IMG/VR virus record: IMGVR_UViG_3300017971_000060
Strand: one strand, 5' to 3'
DNA length: 54,950 nt
Origin: a virus
Part shown: positions 1 through 54,950 of the stretch, in pieces
Layout of the letters: each line of letters opens with the position of its first letter
Numbering within the stretch: the stretch's first letter is position 1
Made by a program: the position numbers and the translations under genes
Notes under the pieces: generated by a model
Told to the model about the DNA's origin: nothing
What the model saw: only the letters and a program-made list of their open reading frames with translations
The model's database searches: none

Positions 1-123
1 ACCAACAACCTGTTTACCTCTGTCCTGTCAGTGGCTGTTGCTACTTACAATGACTGTCAGGTGCGCTATGTTCGCAGTGACAGGGGCTTCTTGGAACTGA
101 AATTTGAGGGTATGCTGGTTGAC
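1..123. repeat. Terminal overlap: bases 1-123 are identical to 54828-54950, so the window is a circularly closed (or terminally redundant) 54,827-bp genome
   Basis: Read directly: accaacaacctgtttacctc...ggtatgctggttgac at both ends. The frame opened at 54627 continues in phase into base 1. Confidence 0.95.
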
Positions 124-495
124 GCTGTTTGTGCCTACGAACTCTTCAAGTACCTACGTGGTCAGGCTTACCAGCAAGCCGAACGCTACCACACTGGCCG
201 CAAAGACCGTCATGCTTACAGGGTAGGGTTTGCTTCCGGGGTGGCCGCTCAAGTTCGCGAGATGATGAAAGAGCGTGAAGCTATCAAGATGGAAACCGGC
301 TCACAAACTGGCACTGCTCTGGTAGTGTGTAAGCAGCAACTGGTCAAGCAACACTTTGCTCCAGTCAACTACGTGAACAGCCAGTCTTCCTACTCTGGTA
401 GTCGTGACGCTTATGGTGAAGGCCACAGGGCTGGCCGGAAAGCGGGCCTGAACCGTCAGGTTTCTGGCAGCAACCAAGGGAGACTGACAGGCTAG
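1..495 (+). CDS. 3' part of the DUF2786-like early gene that starts at 54627 (joined product about 231 aa across the junction)
   Basis: Frame 1 is open from base 1 to TAG 493-495 and is in phase with 54627..54950. The GTG at 31 used by the ORF track is internal. Confidence 0.75.
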   Translation, partial: TNNLFTSVLSVAVATYNDCQVRYVRSDRGFLELKFEGMLVDAVCAYELFKYLRGQAYQQAERYHTGRKDRHAYRVGFASGVAAQVREMMKEREAIKMETGSQTGTALVVCKQQLVKQHFAPVNYVNSQSSYSGSRDAYGEGHRAGRKAGLNRQVSGSNQGRLTG

Positions 496-500
496 TCTCC

Positions 501-661
501 AAATTTTCTTTCCCTAGCAACACAGGGGCTTACAGTCGAAAGACCGTAAGCCCCTGTTCGTGTAAGGAAAGAAAAATGCAGAAAAAGCTTGACAACGGTA
601 AACTGTTCCCTCATAATCTCTTCCACGGTCTGTTGAGACCGCAACCAACTGGAGAACTGAC
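501..661 (+). promoter_or_regulatory. Intergenic cassette copy 1: ~75-nt imperfect hairpin (501-576), A-rich tract, sigma70 promoter TTGACA(589-594)-17 nt-CATAAT(612-617), leader hairpin cggtctgttgagaccg (626-641), invariant TIR
   Basis: Hexamers and spacing read directly. The same architecture recurs at 1133(+), 28005(-), 29149(-), 39929(-), 53336(+) and 54517(+). Confidence 0.65.
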
Positions 662-886
662 ATGACCAACTCACACTTCAACGCTCTTGCTCTTGCTGCT
701 GAACTGGCCCGTAAAGGTGCCGATATCGCCACTCACCTGATGGACGATATCACTTTTGAAGACTACCGTTTCAGTGGTCTGGACAACAGCCCGCTGGCCC
801 TGTCCAAAGCAATCTCTGTCCTGACCGACATGGACGCTGCTATCCTAGAGCGTGACCTGAACCAAATCACTGCTGACTACCTGTAA
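662..886 (+). CDS. Hypothetical early protein, 74 aa
   Basis: ATG preceded by aactggagaactgac (invariant TIR) and lies directly downstream of cassette promoter 1. Confidence 0.7.
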   Translation: MTNSHFNALALAAELARKGADIATHLMDDITFEDYRFSGLDNSPLALSKAISVLTDMDAAILERDLNQITADYL

Positions 887-914
887 CACTAACCTACTAG
901 ACTGGAGAACCGAC

Positions 915-1133
915 ATGAAAACTGAAGACCTTCTTACCCTGATGGACAAAGCTTCCAAACTGGCCCGCACCATGAGCGACACTGATGAACAGGCTTACGC
1001 TGATCTGACTGCTCTGGTAGCGCAAATGGCCGCTTGCATCGATGACGGCACTATCTCTGAAGAGCAACACGGTTACGAGACGGTGCTGCACTTCGTTCAG
1101 GAAACGATTGAGGATTTCCATCTGGAGTGGTAA
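915..1133 (+). CDS. Hypothetical acidic early protein, 72 aa
   Basis: ATG preceded by gactggagaaccgac. Confidence 0.7.
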   Translation: MKTEDLLTLMDKASKLARTMSDTDEQAYADLTALVAQMAACIDDGTISEEQHGYETVLHFVQETIEDFHLEW

Positions 1134-1287
1134 ATTTTCTTTTCCTACTAACACAGGGACTTACAGCCGGTTTGGTGTAAGTCCCTGTTTGTGTAAGGAA
1201 AGAAAATTGCAGAAAAAGCTTGACAAGCGGAAACTGTTCCCTCATAATCTCTTCCACTGTTTCACTGCAACCAACTGGAGAACTGAC
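1133..1287 (+). promoter_or_regulatory. Intergenic cassette copy 2: long hairpin (1133-1206), TTGACA(1220-1225)-17 nt-CATAAT(1243-1248), invariant TIR
   Basis: Near-identical at DNA level to 501-661. Confidence 0.65.
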
Positions 1288-1479
1288 ATGACCGCACTTC
1301 GCAACCACAAGATCAATGCACGCAACACTTATAACGCACTGACCGAAGACCTTCAATACATGGCCGGTCAACTTCGCAGCAAAGTTTACAACATAGACAA
1401 CATGAAAGACGAAGTCAAGCAACTGGAAGAAATGAAGGCGCAACTTCAGAAAATGATCGATCTTGCTAACAACAGCTAA
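1288..1479 (+). CDS. Hypothetical early protein, 63 aa, coiled-coil-like
   Basis: ATG 1288 follows aactggagaactgac. The ORF-track start at 1042 would read through the hairpin/promoter cassette and is rejected. Confidence 0.7.
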   Translation: MTALRNHKINARNTYNALTEDLQYMAGQLRSKVYNIDNMKDEVKQLEEMKAQLQKMIDLANNS

Positions 1480-1509
1480 CCACTAACCTACTAGCACTGG
1501 AGAACTGAC

Positions 1510-2001
1510 ATGAACGAACTGACCGCACACATCAAAGCCGAAAACGCCAAAACCGCTGCATGGGTAGCAGAAGACCCTGACAACCGTTGGGCTGGCATGA
1601 TAGTTGAAGACCCGGCTCACTGGGCTGAATACGGAATCACTACTGTAGCAGGTTATGAGCGCCACATGATGATCGAAACCTACGTAGACCTTTACAAGAG
1701 CGTTCACGGGATCAAACCCCGTTGGGTCAACTTTGACGATATGTCTGACGAAGAGTTGAAGCAGGACTATGACAACCTACTTGTGGCTCTGGACGAAGAG
1801 AACGCTAGGCAAGCAGAAGCTGAGAAGCGGGCCGTCAAGGAATTTGAGGCACTGGTAGAGTCTACCATAGCTTGCGGGGCTGGTGACCGTAAAACTGCAC
1901 TTCGCTGGATTCGTGACGGTGAAGGGGAACAGGCCAAATTCGATGACGGTTATTTTGAACACTGCCACGGTCTGCCCTATGGCTACCTGAAGGCCGCTTG
2001 A
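1510..2001 (+). CDS. Hypothetical early protein, 163 aa
   Basis: ATG preceded by cactggagaactgac. No family recognised. Confidence 0.75.
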   Translation: MNELTAHIKAENAKTAAWVAEDPDNRWAGMIVEDPAHWAEYGITTVAGYERHMMIETYVDLYKSVHGIKPRWVNFDDMSDEELKQDYDNLLVALDEENARQAEAEKRAVKEFEALVESTIACGAGDRKTALRWIRDGEGEQAKFDDGYFEHCHGLPYGYLKAA

Positions 2002-2039
2002 CACCACCCGGCTACCCTGTTATACTGACAGGGTAGCCG
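1998..2039 (+). promoter_or_regulatory. Promoter TTGACA(1998-2003)-17 nt-TATACT(2021-2026) embedded in an 11-bp-stem hairpin (2009-2039)
   Basis: The -35 hexamer overlaps stop codon TGA 1999-2001. The -10 hexamer lies in the loop of cggctaccctg/cagggtagccg. Confidence 0.5.
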
Positions 2040-2059
2040 CAACCAACTGGAGAACCAAC

Positions 2060-2296
2060 ATGATTGATAGCAAGACACAACACGTTTTGGACTTGGCGCG
2101 GCAAGGTATATTCGGCACTCCTGACCGGCGCAACCGGGGTAGCTCTGGCAAAGACACGTTTTGGCGCTGCTATGACAAATTTCGGGCACCCGCTTACTAC
2201 CGGGGTACCATGAACTACCCTTATGCCAAAGCCGGACTCAGGTACCGTAAAGAGTTAGATAAACAGGCACTTACACGGGGCTTGACAAACAAATGA
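2060..2296 (+). CDS. Hypothetical basic protein, 78 aa
   Basis: ATG preceded by aactggagaaccaac. Confidence 0.65.
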   Translation: MIDSKTQHVLDLARQGIFGTPDRRNRGSSGKDTFWRCYDKFRAPAYYRGTMNYPYAKAGLRYRKELDKQALTRGLTNK

Positions 2297-2841
2297 CTTC
2301 TGATATACTCGCATGGTATGATGATGACCTACTGGAATGGGGTGACAACTTACTGGAATGGGGTGACGAAACCCCTGTCCAGTCAGGTGCGTTCTACCCA
2401 CCAACAGAACCCGCAAACCCGTGGGAACTGGAGCCAGAGGTCAAGCGCATGATAGCAGCAGGGCACAACCCGGTCATGACACGCCCTGACTTTTTCACGC
2501 CCCTCAGAGGGGGCAACCGGGCGTCACATGACTTCTACTATTTCGCAGAGGCATACGACAGGAAAAAGGACATGAATCTCAGTCACTTAGCACATTCAGC
2601 GGTATCTCAGATGCGGGTTAACTCGCAGCATCTACCCGTGTTTGACGCGCAAGGTACTGAATTAGAAGGGCTTGTGTCCAGTGCTACCCTTGGCGCGGAA
2701 TTTGTCAAGCTTATCATCAAGTTACCGGCTGGTAGTTATCAGAACTTGCGTGACGCTGACGGCTGGCCGTATATCTCTGTCTGGTTCTCTACTGTGACAG
2801 GTAAGTCACTGGATGACAAGGTACCTTTCACCCTGAACTAG
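2293..2841 (+). CDS. Hypothetical protein, 182 aa (N-terminal tandem DDLLEWGDNLLEWGD motif)
   Basis: ATGA overlap with the upstream stop. Last gene before the terminase module. Confidence 0.55.
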   Translation: MTSDILAWYDDDLLEWGDNLLEWGDETPVQSGAFYPPTEPANPWELEPEVKRMIAAGHNPVMTRPDFFTPLRGGNRASHDFYYFAEAYDRKKDMNLSHLAHSAVSQMRVNSQHLPVFDAQGTELEGLVSSATLGAEFVKLIIKLPAGSYQNLRDADGWPYISVWFSTVTGKSLDDKVPFTLN

Positions 2842-2866
2842 ACAAATCAGAAAAGTTCGCTATAAT
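2839..2866 (+). promoter_or_regulatory. Promoter TAGACA(2839-2844)-16 nt-TATAAT(2861-2866) in front of the packaging/head genes, followed by hairpin ggcccg...cgggcc
   Basis: Hexamers read directly. The -35 overlaps stop codon TAG 2839-2841. Confidence 0.55.
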
Positions 2867-2892
2867 GGCCCGTAAATTCCGGTTTGCGGGCC

Positions 2893-3351
2893 ATGTTTAT
2901 GTCTACCAGTCACCCCTATGAAAGAGTTTATGCACGACAGGCCAAGAAATTGTGTCTGCTCGGTGCTACGATTAAAGAGTTGGCTGACTTCTTTGACGTA
3001 CCCGAAGCTACCATAGAAGCATGGAAGAAGAAACACTACAACTTTAGGGAAGCGCTCAGAATAGGGCGCATGGACGCTGATGCCAATGTAGCAAAAGCCC
3101 TGTACAAACGGGCTTGCGGCTTCTCGGTACTAGAGGACAAGGTCTTCTGCAATCAGCTTGGCGAAACCACTATAGTACCAGTGCGAAAACACTTTGCCCC
3201 TGATGTGGGCGCGGCCAAATTCTGGCTGAAGAACCGTAGAGCTACCGACTGGAAAGAGAATCCTGAAGAGGGCAGCGGTGAAGGCACTAAGACTGTAGAA
3301 TTCAAGGTGATACTGGCTGATGGAACTGTCGTTAACAGAACCGCAGAGTGA
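2893..3351 (+). CDS. Terminase small subunit (start uncertain: ATG 2893 or 2899, TTG 2884)
   Basis: HTH-like ATIKELADFFDVPEATIEAWKK and AKFWLKNRRATDW pattern typical of small terminases. The gene overlaps the TerL start. Confidence 0.6.
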   Translation: MFMSTSHPYERVYARQAKKLCLLGATIKELADFFDVPEATIEAWKKKHYNFREALRIGRMDADANVAKALYKRACGFSVLEDKVFCNQLGETTIVPVRKHFAPDVGAAKFWLKNRRATDWKENPEEGSGEGTKTVEFKVILADGTVVNRTAE

Positions 3352-4612
3352 ATTCCATTTACTAGAAGCCAAGTTCCCTCTGTTCGTCGGGGGGTATGGC
3401 TCTGGTAAGTCCATGTCCCTGATTGAACAGGCCATGGGAGACTTGTTCATGTTCAAGGGCGCGAACATCGGCGTGTACTGTCCTACGTATGACTTGATGA
3501 AGTTGAACCTGATACCCCGGTTTGAGGAATCACTGGGAGAGTTGGGTTTAGCTTACACCTACAATCGCAGTGACTACATGCTTGACGTTCACGGTTATGG
3601 CAAGCTGATTTTCCGGTCAATGGACAACCCTAACAGGATTGTGGCTTACGAAGTGTTCCGGTCACACGTTGACGAAATTGACTTGATTGAGGAAGTCAAA
3701 GCGGAAGGGGTCTGGAACAGGATCATTGCCCGTAACCGACAAAAGATACTCAGGCCGGGGCTGTCCAAAGACCAGTCTCTCCTGAAGGTCAACAAGCCAT
3801 GGGCCATGAACAAGGTCAAGGCGTACACCACACCAGAAAGTTTTGCCTTCACCTACAAACGCTGGAAAAAATCCCCCGGTGAACACTACAAGTACGTTAA
3901 GGCAAGCACTCACAGTAACCCGCACTTGCCCGCTGACTACATTGACTCTCTTTATGACAGTTATCCAGAGCATCTCATAGACGCTTACATTGAGGGTGAG
4001 TGGGTCAACCTGACACAAGGGGCATGTTTCCCCGGCTTTGACAGAGAGTTAAACAGTTGCACTACGACAATACAAGGCAAGGAACCGTTGATAATCGGTC
4101 AGGACTTCAATATCGGCAAACAGGCAACCGTAATATACGTTCCCCGTGGCAAGGAACTTCACGGTGTTGGTGAAATCTCTAACGCTTTCGACACAGAGCA
4201 GACACTAAAGATACTGAAGGCGCGTTATCCTGACAACCCCAAAATCATGTATCCTGACGCCACAGGTAAGAAGCGCTCTTCTACTAGTGGGTCAGTGTCA
4301 GACTTCACCCTTATTCGTGACGCCAAGATACGTATCAATGCCCCGTCAGGCAACCCCGGTGTTCGGGAACGGGTTATTTCCACAAATACCAAAATCTGTA
4401 ACAGCAAGGAAGAACGCCAGTTGTTCTTCAATATCGAAGAATGTCCTGAGACTGTAGCAGCAGTTGAGCAAATCACCTTTGACAGCAACGGGCAGATGGA
4501 CAAGAAACACGAGTTAGACCACTTGGTTGACGCTGCAACTTACCCTATAGACCGACTGTACCCAATCAGGCGCAGAAGTGTCTCTGAAATACACACCATT
4601 GGAGGATACTAG
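3320..4612 (+). CDS. Terminase large subunit, 430 aa
   Basis: N-terminal Walker A-like FVGGYGSGKS. Size and position between TerS and portal fit. Confidence 0.85.
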   Translation: MELSLTEPQSEFHLLEAKFPLFVGGYGSGKSMSLIEQAMGDLFMFKGANIGVYCPTYDLMKLNLIPRFEESLGELGLAYTYNRSDYMLDVHGYGKLIFRSMDNPNRIVAYEVFRSHVDEIDLIEEVKAEGVWNRIIARNRQKILRPGLSKDQSLLKVNKPWAMNKVKAYTTPESFAFTYKRWKKSPGEHYKYVKASTHSNPHLPADYIDSLYDSYPEHLIDAYIEGEWVNLTQGACFPGFDRELNSCTTTIQGKEPLIIGQDFNIGKQATVIYVPRGKELHGVGEISNAFDTEQTLKILKARYPDNPKIMYPDATGKKRSSTSGSVSDFTLIRDAKIRINAPSGNPGVRERVISTNTKICNSKEERQLFFNIEECPETVAAVEQITFDSNGQMDKKHELDHLVDAATYPIDRLYPIRRRSVSEIHTIGGY

Positions 4613-4613
4613 C

Positions 4614-6107
4614 ATGGCAGACAAATCTTCAGTTAGCACGAAACACCCACAATACGAAGCGAATATTTTTGCTTGGAGACAAGTACGTGACTGTGTTGAA
4701 GGTGAGGCACAAGTCAAGCGCCGTGACACGGTGTACCTACCTATGCCTAGTGGTATGCTGAACGCTAAGAAAGCGCCGTCTGTTCAGAATACAACGTCTT
4801 CCTCTTCTGCCCTGACACAGAGAAACAGGGAGATTGACCAAGACCTGAACCCAAACTATCACAGCAACCCGGCTTTCATGGCGTACAAGACGCGGGCACA
4901 GTTGCCTGACATTACCGCTTTCAGTTTGCGGGGGCTTATCGGCGTGGCGTTGCGCAAAGACGCTACCATTGAACTACCAGACAACCACAACTACCTTGAA
5001 GGGATGATTGAAGACCTTTACGGTTTCTCTATCTCTGAAGTTCTCCAGACCGGGCGGTTGGGGTACCTTGTCGATATTGCTGAAGACGGCAACTTCAAGA
5101 TACTACCCTATGAGGCAGAAAGCATTATCAACTGGCGGGAAGAGACCAAGAAAGACGTTGAAGGCACCAACACCGCCACTACTATGGTAGTGTTGGAGGA
5201 ATACGTGCCGAAACCTGATGACCCGTTTGCCTCTGAACTCACCATGCAGTACCGGGTACTGGAACTGAAAGACGGCGTGTACACTTCTACGTTATACAAT
5301 GCTGACGGTGACATTATCCCGGTCAAGGTGGGGGAAGTCCTGATGGAATCCATTACCCCTATGTACAAAGGGAAAACGCTCAACAAGATACCGTTTTTCT
5401 TTGCTGGCAGCACCAACACAAACCCGACTCCCAACGTCATACCGTTGGGTAGTATCAGTTCTGTAGCCATTCAGATATACATGAAGACGGCTGACTTGTC
5501 TCAGTCTGAATTCCTGAGTTGCAACCCGACACTGGTACTGACAGGGGTGTCAAAAGACGATGCCCCTACCATTGTAGGGTCAACTGTAGCAATATGTCTT
5601 CCTGACCCTGAAATGAACGCTTTCTACACCACTACTGACACAGCAGCGTTACAACATGTCATGTCTCACATCAAAGACCTCTTTGAACAGGCTGTTGCTT
5701 ATGGCGCTAACCTGCTAGGTGGAACCGCCAAGAGCGTGGAGAGTGGTGAGGCACTCCGGTTGCGCCAGTCAGCGGCAAGCGCTACCCTCATTTCCGTAAT
5801 CAGGAACGTTGAGAAAGCGTTTGACGACCTCTTAATCACTATTGCAATGTGGAGTGGCGGCAACCCCGAAAATTACAACTTTGACCCTGACAAGGAACTT
5901 GTTGACCTCAACCTGACGGCTCAGGAAATCACTGCTCTTGTAGCGGCGTGGATGGCACAAGGACTCAGTCAGGAAAGTCTGGTTGATAACTTGCGGCGGG
6001 CTGGTTATGTAGTGGAAGGCAGAACAGCCCTTGACGAAATCGCTGCTATCATAGCAGAAGGGCCACAGGGTACCACTGCTGGAGACGGCGCTACAGGTGA
6101 CGAATGA
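4614..6107 (+). CDS. Portal protein, 497 aa
   Basis: GGAGGA lies 6 nt upstream of ATG 4614. N-terminal pattern W.QVRD..EGE..VK....VYLP is as in DUF4055-type portals. Position after TerL fits. Confidence 0.8.
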   Translation: MADKSSVSTKHPQYEANIFAWRQVRDCVEGEAQVKRRDTVYLPMPSGMLNAKKAPSVQNTTSSSSALTQRNREIDQDLNPNYHSNPAFMAYKTRAQLPDITAFSLRGLIGVALRKDATIELPDNHNYLEGMIEDLYGFSISEVLQTGRLGYLVDIAEDGNFKILPYEAESIINWREETKKDVEGTNTATTMVVLEEYVPKPDDPFASELTMQYRVLELKDGVYTSTLYNADGDIIPVKVGEVLMESITPMYKGKTLNKIPFFFAGSTNTNPTPNVIPLGSISSVAIQIYMKTADLSQSEFLSCNPTLVLTGVSKDDAPTIVGSTVAICLPDPEMNAFYTTTDTAALQHVMSHIKDLFEQAVAYGANLLGGTAKSVESGEALRLRQSAASATLISVIRNVEKAFDDLLITIAMWSGGNPENYNFDPDKELVDLNLTAQEITALVAAWMAQGLSQESLVDNLRRAGYVVEGRTALDEIAAIIAEGPQGTTAGDGATGDE

Positions 6108-7222
6108 GCGACTCAGTCGAAGACCTGTATGTCAGGCACCAAGTAGACCTTTCGAGATACGCCAGTAGTTTTGCTGGCACTATGTCTGCTGTCCTGAAAC
6201 GTGCCCATCAAGACATAGCTAACCGGGTGCTGACAGAGAAGCAAACACCCTTCCAGCGTCAGCGGGCGTTAGCTATTGCTGGTGACATCCAAGCCATGCT
6301 TGAAGCCGGATATGCTCAAACGGTGGGCAAGACTGCCACAGAGATGCGGGGGCTTGTTGTCAACGAAGCGGCGTGGAATCAGGAAGCGCTACAGGTGGCT
6401 TCTGGAGAAAAAGCTGTCCGGGTGTCTGCTGGTGCTGTATATGTAGCGGCAACTGCCAAACCCTACGAAGGGGCTACAATGAAGTCATGGTATGACAAGT
6501 TGCAGCGTGATGAACAGCGTTTACTGATAAACACAGTGCAGACAGGATTTGTCACAGGCCAGACCAACCAGCAAATAGCAAACAGTCTCAAGCCGGTGTT
6601 CAGAAGGGCTGAAAACAACGTGTCTACCATAGCGCGTACTTCTGTACAGCACTATGCCGGGGCTGCTCGACTTGCCACCCTGAACGAAAACAAGAACATA
6701 ACAGACGGCTACATTTGGGCTTCCACCCTTGACGGGCGTGTGACCATGGAGATTTGCGCACCACGAGACGGTCAACACTACACCCTGACAGGTGAACCGA
6801 TTGACCACCCATATCCTGAACTTGGTGGGCCGGGTAATGCGCACTGGAACTGTAGGTCTACAGCAGTGCCACGTATCAAGGGGGTTAATCAGGAAAAGGA
6901 TGACCGGCCAAGTTTTGACTACAATCAGGAAGCCAACACAAAGGCGCGGTCAACGGTTAGGCGTGACCCTGACACTAACAAGGTAGTGCCAAAGGGTGCC
7001 CGTAACCCTGACGCCAAGCGCATGGGTAAGCCGGTGCAAACTACTGACAAGTTCCCCGGCTGGTTTGAACGTCAGCCAAAGTGGTTCCAGCAAGACTATT
7101 TGGGGCCAGAACGTTTCAAGATGTATGATAGTGGCACACTGTCACTGAAAAGTTTCAGCACCAAGGACGGTAGTCTCTTGACGCTGAATGAACTGAGACA
7201 GCGTTTTCCGTCTGTTTCTTAA
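6104..7222 (+). CDS. Head morphogenesis protein (Mu F / SPP1 gp7-like)
   Basis: Pattern ICAPRDGQHYT...GPGNAHWNCRST. ATGA overlap with the portal stop. Confidence 0.7.
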   Translation: MSDSVEDLYVRHQVDLSRYASSFAGTMSAVLKRAHQDIANRVLTEKQTPFQRQRALAIAGDIQAMLEAGYAQTVGKTATEMRGLVVNEAAWNQEALQVASGEKAVRVSAGAVYVAATAKPYEGATMKSWYDKLQRDEQRLLINTVQTGFVTGQTNQQIANSLKPVFRRAENNVSTIARTSVQHYAGAARLATLNENKNITDGYIWASTLDGRVTMEICAPRDGQHYTLTGEPIDHPYPELGGPGNAHWNCRSTAVPRIKGVNQEKDDRPSFDYNQEANTKARSTVRRDPDTNKVVPKGARNPDAKRMGKPVQTTDKFPGWFERQPKWFQQDYLGPERFKMYDSGTLSLKSFSTKDGSLLTLNELRQRFPSVS

Positions 7223-7244
7223 ACTGTAGCTGGAGGTAGCTAAA

Positions 7245-8069
7245 ATGATGTTGAAAAATGCAATTCACAGGGCCATACACGTTCCTACTCCTGTAGTAGG
7301 TTTTGGTGAGGGTGACGATGACGTTGCTGCTAAGATAGCAGCGGCTGTTGAAGAGGCCAACACAGCAGCAGCGGCCAAGTACGAAGCTGATACAGCGGGC
7401 CTGAAAGCCAAGGTTGAAGAGGCACTCAAGGAAAAGAAAACGCTGGCAGGTAAGTTAGCAGCGTTTGATGGTCTTGACCCTGCTGCTATGAAGACCATGA
7501 TGGCCCGGTTCGAAAATGACGAAGAGGCGCAACTGTTGGCTGCTGGTAAGGTAGACGAAGTGGTTGCCAAGCGCATTGAGAAGCGTGAAGCTGACTTCTC
7601 CACCCAAACCGCTACCCTACAGGAACAGGTTGACGGGCTGACCAAGGAAAACGAAGGTTGGAAGAGCAAGTACAACCGGCGCACAGTGGAAACTCAGTTG
7701 CGGGCACTGGCAGAAAAGGCCGGGGCGCTTCCCGGTGCCATTGATGACATTATCCGGCGCGGTCTGGATATGTACACAGTGGCCGAAGATGACAGCCTTG
7801 AAGCCCGTGACAAGGATGGCAATCTGCGTAAAACGGCTGACGGCAAGAGTCTGTTGACTGCTGATGTCTGGATCAACGAACTGAAAGAATCTGAGAATAC
7901 TTCACACTATTTCCCCGGTTCTCAGGGTGCCGGGGCCGGTGGGTCAGGTGGTCAGGGCCACAAGCAGTCTGATATTGACGTTGCTATGGACAAGGCGGCT
8001 GAAGCTGGTGATATGGCAACTTATCGACGGTTGCGGGCTGAGAAGAAAAAGGCCGCTTCTGGTAGGTAA
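7245..8069 (+). CDS. Scaffolding protein (Ala/Glu/Lys-rich coiled coil), 274 aa
   Basis: Composition and position directly upstream of the capsid gene. GGAGG RBS. Confidence 0.6.
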   Translation: MMLKNAIHRAIHVPTPVVGFGEGDDDVAAKIAAAVEEANTAAAAKYEADTAGLKAKVEEALKEKKTLAGKLAAFDGLDPAAMKTMMARFENDEEAQLLAAGKVDEVVAKRIEKREADFSTQTATLQEQVDGLTKENEGWKSKYNRRTVETQLRALAEKAGALPGAIDDIIRRGLDMYTVAEDDSLEARDKDGNLRKTADGKSLLTADVWINELKESENTSHYFPGSQGAGAGGSGGQGHKQSDIDVAMDKAAEAGDMATYRRLRAEKKKAASGR

Positions 8070-8089
8070 ATCAGTAACTTACAGAAGAC

Positions 8090-8117
8090 TTGACATTCTC
8101 AGAGCGTAAGTTATAAT
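8090..8117 (+). promoter_or_regulatory. Perfect consensus sigma70 promoter TTGACA(8090-8095)-16 nt-TATAAT(8112-8117)
   Basis: Read directly. Confidence 0.65.
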
Positions 8118-8298
8118 CCGATGGTATAGGGGTAGGGTGACTGTCCGGCAGGGCCAGACGGTCACCCTATCTATCAGGTGACTGGGTCACCGACACGGTT
8201 TACTGACTGGGTCAGAACGTGCTGCATTTCAAGAACTCATTGATTTGCTTCATGTTCTGGTAGCATGAAGCTACCTAACTCATTTTGGAGACCGTGTA
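8118..8298 (+). promoter_or_regulatory. 180-nt structured leader of the capsid gene
   Basis: Contains hairpin 8133-8169, palindromes ggtgacTGGgtcacc (8177-8191) and ctgacTGGgtcag (8203-8215), and hairpin 8247-8271. No ORF. Inverted repeats read directly. Confidence 0.5.
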
Positions 8299-9450
8299 AT
8301 GGCAAATAAACTCGACATCAACCCCTCTCGTGTTGCCGCTGAAGCCCTGTCTGTCCTGAGCGACGAACTGGTTATCGGCAACCTCATTTACCGCGACAAG
8401 CAGCAGGAATTCGCCAAGCAGGACGGTTACGCTGTTGGCGACACTGTTAACATCAAGCAGCGTCCTGATTACGAAGCCAAGGAATTCACCGCTGGCGGTT
8501 CCATCACTGTACAGGACGTTCGTGAAAGCAAGCGTTCTCTCCAGATCGAAAAGCACTTCGACGTATCTATCCAGTTGGGTGCCCGTGAACTGGCTCTGGA
8601 CTTCGACGGTTTCACTGAACAGGTCATCAACCCGGCTGCTACCCGGCTGGCTGAAAAGGCTGACGCCTATCTTGGTACCAAAATCCTGGAAGCGGCTGGA
8701 CAGTATAACGCTGCTTCAGTGTTGGGCAGTGCTGCTGATGTGGCGGCTGCTAACGAAGCAGCTACCCGGCAGCGTATTTCCCGTGTTGGCCGGTTCTGTC
8801 TGACTGGTCTGACTCTGGAAACTCGTCTGGTTGGTGCTGACTGGTTCAATCAGGCTCAGATCGGTGGCGCGGCTGCTGAAAACACTATGGTCACTGGTGC
8901 CATGGGCCGTCGTTTCGGGCTGGACTTCTTCAGTTCTATCAACATGCCGGAAACGGCTCACACGGTTGCAAACCTTGTCGGTCTGACTGACAACACGGTT
9001 GCAACTGACAACCTGATCGGTAACACGGCACTGGTAGTTGACGGCACCACGACAACTACTATCAATGCTGGTGACCGTATCAAGATCGCTGGCGTTCGCA
9101 CCCCTCTGATCTGTGCAACTACCACAGCAGCAACTGTTACCAGCATCCCGCTGGTTGACCCCATCACGGAAATCATCCCTGATAACGCTGCTGTTACCGT
9201 GGTTGCTTCCGGTCTGACCTACACAAGCCGGGGTGTTATCACTGAAGGTACTGCATTCGCCTATGCAGCGCCACCGCTTGACCAGCCGTCAAGTGTTTCC
9301 AGTGCTGTTGTCACCATGGACGGTTTCTCCATCCGGGTGACACAGGGTTATGACATGGACACAAAGAAAGAGACAATGTCTCTGGACATGTTGATCGGTG
9401 CGACTGCTTGGGATCCAAGACTGTCGCTGCTGCTCACAGACGGCTCGTAA
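8299..9450 (+). CDS. Major capsid protein, 383 aa (P22-coat-like / HK97-fold type)
   Basis: Position after the scaffold gene. GDRIKIAGV-type motif. Own strong promoter and a downstream terminator. Confidence 0.75.
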   Translation: MANKLDINPSRVAAEALSVLSDELVIGNLIYRDKQQEFAKQDGYAVGDTVNIKQRPDYEAKEFTAGGSITVQDVRESKRSLQIEKHFDVSIQLGARELALDFDGFTEQVINPAATRLAEKADAYLGTKILEAAGQYNAASVLGSAADVAAANEAATRQRISRVGRFCLTGLTLETRLVGADWFNQAQIGGAAAENTMVTGAMGRRFGLDFFSSINMPETAHTVANLVGLTDNTVATDNLIGNTALVVDGTTTTTINAGDRIKIAGVRTPLICATTTAATVTSIPLVDPITEIIPDNAAVTVVASGLTYTSRGVITEGTAFAYAAPPLDQPSSVSSAVVTMDGFSIRVTQGYDMDTKKETMSLDMLIGATAWDPRLSLLLTDGS

Positions 9451-9474
9451 ACCAGTCTCCTCCGGCGTGGTATT

Positions 9475-9514
9475 GGCCGGTCTCGACAGCCCCCTGTCTT
9501 GACCGGCCCCTTTT
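9475..9514 (+). terminator. Rho-independent terminator after the capsid gene
   Basis: ggccggtc-tc-gacag / ctgtc-tt-gaccggcc stem followed by CCTTTT. Confidence 0.7.
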
Positions 9515-9548
9515 AAACTGAAGTATAGACAACAGGAGTAACACAACG

Positions 9549-9806
9549 ATGGCAAAGGCAAACGAAGCATTCATCCCTGTACAACGTGTGATGTATTCAC
9601 CTGACGGCTCACCCTGTCAGTGCGAAGAGTCACAGATTGAAGAACTGAAAGCAGCCGGGTTCACGGTCACCAACCCAAATGCCGATATTCTGGATGAACA
9701 GAACGTTGGTGAGAAGGGCGCTCTGGCTGATGGCAAAGCGGCTCACAGCAAGGCAGTACAGGCCAATATCGAAGCGCAACAGGCCGCTGCTGCTGAAAGC
9801 GACTAA
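9549..9806 (+). CDS. Hypothetical head-associated protein, 85 aa
   Basis: ORF with AGGAG RBS. Position between the capsid and connector genes. Confidence 0.5.
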   Translation: MAKANEAFIPVQRVMYSPDGSPCQCEESQIEELKAAGFTVTNPNADILDEQNVGEKGALADGKAAHSKAVQANIEAQQAAAAESD

Positions 9807-9837
9807 GTAACGACAACCAGCCAACAGGACATAAAAC

Positions 9838-10317
9838 ATGGCTATAGTCAAGGGCACAAATTCGTATATTGACGTTGCTGACGCTGACACTTACTGGTCA
9901 GACAGAGACAACGCAACTTGGGCCGCTGCTTCTACAGCAGAGAAAGAAGCGGCTCTATACGAAAGTGCAGCATACCTTGACGGCTCTTACGCTTGGGTGG
10001 GGTCTCTTGAGAGTCTCACACAAACGTTGGGGTGGCCCCGGACTGGCGCAACTGACAATGAAGGTAGGACACTATCTGGCGTTCCAACGAAAGTTGAAGA
10101 CGCACAATGTGAACTTGCTCTACAGGCTTTGTCAGGGGCGCTAGTTCCCTCTTTGTCCAAAGATGATGTACGCACCAAGAAAGAGAAGGTTGGCGACATC
10201 GAAGTTGAATACTTCGACAATAGCAAAATCGGGCGCGTCTACGATTATGTGAACTTGTTGTTGACTGGCCTGTACGACAATGGCGCGGTCAATGTCGTTG
10301 AACTGGTGAGAGCGTGA
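9838..10317 (+). CDS. Head-tail connector/adaptor (gp6-like)
   Basis: N-terminal pattern YIDVADADTYW...W..AS.AEKEAAL..AA.YLD is typical of gp6-like connectors. Position fits. Confidence 0.5.
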   Translation: MAIVKGTNSYIDVADADTYWSDRDNATWAAASTAEKEAALYESAAYLDGSYAWVGSLESLTQTLGWPRTGATDNEGRTLSGVPTKVEDAQCELALQALSGALVPSLSKDDVRTKKEKVGDIEVEYFDNSKIGRVYDYVNLLLTGLYDNGAVNVVELVRA

Positions 10318-10685
10318 CACTTGACGCAACCGCCAGAAGCTTAGCAGACAGACTTATCGACAAATTCGGTAAGACTGTAGTTATTCGTAGAACTACCCGT
10401 ACAGCTTATGACGGGGCCACTGGTACCGGGGGTGACGAAAATGCGCCAGTGGATTATACAGTCAAAGTCACTCCACCTACGGAATTCACCCTCAAACGCA
10501 TTGACGGTACTCTTATAGAAGAGGGTGACGAAGTTGTGTCAGTTGCGGCACTGAATCTAGCTATAGTTCCTGACAAGGCCATAGATGTAGTGGTACAGGA
10601 CAGTGAAATCTGGAAAATGCAACAAGTTGGCCGGTTGTGGAGTGGCGAACTCGTTGCTACTTATATCCTGCACTTGAGGAAATAA
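10314..10685 (+). CDS. Neck-module protein, 123 aa (GTG start)
   Basis: GTGA overlap with the upstream stop. The call is positional only. Confidence 0.45.
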   Translation: MTLDATARSLADRLIDKFGKTVVIRRTTRTAYDGATGTGGDENAPVDYTVKVTPPTEFTLKRIDGTLIEEGDEVVSVAALNLAIVPDKAIDVVVQDSEIWKMQQVGRLWSGELVATYILHLRK

Positions 10686-11083
10686 TGGGCACCTTTGCAT
10701 CACAACTCAAGGCATTCGATATCAAGACGCAGAACAAGATTGCCATGGTTGTACAGCGTACTGGTTTACGTATGCTTGCCAAGGTGGTCACACGTTCCCC
10801 GGTAGATACCGGGCGCTTTCGTGGTAACTGGCAGTTGCAGTTAAACGAAATCCCTCAAGGGGTAGTAGAAACGCTTGACAAAGACGGCGGGCCAACTATC
10901 TCAGAAGGTGAAAATGAATTGGCGGGGTTAGCCTTAGGCGACTCCATTTATATCGTCAACAACTTGCCGTATGCTCAGAAATTGGAAAACGGCCACAGTC
11001 AACAGGCACCTACCGGCATGGTGGCTATTACTGTAGCAGAGTTTAGCGGCATTGTTGATGAAGCGGCACAGTCTGTGAGATGA
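10685..11083 (+). CDS. HK97 gp10-like neck / tail-completion protein, 132 aa
   Basis: Motif SPVDTGRFRGNWQ. GAGGAAATAATG start overlaps the upstream TAA. The ORF-track start at 10637 is rejected. Confidence 0.6.
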   Translation: MGTFASQLKAFDIKTQNKIAMVVQRTGLRMLAKVVTRSPVDTGRFRGNWQLQLNEIPQGVVETLDKDGGPTISEGENELAGLALGDSIYIVNNLPYAQKLENGHSQQAPTGMVAITVAEFSGIVDEAAQSVR

Positions 11084-11087
11084 TTTT

Positions 11088-11849
11088 GTGGGGCAATTTG
11101 TACATGATCCTGACTTCAATGATCCTAGCGCTTGGGATATCGCGGGTTTCGGCGCGACTATCTCAGGTGGCCGGTTGCGTTACGTGCTGGCTGGGTCAAT
11201 ACGTTGCGCTCCTGAACCGTCCAAAAGGCCGGTCATCGGGCAGGACTACAAATACAGTGTCGATATTGCTGAACAAACCAACACTCTTGGTACTCAACAG
11301 GTACTTTTTGGCGGGCACACACTATGGGAGAAGTCTCAAGGGCCGGGTGTCTTTTCTGGTGACCTTGTTGCAATCACTGATGACGAACTTGTGTTTCAGG
11401 GATTGGCCGGGGCTACCTACCAAGTCGAAAGTGTTTCGATTGAGGACATCATGATAGACTACCCTTCAATTCGGCTGGGAATGCGGGCTATCCTGTTAGC
11501 GGTGCCGTCTCTCCCTACAGACATTGCCTTTGAGAACAGGGAGTTTGATCCCCCTGACGCCAAGACTCCTTACATACGGGAAACGCTTTTGCCCGGTGAA
11601 GAACGCCACGTTGCCAGCAACTCCATTATGGCAGTGGGTATTATGCAGTATGACATACTCTGGCCTGCTGGTGACGGCACGGAAGACCCCGAAGCACTGG
11701 CAGACGCTATTCGAGACGCTTTCAGGCCGGTTACTACGATAGACGCACACACTACAGTATATCGTGTTGACCGACTTGGCGGTGTTCCTGACGAAAAGTG
11801 GTATCGCATACCCATTCGTCTTACTTACCGTTCTTATTCTATACAGTGA
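11088..11849 (+). CDS. Tail-terminator-like protein (DUF4128-like C-terminal half) with ~120-aa N-terminal extra domain; in-frame internal start at 11451
   Basis: C-terminal pattern IAFENREFDPP....PYIRETLLPG...G..QYDI..P.G.G. GAGGA lies 4 nt upstream of the in-frame ATG 11451. Confidence 0.5.
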   Translation: MGQFVHDPDFNDPSAWDIAGFGATISGGRLRYVLAGSIRCAPEPSKRPVIGQDYKYSVDIAEQTNTLGTQQVLFGGHTLWEKSQGPGVFSGDLVAITDDELVFQGLAGATYQVESVSIEDIMIDYPSIRLGMRAILLAVPSLPTDIAFENREFDPPDAKTPYIRETLLPGEERHVASNSIMAVGIMQYDILWPAGDGTEDPEALADAIRDAFRPVTTIDAHTTVYRVDRLGGVPDEKWYRIPIRLTYRSYSIQ

Positions 11850-11856
11850 GCATTTC

Positions 11857-13971
11857 ATGGCATTCGTCCCTATAGATAACGGCTCTTTCGCAGATGACCC
11901 AAGCGCGGATAACCTGTTTGATGCGTTCAACGACACAAACGCCAACTTTGCAGAGTTGTATGCTCAGGTCAACGGCGGCGCTAACGTCTACTCAGTTGGG
12001 CCGGGTGGTGTCTACAGTACCATAAACGCTGCTGCTAATGCGCGGCGGGCGGCTGGTTACAAGTCTGCCACTATCGTTACAGGCACTGCCAACCAGATAC
12101 AGGTCGGCAACCAACACCGTTTGTGGCGTTTCACTGATTCCACTGACCTCACTAACTACATAGGTCAAGCTGTAGGCATTGAGTGGTCAGGATATTGCCC
12201 GGTGATAGCGTGGGTTATCGCTGCTGACGAAATCCTTATGAAGAGCAACCGACAGGACTCTTCCGGTACTGGTATCTCTCTTGAAGTTTTCACTATCAAC
12301 TACGCTACCATTTTCCTGACCCCTAACCACAAAGAGGTTATTGGCTCACTGTCTACAGGTGGTGTACCTGCTGTTGACTTGCAGAACTTGTACTTCACTA
12401 ATATCAGGGCAGACCGTGGCACAACGGTCATAATGAGTGAGAAAAACGCTAACCCGGCTGGCTACGTATTAGCAAAATTCTCTGGCTCTGAACTTCGGGT
12501 TGATGGATTGAACTTTACGTATAATCTCGACTTCACAAGCGGCGGGGCCGGGGTTTCCGGTGGGGTGGTAGTCACTTCCCCTACAGGTGGTTTGAATGAC
12601 TACTCAGCAGATTTGATATTTTCCCGTAGTGAATTCCGGGCGGGGCAACAGGATGCGTTTTTCCTTACCAGTCTGGCCGGGGTGAACGTCTTTGACTCTT
12701 TTGTAGAAAGTGAATGGGATTGTATACGCCAGTTCAACGGACGGGCTTTGAATGTTGACCGTTGTGAATTCCAGACACTTGTACGCAGAAACTACAATGG
12801 TTCTTGCCGGGTCATTGGCATAGGCACTAATTCTATACCGATACACCACAACCACGATGTAGATGTTCGCAATTCCATTATTCGTGGGTATGATGACCTT
12901 CAAACAGGTGCCTTCCCCGGCACTTATGATGCTAACAGAACTGCATTAGTAGAGTTGTATGGTGGGGTGTCAAACCAGTGCCGTATTCGTGTACACGACA
13001 ACTACTTTGAATCTAGTATCGAAGACCATAGAGTTGTCAATGAAACTGAATTCAGGGCTGTTGCTGTTTACCATGATAGTTTGAATTTGCCCCCGGCTGT
13101 TTTTGATGTGTACGACAACTTGTTCAATATGAAGAACAATGATACTATTGAACCGGGGCTTGACAATATCGACAAACAAGGGGCTGCTGCTGTTTCTGGT
13201 ACCTTTGACAATACCGCTGCTGGTACCATTGACTTTGTTGCGGCGGGGTTTCAGGTTGGTAACACTATACAAACTTCAGGGTATGTGGACACAGCTAATA
13301 ACGGGTTTGGTGTCATTACAGCAGTAACCGCAAATTCTATAACTGCTGACAAGGTTGGTGGTAACTGGGGTGCAGCAGAAACAGGCACTGGTAATGAAGA
13401 AATAAAACGATTTATGTTTCAGGGCAACTCTGAACTCATAAGTAGCGACAGCGCCAACTACGTTATCAACCAATGGAATAACCGGGTTGTTCCGGGTTCC
13501 ATGGATGTCAATGGCAGCAACGTAAACAACTTCCCTGTATTCCACGGGCGTGGGCCAGAGGGGTATGGTGGTCTTTACATAGCAAACGGGTCAACGGCAC
13601 AGGGCAGTCTTACGGGCACCCCTGTCAAGTTCGCATTGTGGTCTGCTAACTTACCAGCCCAAAACATGACCCCTGTGTTTGGCTCTAACGATATTTATGT
13701 TGACAAGGCCGGGGTATATAAGGCGGCTTTCCATTTAGCGTTCACAGGGACTACAAATGGACAGTTTGACTTTGAGCTATATGTCGATGGTGTTGCGACA
13801 GGGCTTATAGCTGAAAGGAAATTAGGAACAGGCACAGATGTAGGCTCTTGTTCCTTTTCGGGGTTGGTGACAATCCCTAATGACGGGGCGTATGTGGATG
13901 TCCGGGTTGCAGCGACAACCGGAACTTCCATAACAGCAGTTCACGCTCAGTTAGTGCTAACGAATCCGTAG
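11857..13971 (+). CDS. Large fibre/tailspike-like protein, 704 aa: beta-helix-like middle, 60-aa module shared with the tail tube protein, C1q/TNF-like C-terminus
   Basis: ATG 11857 follows the stop of the previous gene. Repetitive N/G/S/T/V-rich strands are present. The C-terminal pattern VDKAGVYKAAFHLAF...ELYVDG...VDVRV resembles C1q-type jelly rolls. Confidence 0.55.
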   Translation: MAFVPIDNGSFADDPSADNLFDAFNDTNANFAELYAQVNGGANVYSVGPGGVYSTINAAANARRAAGYKSATIVTGTANQIQVGNQHRLWRFTDSTDLTNYIGQAVGIEWSGYCPVIAWVIAADEILMKSNRQDSSGTGISLEVFTINYATIFLTPNHKEVIGSLSTGGVPAVDLQNLYFTNIRADRGTTVIMSEKNANPAGYVLAKFSGSELRVDGLNFTYNLDFTSGGAGVSGGVVVTSPTGGLNDYSADLIFSRSEFRAGQQDAFFLTSLAGVNVFDSFVESEWDCIRQFNGRALNVDRCEFQTLVRRNYNGSCRVIGIGTNSIPIHHNHDVDVRNSIIRGYDDLQTGAFPGTYDANRTALVELYGGVSNQCRIRVHDNYFESSIEDHRVVNETEFRAVAVYHDSLNLPPAVFDVYDNLFNMKNNDTIEPGLDNIDKQGAAAVSGTFDNTAAGTIDFVAAGFQVGNTIQTSGYVDTANNGFGVITAVTANSITADKVGGNWGAAETGTGNEEIKRFMFQGNSELISSDSANYVINQWNNRVVPGSMDVNGSNVNNFPVFHGRGPEGYGGLYIANGSTAQGSLTGTPVKFALWSANLPAQNMTPVFGSNDIYVDKAGVYKAAFHLAFTGTTNGQFDFELYVDGVATGLIAERKLGTGTDVGSCSFSGLVTIPNDGAYVDVRVAATTGTSITAVHAQLVLTNP

Positions 13972-14063
13972 TGTAGGATAGCATGGCAGTTCTAGCAAGT
14001 GATAGTACGGTGCTGGCGTCTAGTTCGTCAGTTTTGGCAAGTGGATATGATGGAGGTTTTATT

Positions 14064-15254
14064 ATGGCTTTAGCAAGTGGTACACGAGTACAGCTTATCT
14101 ATGCTGCGGAAACGACGAGAGGTGTAATTCCCAGCCCGATGAGTTCAACGATTTTCCGGGCAACAAGTCGGAATATCAACCCACAAATCAACCTGTTGCG
14201 TTCAAATGAAGTTCGTGCTGACCGTCAGCGCACCACTTCACGCCACGGGTTCAACCAGATTGTTGGCTCTCCCGGTTTCGAGTTGTCACTGGAAGCTTAT
14301 GATGACTGGCTCGAAGCGGCAATGTCTGGCACTTGGGCAACTGCCCCTGACACGACAGCAGCGCAGACAATCGACCAAACCACAATCACCCCTTCCGATG
14401 AAGCGGTATTTGTATGGTCTGCTGGTGATTACATTGCCGCTGGTTTCCGGGTTGGTATGACTGTTGAGACTACCGGGTATGCTGGTGCGTCCAACAACAA
14501 AGTTGCAACTGTCATTGAAGTAGCGTCTGCTACTTCAATGAAACTCAAGTCCAACGATGGTACTAACTTCGGTGCCCTTGAAGGCGGTGACGGTGATGAG
14601 CGCATTCAGGCTACTGGTGAAGTGATCGATATCGGTCAGGTACTTCGCACCTTCTGGATTGAGCGCGGTTTTTTGGATGTCGCACAGTATCAAGGATTCC
14701 TTGGTTGTGCAATCAACCAGATGAATATCCAGATTCAACCGGAACAGATGGTTGGCGGCTCTTTTGACGTACTGGGTATGTCTGCCAGTGGAATGCTTCC
14801 GGTTTCGTTGGGTGGTACTCCAACAGCAGCAGCGGCCAATGACCCCTTCAGTGCGTTTGACGGCGCGGTCTATGAAGCTGACGGGGAGTCTTCTGTTGTG
14901 ACCGGGTTGAACTTCACCCTTAACAACAACCGTTCCCTGAATGCAGTTGTGGGTAGCAAGTTCTCTCCTGATGTGTTTGAAGGCACAGCAGAGATCGGCG
15001 GGGAACTGACAGTGTACTTTGAAGACGCAACACTGTACAACAAGTTCTTCCTTGAGACTGTCAGTTCGCTGGCGGTGCGTGTGGATGACATCAACGGCAC
15101 TGATTTCATGGTTTTCGGGTTCCCGTCAATCAAGTACAGTGGGGCTGACATGGATCCACCACAACAGGGGCCGGTACCTATCACTATGCCGTTTGAGGCA
15201 CAAGTGGATAGCGTGTCCGGTACGTCCATGTGGATTCAGAAGAGCAACGTCTAA
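14064..15254 (+). CDS. Major tail (tube) protein, 396 aa
   Basis: GGAGG lies 7 nt upstream of ATG 14064. Position immediately upstream of the chaperone/tape-measure genes fits. Confidence 0.6.
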   Translation: MALASGTRVQLIYAAETTRGVIPSPMSSTIFRATSRNINPQINLLRSNEVRADRQRTTSRHGFNQIVGSPGFELSLEAYDDWLEAAMSGTWATAPDTTAAQTIDQTTITPSDEAVFVWSAGDYIAAGFRVGMTVETTGYAGASNNKVATVIEVASATSMKLKSNDGTNFGALEGGDGDERIQATGEVIDIGQVLRTFWIERGFLDVAQYQGFLGCAINQMNIQIQPEQMVGGSFDVLGMSASGMLPVSLGGTPTAAAANDPFSAFDGAVYEADGESSVVTGLNFTLNNNRSLNAVVGSKFSPDVFEGTAEIGGELTVYFEDATLYNKFFLETVSSLAVRVDDINGTDFMVFGFPSIKYSGADMDPPQQGPVPITMPFEAQVDSVSGTSMWIQKSNV

Positions 15255-15301
15255 TCGTCAGTTGACGGTTAGTTTTCTTAAACGTAGATAGGAGTAAATC
15301 G

Positions 15302-15712
15302 ATGACCGAAAAAACTGAAGCCCTTTCTCTGGACTCACTCTCTTCAGCGGATACGTCTGTATTCATGCCGCTGGTTCATCCCAAAACGGGTGAGGTAATA
15401 CTCACCCCGGATGGGGGAGAGATGGGTATAACGCTTTACGGCAAGGATAGCGATATCTACCGCAAGGCCCAACGTGACATTACCAACCGGCGCTTGAGCA
15501 AGAAGACAAACGCTACGCTCACTGCGGAACGTCTGGAAGCAGAAGCCAATGAGGTACTGGCCCGGTGTACAACCAAGTGGAATATTGTGTACGAAGGTGA
15601 AGCTATCGAGTGCAATTTCTCGAACGCCAAGAAGGTGTACACAAGTCTGCCATGGGTCAAGGAACAGGTTGACGAATTTGTCGCAGAGCGTGGCAATTTT
15701 TTGGGCAGTTAG
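15302..15712 (+). CDS. Tail assembly chaperone (G-like), 136 aa
   Basis: Size and position directly upstream of the tape measure. Ends 9 nt after a slippery heptamer. Confidence 0.7.
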   Translation: MTEKTEALSLDSLSSADTSVFMPLVHPKTGEVILTPDGGEMGITLYGKDSDIYRKAQRDITNRRLSKKTNATLTAERLEAEANEVLARCTTKWNIVYEGEAIECNFSNAKKVYTSLPWVKEQVDEFVAERGNFLGS

Positions 15713-16074
15713 CTGAAGAACTCTTTGAATATGCTGAATGGCATTTCAAGATAACTCAGCCCGACGAAAAAGGGATACCACTACTTGACTATCTCAACCA
15801 AATTTGGAAGAGTACGGGGAAACAGCCTGAAACATTGGCTAGTGCCCCGTACTTTCCATTGGCGGTTAAGCATATTTGGGAATGGTATCTTGAGCTAAGC
15901 GCAACGAGAAATACAGTCATGGGGCTTTCGGCAATCACGTACACAGAAATTTTAGCGTGGTCGCAACTGAAGCTAACTGAACCGTCACCGTGGGAAGTTG
16001 AAATGATTATGCGACTCGACACAGATTTTAGACAGTACAGGGATACGCATACCAAGAAGGCGGGAACGAAGTAA
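15302..16074 (+). CDS. Tail assembly chaperone frameshift product (GT-like), about 257 aa via -1 shift at 15697-15703
   Basis: The -1 frame is open from 15673 to TAA 16072-16074 and has no credible own start. The 79-aa ORF at 15835 is its tail. Confidence 0.6.
15697..15703 (+). promoter_or_regulatory. -1 programmed frameshift slippery heptamer T_TTT_TTG
   Basis: The zero frame reads AAT TTT TTG GGC AGT TAG. The X_XXY_YYZ pattern was read directly. Confidence 0.6.
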
Positions 16075-19000
16075 TGACTGACTTAGCAGAACTTGGCATT
16101 GTCGTAAGGTCTGACCAAGCCAAGAAAGCCACCAAAGACCTTGACAACCTTACCAAATCTGGTGTAAGGGCAGAGAAGAGTGTAGATAAACTCGGGAAGA
16201 CTGCTGCTCAATCAGAGAAGGGTATGTCCAAAATGGCTGCTTCCCTCAAGGTTGTGGCCGGGGGGTTGGCGGGGTTGGCCGGTATCCGGGTGTTTTCCGG
16301 AATGGCTTCTACTATTGCTGAGTTTGAGCAAGCAATGTCTAACGTGTCAGCGGTGTCCGGGGCAACCGGGGCATCGCTGTCAGCGTTAACAGAACAGGCC
16401 AAAGAACTAGGGGCCACCACAAAATTTAGTGCCTCTGAAGCGGCGGCTGGTATGGAATTCCTTGCCAGAGCCGGGTTTAGCGCCAATCAGGTTATGACAG
16501 CCTTGCCCGCTACCCTGAACTTGGCAGCGGCGGGCGCTCTTGGACTTGGTGAAGCTGCTGACATAGCGTCTAACATCATGTCCGGTTTTGCTATTGCTGC
16601 TGAAGAGATGACACGGGTGTCTGATGTTCTGGCACTGACGGCGGCAAGTTCCAACACTAATATACAACAGCTTGGGGAGGGCATGAAGTTCGTTGCCCCT
16701 ATCTCCAAAGCGTTCGGTGTATCTCTCGAAAACACGTCAGCCATTATGGGCGCTTTGGGTGACGCTGGCATACAGGCATCCATGGCGGGTACTAGTTTAC
16801 GCCAGATTATGTTGCAGTTGAACAACCCGACAGCCAAAGCTAATGCTGCACTGAAACAGTTGGGGTTGACGGCCAGAGACATTAGCCCTGAATTCAACGA
16901 CATCAACACTATCCTTGGTCGGTTGAAAGACGCTGCTATTACAGCCGGTGACGCTCAAGTCATATTCGGCCAGCGGGCGGCTAGTGCCGGTTTGGTCATG
17001 GTAGAAAACGCTGACAGGATAGTAGAATTCACTGAAGAGTTGGAGAATGCTGAAGGTGCGGCTCAGTCGATGGCTGACACCATGATTGATAATTTGGGTG
17101 GTGCCTTCAAGACTCTCAGTTCAGCGGCTGAAGGGTTTGTACTTGCTATCGGTGATGCAGGGGCGGCAAATGCTCTCAGGGCAGCAGTAGACGGTTTGAC
17201 AACCGTTGTAAGAACACTCACAGCTAACATGGATGCACTGGTGACTGTTGCCGGGTTGGTGACTATCGCCTTTGGTTCTAAGTTGGTAGCTTCTGTGATA
17301 GCGTCAACTGCTGCAATGATAAAAGATACAGCGGCGAAAGTGCAAAATGCCCTTGCAGCGAAGGGTATAGCAACCGCCAACCTGACAGCGGCTCAATCTC
17401 ATGCTACAGTGACAGCGGCGGCTCTGGCAGATGCTAAAGCACATCAAGCGGCCATTGCATCACTGGCAATTTATGGCCCCGCAAGAGCAGCGGCTAACGT
17501 GGCAGTCACACAGGCTACAGCAGCACACACAGCAGCTACAGCAGCAGTAACCGCACAGACAGCAGCGGTAGCACAGTTGGGGATTGTAGCACGAACAACA
17601 GCGGCTACAATGGGTGTCTTGCGTGGTGCAATGGCTTTCCTTGGTGGCCCGATTGGTGTTGCCATAGCAGCAGCGGCGTCAGCTATGTTTCTGTTGGCGC
17701 GGGCTTCCAGAGAAGCGGCACAGGCGCAAGAAACCTATGAACGTGCATTAGCGGCTGGTAATGTAGCCCTGAAGACTCAGGCAGAACAGACAAAGATTCT
17801 GGCAGAAGAGACTGACAAGGCACACTTAGCAGTACTCGAAAAGGCGCGGGCTGAACAGGCTGCTTCTCTGGCTTCTGCGAAACGACTGGCAGAGACAACC
17901 GGCATGGGTATAGCGTTGAATGACGCCATGCAAAGGGCTGGCAGAGAAGGCGTAAAAACCCTCACAGTGGAACTCGCCAATACCGAAAAGGCAATGGTCA
18001 ACCTTATAACCAAGTTGTCAGGTGGCCGGAAGACTATCAAGCAAGTGGGCGAAGACGCTAAAGGCGCGGCTGAAGACATGACTGAAATCTGTGCAGCAGC
18101 CAAAGAGGTAGGCACTTGTGCAGAACGTCTACAGAAGAAATTAGCCAAAGAAGGGAAAATGCTGGCTGATAAATTGGTGGCTACTGGTGAAGGGGCTGAA
18201 GCGCTCAAGGAATTCAACTTACAACAGGAAATCCACAATACACTTGTGGAGAATGGTATAGCCCTTGGGTCTGAGGAAGCGGCGGCAATCGAAGAACAAA
18301 TACGCTCAAATGAGCAATACCGCGAAGCAATCGAAGATACAAATGATGCGTTATCGGAAACTGGTGAACAGGCCAAGAAAGCGGCTCAGGAAGTAGACCA
18401 AGCCAGTGAGATACTGAAAACGGCGGGCCGGGGTATCCAGACTGCATTTACGGATATGTTCCTTGACATCTTCAATGGTGGGGTAGACTCGTTCAGCAAA
18501 CTCGGTGACGCTATTCTAGACACGTTTAAGCGCACTCTAGCGGAAATGGCTACTCTTGCCATAGCAAGGCCGATTATCGTACCTGTCATTCAAGCGGTAG
18601 CCGGGGCGTTAGGAGTTGGCGGGGCCGGTCAGGCACTGGCGTCTGGATTTGCCGGGGCCGGTCAAGGTGGGGTTGGCGGGTTGAATTCTGCTGTAAGTGC
18701 GGGCCGGGGCATATACGGTTATTTCGCTAACGGCGGCTCACTTGCTACACTGGGGGCTGGCTTCTCTACCGGGTTTGGACTGGCCGGGGCCAATATCGGG
18801 GCGGCTGGTTTCACTGGCTCTCTAGGCGCAAATGCTTCCCTGATAGGTAGCTCTTTCCAGTCAGGCGCGTATGGTACAGCACTTGGCGCGGCTGCTCCCT
18901 ATCTACCTATCCTTGGCGGTGCTGTATATGGATACACTCAAGGTGGACTCGGTGGCGCGGCTCTTGGTGCTGGCGGTGCTTATGCGGGTGCTGCTATCGG

Positions 19001-20414
19001 TTCGGCCATACTGCCCGGTATCGGTACCGTAATCGGTGGCGCTTTGGGTGGCATAGTTGGCGGGTTGTTCGGTGGTTCGTTATTCGGTGATGACGATGAA
19101 CCTGAGACTAAGATTCAACTGGTGACGGTTAAGAACTTTGATGACCTTGTCGGGCGGGCGGCGTCAAAGGGGCAAGGCACCACTAAAACACCTTTCGGTA
19201 TAGTCGGCTTCAATATTCGTGAGGAAACTTCTGGCAAGTTTGCCAAAGGTCTGCTTGATGGTATCAAAGAGATGGATACCAAAATTGCTGAATTCCTCAC
19301 TGAAAGTGAAATAGCACAGGTGGCCGAAAAGTTACAGACAACAGACGCTTTACGTATCACTAGAGATGCGGATAAGTTTGGTGATAAAGACGTAGCTAAA
19401 CTGATCGGTGATCGGCTGGAAAACATCATGTCTCAAATTGACTTCGGGAAATTTGATGACGCTATACAGGATGTGGTGGACAATGCCCCGAAAGGCGCGG
19501 AAGGCATAACCCAAATCACTGACGCACTGTTCCAGTTCCTCAGTCAACGTGAGGAAGTGAAAGACGCTATTACCGCATTCGGGCGGGTGGCTGAACCTAT
19601 CTCTGAGATAGCAGCAGCGGTGAAAGCGCTTGAAAAGGAAATGCTTGACCTGATCCAAGCGGCTGTTGATTTCGGGGTACTTGGAGACGTTGGCGCTACT
19701 ATCCAAGACATTGCAGCGGGCCAGACAAGAACATTGGAACTCTGGCGTACCAATTTCGACAAGAATGTAGCTGACGCCCTGTTAGGTATCACTGACCCAC
19801 TGGCACTAGAGTTGCAGCAGTTCGATGAACTGGCGGCGCAACGGCTGGCAGATGCTGAACTGCTTGGGGCTGATATACTACAGGTTGAGCGTTTGAATGC
19901 TCTGGAACGTCAGCAGATACTGGAACAGACCGCAACGGGTATTACCGGCTCGTTCACTAGCGTATTCGATTCGCTGGAAGACTTTGTCAAGAGTATGGGG
20001 CTGGCGGCTGCTTCTCCATTGACAGCGCGGGAACGACTGGATACCGCACAGTCACTATATGATGACGTACTCAAGGCTGTTCAGGCGGGTGACACAAGAG
20101 GGGTTGGCGAACTGCCACAACTGGCACAGCAACTACTCTCAGAGGCACAGAATTTCTTTGCTGGCACTGAAGGGTTCTCAGATATCTTCAGAGAAGTCAA
20201 CAGGGAATTGTTGGATGTACTCGAATTCGGCGGGGCCATAAGTGACCCGGTAATCACTTCCATAGACACCCTTGGGGTACAGTCAGTGGAGAACACTTCA
20301 GAGATAGTGGCAGCTATCGAAGAGGTTGCGGGCGGTAACGCTGAAGTCAAGGCACTGCTCACTGATCTAGTAGAGCAGTTGACCCGTATCTTATCCGGGG
20401 AGGAAGCAGCGTAA
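16074..20414 (+). CDS. Tail tape measure protein, 1446 aa
   Basis: TP901-type core (ELGATTKFSASEAAAGMEFLARAGF...), long Ala-rich coiled coils and Gly-rich segments. Confidence 0.9.
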   Translation: MTDLAELGIVVRSDQAKKATKDLDNLTKSGVRAEKSVDKLGKTAAQSEKGMSKMAASLKVVAGGLAGLAGIRVFSGMASTIAEFEQAMSNVSAVSGATGASLSALTEQAKELGATTKFSASEAAAGMEFLARAGFSANQVMTALPATLNLAAAGALGLGEAADIASNIMSGFAIAAEEMTRVSDVLALTAASSNTNIQQLGEGMKFVAPISKAFGVSLENTSAIMGALGDAGIQASMAGTSLRQIMLQLNNPTAKANAALKQLGLTARDISPEFNDINTILGRLKDAAITAGDAQVIFGQRAASAGLVMVENADRIVEFTEELENAEGAAQSMADTMIDNLGGAFKTLSSAAEGFVLAIGDAGAANALRAAVDGLTTVVRTLTANMDALVTVAGLVTIAFGSKLVASVIASTAAMIKDTAAKVQNALAAKGIATANLTAAQSHATVTAAALADAKAHQAAIASLAIYGPARAAANVAVTQATAAHTAATAAVTAQTAAVAQLGIVARTTAATMGVLRGAMAFLGGPIGVAIAAAASAMFLLARASREAAQAQETYERALAAGNVALKTQAEQTKILAEETDKAHLAVLEKARAEQAASLASAKRLAETTGMGIALNDAMQRAGREGVKTLTVELANTEKAMVNLITKLSGGRKTIKQVGEDAKGAAEDMTEICAAAKEVGTCAERLQKKLAKEGKMLADKLVATGEGAEALKEFNLQQEIHNTLVENGIALGSEEAAAIEEQIRSNEQYREAIEDTNDALSETGEQAKKAAQEVDQASEILKTAGRGIQTAFTDMFLDIFNGGVDSFSKLGDAILDTFKRTLAEMATLAIARPIIVPVIQAVAGALGVGGAGQALASGFAGAGQGGVGGLNSAVSAGRGIYGYFANGGSLATLGAGFSTGFGLAGANIGAAGFTGSLGANASLIGSSFQSGAYGTALGAAAPYLPILGGAVYGYTQGGLGGAALGAGGAYAGAAIGSAILPGIGTVIGGALGGIVGGLFGGSLFGDDDEPETKIQLVTVKNFDDLVGRAASKGQGTTKTPFGIVGFNIREETSGKFAKGLLDGIKEMDTKIAEFLTESEIAQVAEKLQTTDALRITRDADKFGDKDVAKLIGDRLENIMSQIDFGKFDDAIQDVVDNAPKGAEGITQITDALFQFLSQREEVKDAITAFGRVAEPISEIAAAVKALEKEMLDLIQAAVDFGVLGDVGATIQDIAAGQTRTLELWRTNFDKNVADALLGITDPLALELQQFDELAAQRLADAELLGADILQVERLNALERQQILEQTATGITGSFTSVFDSLEDFVKSMGLAAASPLTARERLDTAQSLYDDVLKAVQAGDTRGVGELPQLAQQLLSEAQNFFAGTEGFSDIFREVNRELLDVLEFGGAISDPVITSIDTLGVQSVENTSEIVAAIEEVAGGNAEVKALLTDLVEQLTRILSGEEAA

Positions 20415-21967
20415 TGCCTATGCTCGGCAGTTTTCCGATAGGGCAAACTCCTGTCAGTTCGCGGGCGGCACTATTGCCGTACATACCGCCAACTCCTTAT
20501 GACGCACTCATAGCAAACCCGGCACTGGAACGTATATATCTACTGGAACTCACTATAGAAAACGCTGCTGGTGCTGATGTAGACTTGCAGTTTTCTTCAC
20601 ATGGCTATAGAACAACTTCAGATTTCTTCCCGCCAGTGTTGGAAAACCCCTTAAATTTTGGCATTAAACTGTTTGAGAGCAGCTTCCTGACAGGGCCGTC
20701 AAAGTTCGGCTCTGGTAGTATCAAACTCACTAACTGCGATTGTGCGCTAGATGGGTACCTGAAAGATGCGTCATGGAGTAAATATGACTTCACGGTCAAA
20801 ATGGGTGCCATGGATTTTGCGTACGAAGACTTTGTACCTATCTTCATAGGGCGAATTGAATCTATCAACTGGGATGAACGGTTTGTAAATCTCAGGATAC
20901 GTGACAATCAGGTTTTGCTGAATGACTTGCTACAGCACAACACCTATGCAGGCACAGGCGGGGTTGAAGGTACTGCTGACATAGCAGGTAAGCCGAAACC
21001 GTTGTGCCTCGGGGCGTGTTATAACATAGAACCTGTGTTAGTAGACCCTACGACTTCCTTATACCAAATTCACAGCGGTGCTATCCAGAGTGTTGACGCA
21101 GTGTACTTTGCCGGGTTGTTGGCGTCAGCCGGAACTGATTATACAGTGAATGTGGCGGCTGGTACGATAACGCTACTCACTAACCCGCTAGGTACAGTTA
21201 CTTGTGACGTGCGGGGTAGTAGCGCTTTCGGTGGATATGTGAACTCGGTAGCTGATATCACAGAGCGTGTTTGTGTAGATTACGGGCCGCTGACCTCTGC
21301 AAACATAAACACCGGGGCGTTTCAAGCACTGAATGAGGCTAACAGTTCTGCTGTAGGTTTCTACTCAGGACTCAACCCGACTTCTATTTCAGCAGTAGTG
21401 GACACCCTGTTGAACTCTATCGGCGGGTTTTGGGGCTTTGACAGGTTTAACAAGTTGCGGGTAGGTATAGTGGAAGAGCCTACTGCTGCAGTGAAAACTA
21501 TCACTACAGAAGAAATTATCAAAATTGCCCGTATCACTACCCCTGTACCTACCCATCTATCCAGAGTGGGTTATCAAAAGAACTGGACAGTGATGAACGC
21601 TGACAGGTTAGCCGGGGCCGTTTCAGAAACTGCTAAGTCTTTCTTCCAGCAAGAATACCGCTTTGCGGAAGACAGTGATGCAGCAGTAGAGACAAAGCAC
21701 CCCATCAACAATGAAAGGGAAATTCTGTCTCTCTTGGCTGGTGAGTCTGACGCTACAGATGAAGTTACACGTATTCAAGCACTGTTTGGGGAAGACAGGG
21801 ATATTTACAGGGTCAAATGCCGGAATATATCGCATGACATCACCATAGGTGACGTTATACAAGTAGTGCATGACCGTTTTGAGCTAACCACTGGTCAGAA
21901 GTTTGTGGTCATCGGGTTCACTGAAAACGTAAAGCAGGACAACCTAGATTTATTGCTATGGGGATGA
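20414..21967 (+). CDS. Tail tip / distal tail protein, 517 aa (positional call)
   Basis: TAATG overlap with the tape measure stop. First gene after the TMP. Confidence 0.5.
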   Translation: MPMLGSFPIGQTPVSSRAALLPYIPPTPYDALIANPALERIYLLELTIENAAGADVDLQFSSHGYRTTSDFFPPVLENPLNFGIKLFESSFLTGPSKFGSGSIKLTNCDCALDGYLKDASWSKYDFTVKMGAMDFAYEDFVPIFIGRIESINWDERFVNLRIRDNQVLLNDLLQHNTYAGTGGVEGTADIAGKPKPLCLGACYNIEPVLVDPTTSLYQIHSGAIQSVDAVYFAGLLASAGTDYTVNVAAGTITLLTNPLGTVTCDVRGSSAFGGYVNSVADITERVCVDYGPLTSANINTGAFQALNEANSSAVGFYSGLNPTSISAVVDTLLNSIGGFWGFDRFNKLRVGIVEEPTAAVKTITTEEIIKIARITTPVPTHLSRVGYQKNWTVMNADRLAGAVSETAKSFFQQEYRFAEDSDAAVETKHPINNEREILSLLAGESDATDEVTRIQALFGEDRDIYRVKCRNISHDITIGDVIQVVHDRFELTTGQKFVVIGFTENVKQDNLDLLLWG

Positions 21968-21970
21968 ACA

Positions 21971-22774
21971 GTGTCTAACATTTTACTCGCCCATCCGATA
22001 CTGTCTGATAACGCTTCGATTACAGATGTCGGTAACCAGAACGCTAACCACCCAGCTACTAGACTGCAATTCCAGCAGCGAACAGCCAAGTGGCAGACAG
22101 TTGGCTTGTCCAGCATGAACTTCATTATCGACCTTGGCAGTAACGCCAGTTGGCAACTCATAGCACTGTTGGGTAACAACTCTTCCAGTACAGCCACATG
22201 GAGAATACGGTCTGACACAGTCAAGGCCAACTTAACTACCAGCCCAAACTACGACAGCGGCAATATCTCCATGTGGCCGGGTTCGGCTGACTTGTCTACA
22301 TGGGATTTCATAAACAGTGTGCATATCCCTACTGCTGCACATGCAGATAGGTACATACGCATAGACATAACGGACTCCAGTAACCCGGATGGGTACTTTG
22401 CGGCTGGCCGGTTGTTCGTGTCTTCCCCGTGGATTCCAGCTATCAACATGGCCTACGGCAGCGGGTTACGGTTTGAAGACTTGACACAGAAAGTCAGGTC
22501 TTTAGGTGGGGTGGCCTTTGCTACGCCAAGACCACGGTACCGGGTATTCTCTTTCACACTAGACTTCCAGTCAGAAGCTGAAATGTACGGTAACGCTTTT
22601 GAGTACGACAGGCTACGGGGTGAGTCACAGGATATTCTGGTTTCTATGGACTACGAAGAAACTGTATACACTCATGCCCAACTGATACACGGGCTTATGA
22701 AGAACCTAAAGCCGATTGTCAACACTAACTATTCCATTTTCAGGAAGCAAATCGAAGTTGAGGAAACGTTATGA
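21971..22774 (+). CDS. Tail tip / baseplate protein, 267 aa (GTG start, positional call)
   Basis: GGGGA RBS. Located between two tail genes. Confidence 0.45.
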   Translation: MSNILLAHPILSDNASITDVGNQNANHPATRLQFQQRTAKWQTVGLSSMNFIIDLGSNASWQLIALLGNNSSSTATWRIRSDTVKANLTTSPNYDSGNISMWPGSADLSTWDFINSVHIPTAAHADRYIRIDITDSSNPDGYFAAGRLFVSSPWIPAINMAYGSGLRFEDLTQKVRSLGGVAFATPRPRYRVFSFTLDFQSEAEMYGNAFEYDRLRGESQDILVSMDYEETVYTHAQLIHGLMKNLKPIVNTNYSIFRKQIEVEETL

Positions 22775-23859
22775 GTATGGTTGCAGATAGGGTACTGGAA
22801 ACTTCCAGTCATAACTTCGGGGCCACTAGTCCAATAAACCTTGACGGGGCAGTGGCTGGCTTTCAGACTTTTGTTGCAGGTATTGGCACCCTGAATGACT
22901 GCTATTACTGCATAACTGACAACAGCAACTGGGAAATAGGTATCGGGGTAGTTGTTTCTGGCAGTCCTGACACCCTGTCACGGGCCACTATTCTGGAGTC
23001 TTCCAACGGTGGCTCTATAGTGAACTTCCCCAACGGTAGCAAGAACGTATTCGTTGTTGCTCCTGCTGCTGTATTCGACGTTATCAACTTTGCCACAGCA
23101 AAGACAGGCGATTACACTGTAACTATAGCTGACAAGGGTAAAATCATCCCGTTTAACACTATCTTGGGTGACCGTACTTGTAACCTACCGGATATCACTA
23201 CTGTTGACGATGACTACACTATCACTATATTCAAACAGGAGTCAAGCACCAACGATGTTATCATTGACCCTTATTCTACACAGACAATCGGCGGTGATTC
23301 AACCTATGCCCTGTCACTGAAACACGATGCGGTGACTCTGGCGAAAAACGGCACTATCTGGCGCATTATCCACGGGCACCGGCCTCGTGACGCCAGCGCT
23401 ACACCGGGGCTTGTCCTGAACAATGCTGTCCACTTGGCCAAGACAACCAATCAGACTTTAACAGATGCAGTAAACACGTCTATAACGTGGAATAGCCAAG
23501 TGTCTATAGACACAAATGACTTCACCCACAGCACAGTAACTAACAACGACCGTGTTTATGTAGACAACGATGGTACGTATTTGGCCTTGTGGAGAGTGAA
23601 CTTCAGGACAAATGCCAATATAACTCTGGACTTCTTCAACTCGGTACGTGTCAATGGAGTTGGTTATACTTACAACCAAATCAGGAGAACAGTAGACAAC
23701 ACTCAAACAAACTCCAGAGAATCTTGTGCTGGCAGCGCGATACTGGAAATGTCAGCAGGAGACTATGCGAGTTTGTCGCAAACAATAGACACTGGTGACA
23801 GTTCAAGTCCGACAGTAGAAACTGGCGGCACTGCTTTGTCTCTGATAAGACTACACTAA
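22771..23859 (+). CDS. Tail fibre / receptor-binding protein with C1q/TNF-like C-terminal domain, 362 aa
   Basis: ATGA overlap. C-terminal pattern VYVDNDGTYLALWRVNF...VRVNG...SAILEMSAGDY. Last large gene of the tail module. Confidence 0.5.
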   Translation: MSMVADRVLETSSHNFGATSPINLDGAVAGFQTFVAGIGTLNDCYYCITDNSNWEIGIGVVVSGSPDTLSRATILESSNGGSIVNFPNGSKNVFVVAPAAVFDVINFATAKTGDYTVTIADKGKIIPFNTILGDRTCNLPDITTVDDDYTITIFKQESSTNDVIIDPYSTQTIGGDSTYALSLKHDAVTLAKNGTIWRIIHGHRPRDASATPGLVLNNAVHLAKTTNQTLTDAVNTSITWNSQVSIDTNDFTHSTVTNNDRVYVDNDGTYLALWRVNFRTNANITLDFFNSVRVNGVGYTYNQIRRTVDNTQTNSRESCAGSAILEMSAGDYASLSQTIDTGDSSSPTVETGGTALSLIRLH

Positions 23860-23871
23860 GAGGATAGTAAC

Positions 23872-24207
23872 ATGGCGTCTTTTGCAAAACGATTAAAGGT
23901 GTTGTTCCCTGACATAGTGTTCGGGGAAGATGTGGTGTTAGAGGAAGACCCACAAGGCGGCAACCCTATAATCACAGTCTGGACTCGTCCTGAACCTCTA
24001 CCTACAGAGGTAGATGTTATGTCTGTCACTGACCAGCAAGTAGAAGACGCTGCTAAGGACAGGGCAGTGGATTTCGGCAAGATACCACCCTATTTCAGAG
24101 CATTTGTGGAGTTGCTCATTGACGAAATCAACGTTTTACGGGCAACACAGAGTCTACCGCCACGTACCCTGCAACAGTTCAAGACCGCTATGAGGAACAA
24201 GCTGTGA
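23872..24207 (+). CDS. Hypothetical protein, 111 aa
   Basis: ORF with GAGGA RBS. Confidence 0.5.
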   Translation: MASFAKRLKVLFPDIVFGEDVVLEEDPQGGNPIITVWTRPEPLPTEVDVMSVTDQQVEDAAKDRAVDFGKIPPYFRAFVELLIDEINVLRATQSLPPRTLQQFKTAMRNKL

Positions 24208-24563
24208 TACTCCAGAGGGATACAGTTGTGTATGTGGGCGGGGAAACTTGGGTGTTGCCTGAAGGGTTGCGCACAGACGGTTGTACACTTGAACTGGGTG
24301 GTTGGCTGAAACCTTTGGAACTACTGTTGAAGTGGGCACTGGGTTTCAAGAAGTTGAAAATGGGGTGTGCCCTGCATGACTTTATGTGCCGGTACGGTCT
24401 TATGGACTCAGAGAACTGCCACCTCAGACTACGTATATACGCTGAAAAGGAAGTAGGCAAAATTCGAGCGTGGCTTATCTGGAAGGCGGTAAGTTCTAGT
24501 GACCGCTGTGACCACAATAAGCCACTACCTGAGAAGTGGCAGCAGTATGCAAACCCCCGGTAA
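24204..24563 (+). CDS. DUF1353-like protein, 119 aa
   Basis: Pattern LPEGLRTDGCT......CALHDFMCRYG resembles DUF1353 (F.TDG.S.P ... HD.lY). Confidence 0.4.
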   Translation: MILQRDTVVYVGGETWVLPEGLRTDGCTLELGGWLKPLELLLKWALGFKKLKMGCALHDFMCRYGLMDSENCHLRLRIYAEKEVGKIRAWLIWKAVSSSDRCDHNKPLPEKWQQYANPR

Positions 24564-24569
24564 ACAGTC

Positions 24570-24941
24570 ATGGCTGACATACAACCCCCTTCTCACAAGT
24601 GGCTGGATGCGGCGCAACATCTATGGCCATACATATCAGGGTTTATACTGACGATGTTTGCGGTTGTTAAACTTTGGTGGAATGACAGAAAAGAAACCAA
24701 GAAACGTATTGCCAATGTTGAGAAAATTGCAGAAAGTGCTGTAACAGAAGCGCGACTGCAAGAATGTAAAACTGACGTACTCGGGCACGACATCACAGTA
24801 GAAGAGCGCATACTGGAAGAGTTAAAAGTGCTGGCAACAGAAACTAAGGAACTTCGTCAGGATATGCGAGAAGATAACATAGCAAACGCCAAGGCGCACC
24901 AAGACATTCTCAAAGAAGTTGTGAGGTTGCATTCATCATGA
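24570..24941 (+). CDS. Single-TMD membrane protein with coiled-coil tail, 123 aa (holin/lysis-regulator candidate)
   Basis: TMD LWPYISGFILTMFAVVKLWW. Lies upstream of the endolysin. Confidence 0.4.
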   Translation: MADIQPPSHKWLDAAQHLWPYISGFILTMFAVVKLWWNDRKETKKRIANVEKIAESAVTEARLQECKTDVLGHDITVEERILEELKVLATETKELRQDMREDNIANAKAHQDILKEVVRLHSS

Positions 24942-25216
24942 TTAAATCCATCAAAGACGCTACCCCTACACAGAAAGTTATCGGGGTTGTTGCGGCAAGC
25001 GGGCTTACGCTTTCCATGGTGTTCACTGGTATTGCTTGGGCCGTTGATGCTAGGATAGACCAGCAGACCAGTGAGAAAATCCAGCAACTGCGAGTTGACA
25101 TAGTCAACGATTTCGAGAAACGGCGCATTGACTATCTGCAAATGAAGAAAAACGCCAACATTATCAACGATGACGAACGCATTGAACTGGAATACCTAAA
25201 GGAACAGAGCCAATGA
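24938..25216 (+). CDS. Single-TMD membrane protein, 92 aa (holin candidate)
   Basis: TMD VIGVVAASGLTLSMVFTGIAWAV. ATGA-type overlaps on both sides. Confidence 0.4.
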   Translation: MIKSIKDATPTQKVIGVVAASGLTLSMVFTGIAWAVDARIDQQTSEKIQQLRVDIVNDFEKRRIDYLQMKKNANIINDDERIELEYLKEQSQ

Positions 25217-25692
25217 CTCCACAAGGCTTAGAGCATATTCACTCTCTGGTTATACATTGCAGCGCCACCCGTGAAGGGGTCAACCTTACGGCTGCTGACA
25301 TAGATGAAATGCACAAGGCGCGGGGCTGGGCCATGATAGGCTACCACCGTGTCTACAGGCTTGACGGCTCTGTTGAACAGGGCAGACCCTACACACGTAG
25401 AGGGGCGCATGTACGGGGCAACAACATCAACACTCTTGGGCTTGTGTACATAGGTGGACTTGACGAAAACGGCAACCCGAAAGACACAAGAACCAGTGAA
25501 CAGCGCCATGCCATGTTTGCTGACATCCTGTCAATTCGTAATCTCTGCCCCAACATCACCAAGATTTCCGGGCACAGGGATTATTCACCAGACCTTAACG
25601 GGGATGGGCTGATAACTCCAGACGAGTGGATTAAGGTTTGCCCCTGTTTCGATGTCGCCAAATGGCTAGAGACCTTGAGATATAGTGTGTGA
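25213..25692 (+). CDS. Endolysin: N-acetylmuramoyl-L-alanine amidase (T7-lysozyme / PGRP type) with EF-hand-like insertion
   Basis: Motifs VIHCSAT, GYHRVYRLDG, GAHVRG.N...LG, GHRDYSP, CPCFDV. Insertion DLNGDGLITPDE. Confidence 0.85.
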   Translation: MTPQGLEHIHSLVIHCSATREGVNLTAADIDEMHKARGWAMIGYHRVYRLDGSVEQGRPYTRRGAHVRGNNINTLGLVYIGGLDENGNPKDTRTSEQRHAMFADILSIRNLCPNITKISGHRDYSPDLNGDGLITPDEWIKVCPCFDVAKWLETLRYSV

Positions 25693-25814
25693 TAAAGAGG
25701 AAAACGTGTTGAAATGGCTGTATATAGCAGCGGGCCTGTTATGTTTTTCGTGGCTGGGATATAACTTGTGGGCCATCTTTCAACAGCTACTAATCATGAA
25801 GTGAGGTAACAACG

Positions 25815-26261
25815 ATGTTTCTTAAATCCAATGCAGAGAAAATCGGCTTTGCCGTATTTATCGCTATAGTCATAGTGTTTGCGGTGCTGGCCTTCATGGA
25901 TGACGCTAACGCTGAAGGGCCGGTTCTTGACCCTTCCATCACCCCGCAGAAAATCCTGACCTGTGACTATCCTGTCACCAGAACTGACGGCACCCCTCTA
26001 GCAGTAGGGGAAATTGCCACTATCAACTTTTTCGTATCTCAGGACACAGGGCCAAACAAGACTTGGGCACCGGCTGGCAGTAATGACACTGCATGCAGAC
26101 AGGTGTACGACCTTACCGCTATCCCTGATGGTCAATACTACTACAGTGCTACAGCAGTAGACACGGGTGGTCGGGAGTCGGCGGTCTCTCCGAACTATGC
26201 CCCTTTAGTATTGCAACGTCTGGCACCCCCGGAAACGGTTCAGGGCTTGCGTTGGGGATAG
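25815..26261 (+). CDS. Exported/membrane-anchored protein with Ig/FN3-like domain, 148 aa
   Basis: N-terminal hydrophobic IGFAVFIAIVIVFAVLAFM followed by ANA|E. Beta-rich remainder. Confidence 0.45.
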   Translation: MFLKSNAEKIGFAVFIAIVIVFAVLAFMDDANAEGPVLDPSITPQKILTCDYPVTRTDGTPLAVGEIATINFFVSQDTGPNKTWAPAGSNDTACRQVYDLTAIPDGQYYYSATAVDTGGRESAVSPNYAPLVLQRLAPPETVQGLRWG

Positions 26262-26298
26262 TTGGCTGGTTTCTGGCTTGGTTAGAGAGGACACGAAA

Positions 26299-26514
26299 AT
26301 GGTTGAAACAACGTTGGAAGTCACTTCGGATGAAGATGACCTGAAACGGCGCTTGACTAGCAGGAAGTTCATCACCATGAACGTCTTGCAGTCTACTTGG
26401 ATAGGGTTATTTCTTCTTGACAAACTTTCTGAGAGTGGGTTGATCGAACTCACTACTGTCACTGTAGGGGCGTATTTCATTGCAAACGCTGCTACACACT
26501 TTGCCAAGAAATGA
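26299..26514 (+). CDS. Small membrane protein, 71 aa (holin candidate)
   Basis: GAGAGGA RBS before ATG 26299. Two hydrophobic stretches. Immediately upstream of the spanins. Confidence 0.4.
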   Translation: MVETTLEVTSDEDDLKRRLTSRKFITMNVLQSTWIGLFLLDKLSESGLIELTTVTVGAYFIANAATHFAKK

Positions 26515-26894
26515 TAACCAAATACCTTGGCGCTACTGTTGTAGTTCTGCTGGTTGCGTTGGTGGGTGCCGGTATGCTGTACCGGCATACCGCTGACGCT
26601 AAAGCAGTGGCAGAGGCACAGCGAGACGGCTACCTTCAGGCACTGGAATACCAGACTGAGCAAATGAGGGAACGTGACGCTATGCTTGAGCAGCGCGAAC
26701 AGCAACGGCGGGCCGCTGAACTGGCGGCAAGCCAATGGCGCAAGAAGTGGAAAGAGGCACAACGTAATGATGAAAACTGTGAAAATTGGGCTGATGCTGA
26801 GTTGCCTGTTTGTGTTATGGAGTTGTTCACACAATCCGGTTCCAGTAGTCATAAACAATCCACCCCCGCTCACCTATTTGCATTCAACCCCTGA
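26511..26894 (+). CDS. i-spanin (Rz-like), 127 aa
   Basis: N-terminal TMD LGATVVVLLVALVGAGMLY followed by a charged coiled coil. Contains the o-spanin start in another frame. Confidence 0.7.
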   Translation: MITKYLGATVVVLLVALVGAGMLYRHTADAKAVAEAQRDGYLQALEYQTEQMRERDAMLEQREQQRRAAELAASQWRKKWKEAQRNDENCENWADAELPVCVMELFTQSGSSSHKQSTPAHLFAFNP

Positions 26895-27027
26895 GTGCAA
26901 ATTTACGGCCACAACACAAGGTGACTTTGTCGAATGGGCACAATGTAACCTCGAACGGTTGCACCAGTGTAACGATGACAAGGCGGCTCTCTTGTTGTGG
27001 GCTGAAAGTTTAGGTGAAGTGGACTAA
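26767..27027 (+). CDS. o-spanin (Rz1-like lipoprotein), 86 aa, overlapping the 3' end of the i-spanin gene
   Basis: MMKTVKIGLMLSCLFVLWS|C lipobox-like signal. Pro-rich mature part. Its start lies inside 26511..26894. Confidence 0.65.
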   Translation: MMKTVKIGLMLSCLFVLWSCSHNPVPVVINNPPPLTYLHSTPECKFTATTQGDFVEWAQCNLERLHQCNDDKAALLLWAESLGEVD

Positions 27028-27086
27028 CTGGTAAAGTCTCAGGCTCATCCCCTGCATCACGGGTTCAATTCCCGTCTTCACCACCA
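27013..27086 (+). tRNA. Atypical tRNA-like element (anticodon CAT), 71 nt + CCA; possibly degenerate
   Basis: 7-bp acceptor ggtgaag/cttcacc, D arm gact/agtc with GG loop, T arm acggg-ttcaatt-cccgt, and encoded CCA. However, the anticodon stem has only 4 clean bp, position 37 is C, and the variable loop is 3 nt. Confidence 0.4.
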
Positions 27087-27092
27087 TAACGC

Positions 27093-27121
27093 AAAAGGCC
27101 GGTCATGTGACCGGCCTTTCT
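27093..27121. terminator. Bidirectional rho-independent terminator between the convergent transcription blocks
   Basis: aaaaggccggtca-tg-tgaccggcctttc: a 12-bp stem flanked by an A-tract and a T-tract. Confidence 0.75.
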
Positions 27122-27139
27122 GCTATCTCCTGTTGTAAG

Positions 27140-27751
27140 TTAGTCCTTAGTAGCGCAAACCGGGCCAATCCCTGCTTCAATGCTCTCCGGGGTGGTGAGT
27201 TTGCGACCGCACCGGCAACAAGTTCCCTCATGCAGTACCTCAAGGAAACTAGGCAGACGGTCAGCGTTCAGTGCATTGAAGAACCATGCAATAGACTGGG
27301 CGCTCTTGGCGGTTGCCTTTATGCCAGACTTGCGGCCATGTGACCAAACCAGCTTGTCACCCCGTACCCGGAATTGACCAAGGTACTGGTAGTCACTGGT
27401 GTTGTCTGCCCCTGTCAGGACAGCCACAAAGCGCGGGTAATCACCTTCGGCGTCAGCCGGGGTGGACACTTTGAAGGTGTAGCGGTTGCCAGACTGAGTA
27501 TTCAGCATGGTAACAGTACCGTGACCGCCAACAAGGTAGTCAACGATAGCAGCCCGGTCTGATAGTGGGCGGCTGTTGGTTTCAGGAAACTCCCTGTCCA
27601 GATAGGTAGTCAGTGCGTCACGGTCATCGAAAGAGATAGGGTGAGCGCGGTCACGGGTAGGTGAGAAGTGCAGGTAAGGGCCACTGTTGTCAACCTCTTT
27701 ACGCAGAATGCCCACTTCCTTGCCGTTGCGTGTGATCTGTTCAGTCATCAT
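27140..27751 (-). CDS. DUF6011-like protein, 203 aa
   Basis: C-terminal CCRCGRKLTTPESIEAGIGPVCA. Invariant TIR ctggagaactgacATG. Confidence 0.65.
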   Translation of the reverse strand: MMTEQITRNGKEVGILRKEVDNSGPYLHFSPTRDRAHPISFDDRDALTTYLDREFPETNSRPLSDRAAIVDYLVGGHGTVTMLNTQSGNRYTFKVSTPADAEGDYPRFVAVLTGADNTSDYQYLGQFRVRGDKLVWSHGRKSGIKATAKSAQSIAWFFNALNADRLPSFLEVLHEGTCCRCGRKLTTPESIEAGIGPVCATKD

Positions 27752-27779
27752 GTCAGTTCTCCAGTGTAGTGTGTTGCGG

Positions 27780-27986
27780 TTAGTCGTTCAGGTTAGAAAA
27801 GTTGTTGACGAAAACGTATTCGTTAGAACCGGGTTTCGTCTCGCGGGCGGCAAAAACACCGTCAACGTAGAAGTTATGACGCCATGCACCGTAGCCACCA
27901 CCATTGCGCATTTGCTTATCCTGTTCAGTGATTTCACCTTCAACCTGTGAAAGGATATTGCGGATTTGGTCGATTGAGTAGGTCAT
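27780..27986 (-). CDS. Hypothetical protein, 68 aa
   Basis: Invariant TIR ctggagaactgacATG. Confidence 0.7.
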   Translation of the reverse strand: MTYSIDQIRNILSQVEGEITEQDKQMRNGGGYGAWRHNFYVDGVFAARETKPGSNEYVFVNNFSNLND

Positions 27987-28004
27987 GTCAGTTCTCCAGT
28001 TCGG

Positions 28005-28146
28005 TTAGTCAGTGCAGCCAGTGGAAGATATTATCGGGGAACTGTTCGCGTTTGTCAAGCGTTTTATGTAATTTTCTTTCGTATACAAAACAAAGGGTTA
28101 CAGCTGGAGAACTGTAACCCTTTGACCAACTAGGGAAAGAAAATTT
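28005..28146 (-). promoter_or_regulatory. Intergenic cassette copy 3 (minus strand): TTGACA(28058-28053)-17 nt-GATAAT(28035-28030) preceded by long hairpin 28069-28146
   Basis: Reverse complement read directly. Same layout as 501-661. Confidence 0.65.
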
Positions 28147-28205
28147 CCCTTTTCACCTACACTACTGACATAGTGTTCTTTAAAGCGTCCACTCCCGGCA
28201 TCGTC

Positions 28206-28451
28206 TTATCCTCTTAAGCAAGTTAAACAGATTCGTGTCCCTTCACTGTCTTGATCTGAACAGTTTGAGCAAACCGGCTCAAAACAAGTATCACATTCTG
28301 ACCAGAACCACGTATCAGGATTGTTGGAGATATCCTTGAATATCGGGGTCAACTTGTCGCCGCATTCAGAACAGTGTTGAACAGCGCAAAGTTTATTGGT
28401 CATCACACTTTTATCTCTAGGGTGTGGGGCCAGTCGTGTTTGATAAGGCAT
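28206..28451 (-). CDS. Cys-rich zinc-ribbon-like protein, 81 aa
   Basis: CSECGDK...CDTCFEPVCSNC...CLTC. Starts 4 nt after the upstream stop. Confidence 0.55.
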   Translation of the reverse strand: MPYQTRLAPHPRDKSVMTNKLCAVQHCSECGDKLTPIFKDISNNPDTWFWSECDTCFEPVCSNCSDQDSEGTRICLTCLRG

Positions 28452-28455
28452 CGTC

Positions 28456-28665
28456 TTAACCTACCAGTGCAGTAGAATGAAGTTTCTGGAGCATGGCATC
28501 AACGTCACCCGTGGCAATCCAGTCTTTGCGCTCACCATCGGCGTCTACACCTACGAACTTGTCAGATAGCAGAAAAGCCCGCTGTTCTTGGCACTGCTCT
28601 ACTACTGTTTCAAGACGGCGTTTGGCCTCTTCCAGTTCGCGTTCAAGGTGCTTGATGTAATTCAT
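28456..28665 (-). CDS. Hypothetical coiled-coil protein, 69 aa
   Basis: Invariant TIR ctggagaactgacATG. Confidence 0.7.
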   Translation of the reverse strand: MNYIKHLERELEEAKRRLETVVEQCQEQRAFLLSDKFVGVDADGERKDWIATGDVDAMLQKLHSTALVG

Positions 28666-28691
28666 GTCAGTTCTCCAGTTGGTGAGTGGTT

Positions 28692-28750
28692 ATTATCGGG
28701 CAAGGAATCCTGTTTGTCAACCCCTTTCGTCTACCCCCGAAGGGGTAGAC
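28692..28750 (-). promoter_or_regulatory. UUCG-tetraloop hairpin (28729-28750) + promoter TTGACA(28720-28715)-17 nt-GATAAT(28697-28692)
   Basis: gtctacccc-ttcg-ggggtagac on the minus strand, 8 nt upstream of the -35. An identical hairpin is repeated at 39671-39692. Confidence 0.6.
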
Positions 28751-28761
28751 CGTGGGTCAGT

Positions 28762-29148
28762 TTACGCTACGTGGCGGGCCTCGCATTCGTCATGGATCAT
28801 CTGCTTCCAGCCTGCAACAGTCTGAGGGTAACCAGCCTTTTTGCACTGCTTCTTAAGAGCCGGTTCCAGAAATCCCTTGCTCTGCATGATAGCAACAGGG
28901 GTTTCGTTGTGGGCCATCCGGGTGGCGTACTCTTCAACGGTGAAGTTCTTCACCATGAAGTTGACCCAAGTTTTCCAAGGTTTGCTACCATACTTGAAGC
29001 GGGCAACGAACATGTCACGAGCAGTGCCACGGCGGGTAGGATGGATGTTGTCTTCATGGCCGTAATATTCAGTGCAGTAGCCTTGGTCACCAGTATACAT
29101 CAGATACATACCGTCCCAGCGGAAATTCTCTTTGATGAAGTCAGTCAT
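28762..29148 (-). CDS. Hypothetical protein, 128 aa
   Basis: ATG 29148 follows ctggagaactgac. The ORF-track start at 29274 runs through cassette 4 and is rejected. Confidence 0.7.
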   Translation of the reverse strand: MTDFIKENFRWDGMYLMYTGDQGYCTEYYGHEDNIHPTRRGTARDMFVARFKYGSKPWKTWVNFMVKNFTVEEYATRMAHNETPVAIMQSKGFLEPALKKQCKKAGYPQTVAGWKQMIHDECEARHVA

Positions 29149-29313
29149 GTCAGTTCTCCAGTTTTGCGGTTGCGGTCTCAACAGACCGTGGAAGAGATTA
29201 TGAGGCAACAGTTCACCGTTGTCAAGCTTTTTCTGCAATTTTCTTTTCGTACAAAAACAAGGGGTTACACGCAAAAGCCTGTAACCCCCTGAACTGTTAA
29301 GGAAAGAAAATTT
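29149..29313 (-). promoter_or_regulatory. Intergenic cassette copy 4 (minus): long hairpin 29237-29313, TTGACA(29225-29220)-17 nt-CATAAT(29202-29197), leader hairpin cggtctgttgagaccg
   Basis: Near-identical to copy 1 in reverse complement. Confidence 0.65.
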
Positions 29314-29328
29314 AACTTTTTTCTGGCA

Positions 29329-29835
29329 CTAGTCCAGTAGTGTTCTCGGGATCGTGAACCAGTGCCGTCCGGCGTTGCGCCAGCTATTCATGCTGCTGTC
29401 CCTGTCCGGGTAGTTGTCAGGTGCGACGATGAACACGGCAGAAGTCTTCATAAGAACACTCAAGCAGTTTTTGCAGGGTGGTCTGGTACTAACTACGTAG
29501 TAGATTTCGTCAGGGGAAAACCCGTTGCGGGCGGCTTCCATGACGGCGTTGACTTCTGCGTGAACAGCGCGGCAAGTGTTACTACCTCTGACCATAGTGT
29601 CAGCGTCATCGGTGTTGCAGGTGCATTCGCCAAGGCAATCAGGTAGGGTGTTTGACCCTGTTCCTAACAGGGTAGCGTGTTTGTCCAACACGATACACTT
29701 GACGCTGGCCCGTGGGCATTGGCCTATGTCCTGACCACTGGCCTGTTCAGCATCGATAAGCTGATTTATAATGCCAAAGGCGAACTTGGCTACATCTTCT
29801 CTGTTGATTTCGTGTTGCTCTCTTTGTGCTTCCAT
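29329..29835 (-). CDS. Deoxycytidylate (dCMP) deaminase, 168 aa
   Basis: Zinc motifs VHAEVNAV and PCKNC with correct spacing. RBS AGGAGACTATAATG. Confidence 0.8.
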   Translation of the reverse strand: MEAQREQHEINREDVAKFAFGIINQLIDAEQASGQDIGQCPRASVKCIVLDKHATLLGTGSNTLPDCLGECTCNTDDADTMVRGSNTCRAVHAEVNAVMEAARNGFSPDEIYYVVSTRPPCKNCLSVLMKTSAVFIVAPDNYPDRDSSMNSWRNAGRHWFTIPRTLLD

Positions 29836-29858
29836 TATAGTCTCCTGAGACTGTTGTA

Positions 29859-30644
29859 CTACAGATTAAGTGCCTGACGTTTCCTGTCAAACGCCGTTGC
29901 TACTCCACCACCCCATTCAGTAAGGTGGATGTTTGGGCCTATTCCTGTAGCGTATTCTTCCAGAATAGCTACAGCCCGTTTTCGTTGTGGCGGCAAAATG
30001 TGCCCACTCATAGTATGGTGGTAGTAGACACCCATGTCCACCCCTATTTCAGCCGCCACGTACTGTTGAAGTTTGGTGAACACGGCAACGTCTTGGCAGA
30101 CAGTTGTAGTGTAGTTGTTTGACCGCATGGACGTACACATATCCAGCTTGCCATGCCGTACCCGGAAGTTGAACCCAAGAGTACAGGGATATTCGCAGTT
30201 GGTTTCACCACGTTCCAGCGCTTTGCCTACAAAACGGTCTTTGTCATCCAGAATCATAACACAAGCGCGGCGGGTGGTGCCCTGAGTTTCCTGCAACATC
30301 TGGATAGCATAAGGAAGTTGCTCGACAATGCGCGGGCCGTATGCTACACAGATCAAGGGCTTTCCCGGTTGCTGAAAGAGGGTGCCGTAATTTTTGGCTT
30401 GCGGGTTGACGTCAAAGAACTCTTCAGGAATAGTAGCCTGTCCGTCGATGATCCAGTTGAACATCAAGGTAGAGAACATCGGGTTGAAGTTGCGGTTCTC
30501 GGACTGTAGCTCTATCCTTGTAGGGTCAGTGAGCGCGAAAGTGTGGTTGATAAGTTCCTCGTCTTCAGACAGGAACGCTTGCATCAGGTTAGCGTGATAA
30601 ATATCATGCCAAAACCCGGTTATTGGTTCTGGAACTATGTGCAT
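29859..30644 (-). CDS. Thymidylate-synthase-fold pyrimidine C5 transferase, probably dCMP-specific (hydroxymethylase or methylase), 261 aa
   Basis: Ungapped match to the ThyA core: AYGPRI, TTRRACVMILD, YPCTLGFNFRVRHGKL, MRSNN...CQDVAVF, SGHI. Asp sits at the ThyA Asn177 position. Confidence 0.7.
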   Translation of the reverse strand: MHIVPEPITGFWHDIYHANLMQAFLSEDEELINHTFALTDPTRIELQSENRNFNPMFSTLMFNWIIDGQATIPEEFFDVNPQAKNYGTLFQQPGKPLICVAYGPRIVEQLPYAIQMLQETQGTTRRACVMILDDKDRFVGKALERGETNCEYPCTLGFNFRVRHGKLDMCTSMRSNNYTTTVCQDVAVFTKLQQYVAAEIGVDMGVYYHHTMSGHILPPQRKRAVAILEEYATGIGPNIHLTEWGGGVATAFDRKRQALNL

Positions 30645-30654
30645 AGTGGTCTCC

Positions 30655-31590
30655 TCAGACTTTTGTGAATACGAATACGTGGTGGGTGGCGCTAGTCTGT
30701 TCCCCTGTTTTGGTTAGCGCGCCACTCAAGCTATCGGCCAGCGCTACTACGTCAGAAGGGGTCAAACATGCCCCTGCTTCAGTCATAGCTTCCATTCTCC
30801 AGTCAAGCCGGAAATTTGGCTGCTGTTCGATTACAACCAGTTTGCCCCCGGTCTTCAGAAGTGCTACCAGAGTAGTCATAACCGTGTGCTGCTTTTCCTT
30901 GCCAAGAACGTGCAGCACTTCACTGACGATAATGGTGTCCAGAGAACTTAACTGGAAGTGGTTGGTGACGTCAGCGAAATCAGCCACTATGATTTCAGTG
31001 GACTGGTTGCCAGCCAACCGGGTGCCGGGTGCCTTGTCATACAGGTAGCCGATAGCGTCAGGGCAAGCGTGTAGAGTAGCTTCAAGATACACGCCATCAC
31101 CACCCCCGAAGTCTAGCACTTTCTTGTCAGAGCCGGGTGAAGTCAGACACGCCACGTACCGTAGCAGATTGGGCATGAATTCTTCAGTGTAGACTGCCAG
31201 AGCAGCCCGCAACTTTGAGTATTTGCGCGGGTCAGTGACATAGTTTCGGTCAAGTTGCTGGTTCATCATGCTGAACTCGTAGTCCACAAGCGGGGCAATC
31301 TTGACCAGCCGTTCTCCACTAGCAGACAGTTTCAGAGAGTCCCCATCACCGTCCAGCCAGCCGAATTCCTCCCAAATCTTGATGACGTTCTGCAACTTGT
31401 GGACAGTGGGGTTGTACTCCCAAATTCGATTGTTGACCCCTGCAAGGATAGCGGGAACAAGCCATGCCGCTTCCAGAATGCCGTACACAGAAGGGCCAAT
31501 TTCCGATATATATGGCAAACGTACATCAAAGCCGTTTGGTATTGCGTTGTCAGGGTGTTCTTCCCCGACTCGGTAGCCGTCATTTTCCAT
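30655..31590 (-). CDS. Class I SAM-dependent methyltransferase of the small-molecule O-methyltransferase type, 311 aa
   Basis: Motifs VLDFGGGDG, ADFADV, SEVLHVLGKEK and GGKLVVIE after a ~150-aa helical N-terminal domain. No DNA-MTase motifs seen. Confidence 0.7.
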   Translation of the reverse strand: MENDGYRVGEEHPDNAIPNGFDVRLPYISEIGPSVYGILEAAWLVPAILAGVNNRIWEYNPTVHKLQNVIKIWEEFGWLDGDGDSLKLSASGERLVKIAPLVDYEFSMMNQQLDRNYVTDPRKYSKLRAALAVYTEEFMPNLLRYVACLTSPGSDKKVLDFGGGDGVYLEATLHACPDAIGYLYDKAPGTRLAGNQSTEIIVADFADVTNHFQLSSLDTIIVSEVLHVLGKEKQHTVMTTLVALLKTGGKLVVIEQQPNFRLDWRMEAMTEAGACLTPSDVVALADSLSGALTKTGEQTSATHHVFVFTKV

Positions 31591-32605
31591 CTTTTGCCTC
31601 CAGAGTAGTGATAACGTTGCTGCAAATCCAGCTATCTAGTGAAGCCGGTGTGTTGTTGCGGTGCATATCATACCGGATGAAAGCTTCGTTGTCCACTGAG
31701 GATAGTTCCTGTGGTTTGAAGTGGAACACTTCGCCCTGTTGTGGTAGGCACGAATTGAACATGTGGTAGACATCCTGCATCTTTTCGTGTTCGACATGAC
31801 CGTACAACTCGGTGCGGGCCTGAACCCCTGCAACATAAGTTTCCAGCCAAAGGTCTTCGTTGGTTGGCACTGACAGGATAGAGACATTTTGCTCTGAGTC
31901 TGTGAACGCTTTCCAGTTCTGCCATGGGTGCATTTCGCCACCCCGGTAGACAAGTGAGTAAATAGGGTGAGACAGCCAAGCCCGCTCAAGAACTACTACA
32001 GTATCCTTGGCCATGGCAGCGGCGTAGTACAATGCCCCTGTCCTGTAAGTGTGCATGTGTTCTTCAATGGCTTCAGACCAGTAGAGATGAATGTACTCGC
32101 CCCCGGTCAACTCGCAAATCCGCTCTGACAGGGTAGTCTTTCCTGAGCCATCCGGCCCGTCAATCAGGATAAGCCCCTTGTACCGGCCAGCGAGTGCCCC
32201 CGGCTGAAGGCGGGTAGCGGTACCCGAATCTATCAGGTCATCCAGAACCGGGCCTTGCCAGCCGTCTGGTTTGTTGATTTCCTGTTTCCACCCTCGCCGT
32301 TGCTTAGCCGGGTCAAGAACTTTCGTCATATTGGCGGCGTGTACCCTTCTGAAAGCCTCATCAAAATTCCAGCCGTTGCGGTGAGCAGTACCACAAGCAA
32401 AGTAGACAAGATCAACAAGGGCATCCAGTTGCTCGTGTTGGTCACCATTGAAAACAGCTTCTTCATATTCGTCAAGTTCCTCATGCAGACAGGTGAGCCG
32501 GAATTTCTGTTCATCCGTACCCAGTAAGCGCGGGCCATCGTTGTAGGCCAGCCCGAATTTTTCGTGGAATTCACGTACCAGTTGATAGGGTGTTTTAACT
32601 GCCAT
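31580..32605 (-). CDS. Fusion protein: MazG-like NTP pyrophosphohydrolase (N) + thymidylate-kinase-like dNMP kinase (C), 341 aa
   Basis: N-terminal part: FHEKFG...LHEELDEYEEA...LDALVDLVYF...VHAANMTK. C-terminal part: P-loop IDGPDGSGKTT and ERAWLSHPIYS (DRY..S..AY-like). ATG 32605 follows ctggagaaccgtg. Confidence 0.7.
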   Translation of the reverse strand: MAVKTPYQLVREFHEKFGLAYNDGPRLLGTDEQKFRLTCLHEELDEYEEAVFNGDQHEQLDALVDLVYFACGTAHRNGWNFDEAFRRVHAANMTKVLDPAKQRRGWKQEINKPDGWQGPVLDDLIDSGTATRLQPGALAGRYKGLILIDGPDGSGKTTLSERICELTGGEYIHLYWSEAIEEHMHTYRTGALYYAAAMAKDTVVVLERAWLSHPIYSLVYRGGEMHPWQNWKAFTDSEQNVSILSVPTNEDLWLETYVAGVQARTELYGHVEHEKMQDVYHMFNSCLPQQGEVFHFKPQELSSVDNEAFIRYDMHRNNTPASLDSWICSNVITTLEAKDGK

Positions 32606-32744
32606 CACGGTTCTCCAGTATGGTAGTAGTCATGTGGGTGTCACCGTCTTTGTCTTCAACGGTATCGATAGCCAGCCCCATGTAGGCCAGCCCCTTGATA
32701 AGTAGTTTGACAGGAACGCTGTCAGGAATGTGCAACACTATCAT
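32595..32744 (-). CDS. Small protein, 49 aa (below ORF-track cutoff)
   Basis: ATG 32744 follows ctggagaactgaa (invariant TIR). Overlaps the start of the fusion gene. Confidence 0.45.
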   Translation of the reverse strand: MIVLHIPDSVPVKLLIKGLAYMGLAIDTVEDKDGDTHMTTTILENRDGS

Positions 32745-32900
32745 TTCAGTTCTCCAGTGATTTGGTTGGTTTGGTACCGATACTCAACAGGGTCTTTGCA
32801 GCACTGTCTGAGTAGCTTAGCGGCGGCTAACACGCAACCTTTAGGACTATGTGTGGTGCGACCAACACACCCCTTGTCCGGGTTTACGGTTATGTGGGCC

Positions 32901-32937
32901 AGAAAAGCAGAGTGGGTGACGATTGTCACCCACCCTG
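32901..32937 (-). terminator. Possible attenuating terminator downstream of the Lys/Ala-tail protein gene
   Basis: On the minus strand: gtgggtgac-aatc-gtcacccac stem followed by TGCTTTTCT. Confidence 0.4.
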
Positions 32938-32978
32938 AGTACCCGTGAACCGTCATTCGAAAACGACAGTTCATCACA

Positions 32979-33563
32979 TCACGCTGCTTTCTTTTTAGCA
33001 GCAGCGGCCTTGCGCTTGGCAGCAGCTTCAGCCTTTTTCTTGGCGGCTTCGGCCTTCTTCTGTTCAGCGGCCTTGCGCTTGGCTTCAGCAGCAGCTTCCT
33101 TTGCGGCCTTTTCCTTGGCAATCCAGAAATCCTTGTGCGGGCCTTTCTTGGCGAGTGCCATGTGACCTTCAGCCCAATCCTTGTGATCCTGGGAACCAAC
33201 AGCGGCCAGACTTGCGTCAATCTCACCAGCTACGAACAGTTCACGGCGGTACTTCGTGCAGTGCTTCTTGTCGGCAGCGGATTCCGGCATTGTGTCGGCA
33301 ACCTGATCCAGAATTTGCTGGTCAGTCTTCTTGGCCTTGATCAGTTTGCAGATCAGTTCCTTTGCAGTACCTTCTTTCTTCGGCATAACTTTTGCTCCAG
33401 TCGATGCGATGAAGTTGAACAGTTCAACCGTATCGCAGTTTACAATGGTGCCAGCCGGAATGTCTCCCAAATCAGCGTACAGCCTGATAGAAATAGTTCC
33501 TTCGGCGGGAAGGGTTGCGGCATCATCAGCACCGCCCAACAGATCATCGTTTGTATCAGTCAT
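32979..33563 (-). CDS. Protein with histone-H1-like Lys/Ala-rich C-terminal tail, 194 aa
   Basis: TIR ctggagaaccaccATG. Last ~50 aa read KEKAAKEAAAEAKRKAAEQKKAEAAKKKAEAAAKRKAAAAKKKAA. Confidence 0.7.
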   Translation of the reverse strand: MTDTNDDLLGGADDAATLPAEGTISIRLYADLGDIPAGTIVNCDTVELFNFIASTGAKVMPKKEGTAKELICKLIKAKKTDQQILDQVADTMPESAADKKHCTKYRRELFVAGEIDASLAAVGSQDHKDWAEGHMALAKKGPHKDFWIAKEKAAKEAAAEAKRKAAEQKKAEAAKKKAEAAAKRKAAAAKKKAA

Positions 33564-33607
33564 GGTGGTTCTCCAGTTTTCAGTTTAAGTCAAAGTGACA
33601 CTGTCGT

Positions 33608-33635
33608 ATTATACCGACCTTTTCGGGTTTGTCAA
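33608..33635 (-). promoter_or_regulatory. Perfect consensus promoter TTGACA(33635-33630)-16 nt-TATAAT(33613-33608)
   Basis: Read directly. The -35 overlaps the SNF2 stop codon. Confidence 0.65.
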
Positions 33636-35083
33636 GCGACTTGACGCATTTTCTTCTGTCGCTGTAACCTGTAGTTTTGTAAAGCAGTTTTGAAGTCACG
33701 TTGCTTTCTACTCTTAAGAGTTAATCTGGAGAGCATGGCTTCCTCTACCGTGTCTTCCATGACAAGGTGATGTATCCGGGTTGGGGCAATGGCACCCTGA
33801 CGCGCCAAACGCTGACAGAACTGTATATACAGTTCCAAATCCCAAAGGTGGTCAAACCAGCAGATGTCACCCCCGGCAAACTGCATATTCAGAGAGTGTG
33901 ACATTGACTTGGGTTGACCTAGTAGTTCGTGCAACTGCTTGGCGTTCCACATATCCTCAATTTTCACCCCCTGCTTAGGGGATACGCCACTACCTATGTA
34001 GAGTGGTTTGCGCTTGTACCGCTTCTTGATAGCGGCTTCCAACCGGACACGGGTATGGTGAAAGGTGTAAGCAATCAGTAAAGGTTTGCCCTGCAACTCG
34101 TCTATCAGGTCAAACAACCCTTCAATTTTCGCGTCGTGGATTTCATGCCATTTACGGTCTTTTGTGGCTGGCGGGTGCAACTTCTCTTCATCGGTGAGGG
34201 GGTGATACATGGCCCCTGAGCAGACTTGTCTGCAAGCGCCAGACGCTACCGCTGTATTCTTCAGTTCCAGTGCATGTTTATCGATGTAAGCAAACAAGTC
34301 TTCCTCAAAGCCGTCATAGATTTTGCGGGCCTTCGGTGGTAGTATCAGCTTGCGCACTGGGAAGGTCACTTCAGGTATTGACAGGTGGTCTTTGGCTTCC
34401 ATTACAAGAGACATGTGAGACGCACGTTTGTAAATACGTTGTTCGGCCTCTTCATCATTAATGCGCCACTCATACCCTCTGAAACCGGCTTTGTGGAAAT
34501 ATTGGTGTCGGTAGTGAGTGACTTTGCCTCCAAACTCTTGGCCCCTATCCACTATCAGATACTGACCCCACAAGTCCATTAGGCTGTTCGGGCAGGGTGT
34601 ACCGTTGAGTATCATACGGCGCATGAACTTGTACAGCTTCTTTGACAATATCCCTAAGTTCTTGCTCTTGGGGTTGCGGAATTTGCCAGATTCGTCTACC
34701 ACAAGCATCTGAAAGGGCCATGTACGTTTACCCTTCAGCGCAACCGTAAACAGCCACTTTAACCCCTCTGGATTTATGACGTAGATGTCAGCCGGTTGTG
34801 TCAGTTGCCACCCCTTGCTACTGCCATGCAATGTCCTGACCTTCATGTGGTGAGAGAACCACCACTTTTTCGGCTCTTTGGGCCATGTAGAGTAACACGC
34901 TCGAAGTGGGGCAACCACCAACAGGGATTTGACTTTTTTCTGCTTCTGGAGACGGCGCAGAATCCACAATACTATGACTGTCTTACCAAGACCGGGGTCA
35001 AGGAAAAGCGCTAAGTATAGTTTCCTCAACCCCTCTGCTATGGCAGTCACTTGGTACTGGTGCGGAAAGAAGTGTTTCGGCAT
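33632..35083 (-). CDS. SNF2-family (SF2) DNA helicase/translocase, 483 aa
   Basis: FPHQ, DPGLGKT (Walker A-like), VVDESGKFRN (motif II) and a C-terminal helicase lobe. Confidence 0.85.
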   Translation of the reverse strand: MPKHFFPHQYQVTAIAEGLRKLYLALFLDPGLGKTVIVLWILRRLQKQKKVKSLLVVAPLRACYSTWPKEPKKWWFSHHMKVRTLHGSSKGWQLTQPADIYVINPEGLKWLFTVALKGKRTWPFQMLVVDESGKFRNPKSKNLGILSKKLYKFMRRMILNGTPCPNSLMDLWGQYLIVDRGQEFGGKVTHYRHQYFHKAGFRGYEWRINDEEAEQRIYKRASHMSLVMEAKDHLSIPEVTFPVRKLILPPKARKIYDGFEEDLFAYIDKHALELKNTAVASGACRQVCSGAMYHPLTDEEKLHPPATKDRKWHEIHDAKIEGLFDLIDELQGKPLLIAYTFHHTRVRLEAAIKKRYKRKPLYIGSGVSPKQGVKIEDMWNAKQLHELLGQPKSMSHSLNMQFAGGDICWFDHLWDLELYIQFCQRLARQGAIAPTRIHHLVMEDTVEEAMLSRLTLKSRKQRDFKTALQNYRLQRQKKMRQVA

Positions 35084-35363
35084 ACATCAACTCCAACTGT
35101 AGTATATCGTAAGCATCATGAAAGTTATCACACCAGTAGACATGGTGCCCTGACTTCCTCATTTCACTATGTCTGTAGTACTGACCGGGTGTTGGCTCTT
35201 CACCGGGCGCTTTGAACTCAATCCAGAATACTATCTGAGTACCTCTGATGAAATTCATCCTGTCAGGCCAGTTCACCCACCCTTGTATTTCGCATTTCAG
35301 CGCTTGCACTCCTGCTACAGCAGCGTGGAGTACATAATCATCTTCAATGGTAGCTTCTAGCAT
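34998..35363 (-). CDS. VRR-NUC domain nuclease, 121 aa
   Basis: IVFWIEFKAPGEEPTPGQ (E.K core). ATG 35363 overlaps the upstream stop. The 3' end overlaps the SNF2 start by 86 nt. Confidence 0.6.
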   Translation of the reverse strand: MLEATIEDDYVLHAAVAGVQALKCEIQGWVNWPDRMNFIRGTQIVFWIEFKAPGEEPTPGQYYRHSEMRKSGHHVYWCDNFHDAYDILQLELMYAETLLSAPVPSDCHSRGVEETILSAFP

Positions 35364-35797
35364 TTGTGAACAAGCCAACCCACCCACCACCATTTCAACT
35401 CTTCATTCTCTGTGTCGAACGCTGGCCCTACCAGAGCAGCGCCGTTAGGGTTGTGGTCGATTTGGTTACCAAGACAGGTTACGAAGTGTGGTACCCCTGT
35501 TGTGCTATTGCCTAGAAGAGTGTAGCGGTTGCCTTTTGAATAGGCGGCACCGTGTTCAAGGATTTGCTCAAGGGTTAGTTCCCCTGAGAAGGGAACTTCC
35601 ACAAACGCTAGTCCTTTAGTGGCAAGAAAGTCATTGATGAAAGTGTGCCCTGCATCGTCATCTACATAACCGTCTTCAAACGGGTGCGGGAAGTCTTCCG
35701 GGCGCATGTCTAACATACAGGCCAGCACTGTCCTGAAGCAGTCACCGTACCGGCCATTCTCCGGGTCATGCGCAATAAGTTGATCGTAGTATTTCAT
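35357..35797 (-). CDS. Hypothetical protein, 146 aa (possible papain-like Cys/His pair: GDCFRT ... PHFV)
   Basis: ATGA overlap with the upstream stop. The fold suggestion is weak. Confidence 0.55.
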   Translation of the reverse strand: MKYYDQLIAHDPENGRYGDCFRTVLACMLDMRPEDFPHPFEDGYVDDDAGHTFINDFLATKGLAFVEVPFSGELTLEQILEHGAAYSKGNRYTLLGNSTTGVPHFVTCLGNQIDHNPNGAALVGPAFDTENEELKWWWVGWLVHKC

Positions 35798-35985
35798 TCT
35801 TTCTCCCCTTCTATAGTAGTAGTCACAGACCAGTTATAGCCACAAACACATTTTGTATCCCACCATTCAACACCGTCAGTGCAAAGCCGAATTTTATCTT
35901 GGCATTTTGGGCAAACCACTTCTATGATAGTGCCAGCGTCATTTGTGCCAGCGTACTCAAAATCTCGTACAGTGATTTTACTCAT
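35794..35985 (-). CDS. Small zinc-ribbon protein, 63 aa
   Basis: CPKCQDK...CVCGYNW. ATG 35985 forms an ATGA overlap with the polymerase stop. Confidence 0.5.
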   Translation of the reverse strand: MSKITVRDFEYAGTNDAGTIIEVVCPKCQDKIRLCTDGVEWWDTKCVCGYNWSVTTTIEGEKE

Positions 35986-38093
35986 TTCCTGTACCTCTGC
36001 CCAACCCACCCTTCAGACTCCACTGGTAGCCCGTGTGCCCATGGCGGGAGATAGCACAACAGCGCTTCAAGTTCTTCCAGTGTACCAAAACCGTCTTCAT
36101 CTTCAGTCACAACTTCATCGTGAACCGACATTATCAAGGTATACAGCATGACGTCAAGGAAGAGCATTCCCAATACCATCAAATCCCGGCTACCGGCCTG
36201 TGTGATATTTTCTGCCCACTTCCCGCCATAAGTGTCTAGTACTGTCCACTTGTGCGTATAACTGTCGAAACCTTCATACTCAACCTTCAGTTCATCCTTG
36301 TCATAACGTGTAGAAACTGCCACCCTTGCATGTGGATAGTAGAGTTTGTGGCCTGACGGCAACACGCAAATCAGGAACTTCACTTTCCCTATCATCTTAG
36401 GGTAGAACACAACCTTGGTGAACTTGGTCACTACCTCTACAGTCATATTCTGCTTCAGCGCTCGAATAGCGGCCTGTTCAGTCTGTTTCCAGAACTCAGG
36501 TACAAGAGGGAAGCGTTTTCTGTAGCGCTTGATAACTCGTTCGGCTTCCTTGCTACTGATTTTGATACCAGCCTGTTCGTCAACCCGTTTACGGAACTTG
36601 ACAGCCCACATACCGTAGCCAGCGCCAAGTATGGTTTCCTTGCCAAGCGGCCTTTCCTTGGATTCCTTGGTCAAGTCCTTGTACGGAACACCGTAGATGT
36701 CACTTGCCATATCAAGGTAGATGTCTTCACCACGTCTGAAAATCCCCAAAGCGCGGTCATCCCCGGCAATCCAGAGTAGGAAGCGGGCTTCAATGGCTGC
36801 ATAGTCAGCGCTCTTGAAGTGGTCACCGAAAAGCGGGGTGATGACTGCCCGTATCAGGGAAGTGAGAATATCCATTGCTGTGACTAGTCTGTCAGGTTTG
36901 GATAGCTTCTCTGCATAAGCTTCCAGCGCGGCAATGTCGCGGCGTTTGACCATAGTCAACAGGGTTTCAACGTCTGCCCCTTTAGGTAGAACCGGGCGCG
37001 GCAAGTTCTGGATTTGAATCCCCCGGCCACCGTACCGGCCTGTTCTGGCCTTGTGGTAGTTCAGCAGTTCATGTATCCTGTGGGTGACAGGGTCAATCAT
37101 CTCCAGCATTGTCTTGTACTTGCTGGTAGACGTTGAGCCAGCTATCTTATACAGCAACAGCATACGCTTGACCTTCTCAGGAAGGTCTTTCTTACGCATC
37201 CACAATTTGATTGTGGAACCCTGCATGTTAGGTAGGATGTAACCTTGATCGGCCAACCACTCTTTGACCTTGGCCCGTTGTGTACACTTCTGGAAGGCAC
37301 CCCCTGACAGAGTAGAAGCTTCAGCGTTGTACTTTTCCTTGACCTTGTCAGATAGTTCTACCATGGCCCGCACAGCGGTGCGGTCAACATGGATTCCCCG
37401 CCAGTTTATCTCATCAGTCATCCATGCAATGAGTTGTTCAAACACTGGCAGGTCAGGGAGAGTGTTGTCAAGGTCTACAGTAGCAGCGGTGTCTTGTACG
37501 CAGTAGTAACAGAAATCTTTCCATTCAGCCGGGTGAGTGTGTTTGTTGTTATACTTCCCTTTGCGCTTGCCCCGTGACACCGGCATACTGAACAACTGAA
37601 TCAGCGCTTTGCCCTTGGGGTCTTTCTTATGCTTCACCCTCATAACCTGAGTGGCAGTGTTCAGGTCTGACGCTATCGCCATGTGTTTGCACTTGTCAGC
37701 AGTATCCAGCATGTTGCGCGGGCTGAGTATGCGCGGCCATTTCAGTTTCTTGACTCCTACGTTGTTCCAGATACAGAACTCGAAGAAACTGTTGTGAGCG
37801 TTGATAAAATGCCCTGCTCTGATAGCGTCAAACACTTCCTTAGGCGGCTTGCCTTCCCCGGCCACCCACAATTTAGTGTCTTCCGGGTTGCCGGTCATGC
37901 AGTATGACATCATCAAGATACGGCAAGAGGGGTGACGGCTATAGGCAAATGCCCCTACGTCTGTAACGTCAACGTCACAGGCAGTCTCAAAGTCAATGGT
38001 GAACCGGGGCGTGTCTGCTAGACGTGCCTTGGCATCCAGCAACCGTTTCTTCAGACGGTTTCTTGCTATCCTGATAGCGCGGTCGTGTTTCAT
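35982..38093 (-). CDS. Family A DNA polymerase with 3'-5' exonuclease domain, 703 aa
   Basis: Exo I TIDFETA. Motif A DYAAIEARFL. Motif B RPLGKETILGAGYGM. Motif C MSVHDEVV. Confidence 0.9.
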   Translation of the reverse strand: MKHDRAIRIARNRLKKRLLDAKARLADTPRFTIDFETACDVDVTDVGAFAYSRHPSCRILMMSYCMTGNPEDTKLWVAGEGKPPKEVFDAIRAGHFINAHNSFFEFCIWNNVGVKKLKWPRILSPRNMLDTADKCKHMAIASDLNTATQVMRVKHKKDPKGKALIQLFSMPVSRGKRKGKYNNKHTHPAEWKDFCYYCVQDTAATVDLDNTLPDLPVFEQLIAWMTDEINWRGIHVDRTAVRAMVELSDKVKEKYNAEASTLSGGAFQKCTQRAKVKEWLADQGYILPNMQGSTIKLWMRKKDLPEKVKRMLLLYKIAGSTSTSKYKTMLEMIDPVTHRIHELLNYHKARTGRYGGRGIQIQNLPRPVLPKGADVETLLTMVKRRDIAALEAYAEKLSKPDRLVTAMDILTSLIRAVITPLFGDHFKSADYAAIEARFLLWIAGDDRALGIFRRGEDIYLDMASDIYGVPYKDLTKESKERPLGKETILGAGYGMWAVKFRKRVDEQAGIKISSKEAERVIKRYRKRFPLVPEFWKQTEQAAIRALKQNMTVEVVTKFTKVVFYPKMIGKVKFLICVLPSGHKLYYPHARVAVSTRYDKDELKVEYEGFDSYTHKWTVLDTYGGKWAENITQAGSRDLMVLGMLFLDVMLYTLIMSVHDEVVTEDEDGFGTLEELEALLCYLPPWAHGLPVESEGWVGQRYRK

Positions 38094-38293
38094 AGCATTC
38101 TGTCTTTACGCATGGATTCCAGCAGTTCGGTCAACTCTGTAGTTATCTCGTTGACCTTGTCCTTGGCCCGTTCAAGGTTCTTCAGGTCACGGGGCGTACA
38201 AACATGTGGCTGAATTTCCAGCAGTTGCCGCTGCAAGAAGTTCATACGGGTCAGCGCTTGCATTCTCAATTTTTCGGCTTCCACTTCTCTCAT
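38090..38293 (-). CDS. Hypothetical coiled-coil protein, 67 aa
   Basis: GGAG lies 10 nt upstream of ATG 38293. The ORF-track start at 38407 lies upstream of the promoter. Confidence 0.5.
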   Translation of the reverse strand: MREVEAEKLRMQALTRMNFLQRQLLEIQPHVCTPRDLKNLERAKDKVNEITTELTELLESMRKDRML

Positions 38294-38360
38294 AGTATAA
38301 AACTCCTGATACAGTTGATTTGAGCAGTGCATCGTAGTACCTTTTGTTGTAGACTGCATC

Positions 38361-38395
38361 ATTATACGGCAAAATGCCGGGGTGTCAACCCGGCA
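38361..38395 (-). promoter_or_regulatory. Perfect consensus promoter TTGACA(38388-38383)-16 nt-TATAAT(38366-38361) whose -35 lies in the loop of hairpin aatgccggg/cccggcatt
   Basis: Read directly on the reverse complement. Confidence 0.6.
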
Positions 38396-38419
38396 TTGTG
38401 CGTCCATTTACGGTCAGTG

Positions 38420-38767
38420 TCACCCCCGTCTAGTGGTCTCCTCAAACTCTTCATCCTTGGTCATCGGCGGTTGTTCTTCCATCGGCCAGTCATTCATGTA
38501 TAGTCTGTTGAATTCTTCAGTACTTTGTGGTGGTTTGTGGTACTCTTCAGGTAGGTCATCCCATGGACTAGCACCACGTAGACCAGTCCGGCGCTCGTAC
38601 TCGGTGTTCATCATTTTGTGGCGGTTTGCAGCACCGTTCATAATGTCACGCTGTCTCATCCATGGGGTTATGATGTGGTCAGAAACGAACTCCCCGACTA
38701 CGTAGACCACTGCCAGAACCATCATGAACACTCCGAAGAAAATCAAGTTGTCTAAGAAAGCTTCCAT
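38420..38767 (-). CDS. Membrane protein, 115 aa
   Basis: GGAGGG RBS before ATG 38767. N-terminal TMD LIFFGVFMMVLAVVYVV. Confidence 0.55.
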   Translation of the reverse strand: MEAFLDNLIFFGVFMMVLAVVYVVGEFVSDHIITPWMRQRDIMNGAANRHKMMNTEYERRTGLRGASPWDDLPEEYHKPPQSTEEFNRLYMNDWPMEEQPPMTKDEEFEETTRRG

Positions 38768-38814
38768 TGTGTTACCCTCCAAAAGTTAAGGGGCCATCCT
38801 TGGCCCCTATCAGG

Positions 38815-39585
38815 TTAGGCTACGTGAGCCAGTTCGTTGACAAAGTCAGACTGAATCTGAGTTTTGTGGTTGATCGTGTCCATGGACACCCCGGCTTCAC
38901 TTTGCGGCTTGACCGCTTCAGTGCAAGCGTTGAGCAACCGCCATGCAGTGAAACCCTGTTCGGCGTGTTCTTCATAGGAAGGTCTGTCCCACTCCTGAAC
39001 AGCGCGGGCCATCTGACCGCCAGCCAGTCCACCCCGACGAAGCAACTCAACCAGTGCAGCGTCACCGTCTTTCTGCTTCATCTGGAAGTTGCGAAGACCG
39101 TCAAAAGTCAACTGTTGCTTCTCAGCGGCTTCAGGAATCTGACTTACAGCGGTGTCAACCAGTGACGGCAAGCGGGTCAGAATGTTGGTAGTCTGCTTGG
39201 TAGAGAACACCCCAAGGTTGCCGTGGAAGCAAAGGTTAGAGCAGCACATAACGTTGCTGCCCAAAGCTATGGCCCGTGGAACAGAGTAGTCATGGGCACC
39301 ACGAAGACCAAGGAAGATAGACCAATCATCGTCACGAATCAGGTCACCAGACTTGGCACCGATTTCCATCATGCCAAACATGCGGTTGTGGTTCTCAGCA
39401 ATCGCAAACTCTTCATGGATAATCTCAAGTCCGTGGCTGCTCAGAGAGTGGTCAACCATCTCAATGAAGTCCACGAAAGGTACCGGGCGGTGACGGTTGC
39501 CCAAAGGGGCAGGAGTGTCAAGGTGGCCCATCTGCTTGCGGGTCATGATTACATCGTTGCGTGCATCGTACATTAATTTGCTCAT
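38815..39585 (-). CDS. DUF932-family protein, 256 aa
   Basis: Core RGAHDYSVPRAIALGSNVMCCSNLCFHG resembles DUF932 (S.D.S....G..v.vC.N). TIR ctggagaacgacATG. Confidence 0.65.
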   Translation of the reverse strand: MSKLMYDARNDVIMTRKQMGHLDTPAPLGNRHRPVPFVDFIEMVDHSLSSHGLEIIHEEFAIAENHNRMFGMMEIGAKSGDLIRDDDWSIFLGLRGAHDYSVPRAIALGSNVMCCSNLCFHGNLGVFSTKQTTNILTRLPSLVDTAVSQIPEAAEKQQLTFDGLRNFQMKQKDGDAALVELLRRGGLAGGQMARAVQEWDRPSYEEHAEQGFTAWRLLNACTEAVKPQSEAGVSMDTINHKTQIQSDFVNELAHVA

Positions 39586-39634
39586 GTCGTTCTCCAGTTT
39601 TAGTAGGTTGCGGTCTCTCTTGACCGTGATTCAA

Positions 39635-39692
39635 ATTGTAACAGAAGTTTCGTGAATGTCAAGCTTTTTCGTCTACCCCCGAAGGGGTAGAC
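39635..39692 (-). promoter_or_regulatory. UUCG-tetraloop hairpin (39671-39692) + promoter TTGACA(39662-39657)-16 nt-TACAAT(39640-39635)
   Basis: Same hairpin sequence and 8-nt distance to the -35 as at 28692-28750. Confidence 0.6.
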
Positions 39693-39703
39693 TGAAAGCC
39701 CGT

Positions 39704-39928
39704 TTAGATAGTTACCGCCAGTTCAAACCCTTCAGCGTTGATTTCAGCGGCCACTTCCTTGGCACCTTCCAGCGTGTTATCACTGTAGTGGAGACGGAAG
39801 TCAGAACCGGCCTTCAGATGTTCTACGCTAGTAGTGATTACGTAAACCCGATGGGCCAAAACAGGCTCAGGATAGGTACCAGCGGCGATTGAGTTTTCGA
39901 TTCTTTCGATGGCGGTTGAATTTCTCAT
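39704..39928 (-). CDS. Hypothetical protein, 74 aa
   Basis: Invariant TIR ctggagaactgacATG. Confidence 0.7.
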   Translation of the reverse strand: MRNSTAIERIENSIAAGTYPEPVLAHRVYVITTSVEHLKAGSDFRLHYSDNTLEGAKEVAAEINAEGFELAVTI

Positions 39929-40082
39929 GTCAGTTCTCCAGTTTTTGCGGTTGCGGTCTCAAGACCGTGGAGAAGAGTATGAGGGAACAGTTTACACTTG
40001 TCAAGCATTTTCTTTCCTTACACAAACAGGGGGTTACACGCAAAAGCCCGTAACCCCCTGTTCCTCTAACGAAAGAAAATTT
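39929..40082 (-). promoter_or_regulatory. Intergenic cassette copy 5 (minus): long hairpin 40007-40082, TTGACA(40004-39999)-17 nt-CATACT(39981-39976), leader hairpin cggtcttgagaccg
   Basis: Reverse complement read directly. Confidence 0.65.
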
Positions 40083-40105
40083 GAATTTTTTCTCACACTA
40101 CTCTG

Positions 40106-40261
40106 TTAGCCTAACGGAATGCCGTGTTTGGTCTTGAAGGCGTCAAAAATCATCCACATGAGTTGATCCGCAAAGTGGTGACCAAGACCAAACAGGAAAC
40201 CGATAATGACTAGCATTACAGCGTAAGCCCAAAGGGGTTGGTTGTTTGGTAAGTTGCTCAT
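40106..40261 (-). CDS. Small membrane peptide, 51 aa, translationally coupled to the U32-like gene
   Basis: ATGA overlap with the stop of 40258..41379. TMD WAYAVMLVIIGFLFGLG. Below the ORF-track cutoff. Confidence 0.4.
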   Translation of the reverse strand: MSNLPNNQPLWAYAVMLVIIGFLFGLGHHFADQLMWMIFDAFKTKHGIPLG

Positions 40262-41379
40262 AGCGCCGGGTCTTTGTATGGATTGGAAATCACTTCGTAC
40301 CAGTCATCACAGTAGAAACAACTGGAACAGAGTTTGTTGTTGCAGTCAAGCTTGTGGGTTAGCCACGGGTCAATGAAGGTTTGCAGCGCTTCAGCCGGAA
40401 TGGAAAACCGCTGCTTATGCTCAGACAGTTCGTCTTTCTCTGAGTAGATTGTTTCCAAAGGCTTCCATAGGCCAAGCAAGTTTCCAGTGTAATCCCGCCG
40501 TAAATAGGATTCAGCCACCATTTTGATGTACGGGGTCTTGGCAGTCCGGCCTGTCACCTTGAAGTTGTGAATGCCTCTGTTCTCATAGTGCCGTAGCCAT
40601 TGCGGTAGGACAAAGCCGGTTCGCAGCCAGTCAGCCGGGTTGTGGCCCCTGCTAGACATGCACTTACCCATCGGGTAGTTTTGTATCAGCTTGGCGTCTT
40701 TCTTGGTCACGTTTTCGGAATGGCACTGGTAACAGCTATCCCTGTAGATGCAATGCGCCATGTTCGGCGTGTCACCTACTCCTGTAGTGTTTGCGCAGAA
40801 CTCATTCACCATGACCTCATACTCCATGCCAAGCGCTTCACAGGCAACAGCGAAGTATTGCAGTTTGGTGAAATCCCGATTGTAGAGAATATTCCCGACA
40901 ACTTTGTCTACACGGGGGTCAAGTTCCTTGTAGGCTGCTAGTTGCATAGGGGTGTCCACATGCATGATAGTGGATAACTCTATCCTGAGTTTCTCTTTTG
41001 GCAGATAGCGCCGGAAAAACTCTATGAGCATAGGGTTAGACACAATCAAGCGGTGAACGCCAATGTCCACAAGGAACTTTGTCCACTCAATCAGTTCTTC
41101 CTTGCGGGCCATGAATTCAGCCTTGCTACCTAGATACGGCGCGTTCATTGTGTAGTTGAACCTGATTCCGTAACTCAGGAGTAGCGCCACATGGTTGGCA
41201 AGGTTGCTGTTTGTTATGTCTGGCAGTCTGAAATCCGGTCGTGCAGCCAGCCATGCGTGTGCCTTGTCACTACCGTAAACCTCTGTGATCCGGTCTTCAG
41301 CGGTGCCGTGTTCCCGATTGATTTGGTCAAGCACTTCGGGCATGTGCTTATCGAAATTGTAGCCAACGTTTAACTTCAA
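40258..41379 (-). CDS. Peptidase-U32-like protein (Fe-S hydroxylase family candidate), 373 aa, TTG start
   Basis: GGAG lies 8 nt upstream of TTG 41379. The core GIRFNYTMNAPYL...FLVDIGVHRLIVSNPMLIEFFRRYLP..LRIELSTIMHVDT resembles the U32 barrel. Cys clusters CIYRDSCYQCH and CNNKLCSSCFYC are present. Confidence 0.5.
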   Translation of the reverse strand: MKLNVGYNFDKHMPEVLDQINREHGTAEDRITEVYGSDKAHAWLAARPDFRLPDITNSNLANHVALLLSYGIRFNYTMNAPYLGSKAEFMARKEELIEWTKFLVDIGVHRLIVSNPMLIEFFRRYLPKEKLRIELSTIMHVDTPMQLAAYKELDPRVDKVVGNILYNRDFTKLQYFAVACEALGMEYEVMVNEFCANTTGVGDTPNMAHCIYRDSCYQCHSENVTKKDAKLIQNYPMGKCMSSRGHNPADWLRTGFVLPQWLRHYENRGIHNFKVTGRTAKTPYIKMVAESYLRRDYTGNLLGLWKPLETIYSEKDELSEHKQRFSIPAEALQTFIDPWLTHKLDCNNKLCSSCFYCDDWYEVISNPYKDPAL

Positions 41380-41410
41380 TGTAGTATCTCCTGTTATTGG
41401 GTGTTACCAG

Positions 41411-41914
41411 TTATCGAATATCGCCAGTCCCGATTTTCCTAACACTGCTTTGGAATATATCTGGCAACCTCGCTATGTGCTTGTCAGCATTCCCCAAAAG
41501 TATGTAGTACGCTTGAGTATGGGAGCAGCCAAATAACATACCCAAAGTTGTACGTTTCATGTTGGGGTCAGCAGTATAAGCCAATCTCATAGCAAGGGAG
41601 TTATATCCGTTTGTTTTGAAGGGTCTTTCATAAATGACAGGTTCACAAGCCGGGTGCGTTCTCTCCATAACTTGTTCTATCATTTGAGAACCGTTGTTAA
41701 GTCCTAACATTTGTTGAACTTCCAGTGAATCGCAATTTGGGTTACTATCCTGATAGTCCATAATCAAGCGGGCTGTTTCGGGCGGCATGGGTTCATTCAT
41801 GCGCAGTGGGTCTTCAAATTCTTCAATAGTAGGGTGAAATCGTTTTGCTACTTCCATGACAGCTTCAAAATCAACATTGTTGTGTACTTCAATAGTAATG
41901 CGGCATGTATTCAT
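41411..41914 (-). CDS. Hypothetical protein, 167 aa, first gene of the U32-like operon
   Basis: caGGAGAATGACGATG places the start at 41914. Confidence 0.6.
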   Translation of the reverse strand: MNTCRITIEVHNNVDFEAVMEVAKRFHPTIEEFEDPLRMNEPMPPETARLIMDYQDSNPNCDSLEVQQMLGLNNGSQMIEQVMERTHPACEPVIYERPFKTNGYNSLAMRLAYTADPNMKRTTLGMLFGCSHTQAYYILLGNADKHIARLPDIFQSSVRKIGTGDIR

Positions 41915-41934
41915 CGTCATTCTCCTGATAAAGT

Positions 41935-41971
41935 GAAAAAGCCCCTACACTTGTAGGTGCAGGGGCTTTTC
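41935..41971. terminator. Rho-independent terminator after the SSB gene (A-tract / stem / T-tract, usable in both directions)
   Basis: aaaaagcccct...aggggctttt. Confidence 0.6.
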
Positions 41972-41996
41972 GGTTGCGGTTAGACTAGCCTGTCAG

Positions 41997-42710
41997 TCAG
42001 AGATCGAAATCCAGATCATCGTCGTCATCGTCGGCGGGCTTGCGGCGGCGACGGCGTGACCGGGGCGGCTCGTCATCGTCGTCAAGACCTAACGGGTCAT
42101 CGTCACCCATGTCAAGGTCATCGTCCATGCCTACGTCTGCGTCCTCATCAATCAGGTCAGCCAGTTCGTCTTCAGCGTCCACCATGCCGTCCAACCGTTC
42201 GTCATCCTTACACTTGATAACGTTGTTGAGGAAGAAGGCGACACCCTTTGAACCGCTGTTGTCGAATCCAGCAGCAGAGACAGAGCAGTGAACCCAAACA
42301 CCAGAATAGAAATGGTCGTTGATATCGTCCGGGTCAGTCAACTTGGTGCCGTTCTTCAGCAGTACACCGGGCCGGAACTTTGCCAGCGTGTTGGTGTTGA
42401 AAAACAGCATTCCATCGTATTCCTTGCCGTCACGGTCTTCCGCTTCCGGGTCACGGATAGGAAGCTTGAACTGTGGAGACTTCAACAACTTGCGGGCCTT
42501 TTCGCGGGTGAACTTTTTCGCTGCACCGGCAATAATAGCCTTTTTCAGTACTTCCAGTGTCTTCCTGTCTTTCTTGGGTAACAGGATTTGGGCGCGGTAG
42601 TATTTTTCGTCCTTTTCCTCATCATACACTGGTTCTGCGAGATGAAGGTAGGACAGTCGAACAGGGCCGATTACAACCCGTGTAGGACTCGGTTTGTTTT
42701 CTGTTGCCAT
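41997..42710 (-). CDS. DUF2815-type ssDNA-binding protein with acidic C-terminal tip, 237 aa
   Basis: N-terminal VRLSYLHLAEP...ILLPKKD. C-terminal DDDDDDLDFDL resembles the SSB acidic tail. Confidence 0.7.
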   Translation of the reverse strand: MATENKPSPTRVVIGPVRLSYLHLAEPVYDEEKDEKYYRAQILLPKKDRKTLEVLKKAIIAGAAKKFTREKARKLLKSPQFKLPIRDPEAEDRDGKEYDGMLFFNTNTLAKFRPGVLLKNGTKLTDPDDINDHFYSGVWVHCSVSAAGFDNSGSKGVAFFLNNVIKCKDDERLDGMVDAEDELADLIDEDADVGMDDDLDMGDDDPLGLDDDDEPPRSRRRRRKPADDDDDDLDFDL

Positions 42711-42762
42711 TGTTTATATCACTCCTGTGTTGCGTTAACGTTAACTGCCAGTTGGCAGGGTT

Positions 42763-42791
42763 AGGATACCAGATTGCCGGGGCAATGTCAA
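42763..42791 (-). promoter_or_regulatory. Weak promoter candidate TTGACA(42791-42786)-17 nt-TATCCT(42768-42763)
   Basis: Consensus -35 but a poor -10. Confidence 0.3.
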
Positions 42792-42792
42792 C

Positions 42793-43041
42793 CTACTGCT
42801 GAGTAGGCGGCTGGACACCGGGGTGCCCTTGCTCTTCGATTATATCAGCCAGTTCGCGCAAAGCGACTGATAAAGTGTGGGGTTCAGCGTTCGTTACATA
42901 GGAAATTTTCGGTTTTTCCTCCATGGAGAACGCCACAATAGTAAACGCCATGGGTACGTCCTGATCCTTTTCCAGTTGCGCGTCAAGCCCTTCAGCGTGA
43001 CGTTGCAACAGACTATACAGTAAGGTTTCTTTCGGGTTCAT
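42793..43041 (-). CDS. Hypothetical protein, 82 aa
   Basis: GGAG lies 8 nt upstream of ATG 43041, just after the nuclease stop. Confidence 0.5.
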   Translation of the reverse strand: MNPKETLLYSLLQRHAEGLDAQLEKDQDVPMAFTIVAFSMEEKPKISYVTNAEPHTLSVALRELADIIEEQGHPGVQPPTQQ

Positions 43042-43043
43042 AG

Positions 43044-44357
43044 TTACCACTCCAGTAAGTCATCGTCATCATCGTTGTCAATAAGGTGCGCGAATTCTGC
43101 TTCAATAGCAGGTCGCACAGGTGCGCCGGGGGCACTAAGCTTGACAAAGTTAGTACCGTTTTCCGGGGTTTCCACATTGTTGTTGAGGAAAGTTTGAATA
43201 GCGTCTACTGATATAGCCTTACCTCTCAGAATAGTCTCTACCTGAGAAGGGGTTTTCAGTGCTGGTGCAGTGTTGTAGTCAGCCGGGTGTAGGCCAAGTT
43301 TGTTGAGTGCCTTTTTTACGTCCTGTTCTGCTTGGCAGTAGCGCCGGTTGGCCCGTTTCCTCACCAGCTTGTAACCGGGCAGTATGTCACCCTGTTCAGC
43401 CTTAGCGTGTTCCTTGGCCTTGACCGCATGAATCAGGTCAATGATCTGGTCACCGTGGTCAATCAGTAGTTTGGATTGTGCCCGTGTCAGTACCTCGGTG
43501 TCCGGCAACCGTATAGGTACCTCTTCCTCTAGATTGTCCGGCTCTATCACACCGTCAAACTCTATCATAGCAGCGTCGAGTACATAGTCATACGCTTCTT
43601 TGCAGTGAGACTTGCCGGGGCAATACTGGCACTGGTGTTCACCGGGAATACGGGGCGCGGTTGGGTCTTGACTAGCCAAAATCTTTGGTATTAGAGTTTC
43701 CTTGCCCCACTCAACCAGTTCTTTGGCTGTGTAGGTTTCGCTCCTGATTGGCCCGTCAATATGGTCAACAGCAGACTGCCCTATGGTTATCTTAACCTTG
43801 CGAATTTTGTGCTTCCTGTGATAGGCCAGCAGTGCGCAAAGGGCATAAGTCATAAGCTGGGGGTTGTCAGACACTTCTACTACAGTGCCTTTGCCAGTCT
43901 TCAGGTCAACGATTTCCAGCAGCCCGTTGCGTTCTACTATAGAGATAAAGTCCATGGTACCACCAACTTCATCACCGTCTATACCGTGTTGTTCAAGGGG
44001 TTTCCACCCCTCCAGAGATAGGTTTTTCTCCGGGTGCCAGACATCAGACTTAGGTATCAGCCGCTGGCAATATTGAACATAATCTACAATAGCAGCAAGA
44101 AGTTGTTCGTCAAACAACACCCCCTCTACTTCTACTTGAATGTAGTCAGCCGGGTGGCTGGTCAGTTCACCAGTTTTGTGATTGGCTGTCCTGAGACACA
44201 TCTCAGAGACGGTATGACCACATGTACCACGTCTGGCCCAAACACTGTCACCGCTTTCCCGTTCGGGTGGTGGCAGTGACTCAATCAAGTTCAGGGAACC
44301 CGGACACTCGAAAAGCCGGTACATACTACTTGGGGCAAAGCGTCTGTGTTCACTCAT
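43044..44357 (-). CDS. PD-(D/E)XK exonuclease, Cas4/RecB-like with Fe-S cysteines (DUF2800-like), 437 aa
   Basis: N-terminal FECPGS, core EIVDLKTGKG, C-terminal CQYCPGKSHC. Confidence 0.75.
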   Translation of the reverse strand: MSEHRRFAPSSMYRLFECPGSLNLIESLPPPERESGDSVWARRGTCGHTVSEMCLRTANHKTGELTSHPADYIQVEVEGVLFDEQLLAAIVDYVQYCQRLIPKSDVWHPEKNLSLEGWKPLEQHGIDGDEVGGTMDFISIVERNGLLEIVDLKTGKGTVVEVSDNPQLMTYALCALLAYHRKHKIRKVKITIGQSAVDHIDGPIRSETYTAKELVEWGKETLIPKILASQDPTAPRIPGEHQCQYCPGKSHCKEAYDYVLDAAMIEFDGVIEPDNLEEEVPIRLPDTEVLTRAQSKLLIDHGDQIIDLIHAVKAKEHAKAEQGDILPGYKLVRKRANRRYCQAEQDVKKALNKLGLHPADYNTAPALKTPSQVETILRGKAISVDAIQTFLNNNVETPENGTNFVKLSAPGAPVRPAIEAEFAHLIDNDDDDDLLEW

Positions 44358-44553
44358 GATCTTTTCTCAACTGGCGGCGCGACACCCAAACATTATCACA
44401 CCCAACGGGGTATTGTGGGTGGTTGGATGTTGTTAATTGTACCTGCACCCCATCGTTTGAGTCAGATACGTTGACGATAATTCCCTTCACTGGGATAGCA
44501 AAACGGTATCTATCATATACTACCACACGTTGTTTGATTTTAGGGTTTTTCAT
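44350..44553 (-). CDS. Hypothetical protein, 67 aa
   Basis: AGGAG RBS. ATGA overlap. Confidence 0.5.
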   Translation of the reverse strand: MKNPKIKQRVVVYDRYRFAIPVKGIIVNVSDSNDGVQVQLTTSNHPQYPVGCDNVWVSRRQLRKDHE

Positions 44554-44741
44554 ATCTCTAACTCCTGCCGGGTGTTCCAGTTGGTGAGCGCTTGCCGTAT
44601 GTTGTTAGACGGTTTGCCTTCGTATCCGCACCCCAACGGTTCCATACAACGTACCACATAGCCGTCAATGATATCCACGTCTATCTGTAGGTTGCTGGTA
44701 TCCTTACATTCGGGACACTTTCTAGTCTTTTGGTGTTTCAT
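44550..44741 (-). CDS. Lar-like restriction-alleviation zinc-ribbon protein, 63 aa
   Basis: CPECKD...VVRCMEPLGCGYEGKP....AL.NWNTR matches the Lar-family layout. ATG 44741 follows ctggagaacc. Confidence 0.5.
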   Translation of the reverse strand: MKHQKTRKCPECKDTSNLQIDVDIIDGYVVRCMEPLGCGYEGKPSNNIRQALTNWNTRQELEI

Positions 44742-44766
44742 GGTTCTCCAGTTCAGTTGTAGTGAA

Positions 44767-45147
44767 TCAGTGATTATAACCGGGGCGGTTGGCCTTTTCC
44801 TCTTCGTACTTGGTTCGTTCTTCAGCCTTGTCGCGGGCATGGAGCAGACGGTTGACAATGGTGAACATGTTTACGGAATGCGTCACCATCGCACCGGCCA
44901 CTTCATCATACAGTTCAAAGTCGCAGAACTGTCCAACACAACGAACACGGGCAGAGTCACCTACAAGTATAGAGTGGTAGTTGTAAGCATCCCCTTCCCT
45001 GTCGTGCACAACCTGACAGGGAAAGCCGTATTTCACCAGCACCTTGTGTATCAGGTTCGCCATGAAAATACTCTGAGACTGCCATTGTAGTGCGTTACAC
45101 TCGTCACGGTTCAAAATCTTGACTTCGGGTTTGGTGTCATTCACCAT
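44767..45147 (-). CDS. Hypothetical protein, 126 aa
   Basis: caGGAGAACAACGATG places the start at 45147. Confidence 0.55.
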   Translation of the reverse strand: MVNDTKPEVKILNRDECNALQWQSQSIFMANLIHKVLVKYGFPCQVVHDREGDAYNYHSILVGDSARVRCVGQFCDFELYDEVAGAMVTHSVNMFTIVNRLLHARDKAEERTKYEEEKANRPGYNH

Positions 45148-45586
45148 CGTTGTTCTCCTGATCGAATACTTCATAGGGTGCTTCATCGAAGCGGGTTGAC
45201 CCTATCATAGTAGCAACAGCGAACATAGCGGCAACATGGGCAGGTGCCTTCTGTACTACAATAGTAGAACTTTGGACGTTCGCTATGCAGTCATCAGGTA
45301 TGTTGTCCACGTTTTCAGCCAGCCGGTAGGCCAGATTGTCTATCAGGTTAGGGTTGAAAAACAGGTTCTTGAGATTGGGTGGCGCTATAGTGATATCGGC
45401 GCGGCCAGTCGTGTAGTCGTGGGTGAACCGGAACAGGACACCCCGGAAAGTGAATTCTCCAAATTCACCATTAGGAGTGACCTTTGCCTCTACCAGAGCA
45501 GGTAAACCGGCCTTTGTGAGAATGTGGTTGACCCCTGCACAGTAGCGCAAGAGCCGGTTAAAGGAATGTGTCTCCACCCCCTTCAT
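45137..45586 (-). CDS. Hypothetical protein, 149 aa
   Basis: ATG 45586 forms an ATGA overlap with the upstream stop. Confidence 0.55.
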   Translation of the reverse strand: MKGVETHSFNRLLRYCAGVNHILTKAGLPALVEAKVTPNGEFGEFTFRGVLFRFTHDYTTGRADITIAPPNLKNLFFNPNLIDNLAYRLAENVDNIPDDCIANVQSSTIVVQKAPAHVAAMFAVATMIGSTRFDEAPYEVFDQENNDGE

Positions 45587-45897
45587 GACTTTTCCGTCCA
45601 AATTCTATGCTCAGGGACTACAGTCATAGAGAAATGGGCAACCGTGTCTTTCTTGAACAAGTCACCCCGGACTTCATCACCGGGTTTGGCCCCTTCAGGA
45701 ATAGGCTTGACTTCGTGCGGTTGAAGACGGTACTGGTCAAGGGAAGGATGACGGCCACTGGCGGGGTTGTGACAATCAACGTGGTGGGTACCGTGTTCGG
45801 TTACTGAAACGATAGTGCCAACGTGCCAAAGGTGTTGTAGAGGGAAAGTGGCTGCTACGCACAAATCCCCCGGCTTGAATTCATGTTTGTCTGTCAT
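45583..45897 (-). CDS. Hypothetical protein, 104 aa
   Basis: RBS caGGAGACTATAATG is identical to that of the deaminase gene. Confidence 0.6.
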   Translation of the reverse strand: MTDKHEFKPGDLCVAATFPLQHLWHVGTIVSVTEHGTHHVDCHNPASGRHPSLDQYRLQPHEVKPIPEGAKPGDEVRGDLFKKDTVAHFSMTVVPEHRIWTEKS

Positions 45898-45907
45898 TAT
45901 AGTCTCC

Positions 45908-45941
45908 TGAAAACACTACCCCGGCATTACACCGGGGTAGT
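45908..45941 (-). terminator. Terminator-like hairpin after the acidic protein gene
   Basis: actaccccgg-N7-ccggggtagt followed by GTTTTC on the minus strand. Confidence 0.5.
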
Positions 45942-45965
45942 TTACTACAGTACCTGGATTGTGGC

Positions 45966-46520
45966 TTACTTGGTGACAGCCTTGTAGATTTTGGCCCGCT
46001 GCTCAGCAGTCGCACGCTTGAGACCGCGAACGCTGTTCAAGCCGTTGGCCTTCAGAATGTTGGTTGCTTTGTCGCGGCCATTGGCCTTTGCGTACTTCTG
46101 GACAGCTACCTTGACTTCCTCGGCGTCAACATCGGTGTCAAGGTCATCGTCATCGTCCATGCCAAGGTCATCGTCATCACCAAGGTCATCATCATCGTCA
46201 CCGCCAAGGTCATCGTCTTCTTCCAGCAGGTTCTTGGCAGCAGCGTAGATACCCGGCCACTCGTCTTCTTCCAGAGTTGCCAGATTCTTGGCCCCATGGG
46301 TCTTCAGCAGGTCTTTCAGGGTTTCGGTACCCATCTCTTCACGCAGTTCAGTCAGAACGTCTTTCAGTTCTTTCTTGGACGGTGTGTGCAGTTTCGTTGC
46401 CTTTGCCGTGGTGCCAGAAGGTACGCCACCTTCCAGAATAGTCTGTGCTGCTTCCAGTTCTTCAGCAGTGTCGAAAGTCAGCGCAAACAGCGCGGTTGCT
46501 ACAATAGTGTTCTTGCTCAT
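45966..46520 (-). CDS. Highly acidic protein with poly-Asp linker between two HeH/SAP-like repeats, 184 aa
   Basis: AGGAGAATTTTACCGATG start at 46520. Central EEDDDLGGDDDDDLGDDDDLGMDDDDDLDTDVD. Confidence 0.65.
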   Translation of the reverse strand: MSKNTIVATALFALTFDTAEELEAAQTILEGGVPSGTTAKATKLHTPSKKELKDVLTELREEMGTETLKDLLKTHGAKNLATLEEDEWPGIYAAAKNLLEEDDDLGGDDDDDLGDDDDLGMDDDDDLDTDVDAEEVKVAVQKYAKANGRDKATNILKANGLNSVRGLKRATAEQRAKIYKAVTK

Positions 46521-46573
46521 CGGTAAAATTCTCCTGTTAAGTTTCAAGTTCTGGCTTGTTGCCAGCCGTCAAG

Positions 46574-46601
46574 ATTATAACGCCCCTTTTTTGTTTGTCA
46601 A
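46574..46601 (-). promoter_or_regulatory. Perfect consensus promoter TTGACA(46601-46596)-16 nt-TATAAT(46579-46574)
   Basis: Read directly. The -35 overlaps the stop of 46598..46831. Confidence 0.65.
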
Positions 46602-46831
46602 CCCCCTTCAAGTTGCTGAAGAACAACGGGAATGTCATGTCCATGCTCTTCATAAGTCGCTATAAGATAGTTTGCAGCGGTCTGAAGGTGCGTCAGGGAC
46701 ATGTCTAACTCGTCTTCCGCATCACCGAAACTGTCGGGTGGGTCTCCTTCATAGAAGCTGTCAAGAGCCAGTAAACCGTATTTCAGGGCAGCGGCGTATT
46801 CGTGGACTCGGTGAACTTTATTCACAGGCAT
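46598..46831 (-). CDS. First leftward gene, hypothetical, 77 aa
   Basis: TIR ctggagaataccATG. Confidence 0.6.
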   Translation of the reverse strand: MPVNKVHRVHEYAAALKYGLLALDSFYEGDPPDSFGDAEDELDMSLTHLQTAANYLIATYEEHGHDIPVVLQQLEGG

Positions 46832-46946
46832 GGTATTCTCCAGTGCTGGTTAAAGGGTGTCACTAACCGGGAATTCTATTTGCGTCTGTACGCGAAGCCC
46901 CACGGTAGTACGTTCAATGGCTCAAACCCGGCCAGTGACAGGCAAG

Positions 46947-46975
46947 GTTATACGTGAAAATGGAGTTGGTGTCTA
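46947..46975 (-). promoter_or_regulatory. Candidate leftward early promoter TAGACA(46975-46970)-17 nt-TATAAC(46952-46947)
   Basis: 5/6 + 5/6 matches. Overlapped by palindrome ctact-N5-agtag (46973-46987). Confidence 0.4.
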
Positions 46976-47032
46976 CTGGGATAGTAGAACCGGATTGCAG
47001 GCAAAGGTGAGTTTAAGCAGGCATTGTCGAAG

Positions 47033-47090
47033 TTGACAAGGGTGCTAGGTTGTGCTAGGATAAAAACCTGACCCCTCGGAAGGGGTCAGG
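47033..47090 (+). promoter_or_regulatory. Candidate rightward early promoter TTGACA(47033-47038)-17 nt-TAGGAT(47056-47061) followed by a 10-bp-stem hairpin (47067-47090)
   Basis: Read directly. The hairpin has an A5 tract 5' of it, so it also reads as a terminator on the minus strand. Confidence 0.45.
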
Positions 47091-47333
47091 GTACAACGGG
47101 CAACAAATCATCAGGAGATTTGGAGAACACGGTTGCAGGGCACACTCGGCGGCACTGGAGAACCATCGGCAGGTCGCGATAATCCTAGAGGGAACCACCC
47201 TCCGAATCCACCGGAATGGCCCCTTAACCGTGAAAGGAAAGGTTAGCAGAAAACAAAGGGCTTGTCAAGCGCTTTACGGCGGTTGGCTTTTTGATAACAA
47301 ACATCAGGTTACAAAGGCACTGGAAAACACACT

Positions 47334-50036
47334 ATGGAAGAGCACAGAGATTTCGTCACAGTAATAAAAGGTTTGGATGGGGGCGCGTCACCCTTCGCCA
47401 AGAAATTCAGGGATGGAGAGAAGTTGCCACCCAAATACCCTACATGGCATGTTGGACAGGAAGTAGGGGTAGACAATTTGGAAGATTTGTACGGACTGAT
47501 TGAGCGCTTGAGGAATAGGCGCAACTGTTGCATTATCAGGAACCGGCTGGATATCCAAAAACAGGATAGTGACCTAGCGCGGCGGCAGCGTAGCGGCGGC
47601 TGGAAGTTCAGGCGTAAACGGGGCAACTTCAAGGATGACGGCCACCATTGGGTGATGTTCGATTTCGACAGTGCTGAAATACTAGAGCCGGACAGTTGGA
47701 AGAAGACACCACAGGCTACAGCGGTAGAGGTTATTCAGGAATACCTACCAGAAGAGTTTCAGCGGGCTGGCTTCATTTGGGCCTACACTGGTAGTCACGG
47801 ACTCGGTAAGCCGGGGGTGTGTCTACACTTGGTGTTCTGGATGGAGACAAAGGCCAGTAACTTTGATTGGGGGAACTGGATTGACCAGCAGGATGATCTA
47901 GATTTAGATGTCTTCGACAAGGCGCTATTCAGGCCAGCACAGGTACATATCGTTGCTGACCCGGAACTGGTCAGGACACCAGACCCCTTTCGGGACACTG
48001 TTAGAGTAGGTTGGTGTGACGGGCCGGAAGTGCCGTTTAATCTGGACTATTCGCGAATAGAGCCACCGAAACCGACACGCCAGTTGACGGTTTCAGATGA
48101 CCACATGTTTTCGGTTCTCGAACAGTATCAACCCCTTCCTTTGCAAGCCACCTTCAACGAATTTGTGCCCCTTCACGATATCCTAGACTATTTTGGATAT
48201 GAGCAGAAAGAGCCGCGCAAGTATTTGGCACCAGCGTCTACTACAGACAGTCCGGGTGTCTGGATTGAAGAAGACAAGATATTCTCACACCACGACAATG
48301 ACCCACTGAGTACAGGCCGGTACCTGACAGGCTACCAAGCGTTTTGCTTACTCTATACTCATAGGTTGGAAGTCATGCGCGGCGGTAACAGCCTGTTTGG
48401 TGACACTGAAGCGCTGGACTCTATGCTGGATGACGTTGAGGAAGTTGACCCGGAAGCAGCACTACAGGAAGCGGATCAGCAGCAACTTGAGGATTTGGAA
48501 AAGAACCCGGATGACCTTGCGAAACAGGCCGCTTGCAAGTTGCTTCTACACTACGCTTTACACTACATCAACCAGTACTATTTCACCATTGACGTTGAGG
48601 GTAGTCTACTGGTGTACAGCATGGTGAAGTTGGAAGACGGGAACAGTAAGCAACTGGTAGGTTATACCCGTGACAAGATGAAGGCAGAGTTTTCCAAGTG
48701 GGCCTTCAAGCGGGGTGAATTCCAGATGTCACAAGCCGGGTGGGTGTACTCGGAACGGAATATAGACCTACTGGAAGAGTGGTTAGCTTGGGATTACAGG
48801 CGCAAACACCGGGGAATAGGTCTGTACTTCAACGAGCCACCGCCAAAGATGCTTGACTTGTGGGAAGGTTTTGCAGTGCCACCTAAAGAGGGTGAGTGGA
48901 ACTTACTCTATAGGCATATCCACGAAGTTATTTGTGGGGGTGATGGAACTAAATTTGATTACCTCATGGATATGCTGGCCGCTTGGGTGCAACGTCCTGA
49001 AGAGCGTTTTGGTGTTGCCCCTGTCCTGATAGGTTCACAGGGCACCGGCAAGAACATGTTTGCTAATGCCGTGGCGCGGCTGTTCAAGAAGAACAACAGA
49101 ATGATAGCGTTCGACCGGGAAAGCCTATTCCTACAGTTCAATGCGCATTTGGCTAACATTGTGCTATTTGTCGCGGATGAATTTTCACTACGGGCGGGCA
49201 AGAGTGCGGATGACGCCAACAAGCTGAAGGGCTTCATCACTGGCGATACCATGCGACTAGAGATAAAGGGCGGGGCGTTGATGCCCAATGTCGCGAATAG
49301 GATGCACTTCATTATCATCACGAACGACAGAAAGCCTATGCCTCTAGACAAAGAGGAAAGACGGTATTTCATTCTGAACGTCAGCACTTGCCGGGTAGGT
49401 GACAGGGAGTATTTCGAGCGTCTCAAGGAACACATAGACAGTGACGAAGTCATAGCAGCCTTTTTACATAGTCTCATGGAACGGCGCGTAAACTTCTCGG
49501 CACAGTATCAGGCCATGAAGACCGAAACTTTCTATGACGTGGTTGAGTATTCTGATGACCCCTTCACGGAATGGCTGGTCAGTATGGTGGAAGAGGAAAC
49601 ACCGTTGCCGGGGCTGGAAGTGGCACACGCCCATGACCAAGGATTTGACTATGAAGAGTTGCCCGATTTTGGGGAATGGGTGCCAACAGGTCTACTTTAC
49701 CTTTCGTATACGAAATTCTGTGATGACCTCAAGCGCTTCAAGTTCTCGAAACGGGATATAGGGAAGCGTCTGAAGAACTTGGGCTTTGAACAGAGCCGGT
49801 CACGCCAGCACAGCAACGTCATGTACCGGGGTGCCAAGAAACACCACTATGGATACTTGATGCCTGACTTGCGCGGGCTAAAGAAGATGTTTGCCAAGGT
49901 AGTGGATAAGGAAATTGACGGGCGGGAGAGCCTTGAGGAATTTATAAGGGAACTGAATGAGAGGGCAAGAAACAAGGAACTTGACGGTTTTGGGCCTTTA
50001 AAGGTAGTTTATGACGCTGACGAGCAGGTGGGGTGA
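47334..50036 (+). CDS. Primase-helicase: AEP-type primase/polymerase N-terminus fused to D5/P4-like SF3 helicase, 900 aa
   Basis: HWVMFDFD (DxD) and YTGSHGLGKPGVCLH (sG.G.H) in the N-terminal part. Walker A GSQGTGKN and Walker B VLFVADEF in the C-terminal part. Confidence 0.85.
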   Translation: MEEHRDFVTVIKGLDGGASPFAKKFRDGEKLPPKYPTWHVGQEVGVDNLEDLYGLIERLRNRRNCCIIRNRLDIQKQDSDLARRQRSGGWKFRRKRGNFKDDGHHWVMFDFDSAEILEPDSWKKTPQATAVEVIQEYLPEEFQRAGFIWAYTGSHGLGKPGVCLHLVFWMETKASNFDWGNWIDQQDDLDLDVFDKALFRPAQVHIVADPELVRTPDPFRDTVRVGWCDGPEVPFNLDYSRIEPPKPTRQLTVSDDHMFSVLEQYQPLPLQATFNEFVPLHDILDYFGYEQKEPRKYLAPASTTDSPGVWIEEDKIFSHHDNDPLSTGRYLTGYQAFCLLYTHRLEVMRGGNSLFGDTEALDSMLDDVEEVDPEAALQEADQQQLEDLEKNPDDLAKQAACKLLLHYALHYINQYYFTIDVEGSLLVYSMVKLEDGNSKQLVGYTRDKMKAEFSKWAFKRGEFQMSQAGWVYSERNIDLLEEWLAWDYRRKHRGIGLYFNEPPPKMLDLWEGFAVPPKEGEWNLLYRHIHEVICGGDGTKFDYLMDMLAAWVQRPEERFGVAPVLIGSQGTGKNMFANAVARLFKKNNRMIAFDRESLFLQFNAHLANIVLFVADEFSLRAGKSADDANKLKGFITGDTMRLEIKGGALMPNVANRMHFIIITNDRKPMPLDKEERRYFILNVSTCRVGDREYFERLKEHIDSDEVIAAFLHSLMERRVNFSAQYQAMKTETFYDVVEYSDDPFTEWLVSMVEEETPLPGLEVAHAHDQGFDYEELPDFGEWVPTGLLYLSYTKFCDDLKRFKFSKRDIGKRLKNLGFEQSRSRQHSNVMYRGAKKHHYGYLMPDLRGLKKMFAKVVDKEIDGRESLEEFIRELNERARNKELDGFGPLKVVYDADEQVG

Positions 50037-50269
50037 TGGCTAAGAACAACATCAAAATATTCCCTAACCCACGGGTTAGTGTTGATGGGATTTTAGAGGC
50101 AGCACGAAATTGGGATATGCAAGAAGTATTGATTATCGGGTGGAACAAAAATGGTGAGTTTACCATAGGGGGAAGTAACGGAGAATTGAAGAGTATTTCA
50201 TGGTTGTTAAAGAATGGGGAAAGTTGGCTTTCAGATGAAATAATAGCCGCTATGGAGGGAGAGGGGTGA
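50033..50269 (+). CDS. Hypothetical protein, 78 aa
   Basis: TGATG overlap with the primase-helicase stop. Confidence 0.5.
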   Translation: MMAKNNIKIFPNPRVSVDGILEAARNWDMQEVLIIGWNKNGEFTIGGSNGELKSISWLLKNGESWLSDEIIAAMEGEG

Positions 50270-50435
50270 TTTTGAAAAACCCCGAAAAAAGCAGGGTAAT
50301 GTTTCATTTTGCAACGGGATTTTCGATGTATCGACTGAGCGCACAGAAAGAAGAAGTCTTGACCCGGAACGGGTTATGTCAGGAAAATCTACATGGAACA
50401 GGGCAAGAGGGGGTAACTCTCTGAAACACATACCC

Positions 50436-50566
50436 TTTGTTAATTTAAGTTCTACTTAGTTCTAGGTTCTAGGTTAAGGTTTCAGAGTATAGAAAGGTAT
50501 GATATAAAATGTGATATAAATATCAGAGGAATATAGTGCTACGTGGCTGGCACGGCACGTAGCACG
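50436..50566. other. AT-rich region with short direct repeats and a 10-bp-arm palindrome (origin / operator candidate)
   Basis: GTTCTA x3 (50449, 50459, 50466), TGATATAAA x2 (50500, 50512), and gtgctacgtg-N10-cacgtagcac (50536-50565). Confidence 0.4.
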
Positions 50567-50570
50567 CGAG

Positions 50571-51023
50571 ATGTCCAACCAAGAGGTGATGAAGATGAAC
50601 GAAGAGCGCGAAAGAGAACTGAGAGAAAGAGAAGAACGGCTGACAGAACTTGTCCGGCAATTTGGTGTTAGTTGTCAACAGGCGGCTCAGGCCATGCAGA
50701 AGTTTGGTGAGTTGGTAGCCAAGATGAATTTGGAGCCAGAGCCAGAGCAGGAAGAAGACACCGGGCCAAAGACGTTGTTTGGTGGTCGGCCTGACAGGAC
50801 GATACCAGCGGGTGCCAAGTTTGGAGAGCAGAAAGACCAAGTTATTCAATTTCCAAAGGGCATGACAGAGAATATGGCAATACAGCACATTGCTGAGTCA
50901 CGGTGCCCATTCTGCTTACAGTCAGGGCTTGACCGTGACCTCATGAGCGAAAAGTACTATTGTACTTCCTGTCAGGCTGTCTTTGGCCCTGCTGGAGAAG
51001 GGGCGCGTTATGGGAAAGCGTGA
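50571..51023 (+). CDS. Coiled-coil + zinc-ribbon protein, 150 aa (start may be ATG 50595)
   Basis: CPFCLQSG...YYCTSCQAVF. The AAGAGG RBS favours ATG 50595. Confidence 0.55.
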   Translation: MSNQEVMKMNEERERELREREERLTELVRQFGVSCQQAAQAMQKFGELVAKMNLEPEPEQEEDTGPKTLFGGRPDRTIPAGAKFGEQKDQVIQFPKGMTENMAIQHIAESRCPFCLQSGLDRDLMSEKYYCTSCQAVFGPAGEGARYGKA

Positions 51024-51300
51024 TGAACTGAACCCGGCTCACCCTGTCACACAAGCTATGTCAGACCAGTGGCATACTCTGTGTGCGCTTCTCCTTAACA
51101 GGATAGCACCGGACACACTTGAGACTGTCCTGACTAAGGAAGAGATAGAGCAACTTAGCACTACACCGGCAGGGCCATCCCCTGTCCTGACGGTGTATGA
51201 AAGAGAAGACGGCTTGCACTTGAAACTGGTCAGTAGAGCCGAAGGGGAAGCAATAGCACAGGCCGAACACAAACAGCTTACGGGTGGCAAAAACCACTGA
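51010..51300 (+). CDS. Hypothetical protein, 96 aa
   Basis: ATG 51010 lies downstream of ctggagaag. Overlaps the upstream stop. Confidence 0.5.
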   Translation: MGKRDELNPAHPVTQAMSDQWHTLCALLLNRIAPDTLETVLTKEEIEQLSTTPAGPSPVLTVYEREDGLHLKLVSRAEGEAIAQAEHKQLTGGKNH

Positions 51301-51338
51301 ATCTGTTATAATAGCAGTGTTTAACTCAGGAGATGAAT

Positions 51339-51827
51339 ATGGCAAAGACTAATCTGATAGTAGACTTGGACGGCACACTAGCGCTGGATGACCACCGAAG
51401 ACCTATGATAGAGTCACACGGTTGGGGCGCGTACTTTGATTTGTGCCACAATGACGAACTGAACCAGCCGGTACTCATGATTATTGAACGGTTCTGGATG
51501 ACACACAATGTCCACATCTTTACGGGCCGCGCTGACTCTACAAGGGCAGCAACAGAAGAGTGGTTGCAGGCGCACTTTGTGCCACACTCCAGCCTTGAGA
51601 TGCGTCCAAGTGCAGGAGTAGACATGAACAGCGGTTCACAGGCCGCACTCGGTTGTGACAAGAACTGGAAAGGCGCACTACTAGAGAAGCATGACCTCAC
51701 CCCTGACAACGTGGAATTCGTGTTGGATGACAGGGATGACATGGTTGCATGGTGGCGTGACCGGGGCTTTACGTGCTTTCAAGTTAGAGCGCAAGGCCAG
51801 ATGTATCACACTGACCGGGAAGAGTAG
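51339..51827 (+). CDS. HAD-superfamily phosphatase resembling the T4 Pnkp 3'-phosphatase / nucleotidase domain, 162 aa
   Basis: Motif I VDLDGTLA, motif II FTGR, and C-terminal LDDRDDMVAWWRDRGFTCFQV. GGAG lies 6 nt upstream of ATG 51339. Confidence 0.65.
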   Translation: MAKTNLIVDLDGTLALDDHRRPMIESHGWGAYFDLCHNDELNQPVLMIIERFWMTHNVHIFTGRADSTRAATEEWLQAHFVPHSSLEMRPSAGVDMNSGSQAALGCDKNWKGALLEKHDLTPDNVEFVLDDRDDMVAWWRDRGFTCFQVRAQGQMYHTDREE

Positions 51828-51901
51828 GTACGTACTGTTGTACAGTCATACACTGCTAGGGTGTATGGCTGTACTATACTACGCTGTATGTACCTACAGG
51901 C

Positions 51902-52065
51902 AAAAATCCCTATGAAATCAGGTAGTACATTACTACAGTTTCTGGACAGTACGTACCTACTGTCAAAAATCCCTATGAAATCAGATAGTACATTACTACA
52001 GCGGGTGAGTAGTATGTACGTATTGGTTAAAAATCCCTATGAAATCAGGTAGTACATTACTACAG
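51902..52065 (+). repeat. Three copies of a 37-bp repeat AAAAATCCCTATGAAATCAG(G/A)TAGTACATTACTACAG, each containing palindrome GTAGTA-CAT-TACTAC
   Basis: Copies at 51902-51938, 51965-52001 and 52029-52065 (one mismatch). Read directly. Period 63-64 bp. Confidence 0.9.
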
Positions 52066-52075
52066 GAGAACAGCA

Positions 52076-52285
52076 ATGGCGGCAAGCAGGAAAGGTGAAA
52101 TGGTCACTCACACTTCAGCAGTAGGTGAGATGTTGTGTGACAGGTGCGATAGTATTGTACGACCTTCTATGTTAGAGGGTAGGTGGTGGTGTGACGGGTG
52201 CGACTCTGACCCTACAGTACAGACCTTGACCTCACACGTACACAAAGGGGCTAAAGTAACAGTGACCAAGAGGAAACGGAAATGA
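52076..52285 (+). CDS. Zinc-ribbon protein, 69 aa
   Basis: CDRCDS...WWCDGCDS. RBS caGGAGAACAGCAATG begins inside repeat copy 3. Confidence 0.6.
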   Translation: MAASRKGEMVTHTSAVGEMLCDRCDSIVRPSMLEGRWWCDGCDSDPTVQTLTSHVHKGAKVTVTKRKRK

Positions 52286-52632
52286 CAGTGAACAGACGCA
52301 CATTCTTAAAGTTTCTCGGGTTAACAGGGCCGGGGGCGCTAACTATAGTCAGGTCGAATCCACTAAAAGCTGAAGTAGGGGTGGACAGAAAACAAGAGCA
52401 ATACAGAACAGGAAACAGGGAAGAGATAGCAGGAAAGACACAAAACTGGATGAAGGCCAAAGTCTTCAACGCCGATACAGGCGAAGAACTGAAACACGTA
52501 GTAGAGGCCAACGAAAAGACCGGGCGGGTAGTGAAGTTCGCACTTGACAAAGATGGAAACATCAGGCATACTCGCGATGACATCCTACATGAAACTGTTT
52601 ATATGAGGGTGCGAATAGAAAGACCCACTTAA
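52282..52632 (+). CDS. Small protein with twin-arginine (Tat) signal peptide, 116 aa
   Basis: MTVNRRTFLKFLGLTGPGALTIVRSNPLKA|E matches S/T-R-R-x-F-L-K followed by an h-region and an A-x-A-like site. Confidence 0.6.
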   Translation: MTVNRRTFLKFLGLTGPGALTIVRSNPLKAEVGVDRKQEQYRTGNREEIAGKTQNWMKAKVFNADTGEELKHVVEANEKTGRVVKFALDKDGNIRHTRDDILHETVYMRVRIERPT

Positions 52633-52650
52633 CCGAACTGGAGAACTGGC

Positions 52651-53142
52651 ATGACAACAAAAACTATGACTGTAGTGGAAGAGGTCTTCCGCTGGTTAGA
52701 ATCTAACCCTGAAGTGCGGGTGTTCTGTACGAAGAAAATACACGAAAACTTACCATGGTTGGACAGCAACCGCATTTCATCGGCTCTGTCTCTATTCTGT
52801 AAGGAAACCCGGTTGAGGCTCATTGGCGTGACTGGCGCTAACAAGGCCAACGTGTACGAACGTACTGACCTGTTCGACTCACCCCGCAAGTTTGCCGGGG
52901 GCAGGAAGTACGCACCCCGCAACATCAAGCCGGGGTGTAAGGTGCCTGTCAACGAAGACCGCGAAAAACTACCACTGCTGGACGAAGACGGCAACCCGGT
53001 ACCAGAACCGGAAACTGAACCCACCATAACCAACAGGGAGAGACTACTACAGAAGTTGGAAGAGCTAACCGAACGCCAGTTGCAACTAGCTACAGAGATA
53101 GAAGGGTTGCAGCGTTTTGTAAGGGACGAAATCATACTATAG
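52651..53142 (+). CDS. Hypothetical protein with possible winged-helix N-terminus, 163 aa
   Basis: TIR aactggagaactggcATG. Confidence 0.7.
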   Translation: MTTKTMTVVEEVFRWLESNPEVRVFCTKKIHENLPWLDSNRISSALSLFCKETRLRLIGVTGANKANVYERTDLFDSPRKFAGGRKYAPRNIKPGCKVPVNEDREKLPLLDEDGNPVPEPETEPTITNRERLLQKLEELTERQLQLATEIEGLQRFVRDEIIL

Positions 53143-53155
53143 GAGTAGTGCGAAA

Positions 53156-53335
53156 ATGTTGAGAAAAAAGCGCTTGAACAAGAACACCCCCATCCTGACC
53201 AGAGAGCAGATGGAAGACTACCATGACTGGGTGGATGAACCAATGATGAAACCAACGGCCAAACAAGCCATACTCGGTGTTGCTATATCTGTAGTGTTCT
53301 TGTTCCTGTTGGCACTTTTCACACTACGATTGTAG
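53156..53335 (+). CDS. Tail-anchored small membrane protein, 59 aa (below ORF-track cutoff)
   Basis: GGAG lies 10 nt upstream of ATG 53156. C-terminal TMD AILGVAISVVFLFLLALFTL. Confidence 0.45.
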   Translation: MLRKKRLNKNTPILTREQMEDYHDWVDEPMMKPTAKQAILGVAISVVFLFLLALFTLRL

Positions 53336-53552
53336 TGCGAAAAAATCTTTCACGGTTTAGTGTAAGTGCCTGTTCTGCTACGGAAAGAAAATTCAATTTT
53401 TCTTTTCGTAGCGGTTCAGGCACTTATGCGTTGGGATAGTGTAAGCCACTGTTCGTGTACGAAAAGAAAAAACTTGACATTTACGCCAAGGTGCGTAGAA
53501 TATTCCCCATGGTCGAGTGACCTGACAACCTAAACCGAACTGGAGAACTGAC
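53336..53552 (+). promoter_or_regulatory. Intergenic cassette copy 6: rearranged long hairpin (ggaaagaaaa/ttttcttttc at the apex), TTGACA(53474-53479)-16 nt-TAGAAT(53496-53501), invariant TIR
   Basis: Read directly. Confidence 0.6.
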
Positions 53553-54023
53553 ATGGCTTACACAACTTTCGACATCGCAAACGCTTCCTCTTCTTATGAC
53601 GTTGACGTTTACTGCAAGACCCTCAAGGTAGTCAAGGTGAAGACTGCACGCTGGTTGCTCTGTGAGAATGACGGCACCGTGGTTTTCTCTGCACGGTCTG
53701 AGGGTGAGATTCTGAACCGGGCTGGCAAGTTGGAGATTCGTCGCAGCCGGGGCAACCTGAATGGCTTCCGCTTTGGCTCTAAGATCGAAGTTGAGACCGT
53801 TGTTGCTTACGCTGACCGGGTTTGGGGTGGCATGTACGAACTGACTGCCACACGGTTTGACGGTCACTACTGGTGGACTAAGGTAGTAGACGCTGAGACC
53901 GGCACCGTTTCTGAAGAGGTTCGCGCTGATTACTTCATCAACTACATGCGCATTCCTCACAACGTCGAAACTGAACTGGCCGTTGAACTGGCCGCTTCAC
54001 AGGGCGCTCGTTTCGAGGACTAA
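53553..54023 (+). CDS. Hypothetical protein, 156 aa
   Basis: Invariant TIR aactggagaactgacATG. Confidence 0.7.
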   Translation: MAYTTFDIANASSSYDVDVYCKTLKVVKVKTARWLLCENDGTVVFSARSEGEILNRAGKLEIRRSRGNLNGFRFGSKIEVETVVAYADRVWGGMYELTATRFDGHYWWTKVVDAETGTVSEEVRADYFINYMRIPHNVETELAVELAASQGARFED

Positions 54024-54063
54024 CAGGATAGCACCAACGGGCCAAGGATGGCCCCTCAACCTA
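54021..54063 (+). repeat. 43-bp post-gene element, copy 1 (taacaggatagcaccaacgggccaaggatggcccctcaaccta) with hairpin gggcca-agga-tggccc
   Basis: Identical to 54267-54309. In both copies it starts with the stop codon TAA. Confidence 0.85.
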
Positions 54064-54086
54064 ACAGACTAGACTGGAGAACTGAC

Positions 54087-54269
54087 ATGAGTTTACCAAC
54101 AAACGGACAACAGCAGATGCTTGACCAGTGGGAAGTTGAAGCTGAAGTCAGGAAAGTAGCAGACAACGGACAGGCCGCACGACAGGAAGGCAAGAGTCTG
54201 GAAGACAACCCCCACATGACCAACTCTTTGCAGTGGGAAGCGTGGCGGGCCGGGTGGCACAGAGTCTAA
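54087..54269 (+). CDS. Hypothetical protein, 60 aa
   Basis: ATG 54087 follows gactggagaactgac. The ORF-track start at 54048 is rejected. Confidence 0.65.
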   Translation: MSLPTNGQQQMLDQWEVEAEVRKVADNGQAARQEGKSLEDNPHMTNSLQWEAWRAGWHRV

Positions 54270-54309
54270 CAGGATAGCACCAACGGGCCAAGGATGGCCC
54301 CTCAACCTA
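54267..54309 (+). repeat. 43-bp post-gene element, copy 2
   Basis: Identical to 54021-54063. Confidence 0.85.
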
Positions 54310-54324
54310 CAGAGGTAGCATGAC

Positions 54325-54516
54325 ATGGCAAGACGCAAATTCAGTAAGAAGGGCTTCAAAGACGCTATTCCTACAGATGTAGAACTGGAGAGAATTTCCA
54401 GACAGGTGCAAAAGCAGGTTACGGACAGTTCTGACCCGATTGTTGACGGGGCCATTAACACCGCTGACCAGATTTTGACCGGGGCCAAACGGCTCTTTGG
54501 ACGCAAGAAACGGTAA
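54325..54516 (+). CDS. Hypothetical basic protein, 63 aa
   Basis: ORF with AGAGG RBS. Confidence 0.5.
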   Translation: MARRKFSKKGFKDAIPTDVELERISRQVQKQVTDSSDPIVDGAINTADQILTGAKRLFGRKKR

Positions 54517-54626
54517 CTGACTGTTTGTGTAACGAAAGAAAAAACTTGACAAACGGAAACAACTCCCTCATAATCTCTTCCACGGTCTGTTGAGACCGGA
54601 CAACCTAACCGAACTGGAGAACTGAC
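54517..54626 (+). promoter_or_regulatory. Intergenic cassette copy 7 (half hairpin): TTGACA(54546-54551)-17 nt-CATAAT(54569-54574), leader hairpin cggtctgttgagaccg, invariant TIR
   Basis: From the -35 hexamer to the leader hairpin it is near-identical to copy 1. Confidence 0.65.
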
Positions 54627-54950
54627 ATGAACCAAGCAAACGACAAAATCCTTGACCGTATCCGCAAACTGCTGGCAATGGCTGGCGACACTTCCAGCCC
54701 GAACGAAGCAGCTATAGCAGCAAAGCGGGCGCGGGCGCTGATGGACAAGCACCAAGTTAGTGACGTTGACCTGACTACCCTTGACGCTTCTGACATGGGC
54801 AGCAAGGTCACCAACCTGAAGCAGAAGACCAACAACCTGTTTACCTCTGTCCTGTCAGTGGCTGTTGCTACTTACAATGACTGTCAGGTGCGCTATGTTC
54901 GCAGTGACAGGGGCTTCTTGGAACTGAAATTTGAGGGTATGCTGGTTGAC
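54627..54950 (+). CDS. 5' part of the DUF2786-like early protein (continues at base 124 = after the terminal overlap)
   Basis: ILDRIRKLLAMAGDTSSPNEAAIAAKRARALMDKH matches the DUF2786 signature. Invariant TIR. The frame is open to the window end. Confidence 0.75.
   Translation, partial: MNQANDKILDRIRKLLAMAGDTSSPNEAAIAAKRARALMDKHQVSDVDLTTLDASDMGSKVTNLKQKTNNLFTSVLSVAVATYNDCQVRYVRSDRGFLELKFEGMLVD
54828..54950. repeat. Terminal overlap, second copy (identical to 1-123)
   Basis: Read directly. Confidence 0.95.

What the first reader, a model, noticed from the sequence alone, without database searches (positions are those of the whole stretch)
29329..32605. Operon encoding a complete pyrimidine-replacement toolkit plus an unexpected O-methyltransferase: candidate new DNA hypermodification
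Four tightly packed minus-strand genes sit in the replication block. They encode a MazG-like NTP pyrophosphatase fused to a thymidylate-kinase-like kinase, a small-molecule-type SAM O-methyltransferase, a thymidylate-synthase-fold C5 transferase, and a dCMP deaminase. The pyrophosphatase, kinase, C5 transferase and deaminase are the functional set T4 uses to replace dC by 5-hydroxymethyl-dC before replication (gp56, gp1, gp42, Cd). SPO1-type phages use the equivalent set for 5-hmdU. The methyltransferase has no counterpart in either pathway. My inference is that virion DNA carries a fully substituted C5-modified pyrimidine. The methyltransferase may further derivatise it, for example by O-methylating a 5-hydroxymethyl group. 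I am not aware of that product being described in DNA.
Basis: partly seen in the sequence, partly recalled or inferred. Interest (0 to 1): 0.85.

Follow-up and report, generated by a model that had tools for sequence, protein, structure and literature searches.

The report
Phage pathway for predicted 5-methoxycytosine DNA

Summary
Four tightly packed minus-strand genes (29329-32605), each with a Shine-Dalgarno site, sit in the replication module of a ~55 kb siphovirus genome. They encode a MazG/HisE-type pyrophosphatase fused to a thymidylate-kinase-like kinase, a methyltransferase, a thymidylate-synthase-fold enzyme and a dCMP deaminase.

The interpretation needs one chemical correction. The thymidylate-synthase-fold enzyme is not hydroxymethylase-like. 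It has Asn at E. coli ThyA position 169 and Asp at 177, and it lacks Trp80. That is the published signature of flavin/O2-dependent 5-hydroxy-dCMP synthases (RB69 gp48, HY126 AfhB; NAR 2026). Its best structural match is AfhB (PDB 9iqc/9iqu).

The methyltransferase models confidently (pLDDT 92) as a two-domain family-2 small-molecule O-methyltransferase with an invariant His/Glu pair. This methyltransferase family lies next to an N169-type synthase in 10 of 11 lineages. It was absent from 25 loci with D169 (hydroxymethylase-type) cassettes. The window has no glycosyltransferase.

Best reading: dCTP -> dCMP -> 5-hydroxy-dCMP -> 5-methoxy-dCMP -> incorporation into DNA. This would be a new O-methyl branch of the 5-hydroxycytosine pathway described in 2025-2026. 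It is computational only; confidence is about 0.5.

The parts
32216..32605 (-). N-terminal domain (about aa 1-130) of the fusion protein: MazG/HisE-type all-alpha NTP pyrophosphatase. Inferred role: a dCTPase that depletes dCTP and supplies dCMP.
   Evidence: PF01503 PRA-PH, E 1.4e-13, 51.5 bits against a cutoff of 21.3. phrog_671 nucleotide pyrophosphohydrolase, E 4e-28. PDB DR2231 MazG-like enzyme, E 2e-5. The acidic metal motifs 'EELDEYEE' and 'EQLDALVD' are present, with E47, D62 and D66 invariant among homologues. Substrate specificity was not tested.
31580..32188 (-). C-terminal domain (about aa 140-341) of the fusion protein: thymidylate-kinase-like P-loop nucleotide kinase. Inferred role: phosphorylates the modified dCMP.
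   Evidence: P-loop 'IDGPDGSGKTT' and 'VLERAWLSHPIY' motifs are invariant among homologues. phrog_761 thymidylate kinase, E 5.9e-9. hhalign to RB69 gp45, the TMK-like kinase inside the RB69 5-hydroxycytosine cluster: probability 92%, E 7e-7. Pfam and NCBIfam TMK models match only the P-loop and fall below their cutoffs.
30655..31590 (-). Family-2-type small-molecule SAM-dependent methyltransferase (311 aa). Inferred role: 5-hydroxy-dCMP (or 5-hydroxycytosine in DNA) O-methyltransferase.
   Evidence: AF2 model pLDDT 92.1. Foldseek against PDB: the top 50 hits are all two-domain family-2 natural-product methyltransferases (3mcz E 9e-17, DnrK, RdmB, CalO1, MmcR, SOMT). phmmer best PDB hit is CalO6, E 6.5e-6, with H227 aligned to the His of its 'LHDW' motif. 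Invariant across 32 family members: G164, D185, E224, H227, E255, R128, R265, Y104, Y124, H303. The start overlaps the kinase gene stop by 11 nt.
29859..30644 (-). Thymidylate-synthase-fold enzyme (261 aa). Predicted flavin/O2-dependent dCMP C5-hydroxylase (5-hydroxy-dCMP synthase), not a hydroxymethylase.
   Evidence: Residues at E. coli ThyA positions: E143, C146, T147, N168, N169, D177, and no W80. This is identical in 52 of 52 close family members, matches validated RB69 gp48 and differs from T4 gp42. Best PDB sequence hit is 9iqu/9iqc, E 9e-16; 9iqu is 151/152 identical to RB69 gp48 over the aligned stretch. AF2 pLDDT 92.9. Foldseek top hits are 9iqc 'monooxygenase dependent on riboflavin with dCMP and FAD' and 9iqu 'HY126 dCMP hydroxylase AfhB'. 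The D169N rule comes from PMC13326640.
29329..29835 (-). dCMP deaminase (168 aa). Inferred role: diverts dCMP to dUMP for dTTP supply.
   Evidence: PF00383, E 5.4e-9, above the cutoff. phrog_174 dCMP deaminase, E 1.8e-12. PDB hits 2hvv, 7fh4, 1vq2 (T4 Cd) and 4p9c are all dCMP deaminases. HAE and PCxxC zinc motifs are visible in the sequence.
40258..41379 (-). U32-'peptidase'-like Cys-rich protein (373 aa). A possible accessory of 5-hydroxycytosine metabolism; function unassigned and not an obligatory partner.
   Evidence: phrog_5757, E 1.8e-86. PF01136, E 4e-7. About 40% identical to RB69 gp50 and to homologues that lie next to N169 synthases in 15 T-even viral contigs. It follows the deaminase directly in the L017/L018/L027/L058 lineage, which shows no thymidylate-synthase-fold gene. 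It is absent within 10 kb either side of the kinase-fusion gene in L059-L061; L062 has the 10 kb upstream but ends about 2 kb downstream.
35982..38093 (-). Family A DNA polymerase (context). Inferred to be the enzyme that must incorporate the modified dCTP.
   Evidence: phrog_17 DNA polymerase, E 3e-84. PF00476 in the contig annotation. Synteny with the cassette is conserved in all relatives that have enough flank. Use of the modified nucleotide is inference only.

Best explanation
The operon is a pre-replicative cytosine-replacement pathway of the 5-hydroxycytosine type, described in 2025-2026, with a new finishing step.

Proposed steps:
1. The MazG/HisE-like domain hydrolyses dCTP to dCMP. 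This is inferred from the family and from the T4 gp56 analogy.
2. The thymidylate-synthase-fold enzyme hydroxylates dCMP at C5 to give 5-hydroxy-dCMP, using a flavin and O2. This is inferred from a validated residue signature and from the closest solved structure.
3. The family-2 O-methyltransferase transfers a methyl group from SAM to the phenol-like 5-OH, giving 5-methoxy-dCMP. This is inferred from fold class, a conserved His/Glu pair, acidic charge and strict gene linkage.
4. The fused thymidylate-kinase-like domain makes the diphosphate, and a host nucleoside-diphosphate kinase makes the triphosphate.
5. The phage family A polymerase incorporates the triphosphate, so virion DNA carries 5-methoxycytosine in place of cytosine.
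6. The dCMP deaminase diverts part of the dCMP to dUMP for thymidylate supply.

The likely benefit is resistance to host nucleases, as shown for glycosylated 5-hydroxycytosine. Whether methylation happens on the mononucleotide or on DNA is not settled; I favour the mononucleotide.
For: Thymidylate-synthase-fold enzyme:
- It has N169, D177, E143, C146 and T147 and lacks W80, as do all 52 close homologues. This matches RB69 gp48 and not T4 gp42 or E. coli ThyA.
- Per PMC13326640, every D169N homologue tested, including metaviromic ones, made 5-hydroxy-dC in vivo.
- Its best sequence and structure hits are the dCMP hydroxylase AfhB, 9iqu/9iqc.
- Its best phage tblastn hits are Bragavirus, Dhakavirus and Pootjesviridae phages. 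The first two genera are named as predicted 5-hydroxy-dC producers in that paper, and the Pootjesviridae member RL38JI was shown to make it.

Methyltransferase:
- The model has pLDDT 92 and matches family-2 small-molecule O-methyltransferases over its full length.
- H227 aligns with the 'LHDW' His of CalO6. H227, E255, E224, D185, R128 and R265 are invariant in 32 members that are 24-73% identical to the window protein.
- The family is acidic, with median pI 5.1, like the nucleotide enzymes. PolA and SNF2 have pI above 9.

Linkage:
- The order kinase fusion, methyltransferase, synthase, deaminase recurs in 10 of 11 lineages.
- The strong methyltransferase family is found only with N169 synthases. 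It was not found in 25 loci with D169 (hydroxymethylase-type) cassettes.
- In more distant lineages, N169 synthases sit beside sugar-activation and glycosyltransferase genes, so they have a different decorating partner.
- No glycosyltransferase was found in the window.

Kinase: it is homologous to RB69 gp45, which lies inside the RB69 5-hydroxycytosine cluster.
Against: - There is no chemistry on this phage; every step is inferred.
- The window enzyme is only about 25% identical to AfhB/RB69 gp48. The D169N rule rests on roughly a dozen tested enzymes.
- Family-2 methyltransferases also include N-, S- and C-methyltransferases and the non-methylating RdmB, so the atom that is methylated is not determined. 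The PF00891 hit falls just below its cutoff (21.5 against 22.3 bits).
- Two lineages show the methyltransferase between kinase and deaminase with no adjacent synthase. In L027/L058 none was found in 13.8 kb of an incomplete 26.7 kb contig. L026 is only a 2.2 kb contig.
- The pyrophosphatase and kinase specificities are unknown.
Confidence: 0.5

Rival explanations
1. The end product is the same, but methylation is post-replicative. 5-hydroxy-dCTP is incorporated into DNA, and the methyltransferase then O-methylates 5-hydroxycytosine in the polymer, as the arabinosyltransferases of RB69 and DLP3 do.
For: In the known 5-hydroxycytosine systems, decoration takes place on DNA (PMC13326640; abstract and section list). 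The 5-hydroxymethylcytosine carbamoyltransferase acts on DNA and also on the dNTP (PMC8670742). The N-terminal domain of the methyltransferase is winged-helix-like (secondary structure).
Against: The fold class is one of small-molecule enzymes with an enclosed pocket. The protein family is strongly acidic, with net charge about -14 and median pI 5.1, unlike the DNA-binding proteins of the same phage. The gene is translationally coupled to the kinase gene. No DNA or RNA methyltransferase family matches it.
Confidence: 0.2
2. The thymidylate-synthase-fold enzyme is a dCMP hydroxymethylase, and the methyltransferase O-methylates the 5-hydroxymethyl group to give 5-methoxymethyl-dC.
For: The enzyme has the thymidylate-synthase fold with D177 and an acidic residue at 143, features shared with T4 gp42 and MilA. 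The MilA CMP hydroxymethylase is the second-best structural match. An unrelated methyltransferase gene does accompany some D169-type cassettes elsewhere.
Against: N169 replaces the Asp retained by T4 gp42 and by MilA (aligned 'MRAND'), and the folate-site W80 is absent. AfhB is the best match by both sequence and structure, while T4 dCMP hydroxymethylase ranks 38th. The strong methyltransferase family is never seen with D169 synthases (0 of 25 loci).
Confidence: 0.07
3. The methyltransferase acts on a different atom or molecule. It could N-methylate cytosine or 5-hydroxycytosine at N4 or N3. It could act on a cofactor or host metabolite. It could be a non-methylating SAM-dependent enzyme like RdmB. 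In these cases 5-hydroxycytosine, or another derivative, would be the final DNA base.
For: The family-2 fold also houses the N-methyltransferase PhzM, the S-methyltransferases DsyB and DtpM, the C-methyltransferase MrsA and the hydroxylase RdmB, all among the top hits. No substrate was tested. Two lineages lack an adjacent synthase.
Against: The invariant His227/Glu255 pair sits where family-2 O-methyltransferases carry their general base. The family is linked exclusively to hydroxylase-type cassettes and is absent from hydroxymethylase-type ones. It occupies the niche that glycosyltransferases fill in other 5-hydroxycytosine phages.
Confidence: 0.13
4. The deaminase acts after modification. 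It would convert 5-hydroxy- or 5-methoxy-dCMP to the dUMP analogue, and the thymidylate-kinase-like kinase would then activate a thymidine mimic. 5-methoxyuracil would replace thymine, possibly in addition to the cytosine change.
For: The methyltransferase is always flanked by kinase and deaminase, even where the synthase is missing. The kinase is thymidylate-kinase-like. 5-methoxy-dUMP is a close dTMP analogue (my own chemical knowledge).
Against: dCMP deaminase is a routine companion of cytosine-modifying cassettes, including D169-type ones and the MetaGPA set of cytosine-modified contigs. Known N169 systems replace cytosine, not thymine. No thymidylate-depleting function was identified.
Confidence: 0.06

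Closest known systems
Glycosylated 5-hydroxycytosine pathways of RB69, DLP3, HY126 (Afh genes) and RL38JI (Lee et al., NAR 2026, PMC13326640; He et al., Nat Chem Biol 2026, cited there)
   Same: Both have a thymidylate-synthase-fold dCMP hydroxylase with N169 and D177, a thymidylate-kinase-like kinase in the cluster, an all-alpha dCTPase-type pyrophosphatase, and pre-replicative synthesis of the modified nucleotide. RB69 and the window also share a U32-like gene.
   Different: The window has no glycosyltransferase or NDP-sugar genes. A family-2 O-methyltransferase takes the decorating role instead. The pyrophosphatase and kinase are fused. The host virus is a ~55 kb siphovirus with a family A polymerase, not a T-even myovirus. 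The predicted product is a methyl ether, not a glycoside.
T4 5-hydroxymethylcytosine pathway (gp56, gp42, gp1, Cd, alpha/beta-glucosyltransferases)
   Same: The logic is the same: destroy dCTP, modify dCMP at C5 with a thymidylate-synthase-fold enzyme, re-phosphorylate, and use a deaminase to supply dTTP.
   Different: The window enzyme fails the hydroxymethylase signature (N169 instead of D169, no W80). The kinase is thymidylate-kinase-like rather than gp1-like. There is no glucosyltransferase.
5-carbamoyloxymethylcytosine cassette from MetaGPA (Yang et al., eLife 2021, PMC8670742)
   Same: Both combine PRA-PH, a thymidylate-synthase homologue (D177), a dCMP deaminase and one extra group-transfer enzyme that derivatises the new hydroxyl.
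   Different: The extra enzyme there is a carbamoyltransferase acting on 5-hydroxymethylcytosine. Here it is a SAM methyltransferase, predicted to act on 5-hydroxycytosine.
tRNA 5-methoxyuridine pathway (TrhP/TrhO hydroxylation, then TrmR methylation; my own knowledge)
   Same: The two-step chemistry is the same: C5 hydroxylation of a pyrimidine followed by SAM-dependent O-methylation.
   Different: It acts on RNA uridine at the polymer level. Both enzymes are unrelated to those here: TrmR is a Mg-dependent catechol-O-methyltransferase-like enzyme, not family 2, and the hydroxylases are not thymidylate-synthase-fold.
Family-2 natural-product O-methyltransferases (CalO6, DnrK, MmcR, plant COMT/SOMT)
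   Same: Both have the two-domain architecture, the SAM motifs, and the His/Glu catalytic pair position.
   Different: Sequence identity is only 13-20%. The phage family forms its own clade of about 54 cluster representatives at E below 1e-10. It has invariant Arg128 and Arg265, which would suit a phosphate-bearing substrate (inference).

Membership tests
5-hydroxy-dCMP synthase clade of the thymidylate synthase superfamily (RB69 gp48 / AfhB) | Thymidylate-synthase fold with the catalytic Cys146 | tested here: met
   PF00303. AF2 pLDDT 92.9 and Foldseek hits to thymidylate-synthase-fold structures. C146 equivalent present.
5-hydroxy-dCMP synthase clade of the thymidylate synthase superfamily (RB69 gp48 / AfhB) | Asn at E. 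coli ThyA position 169 (diagnostic D169N) together with Asp at position 177 (cytosine specificity) | tested here: met
   The motif 'MRSNNYTTTVCQD' gives N169 and D177. This holds in the window protein and in all 52 close homologues. The rule is from PMC13326640.
5-hydroxy-dCMP synthase clade of the thymidylate synthase superfamily (RB69 gp48 / AfhB) | Closest solved relative is the flavin-bound dCMP hydroxylase | tested here: met
   9iqu/9iqc are the best hits by phmmer (E 9e-16) and by Foldseek (E 9.5e-16, TM 0.82). 9iqu is 99% identical to RB69 gp48 over the aligned stretch.
5-hydroxy-dCMP synthase clade of the thymidylate synthase superfamily (RB69 gp48 / AfhB) | Flavin- and O2-dependent formation of 5-hydroxy-dCMP | not testable with these tools
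   Needs an enzyme assay or the in vivo LC-MS assay.
T4 gp42-type dCMP hydroxymethylase | Asp169 and Trp80 (folate site) retained, together with Asp177 | tested here: not met
   The window has N169 and K at the W80 column, whereas T4 gp42 has D169 and W80. The T4 enzyme ranks only 38th in Foldseek.
Canonical ThyA (dTMP synthase) | Asn177, His147, Asp169, Trp80/Trp83 | tested here: not met
   The window has D177, T147 and N169, with K and G at the W80 and W83 columns. All NCBIfam thymidylate synthase equivalogs score far below their cutoffs.
Family-2 (PF00891-type) small-molecule O-methyltransferase | Two-domain fold: N-terminal helical/winged-helix domain plus Rossmann SAM domain | tested here: met
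   Foldseek gives full-length matches (alignments of 325-384 columns, most 330-350) to 3mcz, DnrK, MmcR, CalO1 and SOMT; the top 50 hits are all in this class.
Family-2 (PF00891-type) small-molecule O-methyltransferase | SAM motif I (DxGxGxG) and the acidic residue after strand 2 | tested here: met
   'LDFGGGDG' is present; G164 and D185 are invariant in 32 members.
Family-2 (PF00891-type) small-molecule O-methyltransferase | Catalytic His (the 'LHDW' position) with a partner Glu about 28 residues later | tested here: met
   H227 aligns with the His of the CalO6 'LHDW' motif. H227 and E255 are invariant. The role of this His as general base is from the literature on plant O-methyltransferases (my own knowledge).
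Family-2 (PF00891-type) small-molecule O-methyltransferase | Passes the Pfam PF00891 gathering threshold | tested here: inconclusive
   21.5 bits against a cutoff of 22.3. The 73%-identical homologue P0002 carries a precomputed PF00891 hit.
Family-2 (PF00891-type) small-molecule O-methyltransferase | O-methylation of a hydroxyl acceptor | not testable with these tools
   The acceptor atom and substrate need biochemistry.
MazG/HisE all-alpha NTP pyrophosphatase | PRA-PH/MazG domain with acidic metal-binding motifs | tested here: met
   PF01503 at 51.5 bits, above its cutoff. 'EELDEYEE' and 'EQLDALVD' are present, with E47, D62 and D66 invariant.
Thymidylate-kinase-like dNMP kinase | P-loop plus the TMK-type 'DR(Y/F)' region; homology to TMK-like phage kinases | tested here: inconclusive
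   The P-loop is present. The expected region reads 'LERAW' rather than DRY. hhalign to RB69 gp45 gives 92% probability over 80 columns. Pfam and NCBIfam TMK models match only the P-loop and fall below their cutoffs.
dCMP deaminase (CDA fold) | PF00383 with HAE and PCxxC zinc motifs | tested here: met
   PF00383 at 36.3 bits, above its cutoff. 'VHAEVNA' and 'PPCKNC' are present. PDB hits are all dCMP deaminases.
Glycosyl-5-hydroxycytosine hypermodification system (RB69/DLP3/RL38JI) | DNA glycosyltransferase(s) and NDP-sugar biosynthesis genes | tested here: not met
   No glycosyltransferase, SIS or NTP-transferase hit in any of the 44 window ORFs scanned against Pfam, 24 of which were also scanned against PHROGs. 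Such genes do flank distant N169 homologues elsewhere.

The most novel reading that the evidence does not exclude
Virion DNA of this phage family carries 5-methoxycytosine, a natural DNA base not described so far. In addition, the U32-like Cys-rich protein (40258-41379) is a second, oxygen-independent cytosine C5-hydroxylase. U32 relatives RlhA and TrhP are required for 5-hydroxycytidine in 23S rRNA and 5-hydroxyuridine in tRNA (my own knowledge). The U32-like protein could replace the O2-dependent thymidylate-synthase-fold enzyme. That would explain two things: why it sits in the synthase slot in the L027/L058 lineage, and why it lies beside 5-hydroxy-dCMP synthase genes in gut T-even phages, where its role is still unassigned.
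Probability: 0.12. Interest if true: 0.9.

Novelty: new variant of a known kind. Interest (0 to 1): 0.76.

Why it matters
- It would add an ether-methylated cytosine to the list of natural DNA bases.
- It would show that 5-hydroxycytosine, like 5-hydroxymethylcytosine, is a hub that phages decorate with different groups: sugars in T-even and Rhizobium phages, a methyl group here.
- 5-methoxy-dC is an isomer of 5-hydroxymethyl-dC. Both are C10H15N3O5, 257 Da (my own calculation from the 243 Da reported for 5-hydroxy-dC). Mass-only surveys could therefore mislabel it.
- It should escape enzymes and defence systems that recognise a free 5-hydroxymethyl or 5-hydroxyl group.
- The enzymes would be useful tools. 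A nucleotide-level 5-O-methyltransferase with a matching kinase could make 5-methoxy-dCTP or label 5-hydroxycytosine.
- The prediction can be tested directly with the in vivo assay already published for these synthases.

Tried and rejected
- DNA-level search of the cassette against 50,697 phage records found nothing. tblastn of the methyltransferase against the same records also found nothing. No cultured relative is available.
- The word-indexed protein search found only 3 close methyltransferase homologues. A repeat with a 32-sequence profile hit the candidate cap and added almost nothing. The exhaustive HMMER search was what revealed the family.
- The methyltransferase model matched only Rossmann cores among BFVD viral structures, with TM about 0.4. 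No known viral protein has this architecture.
- Literature searches found no paper combining methoxymethyl, phage and hypermodification terms. They found none containing '5-methoxycytosine', and none since 2024 containing both 'methoxy' and '5hodC'. The last search was badly framed, with min_terms set to 1, but its ranking still shows that no paper holds both terms. He et al. 2026 is not in the library, and the NAR supplements are not held.
- I considered the T4-type hydroxymethylase reading, an ordinary ThyA and an XP12-type dCMP methylase. The first two are rejected on residues 80, 147, 169 and 177. The third is made unlikely by N169 and the absence of the folate-site W80, because a methylase needs folate (my own knowledge); no XP12-type sequence was compared.
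- I considered the U32 protein as an obligatory partner of the methyltransferase. This is rejected because no U32 gene lies within 10 kb either side of the kinase-fusion gene in L059-L061, which carry the full cassette; L062 has the 10 kb upstream but ends about 2 kb downstream. Its U32 assignment is itself remote: a partial PF01136 hit, no NCBIfam hit and no PDB hit by sequence.
- I could not establish whether the L027/L058 lineage lacks a synthase altogether.
- The MetaGPA supplementary tables were uninformative about methyltransferase domains.

Full report
**1. Observation**

The window is almost all of a 54,968-bp metagenomic contig (ENA ERZ27256798 k141_2638590). It encodes a tailed phage with a terminase, portal, major head protein and a 1,446-aa tape-measure protein. 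Its replication module has a family A polymerase (PolA), an SNF2 helicase, a gp2.5-like single-strand DNA-binding protein, an exonuclease and a primase.

The kinase-fusion and methyltransferase genes overlap by 11 nt. The next two junctions are 10 and 23 nt. Each start codon is preceded by a GGAG-type ribosome-binding site. Family scans confirm the domain content:
- PRA-PH/MazG pyrophosphatase fused to a P-loop kinase
- a class I methyltransferase
- a thymidylate-synthase-fold protein
- a dCMP deaminase

**2. The cassette is conserved**

No cultured phage matches at the DNA level, and none encodes the methyltransferase. In metagenomes, however, the gene order kinase fusion, methyltransferase, synthase, deaminase recurs downstream of PolA and SNF2. 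It appears in lineages whose proteins are only 35-55% identical to the window's.

I count 11 distinct lineages with the methyltransferase. Ten have the full four-gene order. An exhaustive profile search finds about 54 cluster representatives of the methyltransferase family at E below 1e-10.

**3. The thymidylate-synthase-fold enzyme is a predicted hydroxylase**

A 2026 NAR paper (PMC13326640) reports several relevant results:
- RB69 gp48 and DLP3 gp80 make 5-hydroxy-dCMP from dCMP. These are thymidylate synthase homologues previously taken for hydroxymethylases.
- They bind a flavin and use O2.
- Asn at E. coli ThyA position 169, together with Asp177, is diagnostic. Every D169N homologue the authors tested, including metaviromic ones and Rhizobium phage RL38JI, produced 5-hydroxy-dC.

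I aligned the window protein and its 52 homologues with E. coli ThyA, T4 gp42, RB69 gp48 and Atu_ph04. The window protein and 51 homologues carry E143, C146, T147, N169 and D177 and lack W80, as RB69 gp48 does. T4 gp42 keeps W80, D169 and G173. The one outlier, P0056, is T4-like.

The best solved-structure hit by sequence is 9iqu/9iqc. The aligned part of 9iqu is 151/152 identical to RB69 gp48. A high-confidence AlphaFold model (pLDDT 92.9) has two top Foldseek hits: 9iqc ('Monooxygenase dependent on riboflavin with dCMP and FAD') and 9iqu ('phage HY126 dCMP hydroxylase-AfhB'). MilA comes next, and T4 dCMP hydroxymethylase ranks only 38th.

The best phage tblastn hits are Bragavirus, Dhakavirus and Pootjesviridae phages. 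The paper names the first two genera among predicted 5-hydroxy-dC producers, and the Pootjesviridae member RL38JI was shown to make it. I therefore assign the 261-aa protein to the 5-hydroxy-dCMP synthase clade, with a probability of about 0.8.

**4. The methyltransferase**

With a 32-sequence alignment, AlphaFold gives pLDDT 92.1. All top 50 Foldseek PDB matches are full-length, two-domain family-2 small-molecule methyltransferases. Most are phenolic O-methyltransferases such as DnrK, MmcR, CalO1, NcsB1 and SOMT. None is a DNA or RNA methyltransferase.

His227 aligns with the His of the 'LHDW' motif of CalO6. From my own knowledge of plant family-2 enzymes, that His is the general base and pairs with a Glu about 28 residues later. 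Here H227 and E255 are invariant, as are the SAM-binding G164 and D185. Two arginines, R128 and R265, are also invariant. I infer that they could bind a nucleotide phosphate.

The family is strongly acidic, with median pI 5.1 and net charge -14 in the window protein. That resembles the neighbouring nucleotide enzymes and contrasts with PolA and SNF2, which have pI above 9. A ring 5-OH on cytosine is a phenol-like acceptor, which is the kind of group this enzyme class methylates.

**5. Specific linkage**

A scan of IMG/VR with the pyrophosphatase-kinase profile separates two cassette classes:
- Five loci have the fusion, a strong methyltransferase-family hit (E about 1e-94 to 1e-101), a synthase reading N168-N169-D177, and the deaminase. 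One of the five lacks the synthase.
- Twenty-five loci have separate MazG and kinase genes, a synthase reading S/Q168-D169-D177 (hydroxymethylase type), and in 23 of them a deaminase. None has a strong methyltransferase-family hit.

More distant N169 synthases (P0052, P0053) sit beside a UDP-galactopyranose mutase, or beside glycosyltransferases with SIS and NTP-transferase genes. Those are the published glycosylation-type neighbourhoods.

The window has no glycosyltransferase or sugar-activation gene among the ORFs scanned. The methyltransferase thus occupies the decorating-enzyme niche specifically in hydroxylase-type cassettes.

**6. Mechanism proposed**

dCTP is hydrolysed to dCMP by the MazG-like domain. 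The flavin-dependent thymidylate-synthase-fold enzyme converts dCMP to 5-hydroxy-dCMP. The methyltransferase converts that to 5-methoxy-dCMP. The fused kinase makes the diphosphate. That kinase is homologous to RB69 gp45, which lies in the RB69 5-hydroxycytosine cluster. A host enzyme makes the triphosphate, and the phage PolA incorporates it. The deaminase supplies dUMP.

Shown here: gene content, residue signatures, fold classes and linkage. Inferred: every catalytic activity, the level at which methylation occurs, and full replacement of cytosine in the virion.

**7. Rivals**

- Post-replicative methylation of 5-hydroxycytosine in DNA (0.2).
It is contradicted by N169, the missing W80 and the 0-of-25 linkage result.
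- Another methyl acceptor, or a non-methylating role (0.13).
- A uracil-series product made through the deaminase (0.06).

Two lineages temper the linkage argument. In both, the methyltransferase lies between kinase and deaminase without an adjacent synthase. L027/L058 has a U32-like gene in that slot and no synthase in 13.8 kb, but its contig is incomplete. L026 is only a 2.2 kb contig.

**8. Comparison and novelty**

The system is a member of the 5-hydroxycytosine class at its first committed step, but it fails the glycosylation features of the described systems. Architecturally it parallels the MetaGPA cassette, in which PRA-PH, a thymidylate synthase homologue and a deaminase accompany a carbamoyltransferase. 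Chemically it parallels tRNA 5-methoxyuridine synthesis, but uses unrelated enzymes.

I found no report of 5-methoxycytosine in DNA or of a methyltransferase partnered with these synthases. He et al. 2026 and the NAR supplements could not be read. I rate it a new variant of a known kind.

One practical point: 5-methoxy-dC is isomeric with 5-hydroxymethyl-dC at 257 Da, so identification needs chromatography, MS/MS or NMR, not mass alone.

**9. Verdict**

Confidence in the 5-methoxycytosine pathway is about 0.5, or about 0.7 if the DNA-level variant giving the same product is included. Interest is 0.76.

Noticed in passing
window 40258-41379 (-); L021 2493-3662 (RB69 gp50); L036-L050 and L053; L017/L018/L027/L058: A U32-'peptidase'-like protein with eight invariant Cys is about 40% identical to RB69 gp50. 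The NAR paper leaves gp50 unassigned ('sugar or heterocycle reductase'). The gene lies directly beside N169-type synthase genes in 15 T-even viral contigs. In one siphovirus lineage it follows the deaminase where the synthase normally sits. This window has the gene but no sugar-pathway genes, so its role may concern the 5-hydroxycytosine base itself rather than arabinose synthesis. It is not found near the cassette in L059-L062.
   Followed up: partly
L066, L067 (9153-9992), L069-L074, L076: Cassettes of about 41-kb IMG/VR contigs carry a hydroxymethylase-type synthase (D169, D177). Immediately upstream of MazG they have an unrelated 279-aa Methyltransf_23 gene. It shares only the Rossmann core with the window's methyltransferase (hhalign over 113 columns).
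   Followed up: partly
L055/L056 (P0052) and L057 (P0053): Distant N169 synthase homologues lie next to a UDP-galactopyranose mutase and a UDG-fold protein, or next to GT2/GT9 glycosyltransferases with SIS isomerase and NTP-transferase genes. These look like further uncultured glycosyl-5-hydroxycytosine systems.
   Followed up: no
window 32979-33563 (-): A 194-aa protein with a Lys/Ala-rich, histone-H1-like C-terminal tail (AAKEAAAEAKRKAAEQKKAEAAKKK...) has no family hit. It is conserved between the SNF2 helicase gene and the cassette in every relative examined.
   Followed up: no
L009, L012, L013, L014, L016 (fusion gene); L015: In several relatives the pyrophosphatase-kinase fusion is 446-489 aa. 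It carries an extra MazG-like repeat or insertion of about 100 aa between the first MazG half and the kinase. In L015, MazG and the kinase appear to be separate genes. The fusion architecture is therefore variable.
   Followed up: no
window 51333-51827 (+): A 164-aa HAD phosphatase of the PNKP-phosphatase type (PF25109, E 2.6e-19) lies in the early region. It could be a nucleotidase or a polynucleotide 3'-phosphatase. No link to the cassette was established.
   Followed up: no
window 27140-27751 (-) and 38815-39585 (-): A DUF6011 protein (per the contig annotation; phrog_20259 here) and a weak DUF932 match flank the replication module. A DUF932-like gene also sits just upstream of the hydroxymethylase-type cassette in L067.
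   Followed up: no
general: 5-methoxy-dC and 5-hydroxymethyl-dC are isomers (C10H15N3O5, 257 Da; my own calculation). Nucleoside surveys that assign 5-hydroxymethyl-dC by mass alone could miss or mislabel this base.
   Followed up: no

What the first reader, a model, noticed from the sequence alone, without database searches (positions are those of the whole stretch)
30655..31590. Secondary-metabolism-type O-methyltransferase embedded between nucleotide-modification genes
The 311-aa protein has VLDFGGGDG (motif I), ADFADV, SEVLHVLGKEK and GGKLVVIE after a ~150-aa helical N-terminal domain. That layout matches dimeric small-molecule O-methyltransferases (the caffeate / hydroxyneurosporene / polyketide OMT type). 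It does not match Dam/Dcm-type DNA methyltransferases: no DPPY and no PC...ENV motifs were seen. Its start overlaps the end of the pyrophosphatase-kinase gene by 11 nt. Its end lies 10 nt before the TS-like gene, so all three are co-expressed. A nucleotide-level or DNA-level O-methylation step would be new for phage DNA modification pathways.
Basis: partly seen in the sequence, partly recalled or inferred. Interest (0 to 1): 0.7.

Follow-up and report, generated by a model that had tools for sequence, protein, structure and literature searches.

The report
Phage O-methyltransferase for 5-hydroxycytosine DNA
An uncultured phage carries a plant/antibiotic-type O-methyltransferase wedged against the enzyme that makes 5-hydroxycytosine nucleotides, which predicts a DNA base not yet reported in nature, 5-methoxycytosine, made by methyl-capping where related phages attach sugars.

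Summary
A 311-aa ORF lies at 30655..31590 on the minus strand, with every quoted motif. It overlaps the MazG-kinase gene by 11 nt and ends 10 nt before the TS-like gene.

A 49-sequence AlphaFold model (pLDDT 92.6) matches only Methyltransf_2-type small-molecule methyltransferases over its full length. His227, invariant in the family, aligns with their catalytic histidine. It has no DNA-methylase features.

The new point concerns the neighbouring TS-like gene. In all 12 distinct loci with one beside the methyltransferase, it carries Cys146, L143E, D169N and N177D. This is the published signature of flavin-dependent 5-hydroxy-dCMP synthases (RB69 gp48), not of hydroxymethylases.

In two other viral contigs the methyltransferase abuts a peptidase-U32-like gene. 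That family includes the rRNA and tRNA C5-pyrimidine hydroxylases RlhA and TrhP. The window also has such a gene, 40% identical to RB69p050.

Across the loci, each putative hydroxylase type (TS-like or U32-like) pairs with either this methyltransferase or an RB69-type glycosyltransferase, never both. Methyltransferase loci lack sugar genes.

Best reading: O-methylation of 5-hydroxycytosine to 5-methoxycytosine (about 0.6 overall). Whether it acts on the nucleotide or on DNA is unresolved. No paper searched reports this, and nothing has been shown biochemically.

The parts
30655..31590 (-). 311-aa SAM-dependent O-methyltransferase of Methyltransf_2 architecture. Motif I is D160-x-G-G-G-x-G166, motif II is D185. 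The putative general base is His227, flanked by E224 and E255. Family-specific invariant residues are R128, R261, R265, Y104, Y124 and H303.
29859..30644 (-). 261-aa thymidylate-synthase homolog with Cys146, L143E, D169N and N177D (E. coli ThyA numbering). This makes it a predicted flavin-dependent 5-hydroxy-dCMP synthase. Its catalytic Cys lies in YPCTLGF and its specificity block is MRSNNYTTTVCQD.
31580..32608 (-). 342-aa fusion of a MazG/PRA-PH-type all-alpha NTP pyrophosphohydrolase (aa 11-120) with a P-loop nucleotide kinase (aa ~140-342). The inferred roles are a dCTPase that feeds dCMP and excludes dCTP, and a kinase for the modified dCMP. Neither specificity was tested.
29329..29835 (-). 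168-aa dCMP deaminase with HAE...PCxxC zinc motifs. It is the last gene of the four-gene module and is conserved in almost every related locus.
40258..41379 (-). 373-aa peptidase-U32-like protein with conserved Cys residues. It is 40% identical to RB69p050, which lies two genes from RB69's 5hodCMP synthase. It is a candidate O2-independent C5-pyrimidine hydroxylase. In L090 and L112 its homolog directly adjoins the methyltransferase.
32617..32644 (-). Weak sigma-70-like promoter match (9/12) just upstream of the MazG-kinase start. It is a possible operon promoter, supported by consensus match only.
32908..32937 (-). Terminator-like hairpin (13-bp stem, 8 G-C pairs) after the preceding 194-aa gene. 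It marks the upstream boundary of the four-gene block.

Best explanation
The gene encodes a SAM-dependent O-methyltransferase recruited from the small-molecule (Methyltransf_2) family. It caps the 5-hydroxyl of 5-hydroxycytosine to give 5-methoxycytosine for the phage's DNA.

Proposed pathway:
1. The MazG domain hydrolyses dCTP to dCMP (inferred).
2. The adjacent TS-like enzyme hydroxylates dCMP to 5-hydroxy-dCMP. This is inferred from the published diagnostic residues. The U32-like protein may supply an O2-independent route.
3. The methyltransferase uses His227 as general base to deprotonate the phenol-like 5-OH, which attacks the methyl of SAM. I commit to 5-hydroxy-dCMP as the substrate, giving 5-methoxy-dCMP.
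4. The fused kinase and host NDP kinase make the triphosphate, and the phage family-A polymerase incorporates it.
5. The dCMP deaminase diverts part of the dCMP to dUMP for dTTP, as in T4.

In this scheme the methyl group takes the place of the arabinosyl or hexosyl groups that RB69-like phages put on the same oxygen.

Shown here: fold, motifs, conserved His, gene linkage, partner signature.
Inferred: every catalytic step and the stage at which methylation occurs.

The stated confidence of 0.35 is for the nucleotide-level version. Together with the DNA-level rival, I put about 0.6 on the product being 5-methoxycytosine.
For: (1) Fold and family.
- The model has pLDDT 92.6.
- All top 50 Foldseek PDB hits are Methyltransf_2-type methyltransferases matched over the whole length (3mcz E 2e-16, TMq 0.73).
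- The family profile finds the same enzymes by sequence.
- His227 aligns with the LH(D/N)W histidine. This is the residue mutated in PDB entry 8bii (Plu4895 H229N). It is invariant in 21 sequences and at least 90% conserved in 49.

(2) Partner enzyme.
- In 12 of 12 distinct loci with a TS-like gene beside the methyltransferase, that gene has C146, L143E, D169N and N177D. This matches RB69 gp48 and differs from T4 gp42.
- Lee et al. 2026 (PMC13326640) show that D169N marks 5hodCMP synthases. All nine diverse D169N homologs they tested made 5hodC.
- The best PDB match (9iqu/9iqc, 9e-16) has the same MRSQN...QLD block.
- The nearest GenBank phage homologs belong to the groups that paper lists as 5hoC producers, including Dhakavirus, Bragavirus and Pootjesviridae.

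(3) Linkage.
- The order MazG(-kinase), methyltransferase, TS-like, deaminase recurs down to about 23-26% methyltransferase identity.
- In the census of fetched loci, strong methyltransferase hits occur only beside TS-likes with this signature or beside U32-like genes. They never occur beside T4-type TS-likes. L003, L010 and L013 are strong hits on short contigs where neither partner is in view.

(4) Second hydroxylase link.
- In L090 and L112 the methyltransferase abuts a U32-like gene through overlapping stop and start codons.
- U32 proteins RlhA and TrhP make ho5C and ho5U in RNA (PMC5727448, PMC6599085).
- B. subtilis keeps the ho5U O-methyltransferase TrmR in one operon with two U32 genes.

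(5) Alternation with glycosyltransferases.
- TS-like or U32-like loci without the methyltransferase carry RB69 gp46:47-like glycosyltransferases (L049-51, L054, L091-94, L096).
- Methyltransferase loci, including the whole window, have no homolog of RB69's glycosyltransferase or arabinose genes.
- No glycosyltransferase domain was found among the window ORFs scanned.

(6) Arguments for the nucleotide stage.
- No Methyltransf_2-fold enzyme among the PDB matches acts on a nucleic acid polymer.
- The N-terminal domain that closes the pocket is retained and carries invariant polar and aromatic residues.
- Three invariant arginines (R128, R261, R265) would suit a 5'-phosphate.
- The MazG-kinase and deaminase genes stay with the methyltransferase even where a U32-like gene, not a TS-like gene, is its neighbour.
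Against: - There is no biochemical or virion-DNA evidence at all. The phage is uncultured, and no GenBank phage carries a detectable homolog.
- Pfam Methyltransf_2 is just below threshold on the window protein. The fold also houses S-, C- and N-methyltransferases and even a hydroxylase (DsyB, MrsA, DtpM, RdmB among the hits), so O-methylation is favoured but not proven.
- Stage: in every characterised phage case the group transfer onto the base hydroxyl happens on DNA (Lee et al.). The glycosyltransferases that this methyltransferase appears to replace act on DNA.
- TrmR, RlhA and TrhP act on polymers.
- L112 carries a 184-aa catalytic-domain-only version without the capping domain.
- Net charge does not discriminate between the stages.
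- In L010 and L013 no hydroxylase gene is seen next to the methyltransferase, although both contigs are short.
Confidence: 0.35

Rival explanations
1. Same chemistry, later stage. 5-hydroxy-dCTP is incorporated as in RB69, and the methyltransferase then O-methylates 5-hydroxycytosine residues in replicated DNA. It would be a direct functional replacement for the DNA arabinosyl- and hexosyltransferases.
For: - In the published paradigm, group transfer to the base hydroxyl occurs on DNA (PMC13326640).
- The methyltransferase and the glycosyltransferases alternate at the same hydroxylase partners. The glycosyltransferase also sits between synthase and kinase, for example in L050.
- TrmR, an OMT of a small-molecule (catechol-OMT-like) type, works on tRNA.
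- L112 has a 184-aa version lacking the pocket-closing domain.
- Swapping only the last step needs no change in kinase or polymerase specificity (inference).
Against: - None of the Methyltransf_2-type enzymes matched is a nucleic-acid enzyme, and their pocket is buried.
- No conserved Lys/Arg-rich surface motif is evident. The invariant residues of the N-terminal domain are polar or aromatic.
- The protein is very acidic (net charge -13.8). The phage glycosyltransferase-like proteins are equally acidic, so this carries no weight.
Confidence: 0.25
2. The end product is a thymidine analogue. The conserved deaminase converts 5-hydroxy- or 5-methoxy-dCMP into the corresponding dUMP, so that 5-methoxyuracil (the DNA counterpart of tRNA mo5U) replaces thymine. 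The MazG domain would then act as a dTTPase/dUTPase.
For: - The deaminase is kept in the module in nearly all loci and is translationally coupled to the methyltransferase in L090, L010 and L112.
- The MazG domain's closest solved relative, DR2231, is a MazG-like NTP pyrophosphohydrolase. It is described as a dUTPase (own knowledge).
- mo5U is the known natural product of the OMT + U32 pairing in B. subtilis.
Against: - T4-like phages that replace cytosine also carry a dCMP deaminase simply to supply dUMP (established knowledge), so its presence is expected under the cytosine model.
- N177D in the TS-like enzyme specifies a cytosine substrate. All characterised D169N systems end in cytosine derivatives.
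Confidence: 0.07
3. The enzyme transfers something other than a methyl group to the oxygen, or methylates another atom. Examples are carboxymethyl transfer from host carboxy-SAM (CmoB-like, giving 5-carboxymethoxycytosine), or N- or C-methylation of the hydroxylated base.
For: - The fold family includes S-, C- and N-methyltransferases.
- U32-type hydroxylation and Cx-SAM synthesis both depend on prephenate in E. coli (CmoA/CmoB chemistry is own knowledge).
- The invariant Arg and Tyr residues could bind a carboxylate.
Against: - No hit to the CmoB family or to any non-methyl transferase at E<=0.1.
- The conserved His and acidic residues match the O-methyltransferase catalytic arrangement.
- The hosts of these phages are unknown, so availability of Cx-SAM is unknown.
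Confidence: 0.05
4. The methyltransferase has no role in DNA base modification. It might methylate a host or phage small molecule, cofactor or protein, or drain SAM as an anti-restriction measure. On this view it sits in the nucleotide operon only for early co-expression.
For: - Generic class I methyltransferase hits dominate the single-sequence searches, for example PHROG 4752 'tRNA methyltransferase' at 4e-5.
- Two short contigs show the methyltransferase without a hydroxylase gene in view.
Against: - Tight, often overlapping linkage to one of two putative C5-hydroxylase types holds across methyltransferase identities down to about 23%.
- The methyltransferase is absent from T4-type TS loci.
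- It is mutually exclusive with glycosyltransferases.
Confidence: 0.1

Closest known systems
Arabinosyl/hexosyl-5-hydroxycytosine pathways of RB69, DLP3, HY126 and RL38JI (Lee et al. NAR 2026, PMC13326640; He et al. Nat Chem Biol 2026, cited there but not readable here)
   Same: - A TS homolog with C146, L143E, D169N and N177D.
- A nucleotide kinase, an NTP pyrophosphatase and a dCMP deaminase.
- A U32-like protein 40% identical to RB69p050.
- The same logic of making a 5-OH handle and then capping it.
   Different: - No glycosyltransferase and no NDP-sugar genes. A Methyltransf_2-type methyltransferase sits where the glycosyltransferase would be.
- The pyrophosphatase is MazG-type and fused to the kinase.
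- The phage is a ~55-kb family-A-polymerase phage, not a T4-like or Pootjesviridae phage.
- The predicted base is 5-methoxycytosine.
B. subtilis yrrMNO: TrmR (YrrM) O-methyltransferase with TrhP1/TrhP2 (peptidase U32), making mo5U34 in tRNA (PMC6599085, PMC6158493)
   Same: Hydroxylation of pyrimidine C5 is followed by SAM-dependent O-methylation. The OMT is encoded next to U32 genes, as in L090 and L112. The OMT is of a type otherwise known from small aromatic substrates.
   Different: - TrmR is catechol-OMT-like, a different family from the Methyltransf_2 architecture found here. No such Pfam hit appeared.
- Its substrate is uridine in tRNA, not a cytosine deoxynucleotide or DNA.
- The phage module also uses a TS-like hydroxylase.
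Methyltransf_2 small-molecule O-methyltransferases (3mcz, Plu4895, DnrK, CalO1, NcsB1, COMT, norcoclaurine 6-OMT)
   Same: A two-domain fold, SAM motifs, the catalytic His position, and a preference for phenolic or enolic hydroxyls.
   Different: - Sequence identity is 12-20%, and the Pfam score sits at threshold.
- The family has its own invariant motifs: PSxYxxLEAAW, EYEFSMMxQQL, TDPxKYxxLR and EQxPNFRLDWR.
- It is found only in phage contigs, in nucleotide-metabolism operons.
- BFVD holds no full-length viral structural match (TMq <= 0.48).
T4 hydroxymethylcytosine/glucosyl pathway (gp42, gp56, gp1, cd, alpha/beta-GT)
   Same: The overall flow of dCTPase, TS homolog, kinase, polymerase and deaminase side branch.
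   Different: T4 gp42 keeps D169 and makes 5hm-dCMP with folate. Capping there is by glucosylation on DNA.

Membership tests
Methyltransf_2 (PF00891) small-molecule O-methyltransferases | Class I SAM-binding motifs (motif I DxGxGxG, acidic motif II) | tested here: met
   VLDFGGGDG is present. D160, G164, G166 and D185 are invariant or at least 90% conserved.
Methyltransf_2 (PF00891) small-molecule O-methyltransferases | Score above the Pfam gathering threshold for PF00891 | tested here: inconclusive
   The window protein scores 21.5 bits against a cut-off of 22.3. The homolog in L004 scores 23.0. PF00891 is precomputed for P0002, P0021 and P0025.
Methyltransf_2 (PF00891) small-molecule O-methyltransferases | Two-domain architecture: N-terminal helical/winged-helix dimerisation-capping domain plus C-terminal Rossmann domain | tested here: met
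   The model has pLDDT 92.6. All top 50 Foldseek PDB hits are of this family over 320-366 aligned columns, with TMq up to 0.73.
Methyltransf_2 (PF00891) small-molecule O-methyltransferases | General-base histidine after strand 4 (the LH(D/N)W position) | tested here: met
   His227 aligns with the His of CalO6, 3mcz and Plu4895. It is invariant in A3 and at least 90% conserved in A2.
Methyltransf_2 (PF00891) small-molecule O-methyltransferases | Homodimer, and O-methyl transfer to an aromatic hydroxyl | not testable with these tools
   Needs purified protein.
DNA methyltransferases (Dam/N6, N4, Dcm/C5) | Catalytic motif IV (D/N)PP(Y/F), or PC plus ENV; DNA-methylase Pfam families | tested here: not met
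   None of these motifs is in the translation. No N6/N4/C5 DNA methylase family appears at E<=0.1.
Phage 5-hydroxycytosine hypermodification systems | TS homolog with catalytic Cys plus D169N and N177D (and L143E) | tested here: met
   MAFFT and hmmalign against E. coli ThyA (reference sequence verified), RB69 gp48 and T4 gp42.
Phage 5-hydroxycytosine hypermodification systems | DNA glycosyltransferase(s) and NDP-sugar biosynthesis genes | tested here: not met
   There is no homolog of RB69 gp46:47, gp51-53 or gp55 in the window or in any methyltransferase locus. No glycosyltransferase domain was found in the ORFs scanned.
Phage 5-hydroxycytosine hypermodification systems | 5hodC actually produced and incorporated into DNA | not testable with these tools
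   Requires an expression assay and LC-MS.
TrmR/YrrM (catechol-OMT-like ho5U methyltransferase) | Sequence membership in the catechol-OMT-like family | tested here: not met
   No such family appears among the Pfam hits at E<=0.1. The best structural and sequence relatives are all Methyltransf_2 type.
TrmR/YrrM (catechol-OMT-like ho5U methyltransferase) | Operon linkage with peptidase-U32 hydroxylase genes | tested here: met
   L090 and L112 have the methyltransferase immediately adjacent to a U32-like gene. In the window the two genes are about 8.7 kb apart.
CmoB (carboxy-SAM-dependent carboxymethyltransferase) | Sequence membership | tested here: not met
   No hit at E<=0.1.

The most novel reading that the evidence does not exclude
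A scattered, so far uncultured set of tailed phages replaces cytosine with 5-methoxycytosine, a base not reported in natural DNA. The base would be made by an O-methyltransferase borrowed from secondary metabolism.

The same systems would reveal that the U32-like protein, which is also conserved next to the 5hodCMP synthase in RB69-like phages but not discussed in the literature I could read, is an O2-independent cytosine C5-hydroxylase. Phages would then have dual aerobic (flavin TS-like) and anaerobic (U32) routes to the same handle, mirroring TrhO/TrhP in tRNA.

Because 5-methoxy-dC is isobaric with 5-hydroxymethyl-dC (both C10H15N3O5, 257.1 Da), it could already have been misassigned as 5hmC in mass-spectrometric surveys.
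Probability: 0.3. Interest if true: 0.85.

Novelty: new variant of a known kind. Interest (0 to 1): 0.72.

Why it matters
Phage DNA hypermodifications are a main counter-defence against restriction and CRISPR, and they are a source of enzymes for DNA chemistry and sequencing. 5-hydroxycytosine was recognised as a biosynthetic handle only in 2025-2026, and only sugar derivatives are foreseen in that work.

A methyl cap would be the smallest known decoration of that handle. It would be a new natural DNA base, and the first secondary-metabolism-type O-methyltransferase assigned to a phage DNA pathway.

The alternation between methyltransferase and glycosyltransferase, and between TS-like and U32-like partners, gives a directly testable modular picture. 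It also points to a function for a U32-like gene that is conserved beside the 5hodCMP synthase in RB69-like T-even-type phages. The whole pathway needs only three or four synthetic genes and an LC-MS run to test.

A practical caveat follows: 5-methoxy-dC has the same mass as 5-hydroxymethyl-dC.

Tried and rejected
- Single-sequence Pfam, PHROG and NCBIfam scans gave only generic Rossmann-domain hits. The PHROG label 'tRNA methyltransferase' (4e-5) and the CpaM and RquA hits cover only aa ~150-260 and say nothing specific.
- The first AlphaFold run with 3 sequences was unusable (pLDDT 52). The 49-sequence alignment fixed this.
- GenBank phages have no DNA match to the region and no tblastn match to the window methyltransferase or to two divergent family members. 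No cultured carrier was found.
- The BFVD fold search gave only catalytic-domain-level matches.
- The search for related loci failed on the broad alignment A2 and, for genome contigs, on A3. The metagenome scan added only two loci. The word-index profile search added only two new proteins.
- I tried to use net charge to decide between nucleotide and DNA substrates. The methyltransferase family is acidic (median pI 5.2), but the DNA-glycosyltransferase-like proteins of related phages are equally acidic, while T4 beta-GT is basic. The argument was dropped.
- L010 and L013 show the methyltransferase followed directly by the deaminase, with no TS-like gene. Both contigs are short or end soon after. 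The 392-aa gene after the deaminase in L013 is a DNA polymerase, not a hydroxylase. I treat these as uninformative, not as exceptions.
- The weak 'MT' hits beside T4-type TS-likes are a different, single-domain Methyltransf_23-type protein and not this family.
- He et al. 2026 and Lauhon 2019 could not be read.
Full report
OBSERVATION. The ORF is real and sits at the stated coordinates, but on the minus strand: 30655..31590, ATG start, 311 aa. The plus-strand frame is full of stops. All quoted peptides are present. No DPPY/NPPY or PC...ENV motif occurs, and no DNA-methylase family appears among the Pfam hits. The start is preceded by GGAGG and overlaps the stop of the upstream 342-aa gene by 11 nt (ATGGAAAATGA). 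The stop is followed by 10 nt containing GGAG and then the ATG of the TS-like gene. The four genes 32608..29329 are MazG-kinase, methyltransferase (MT), TS-like and dCMP deaminase. A strong terminator-like hairpin (32937-32908) lies upstream of the block and strong promoter-like sites lie downstream. No convincing terminator lies inside the block. Co-expression is therefore plausible but inferred.

THE WINDOW. It is essentially a whole phage genome; the identical protein is recorded on a 54,968-bp contig. Structural genes are on the plus strand up to about 26 kb. On the minus strand there is a replication and nucleotide arm with a family-A polymerase, SNF2 helicase, VRR-NUC-type nuclease, Gp2.5-like SSB and exonuclease. 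A primase and a polynucleotide kinase lie on the plus strand. It has no close cultured relative. There is no megablast match, and polymerase identity is at most 37% to ~58-64-kb phages of Pseudomonas, Janthinobacterium, Xanthomonas and Stenotrophomonas.

WHAT THE PROTEIN IS. Single-sequence scans see only a generic class I SAM domain at aa ~150-260. Methyltransf_2 ranks fifth and falls just under its threshold (21.5 vs 22.3 bits). The best solved relative by phmmer is the O-methyltransferase CalO6.

The word-index search found only two relatives. The exhaustive HMMER search found a family: 54 representatives at E<1e-10, most of the best ones 270-330 aa and matched nearly end to end. Alignments A2 and A3 show SAM motifs I and II (D160, G164, G166, D185). 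They show a conserved E224-x2-H227 and E255. They also show family-specific blocks in both domains: PSxYxxLEAAW, EYEFSMMxQQL, TDPxKYxxLR and EQxPNFRLDWR.

A profile of A2 hits Methyltransf_2 enzymes in the PDB: 3mcz 3e-16, Plu4895 8.5e-15, norcoclaurine 6-OMT, DnrK, CalO1 and COMT. His227 sits on the histidine of their LH(D/N)W motif, the residue mutated in entry 8bii (Plu4895 H229N). With A2 the AlphaFold model reaches pLDDT 92.6, against 52 with three sequences. All 50 best Foldseek matches in the PDB are Methyltransf_2-type enzymes aligned over the full two-domain length, with TMq up to 0.73. In BFVD only the catalytic domain finds partners (TMq <= 0.48), so this architecture is not represented among catalogued viral proteins.

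THE PARTNER GENE IS THE KEY. The TS-like protein's best solved relatives are 9iqu/9iqc (9e-16) and the CMP hydroxymethylase MilA. Among classical TS entries, one of the two best-scoring is 1njc, whose sequence carries Asp at the Asn229/Asn177 specificity position in the printed alignment.

I aligned it with E. coli ThyA, T4 gp42 and RB69 gp48. The TS-like protein has Cys146, L143E, D169N and N177D, like RB69 gp48. T4 gp42 keeps D169.

Lee et al. (NAR 2026, PMC13326640) showed three things. RB69 gp48 and DLP3 gp80 are flavin-binding, O2-using 5-hydroxy-dCMP synthases. N177D gives dCMP specificity. D169N is diagnostic, since nine of nine diverse D169N homologs made 5hodC. The closest GenBank phage homologs of the window's TS-like protein belong to groups that paper lists as 5hoC producers. 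The neighbour is thus predicted to make a phenol-like 5-hydroxyl. This is the kind of nucleophile that His-dependent OMTs of this family methylate.

LINKAGE CENSUS. Contexts came from exact-protein look-ups and pattern scans and were analysed with local HMMs.
- Fifteen distinct loci carry a strong MT hit in these scans.
- In 12 of them a TS-like gene lies immediately downstream: window, L001, L004-L009, L011, L014, L016 and L044. All 12 carry the E/C/N/D signature.
- MT identity falls to about 23-26% in the most distant of these loci.
- An all-alpha NTP pyrophosphatase, usually fused to a P-loop kinase, is upstream in most of these loci. A dCMP deaminase is downstream in most of them.
- The remaining three loci are short contigs. 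L003 ends after the MT. L010 and L013 show MT followed by deaminase.
- T4-type (D169) TS homologs never have this MT. Some have an unrelated single-domain Methyltransf_23-type gene 2-3 kb away.

A SECOND HYDROXYLASE LINK. Window 40258..41379 encodes a peptidase-U32-like protein (Pfam 4e-7, PHROG 5757 at 1.8e-86). It is 40% identical over 364 aa to RB69p050, which lies two genes from gp48. Its 222 GenBank phage homologs are large ~120-180-kb phages of enterobacteria, including RB69-like Mosigvirus, Bragavirus and Marfavirus members (groups named as 5hoC producers) and the arabinosyl-5hoC Serratia phages LC53 and 92A1. In IMG/VR T4-like contigs it sits 30-730 nt from the E/C/N/D TS-like gene.

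U32 proteins RlhA and TrhP are the prephenate- and Fe-S-dependent, O2-independent hydroxylases that make ho5C in rRNA and ho5U in tRNA (PMC5727448, PMC6599085).

Two further viral contigs place the MT directly against the U32-like gene.
- L090 runs MazG-kinase 7619-8587, MT 8587-9540, deaminase 9537-10001 and U32-like 9998-11107. The last three junctions overlap by 4 nt and the first by 1 nt. The contig ends about 300 nt later.
- L112 runs deaminase, then a 184-aa catalytic-domain-only MT (hhalign probability 98%), then the U32-like gene, then a DNA ligase. There is no TS-like gene in its 12 kb.

This mirrors B. subtilis yrrMNO, where the ho5U O-methyltransferase TrmR shares an operon with two U32 genes to make mo5U.

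ALTERNATION WITH GLYCOSYLTRANSFERASES. I used RB69 gp45-gp55 as local queries.
- E/C/N/D TS-like loci lacking the MT carry gp46:47-like glycosyltransferases directly downstream (L049-L051, L054). L054 also has arabinose genes.
- U32-like loci with no TS-like gene within 10 kb have the same glycosyltransferase type directly upstream of the U32-like gene (L091-L093, L096) or within about 4 kb (L094).
- MT loci, and the whole window, have neither.

All four combinations of {TS-like | U32-like} with {MT | GT} exist, but MT and GT were never seen together. This pattern is the strongest argument that the MT acts on the same hydroxyl that glycosyltransferases use elsewhere.

MECHANISM AND ITS LIMITS. 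I conclude that the MT converts 5-hydroxycytosine to 5-methoxycytosine, with about 0.6 probability for that chemistry.

The stage is unresolved. For a mononucleotide substrate:
- the closed small-molecule fold;
- the invariant polar and aromatic residues in the capping domain;
- three invariant arginines that could hold a phosphate;
- retention of MazG-kinase in U32-type loci.

For a DNA substrate:
- the general rule that base-hydroxyl decoration occurs on DNA;
- the apparent swap with DNA glycosyltransferases;
- the polymer substrates of TrmR, RlhA and TrhP;
- the domain-less MT of L112.

Net charge does not help. I commit to the nucleotide stage at about 0.35 against 0.25 for the DNA stage. 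Lesser rivals are a 5-methoxyuracil end product made via the deaminase, a different transferred group or target atom, and a role unrelated to DNA.

NOVELTY. Searches of the held literature found no 5-methoxycytosine or 5-methoxyuracil in phage DNA. They found no methyltransferase associated with 5hodCMP synthases and no discussion of the U32-like gene. Lee et al. foresee only further glycosyl derivatives. He et al. 2026 could not be read, so prior mention there cannot be excluded. I rate this a new variant of a known kind: the known logic of a TS-homolog handle plus group transfer, with a new capping chemistry and a new predicted base. Everything functional is inference from sequence, structure prediction and gene neighbourhood.

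Noticed in passing
window 40258..41379 (-); L017 11493..12662 (RB69p050); L097-L110, L114: A peptidase-U32-like protein with conserved Cys residues is 40% identical to RB69p050. Its GenBank phage homologs are T4-like enterobacterial phages, including RB69-like ones and known arabinosyl-5hoC phages, and in IMG/VR T4-like contigs it sits next to the D169N TS-like gene. The 5hoC paper I could read does not mention it. Given RlhA and TrhP, it may be an O2-independent cytosine C5-hydroxylase.
   Followed up: partly
L091-L094, L096 (IMG/VR contigs of 39-49 kb): U32-like genes lie directly after (L094: within about 4 kb of) an RB69 gp46:47-like glycosyltransferase. L094 also has arabinose-5-P isomerase and gp52:53-like genes. 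No TS-like gene lies within 10 kb. This suggests the U32-like protein can supply the hydroxyl handle on its own.
   Followed up: partly
L063/L064/L069 ~7749-8489; L065/L068/L075/L077/L079 ~6685-7506; L070 8105-8917; L082 3355-4185; L083 7521-8282; L089 6277-7119: A different, single-domain Methyltransf_23-type methyltransferase recurs 1-3 kb upstream of T4-type (D169-retaining, hydroxymethylase-like) TS homologs in many viral contigs. Its role is unknown. It might decorate 5-hydroxymethyl pyrimidines.
   Followed up: no
window 32979..33563 (-), with 33635-33608 and 32937-32908: A 194-aa protein with an acidic N-terminal half and a Lys/Ala-rich, histone-H1-like C-terminal tail has no family hit. 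It has its own perfect 12/12 sigma-70 consensus promoter and a 13-bp-stem terminator. It sits between the helicase and the modification operon.
   Followed up: no
general (mass arithmetic): 5-methoxy-2'-deoxycytidine and 5-hydroxymethyl-2'-deoxycytidine are isomers (C10H15N3O5, 257.1 Da). Mass alone would not distinguish them in nucleoside surveys.
   Followed up: no
L014 7329..8004; L016 3496..3771; L010 125..904 and 3503..3955: In distant methyltransferase loci the MazG-kinase fusion is replaced by a dUTPase_2-type protein plus a DUF1599 ('nucleotide modification associated domain 1') protein, or by a DUF6378 protein. One methyltransferase-bearing contig also encodes a PPK2 polyphosphate kinase and a peptide deformylase.
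   Followed up: no
window 27140..27751 (-), 38815..39585 (-), 51333..51827 (+): A DUF6011-tailed 203-aa protein, a DUF932-like 256-aa protein and a polynucleotide kinase. These are ordinary phage accessory genes, noted only for completeness.
   Followed up: no

Follow-up and report, generated by a model that had tools for sequence, protein, structure and literature searches.

A phage-borne U32-family protein as a putative oxygen-independent hydroxylase of pyrimidine deoxynucleotides

Background

The U32 family includes several cellular proteins tied to hydroxylation without molecular oxygen. Among them, RlhA (E. coli YdcP, 23S rRNA 5-hydroxycytidine-2501 synthase) makes, or is required for, the C5-hydroxylation of cytosine, in a prephenate- and Fe-S-dependent, O2-independent manner (PMC6599085). 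It is a cellular protein of 653 amino acids with large extra domains and acts on one ribosomal RNA residue. Formation of ho5U in tRNA (TrhP/TrhO) and synthesis of ubiquinone (UbiU-UbiV/UbiI-H-F) are dual pathways, in which two non-homologous hydroxylases yield one product, one depending on O2 and the other on U32 and prephenate. The U32 route alone is kept by anaerobes and the O2 route alone by aerobes (PMC6599085). For U32 hydroxylases, prephenate is the oxygen donor or a required metabolite (PMC10990095; PMC6599085). One glutamate and two cysteines are essential, E162/C170/C177 in TrhP and E161/C169/C176 in RlhA (PMC6599085). Reconstitution of the hydroxylase in vitro has not been achieved for TrhP, RlhA or UbiU/V (PMC10990095; PMC6599085).

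Hydroxylated cytosine is also known from phage DNA, where it is made by an enzyme of a different kind. RB69 gp48 and DLP3 gp80 are 5-hydroxy-dCMP (5hodCMP) synthases, thymidylate synthase (TS) homologs that use flavin and need molecular oxygen, as determined by 18O2 labelling (PMC13326640). They are recognized by the substitutions D169N, N177D and L143E (PMC13326640). RB69 gp50 (RB69ORF050c, PHROG 5757) is located inside the arabosyl-5hoC cluster, beside the 5hodCMP synthase, and has been annotated as a peptidase, as "UDP-arabinose biosynthesis" and as "sugar or heterocycle reductase". A precedent for the co-option of prephenate-dependent enzymes of the tRNA xo5U pathway for DNA cytosine is presented by CmoA/CmoX of Synechococcus phage S-B43, which form carboxymethyl-cytosine; this system employs Cx-SAM and a C5-methyltransferase acting on DNA, and involves neither U32 nor hydroxylation. 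In the literature searched, no paper ties U32, prephenate or chorismate mutase to phage DNA modification.

Our present analysis concerns a U32-like gene in a viral sequence of 54,950 nucleotides (IMG/VR record IMGVR_UViG_3300017971_000060), called the window throughout. From the fold and the conserved residues, and from the gene contexts and the phyletic pattern, we propose, with moderate confidence, that its product is an O2-independent, prephenate-dependent C5-hydroxylase of dCMP or another pyrimidine.

Results and discussion

A divergent U32 protein of a large phage subfamily

The gene is encoded on the minus strand (40258..41379) and codes for 373 amino acids. It starts with TTG at 41379, preceded by a Shine-Dalgarno sequence GGAG (41388..41391, minus strand) that direct reading of the sequence places at an 8-nt spacing. 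Both start and ribosome-binding site are thus as originally predicted, and the TTG start is consistent with the N-termini of 71 homologs.

Membership in the U32 family, previously suggested from the likeness of a few peptide segments to the barrel core, is now borne out. Pfam PF01136 (Peptidase_U32) matches the protein with 30.0 bits, above the gathering cut-off of 22.4, the match being limited to profile positions 2-60 of 233; a precomputed PF01136 match is present in 116 of 120 listed homologs. Alignment of 72 homologs with E. coli UbiU, UbiV, TrhP and RlhA by hhalign gives a probability of 97.1% (E 7.6e-11, 210 columns). The AF2 model (pLDDT 94.3, pTM 0.92) finds the U32 protein Mk0906 (5D88) as its best PDB match in Foldseek (E 5.4e-8, TM 0.67 on target); behind it come generic TIM barrels, with matches some 500-fold weaker. 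Fold comparison alone succeeded here, as a profile search of PDB sequences with the protein returned no U32 match. The protein is therefore a genuine, though divergent, member of the family.

Presence of such a gene in a phage had been considered unexpected, which it is not. The protein is one of a large subfamily carried mostly by phages: PHROG 5757 matches it over the full length (1.8e-86), homologs form 555 clusters at 50% identity (E<=1e-30), and a homolog about 40% identical is found in 222 sequenced T4-like phages. RB69 gp50 belongs to the same subfamily (about 40% identity over 97% of the length, the same conserved cysteines); the window copy differs in coming from an unrelated siphovirus, without sugar genes and without an adjacent chorismate mutase. 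A BFVD fold search with the model added one further T4-like homolog and nothing more. At the nucleotide level, the region had no megablast match among 50,697 phage genomes, and NCBIfam matched neither the U32 gene nor the two ORFs flanking it.

Conserved residues

Both cysteine groups of the original prediction (C210/C216/C219 and C346/C351/C354/C357) were found, together with the peptide segments quoted there. Eight cysteines are conserved in the family, namely C195, C210, C216, C240, C346, C351, C354 and C357, and E193, C210, C216 and C240 hold in 101 representatives with identity down to 23%. The family consensus, NEFCxxxxCxxRxxCY, is a variant of the PROSITE pattern with CX5C in place of CX6C, and the window protein carries a 10-residue insert in it. 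Three of the four cluster ligands of UbiU (C169/C176/C193/C232) align with invariant cysteines in hhalign: C210 and C216 with C169 and C176, and C240 with C232. The fourth ligand could be C195, which is conserved in at least 90% of sequences. E193 lies within the invariant NEFC, N-terminal of C210 and C216, and these three residues are the likely counterparts of the essential Glu/Cys/Cys of TrhP and RlhA; the equivalence of E193 is our reading, as hhalign sets E187 opposite UbiU E161.

The C-terminus is formed by a family-specific CX4CX2CX2C module. PF01136 is the sole Pfam match of the protein at E<=1, with neither Peptidase_U32_C nor any other extension domain. Lack of this domain and possession of the module indicate a separate subfamily rather than an ortholog of TrhP or RlhA. 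The phage protein further differs from RlhA in its occurrence in dNMP cassettes, and identity between the two is about 15% in hhalign.

Immediate neighbours of the U32 gene

The original prediction placed the gene in a three-gene unit. Downstream, a 51-aa single-pass membrane peptide (40106..40261, minus strand; one hydrophobic helix, Kyte-Doolittle 19-residue maximum 2.04) is joined to it by a true ATGA stop/start overlap, as predicted. Upstream lies an ORF of 169 amino acids from its first ATG (41411..41920, minus strand); the predicted 167-aa version, with its start at 41914, is better placed relative to a GGAG (8 nt). Two hairpins on the coding strand bracket these three genes: a terminator-like hairpin with a U5 run after the SSB gene (41936..41971, minus strand; -25 kcal/mol, z -4.47), found in part by the terminator scan, and a strong hairpin after the 51-aa ORF (40024..40063, minus strand; -43.5 kcal/mol, z -11.25). 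A discrete unit is thus plausible within the window, but the arrangement is not conserved outside it.

A homolog of the 51-aa peptide recurs only in L057, the closest relative, right after the U32 gene (2e-27). The same position in L050 is occupied by an unrelated 78-aa transmembrane ORF, and the other loci have no equivalent after the U32 gene. No similarity was detected between the peptide and the 79-aa ORF found 3' of U32 in RB69-like phages; assignment of that ORF as a chorismate mutase was ruled out by Pfam and a custom HMM. The upstream ORF matches nothing in Pfam, PHROG or NCBIfam and recurs only on a short second contig (L056) with an identical U32 gene; L057 carries an unrelated 156-aa ORF at its position, and no homolog stands beside any other U32 gene. 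With no family and no kept linkage, it was rejected as a conserved partner of U32.

Other nucleotide-modification genes in the window

To judge from its sequence, the window carries a full set of cytosine-replacement genes, all on the minus strand. The TS homolog (29859..30644, Pfam Thymidylat_synt) has E143, N169 and D177, the 5hodCMP-synthase signature of the RB69/DLP3 pathway, and its residues E143, C146, T147, M165, N169 and D177 are the same in the RB69-like, AM101 and WG01 homologs. A dCMP deaminase-family protein (29329..29835; Pfam dCMP_cyt_deam_1, PHROG 174) is encoded next to it. A fusion of a MazG/PRA-PH pyrophosphohydrolase and a P-loop dNMP-kinase-like domain (31580..32608; Pfam PRA-PH 1.4e-13, weak Thymidylate_kin/AAA matches, PHROG 671 and 761) would clear the canonical dNTP and phosphorylate the modified dNMP.

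The class-I SAM methyltransferase (30655..31590) gives O-methyltransferase-type matches (Pfam Methyltransf_23/12/11/25/2), and its homolog in L002 matches PF00891. Only 3 homologs were found in total, and its AF2 model is poor (pLDDT 52.6). Pfam and NCBIfam gave no CmoA, CmoB or TrmR signal in it, only generic class-I and Methyltransf_2 matches, so that it does not correspond to the partner enzyme type of the tRNA xo5U pathway (TrhP with CmoA/CmoB or TrmR). Unlike in the RB69/DLP3 5hoC pathway, arabinosyl/glycosyltransferase and UDP-arabinose genes are absent: the window has no API, AfhE, phosphatase or GT homologs, and no glycosyltransferase was seen among its non-structural ORFs of at least 250 amino acids. 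The tailoring position is held by the methyltransferase instead, and this protein is a candidate for the enzyme that tailors the 5-OH group.

A functional link between methyltransferase and U32 protein had been voiced only as speculation, given the distance between the two genes. It is now supported, since L002 and L007 have the genes for MazG-kinase, methyltransferase, deaminase and U32 in one uninterrupted row; methyltransferase and U32 are syntenic in L004 as well. In L002, L003, L006 and L007, a deaminase homolog is placed directly 5' of the U32 gene or overlaps it. The predicted chemistry, ho5U and mo5U formation in tRNA, is not supported: with a TS-type 5hodCMP synthase next to the methyltransferase, the likelier base is cytosine, as a deoxynucleotide.

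U32 genes in nucleotide-modification cassettes

Contexts were compared for 34 distinct viral or metagenomic loci and for 15 loci from a collection of bacterial and archaeal genomes, mostly MAGs. U32 genes are found in nucleotide-modification cassettes with dNTPase, dNMP kinase and DNA glycosyltransferase genes. Homologs of the RB69 gp46:47 DNA glycosyltransferases adjoin U32 in 20 of the 34 loci and dNMP-kinase-like genes in 15; dUTPase_2/MazG and deaminase genes are further neighbours. These contexts bear on the nature of the substrate. Instead of a free nucleotide, the enzyme might hydroxylate a polymer, whether phage DNA, at its cytosines after replication, or, in the manner of TrhP and RlhA and as first suggested, host tRNA or rRNA. 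The characterised pyrimidine-directed U32 proteins all act on RNA polymers (PMC6599085), and the conserved C-terminal Cys4 module could be a nucleic-acid-binding zinc ribbon. Yet dNTP pyrophosphatase and dNMP kinase, in whose company the gene is embedded, are hallmarks of pre-replicative replacement at the nucleotide level, the window protein lacks the Peptidase_U32_C extension of TrhP and RlhA, and the partner glycosyltransferases resemble enzymes that modify DNA, not RNA. We therefore regard action on a polymer as unlikely.

TS-family hydroxylases are rare in the same surroundings. Only 4 of the 34 distinct loci have one and the other 30 have no TS-family gene of any kind, within a search range of +-8-10 kb around U32, from which distant copies may escape (the TS homolog of the window itself is 9.6 kb off). 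The TS gene of L022 was ruled out as a hydroxylase, as it is an ordinary ThyA (L143/D169/N177). Among the genome-collection loci, 14 of 15 have no TS-family gene near U32; in the remaining one, L072, it is an ordinary ThyA, which leaves none of the 15 with a TS-type hydroxylase near U32. Most cassettes are thus left without another maker of the acceptor hydroxyl. This weighs against a role of U32 as an accessory redox or prephenate/chorismate-linked enzyme (a reductase, an electron-transfer partner of the TS-type synthase, or an enzyme that works on the base once it is hydroxylated) that does not itself hydroxylate the base. Such a role would fit the guess "sugar or heterocycle reductase" made for RB69 gp50 in Table 1 of PMC13326640, and the T4-like phages and the window do hold a complete O2-dependent hydroxylase as well. 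But a hydroxyl-requiring glycosyltransferase is often present where no TS-family gene is near, and the motif residues kept in the family are the ones that TrhP and RlhA need for hydroxylation. Thus, we consider an accessory role slightly less likely still than action on a polymer.

AfhE-like and arabinose-5-phosphate isomerase genes adjoin U32 in 13 of the 34 loci, and GenBank annotates the gene of BASEL phage AlbertHofmann (MZ501047) as UDP-arabinose biosynthesis. A function in synthesis of this nucleotide sugar is nevertheless largely refuted by the phyletic pattern. U32 occurs without arabinose genes in the window, L002, L004, L007, L050, L057 and the PolIII-alpha phage group, and arabinose genes occur without U32 in Acinetobacter phages (57 records) and in Dhakavirus WG01. 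Acinetobacter phages DLP3 and Maestro have arabinosylated 5hoC, with no U32 homolog listed for DLP3, and the three enzymes that lead to UDP-arabinose have already been assigned (PMC13326640). This function is very improbable. The collagenase-like (PrtC) protease implied by the family name and by deposited annotations ("peptidase", "collagenase-like protease") is scarcely credible, as the gene sits entirely among functions of nucleotide metabolism, what is conserved in the protein is Cys clusters and a hydroxylase motif, and RlhA, TrhP and UbiU/V are tied to hydroxylation, not proteolysis (PMC10990095; PMC6599085).

Genes for prephenate supply

Hydroxylation by the U32 protein itself, the function that we prefer, is strongly backed as a putative activity by the modification cassettes described above, by genes of prephenate synthesis and by the oxygen lifestyle of hosts. 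Chorismate mutase, whose product is prephenate, and/or DAHP synthase is encoded adjacent to U32, often overlapping it, in 7 of the 34 loci, and in L067 and LC53 in addition. In L041, as in most of the T4-like loci, translation of a chorismate mutase ORF is coupled to the stop of U32. Fusions of DAHP synthase and chorismate mutase are located two genes upstream of U32 in L019, L021 and L029, and in L017 a DAHP synthase overlaps the U32 stop. Serratia phage LC53 has the gene order U32, chorismate mutase, TS, with 4-nt overlaps. An alternative assignment of the DAHP_synth_1 domain, as a KDO8P synthase using phage arabinose-5-phosphate, was rejected: it scores about 160 bits as DAHP synthase and about 52 as KDO8P synthase, and is fused to a chorismate mutase domain. 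RB69-like phages and the clade of the window have no chorismate mutase of their own.

Distribution by host oxygen lifestyle

Acinetobacter is a strict aerobe. The arabinose pathway is present in 57 Acinetobacter phages, and this genus is outside the ten commonest among the 222 U32-carrying phages, which means at most 3 records. The AM101 locus has Pase-TS, without U32 or chorismate mutase. Phages of Enterobacterales and Shewanella, whose hosts are facultative anaerobes, carry U32 alongside the O2-dependent TS-type enzyme, and MAG loci of Bacteroidales, Clostridia and other anaerobes (obligate anaerobes as hosts by binning) carry U32 without a TS-type hydroxylase. The E. coli Dhakavirus WG01 has no U32 gene; the gene is thus accessory even in facultative anaerobes. 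With its TS-only, combined and U32-only states, the phage pattern mirrors the dual pathways of TrhP/TrhO and UbiU-UbiV. The differences lie in the substrates of TrhP and UbiU, which are tRNA or polyprenyl-phenols, and in the O2-dependent partner, a flavin-using TS homolog in phages versus a rhodanese or UbiI-type flavin monooxygenase.

Proposed pathway

We propose that the U32 enzyme would hydroxylate C5 of a pyrimidine deoxynucleotide without O2, most likely converting dCMP to 5-hydroxy-dCMP. Prephenate would be the oxygen donor and Cys-bound clusters would take off two electrons, in line with the proposals made for UbiU/V, TrhP and RlhA. The enzyme would be the anoxic twin of the O2- and flavin-dependent TS-type 5hodCMP synthase encoded 9.6 kb away, forming the same product with an unrelated fold and cofactor. 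The MazG-kinase fusion may then phosphorylate 5-hydroxy-dCMP, its pyrophosphatase domain removing dCTP, and phage PolA may incorporate the modified nucleotide, so that 5-hydroxycytosine would replace C. The neighbouring O-methyltransferase-like enzyme would then probably tailor the 5-OH group. A biochemical or genetic study of any subfamily member did not turn up in the literature searched.

A broader model, which we put forward as tentative and rather doubtful in its entirety, is that phages may carry a self-contained anoxic hydroxylation module, composed of the U32 enzyme and often of a chorismate mutase or DAHP synthase of its own that raises prephenate, that phages infecting obligate anaerobes may reach 5-hydroxypyrimidine DNA through this module alone, and that in the window the 5-OH may be O-methylated instead of glycosylated, yielding 5-methoxycytosine. 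The literature searched holds no description of 5-methoxycytosine as a natural DNA base, and the clade with the methyltransferase is predicted to contain a new one.

Conclusions

If our proposal is true, the U32 protein would be without precedent in two respects, as a U32/prephenate-dependent hydroxylase whose substrate is a DNA precursor and as a way to hydroxylate a DNA base independently of O2. As a small enzyme with a soluble substrate (dCMP to 5hodCMP), it would offer an unusually tractable system for reconstituting prephenate-dependent hydroxylation, still unsolved in vitro. A function would be given to a gene annotated as "peptidase" in hundreds of T4-like phages that are therapeutic candidates, and phage chorismate mutase and DAHP synthase would become auxiliary metabolic genes serving DNA modification. 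It would also explain how phages of gut and other anaerobes may come to possess hypermodified (camouflaged) DNA based on 5-hydroxycytosine, for which the sole characterised enzyme needs O2.

The U32 protein and its cysteines

The peptide segments and cysteine groups quoted in the original prediction are found in the 373-aa minus-strand product of 40258-41379, and its proposed resemblance to U32 proteins is borne out by profile comparison and structure prediction. The protein passed the Pfam Peptidase_U32 cut-off (30.0 bits vs 22.4) over the first 60 profile positions only and matched PHROG 5757 ('peptidase') end to end (1.8e-86). A profile of 72 homologs aligned with Escherichia coli UbiU, UbiV, TrhP and RlhA over 210 columns (hhalign, 97.1% probability, E 7.6e-11). 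The top PDB match of the AlphaFold2 model (pLDDT 94.3, pTM 0.92) is the U32 protein Mk0906 (5D88, E 5e-8), below which only generic TIM barrels rank. The U32 C-terminal domain (Peptidase_U32_C), also sought on the original prediction, is absent from the 373-aa protein.

In the hhalign alignment, C210 and C216 correspond to C169 and C176 of UbiU, the two cysteines of the U32 motif, C240 ('YPMGKC') to the UbiU ligand C232 ('YPTLC') and 'FKVTGRT' to UbiU 'KIEGR'. The motif cysteine pair and a nearby glutamate are essential in TrhP (E162/C170/C177) and RlhA (E161/C169/C176) (PMC6599085). Among 101 representatives, down to 23% identity, C210, C240, C351 and C357 are invariant and C195, C346 and C354 at least 90% conserved, with the consensus NEFCxxxxCxxRxxCY. 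The conserved cysteines thus make up two four-cysteine sites, a C-terminal CX4CX2CX2C and one where U32 proteins have their cluster. The phage protein is a distinct U32 subfamily and no ortholog of TrhP or RlhA.

A phage copy had been regarded as unexpected, a view countered by the size of the family (555 clusters at 50% identity and E<=1e-30; 1259 at E<=1e-10) and by its presence in 222 T4-like phages, the closest sequenced relatives (~40% identity).

The three-gene locus

All three genes at 40106-41920 are co-oriented on the minus strand: a 167- or 169-aa ORF (41411-41914/41920), the U32 gene and a 51-aa ORF (40106-40261). The TTG start of the U32 gene, with GGAG 8 nt upstream (41388-41391), agrees with the N-termini of aligned homologs; the ATG of the 51-aa ORF overlaps the U32 TGA (ATGA), and its product has one strongly hydrophobic helix, as originally described. 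On the coding strand of the trio, a hairpin followed by a U-run lies at 41936-41971 (-25 kcal/mol, z -4.5) and another hairpin at 40024-40063 (-43.5 kcal/mol, z -11.3). With stable hairpins on both sides, the trio may plausibly be transcribed as a unit of its own. The membrane peptide is kept solely in locus L057, a relative 73% identical; locus L050 has an unrelated TM ORF in its place. Sigma-70-like promoter matches at 39976-40004 (10/12) and 39635-39662 (11/12), both on the minus strand, lie just downstream of the hairpin closing the unit; such matches are no more numerous than in shuffles and hence weak.

Predicted modification genes

The ~55-kb window, a siphovirus genome that encodes terminase, portal, major head protein and tape measure, has a replication module of DUF2800 nuclease, Enc34-type SSB, PolA and SNF2; PolA is just 34-37% identical to those of Pseudomonas, Xanthomonas (Xp12) and related phages. 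The early/replication block also encodes, on the minus strand, a DUF6011-containing protein (27140-27751, 56.5 bits) and a DUF932-like protein (38815-39585), the gene for which (cluster c27) also occurs near U32 in L050 and L057.

Upstream in the U32 block, four contiguous genes (29329-32608) encode a MazG/PRA-PH pyrophosphatase fused to a P-loop kinase (31580-32608), a class-I methyltransferase (MT) with O-methyltransferase-type matches (30655-31590), a thymidylate-synthase (TS) homolog (29859-30644) and a dCMP deaminase (29329-29835). In RB69 and Acinetobacter phage DLP3, cytosine is replaced by arabinosylated 5-hydroxycytosine (5hoC); a TS homolog using flavin and O2 synthesizes its precursor 5-hydroxy-dCMP, as shown by 18O2 labelling, and D169N with N177D and L143E predicts this synthesis, 9/9 tested variants being active (Lee et al., NAR 2026, PMC13326640). 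The window TS homolog carries E143, C146, N169 and D177, the pattern of the RB69-like, Acinetobacter phage AM101 and Escherichia coli Dhakavirus WG01 enzymes, so that the published work is decisive for its reading. Together with the MazG-kinase and deaminase this TS homolog leads us to predict that the window encodes the standard gene set for complete cytosine replacement by 5hoC.

Glycosyltransferase (GT) and sugar-nucleotide genes were not found in the window, where the usual position of the tailoring enzyme is occupied by the MT. A link between hydroxylase and MT had been suggested; synteny of MT and U32 in the window's clade favours it. The MT bears no CmoA, CmoB or TrmR signature. From its Methyltransf_2-type matches, O-methylation of the 5-OH to 5-methoxycytosine is a reasonable guess.

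Gene neighbourhoods of U32 homologs

From 57 loci, 34 with <90% U32 identity were retained and neighbours within +-6 kb clustered. Recurrent partners are homologs of the RB69 gp46:47 DNA glycosyltransferase (20/34 loci), AfhE-like UDP-arabinose enzymes (13), arabinose-5-P isomerase (10), thymidylate-kinase-like proteins (10 + 5), HAD phosphatase (8) and dCMP deaminase (6). Four architectures recur. Architecture A, in ~45-kb PolIII-alpha phages, runs primase, unknown gene, dUTPase_2, kinase, GT, U32, PolIII-alpha; B consists of GT, isomerase, AfhE, (GT), (DAHPS-CM), HAD and U32, DAHPS and CM being DAHP synthase and chorismate mutase; C, in T4-likes, of Pol, isomerase, AfhE, phosphatase, U32, (small ORF), CM, TS, GT and kinase. 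In D, the window's clade, MazG-kinase, MT, deaminase and U32 are contiguous (L002, L007) or U32 lies beside SSB and PolA genes (L004, L050, L057, window).

The T4-like homolog, RB69 gp50, sits within the arabinosyl-5hoC cluster; it was tabulated only as a guess, 'sugar or heterocycle reductase' (PMC13326640), and is annotated in BASEL as 'UDP-arabinose biosynthesis'. TS-family HMM matches are confined to T4-like loci, the window and L022, so 30/34 distinct loci are without a TS-type hydroxylase within +-10 kb; a GT requiring an acceptor hydroxyl is often present in such loci. The L022 enzyme was rejected as a hydroxylase, being an ordinary ThyA (L143/D169/N177).

Several loci deserve separate mention. 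U32 is 80-100% identical across T4-like phages of Escherichia, Klebsiella, Proteus, Serratia, Yersinia, Erwinia and Shewanella, and the neighbouring AfhE just 42-72% in phages from several of these genera; this contrast points either to very tight constraint on a putative U32 (+ CM) insert or to its having spread horizontally in recent times. L051 (7135-17428) and L060, a Bacillota MAG, each have two U32 paralogs (the second in L060 at 13212-14345) in bacterial-looking flanks, with a radical-SAM/SPASM enzyme, deoxynucleoside kinase, NT5C 5'-nucleotidase, nucleoside 2-deoxyribosyltransferase, NMN-type transporter, AlaX-like protein and two methyltransferases; the region looks like an island for salvage or biosynthesis of modified deoxynucleosides. 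A radical-SAM/SPASM gene accompanies U32 also in L006 (944-11086, on a 466-kb jumbo phage-like JGI contig), ordered MazG/dUTPase_2, radical SAM/SPASM, 402-aa unknown, thymidylate kinase, UDG, PolIII-alpha, then dCMP deaminase and U32 overlapping by 4 nt. In L033 (7937-9217), a 426-aa guanylate-kinase/class-I MT fusion two genes upstream of U32 presents a further combination of kinase, MT and U32 in a lineage unrelated to the window. In L011 (11080-11973), the U32 stop is overlapped by a 297-aa ORF with a sub-threshold match to TET-associated glycosyltransferase (TAGT, 22.6 bits vs 27.5), possibly a second kind of DNA glycosyltransferase within such a cassette.

Chorismate mutase and DAHP synthase genes beside U32

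Cluster c10 is a DAHPS fused to a type-II CM (Pfam DAHP_synth_1 2.5e-36, CM_2 7.9e-18; ~160 bits with NCBIfam DAHP synthase models vs 52 with KDO8P synthase). The fusion lies two genes upstream of U32 in L019, L021 and L029, and in L017 DAHPS and the U32 stop overlap by 4 nt. An HMM trained on these sequences detected a small CM directly after U32 in 13 T4-like loci and L041, usually with a 4-nt overlap at the U32 stop; GenBank annotators independently name this ORF 'chorismate mutase'. Prephenate is the product of chorismate mutase. In Serratia phage LC53, U32 (4992-6161), CM (6158-6502) and the TS-type synthase (6499-7197) follow one another with 4-nt overlaps, and arabinosylated 5hoC has been reported in this phage (PMC13326640).

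In RB69-like phages, a 57-79-aa ORF that is not a CM, such as the 79-aa RB69ORF049c-like one at L001:9149-9388, shares 4 nt with the end of U32; CM comes after this ORF in L025, L032, L035 and L046, and not in RB69/AlbertHofmann.

Prephenate is the oxygen donor in UbiU/V-dependent hydroxylations (PMC10990095) and is required for TrhP-dependent ho5U and RlhA-dependent ho5C formation (PMC6599085). CmoA is the other known phage-used consumer of prephenate (PMC12783734); the GenBank annotation of the T4-like clusters of AlbertHofmann and LC53 contains no CmoA-like gene.

Distribution and oxygen

Phages of the strict aerobe Acinetobacter carry the O2-dependent TS-type synthase and no U32, phages of facultative anaerobes (Enterobacterales, Shewanella) carry both, and contigs binned with obligate anaerobes carry U32 with no such synthase nearby. 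AfhE is present in 369 sequenced phages, 57 of them Acinetobacter phages. The 222 U32-carrying phages include Enterobacterales phages, Shewanella phage Thanatos-2 and a few from further genera; Acinetobacter falls outside their ten commonest genera and so accounts for at most 3 of the records. In AM101 the phosphatase gene abuts TS, with no U32 or CM in 41.6 kb, and WG01 lacks both, which makes the U32 + CM pair an accessory insert dispensable for arabinosylation.

When one genome per prokaryotic species was scanned, the subfamily turned up in 15 contigs, mostly from MAGs, whose hosts are indirect binning assignments; they include Bacillota, Tannerella, Oscillospiraceae, Phocaeicola, Lachnospiraceae, Erysipelotrichales, Angelakisella, Eubacteriales, Gastranaerophilales and Eggerthellaceae. 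Most of these taxa are obligate anaerobes. None of the 15 contigs (0/15) has a TS-type hydroxylase within +-8-10 kb of U32; CM and kinase follow U32 in L067, and GT, isomerase and AfhE accompany it in L062. The phage U32/TS-type pattern parallels the TrhO/TrhP distribution (PMC6599085).

Proposed function

The best explanation, which we consider probable, is that the U32 protein is an O2-independent, prephenate-dependent pyrimidine (dCMP) C5-hydroxylase. It would carry out a two-electron oxidation of the dCMP ring, the electrons leaving via the Fe-S cluster(s); prephenate would be decarboxylated and its hydroxyl delivered to C5, yielding 5-hydroxy-dCMP and phenylpyruvate, on the model of the scheme proposed for UbiU/V (PMC10990095). 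The MazG domain would deplete dCTP, the kinase domain phosphorylate the modified nucleotide and PolA incorporate it, while the TS-type enzyme would perform the same hydroxylation when O2 is available. Cytosine is favoured over uracil, because the co-resident TS homolog has the dCMP determinant D177, partner GTs are homologous to a 5hoC transferase and ho5C formation by RlhA sets a precedent; given the frequent deaminase-U32 overlap, dUMP or 5-hydroxy-dUMP is a possible alternative.

The enzyme might instead act on a polymer (DNA or host RNA), a reading that fits more poorly with the dNTPase/kinase company. An accessory redox enzyme that does not itself hydroxylate would leave the many cassettes without any other hydroxylase unexplained. 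A nucleotide-sugar role, as the BASEL annotation implies, is contradicted in both directions, since the window's clade and architecture A have U32 without sugar genes and Acinetobacter and Dhakavirus phages the reverse. Nothing but the family name speaks for a protease function.

Both U32 hydroxylases and 5hoC in phages are already known, and catalogues list the gene family under the name 'peptidase'. The literature searched held no paper tying U32, prephenate or CM to phage DNA modification; the tRNA/rRNA hydroxylation pathways are brought up by Lee et al. solely as expressly unrelated (PMC13326640). What appears new is the U32-CM/DAHPS gene linkage, the aerobe/facultative/anaerobe distribution, the MT-bearing clade and the assignment of the family as a putative anoxic, prephenate-dependent route to 5-hydroxypyrimidine DNA.
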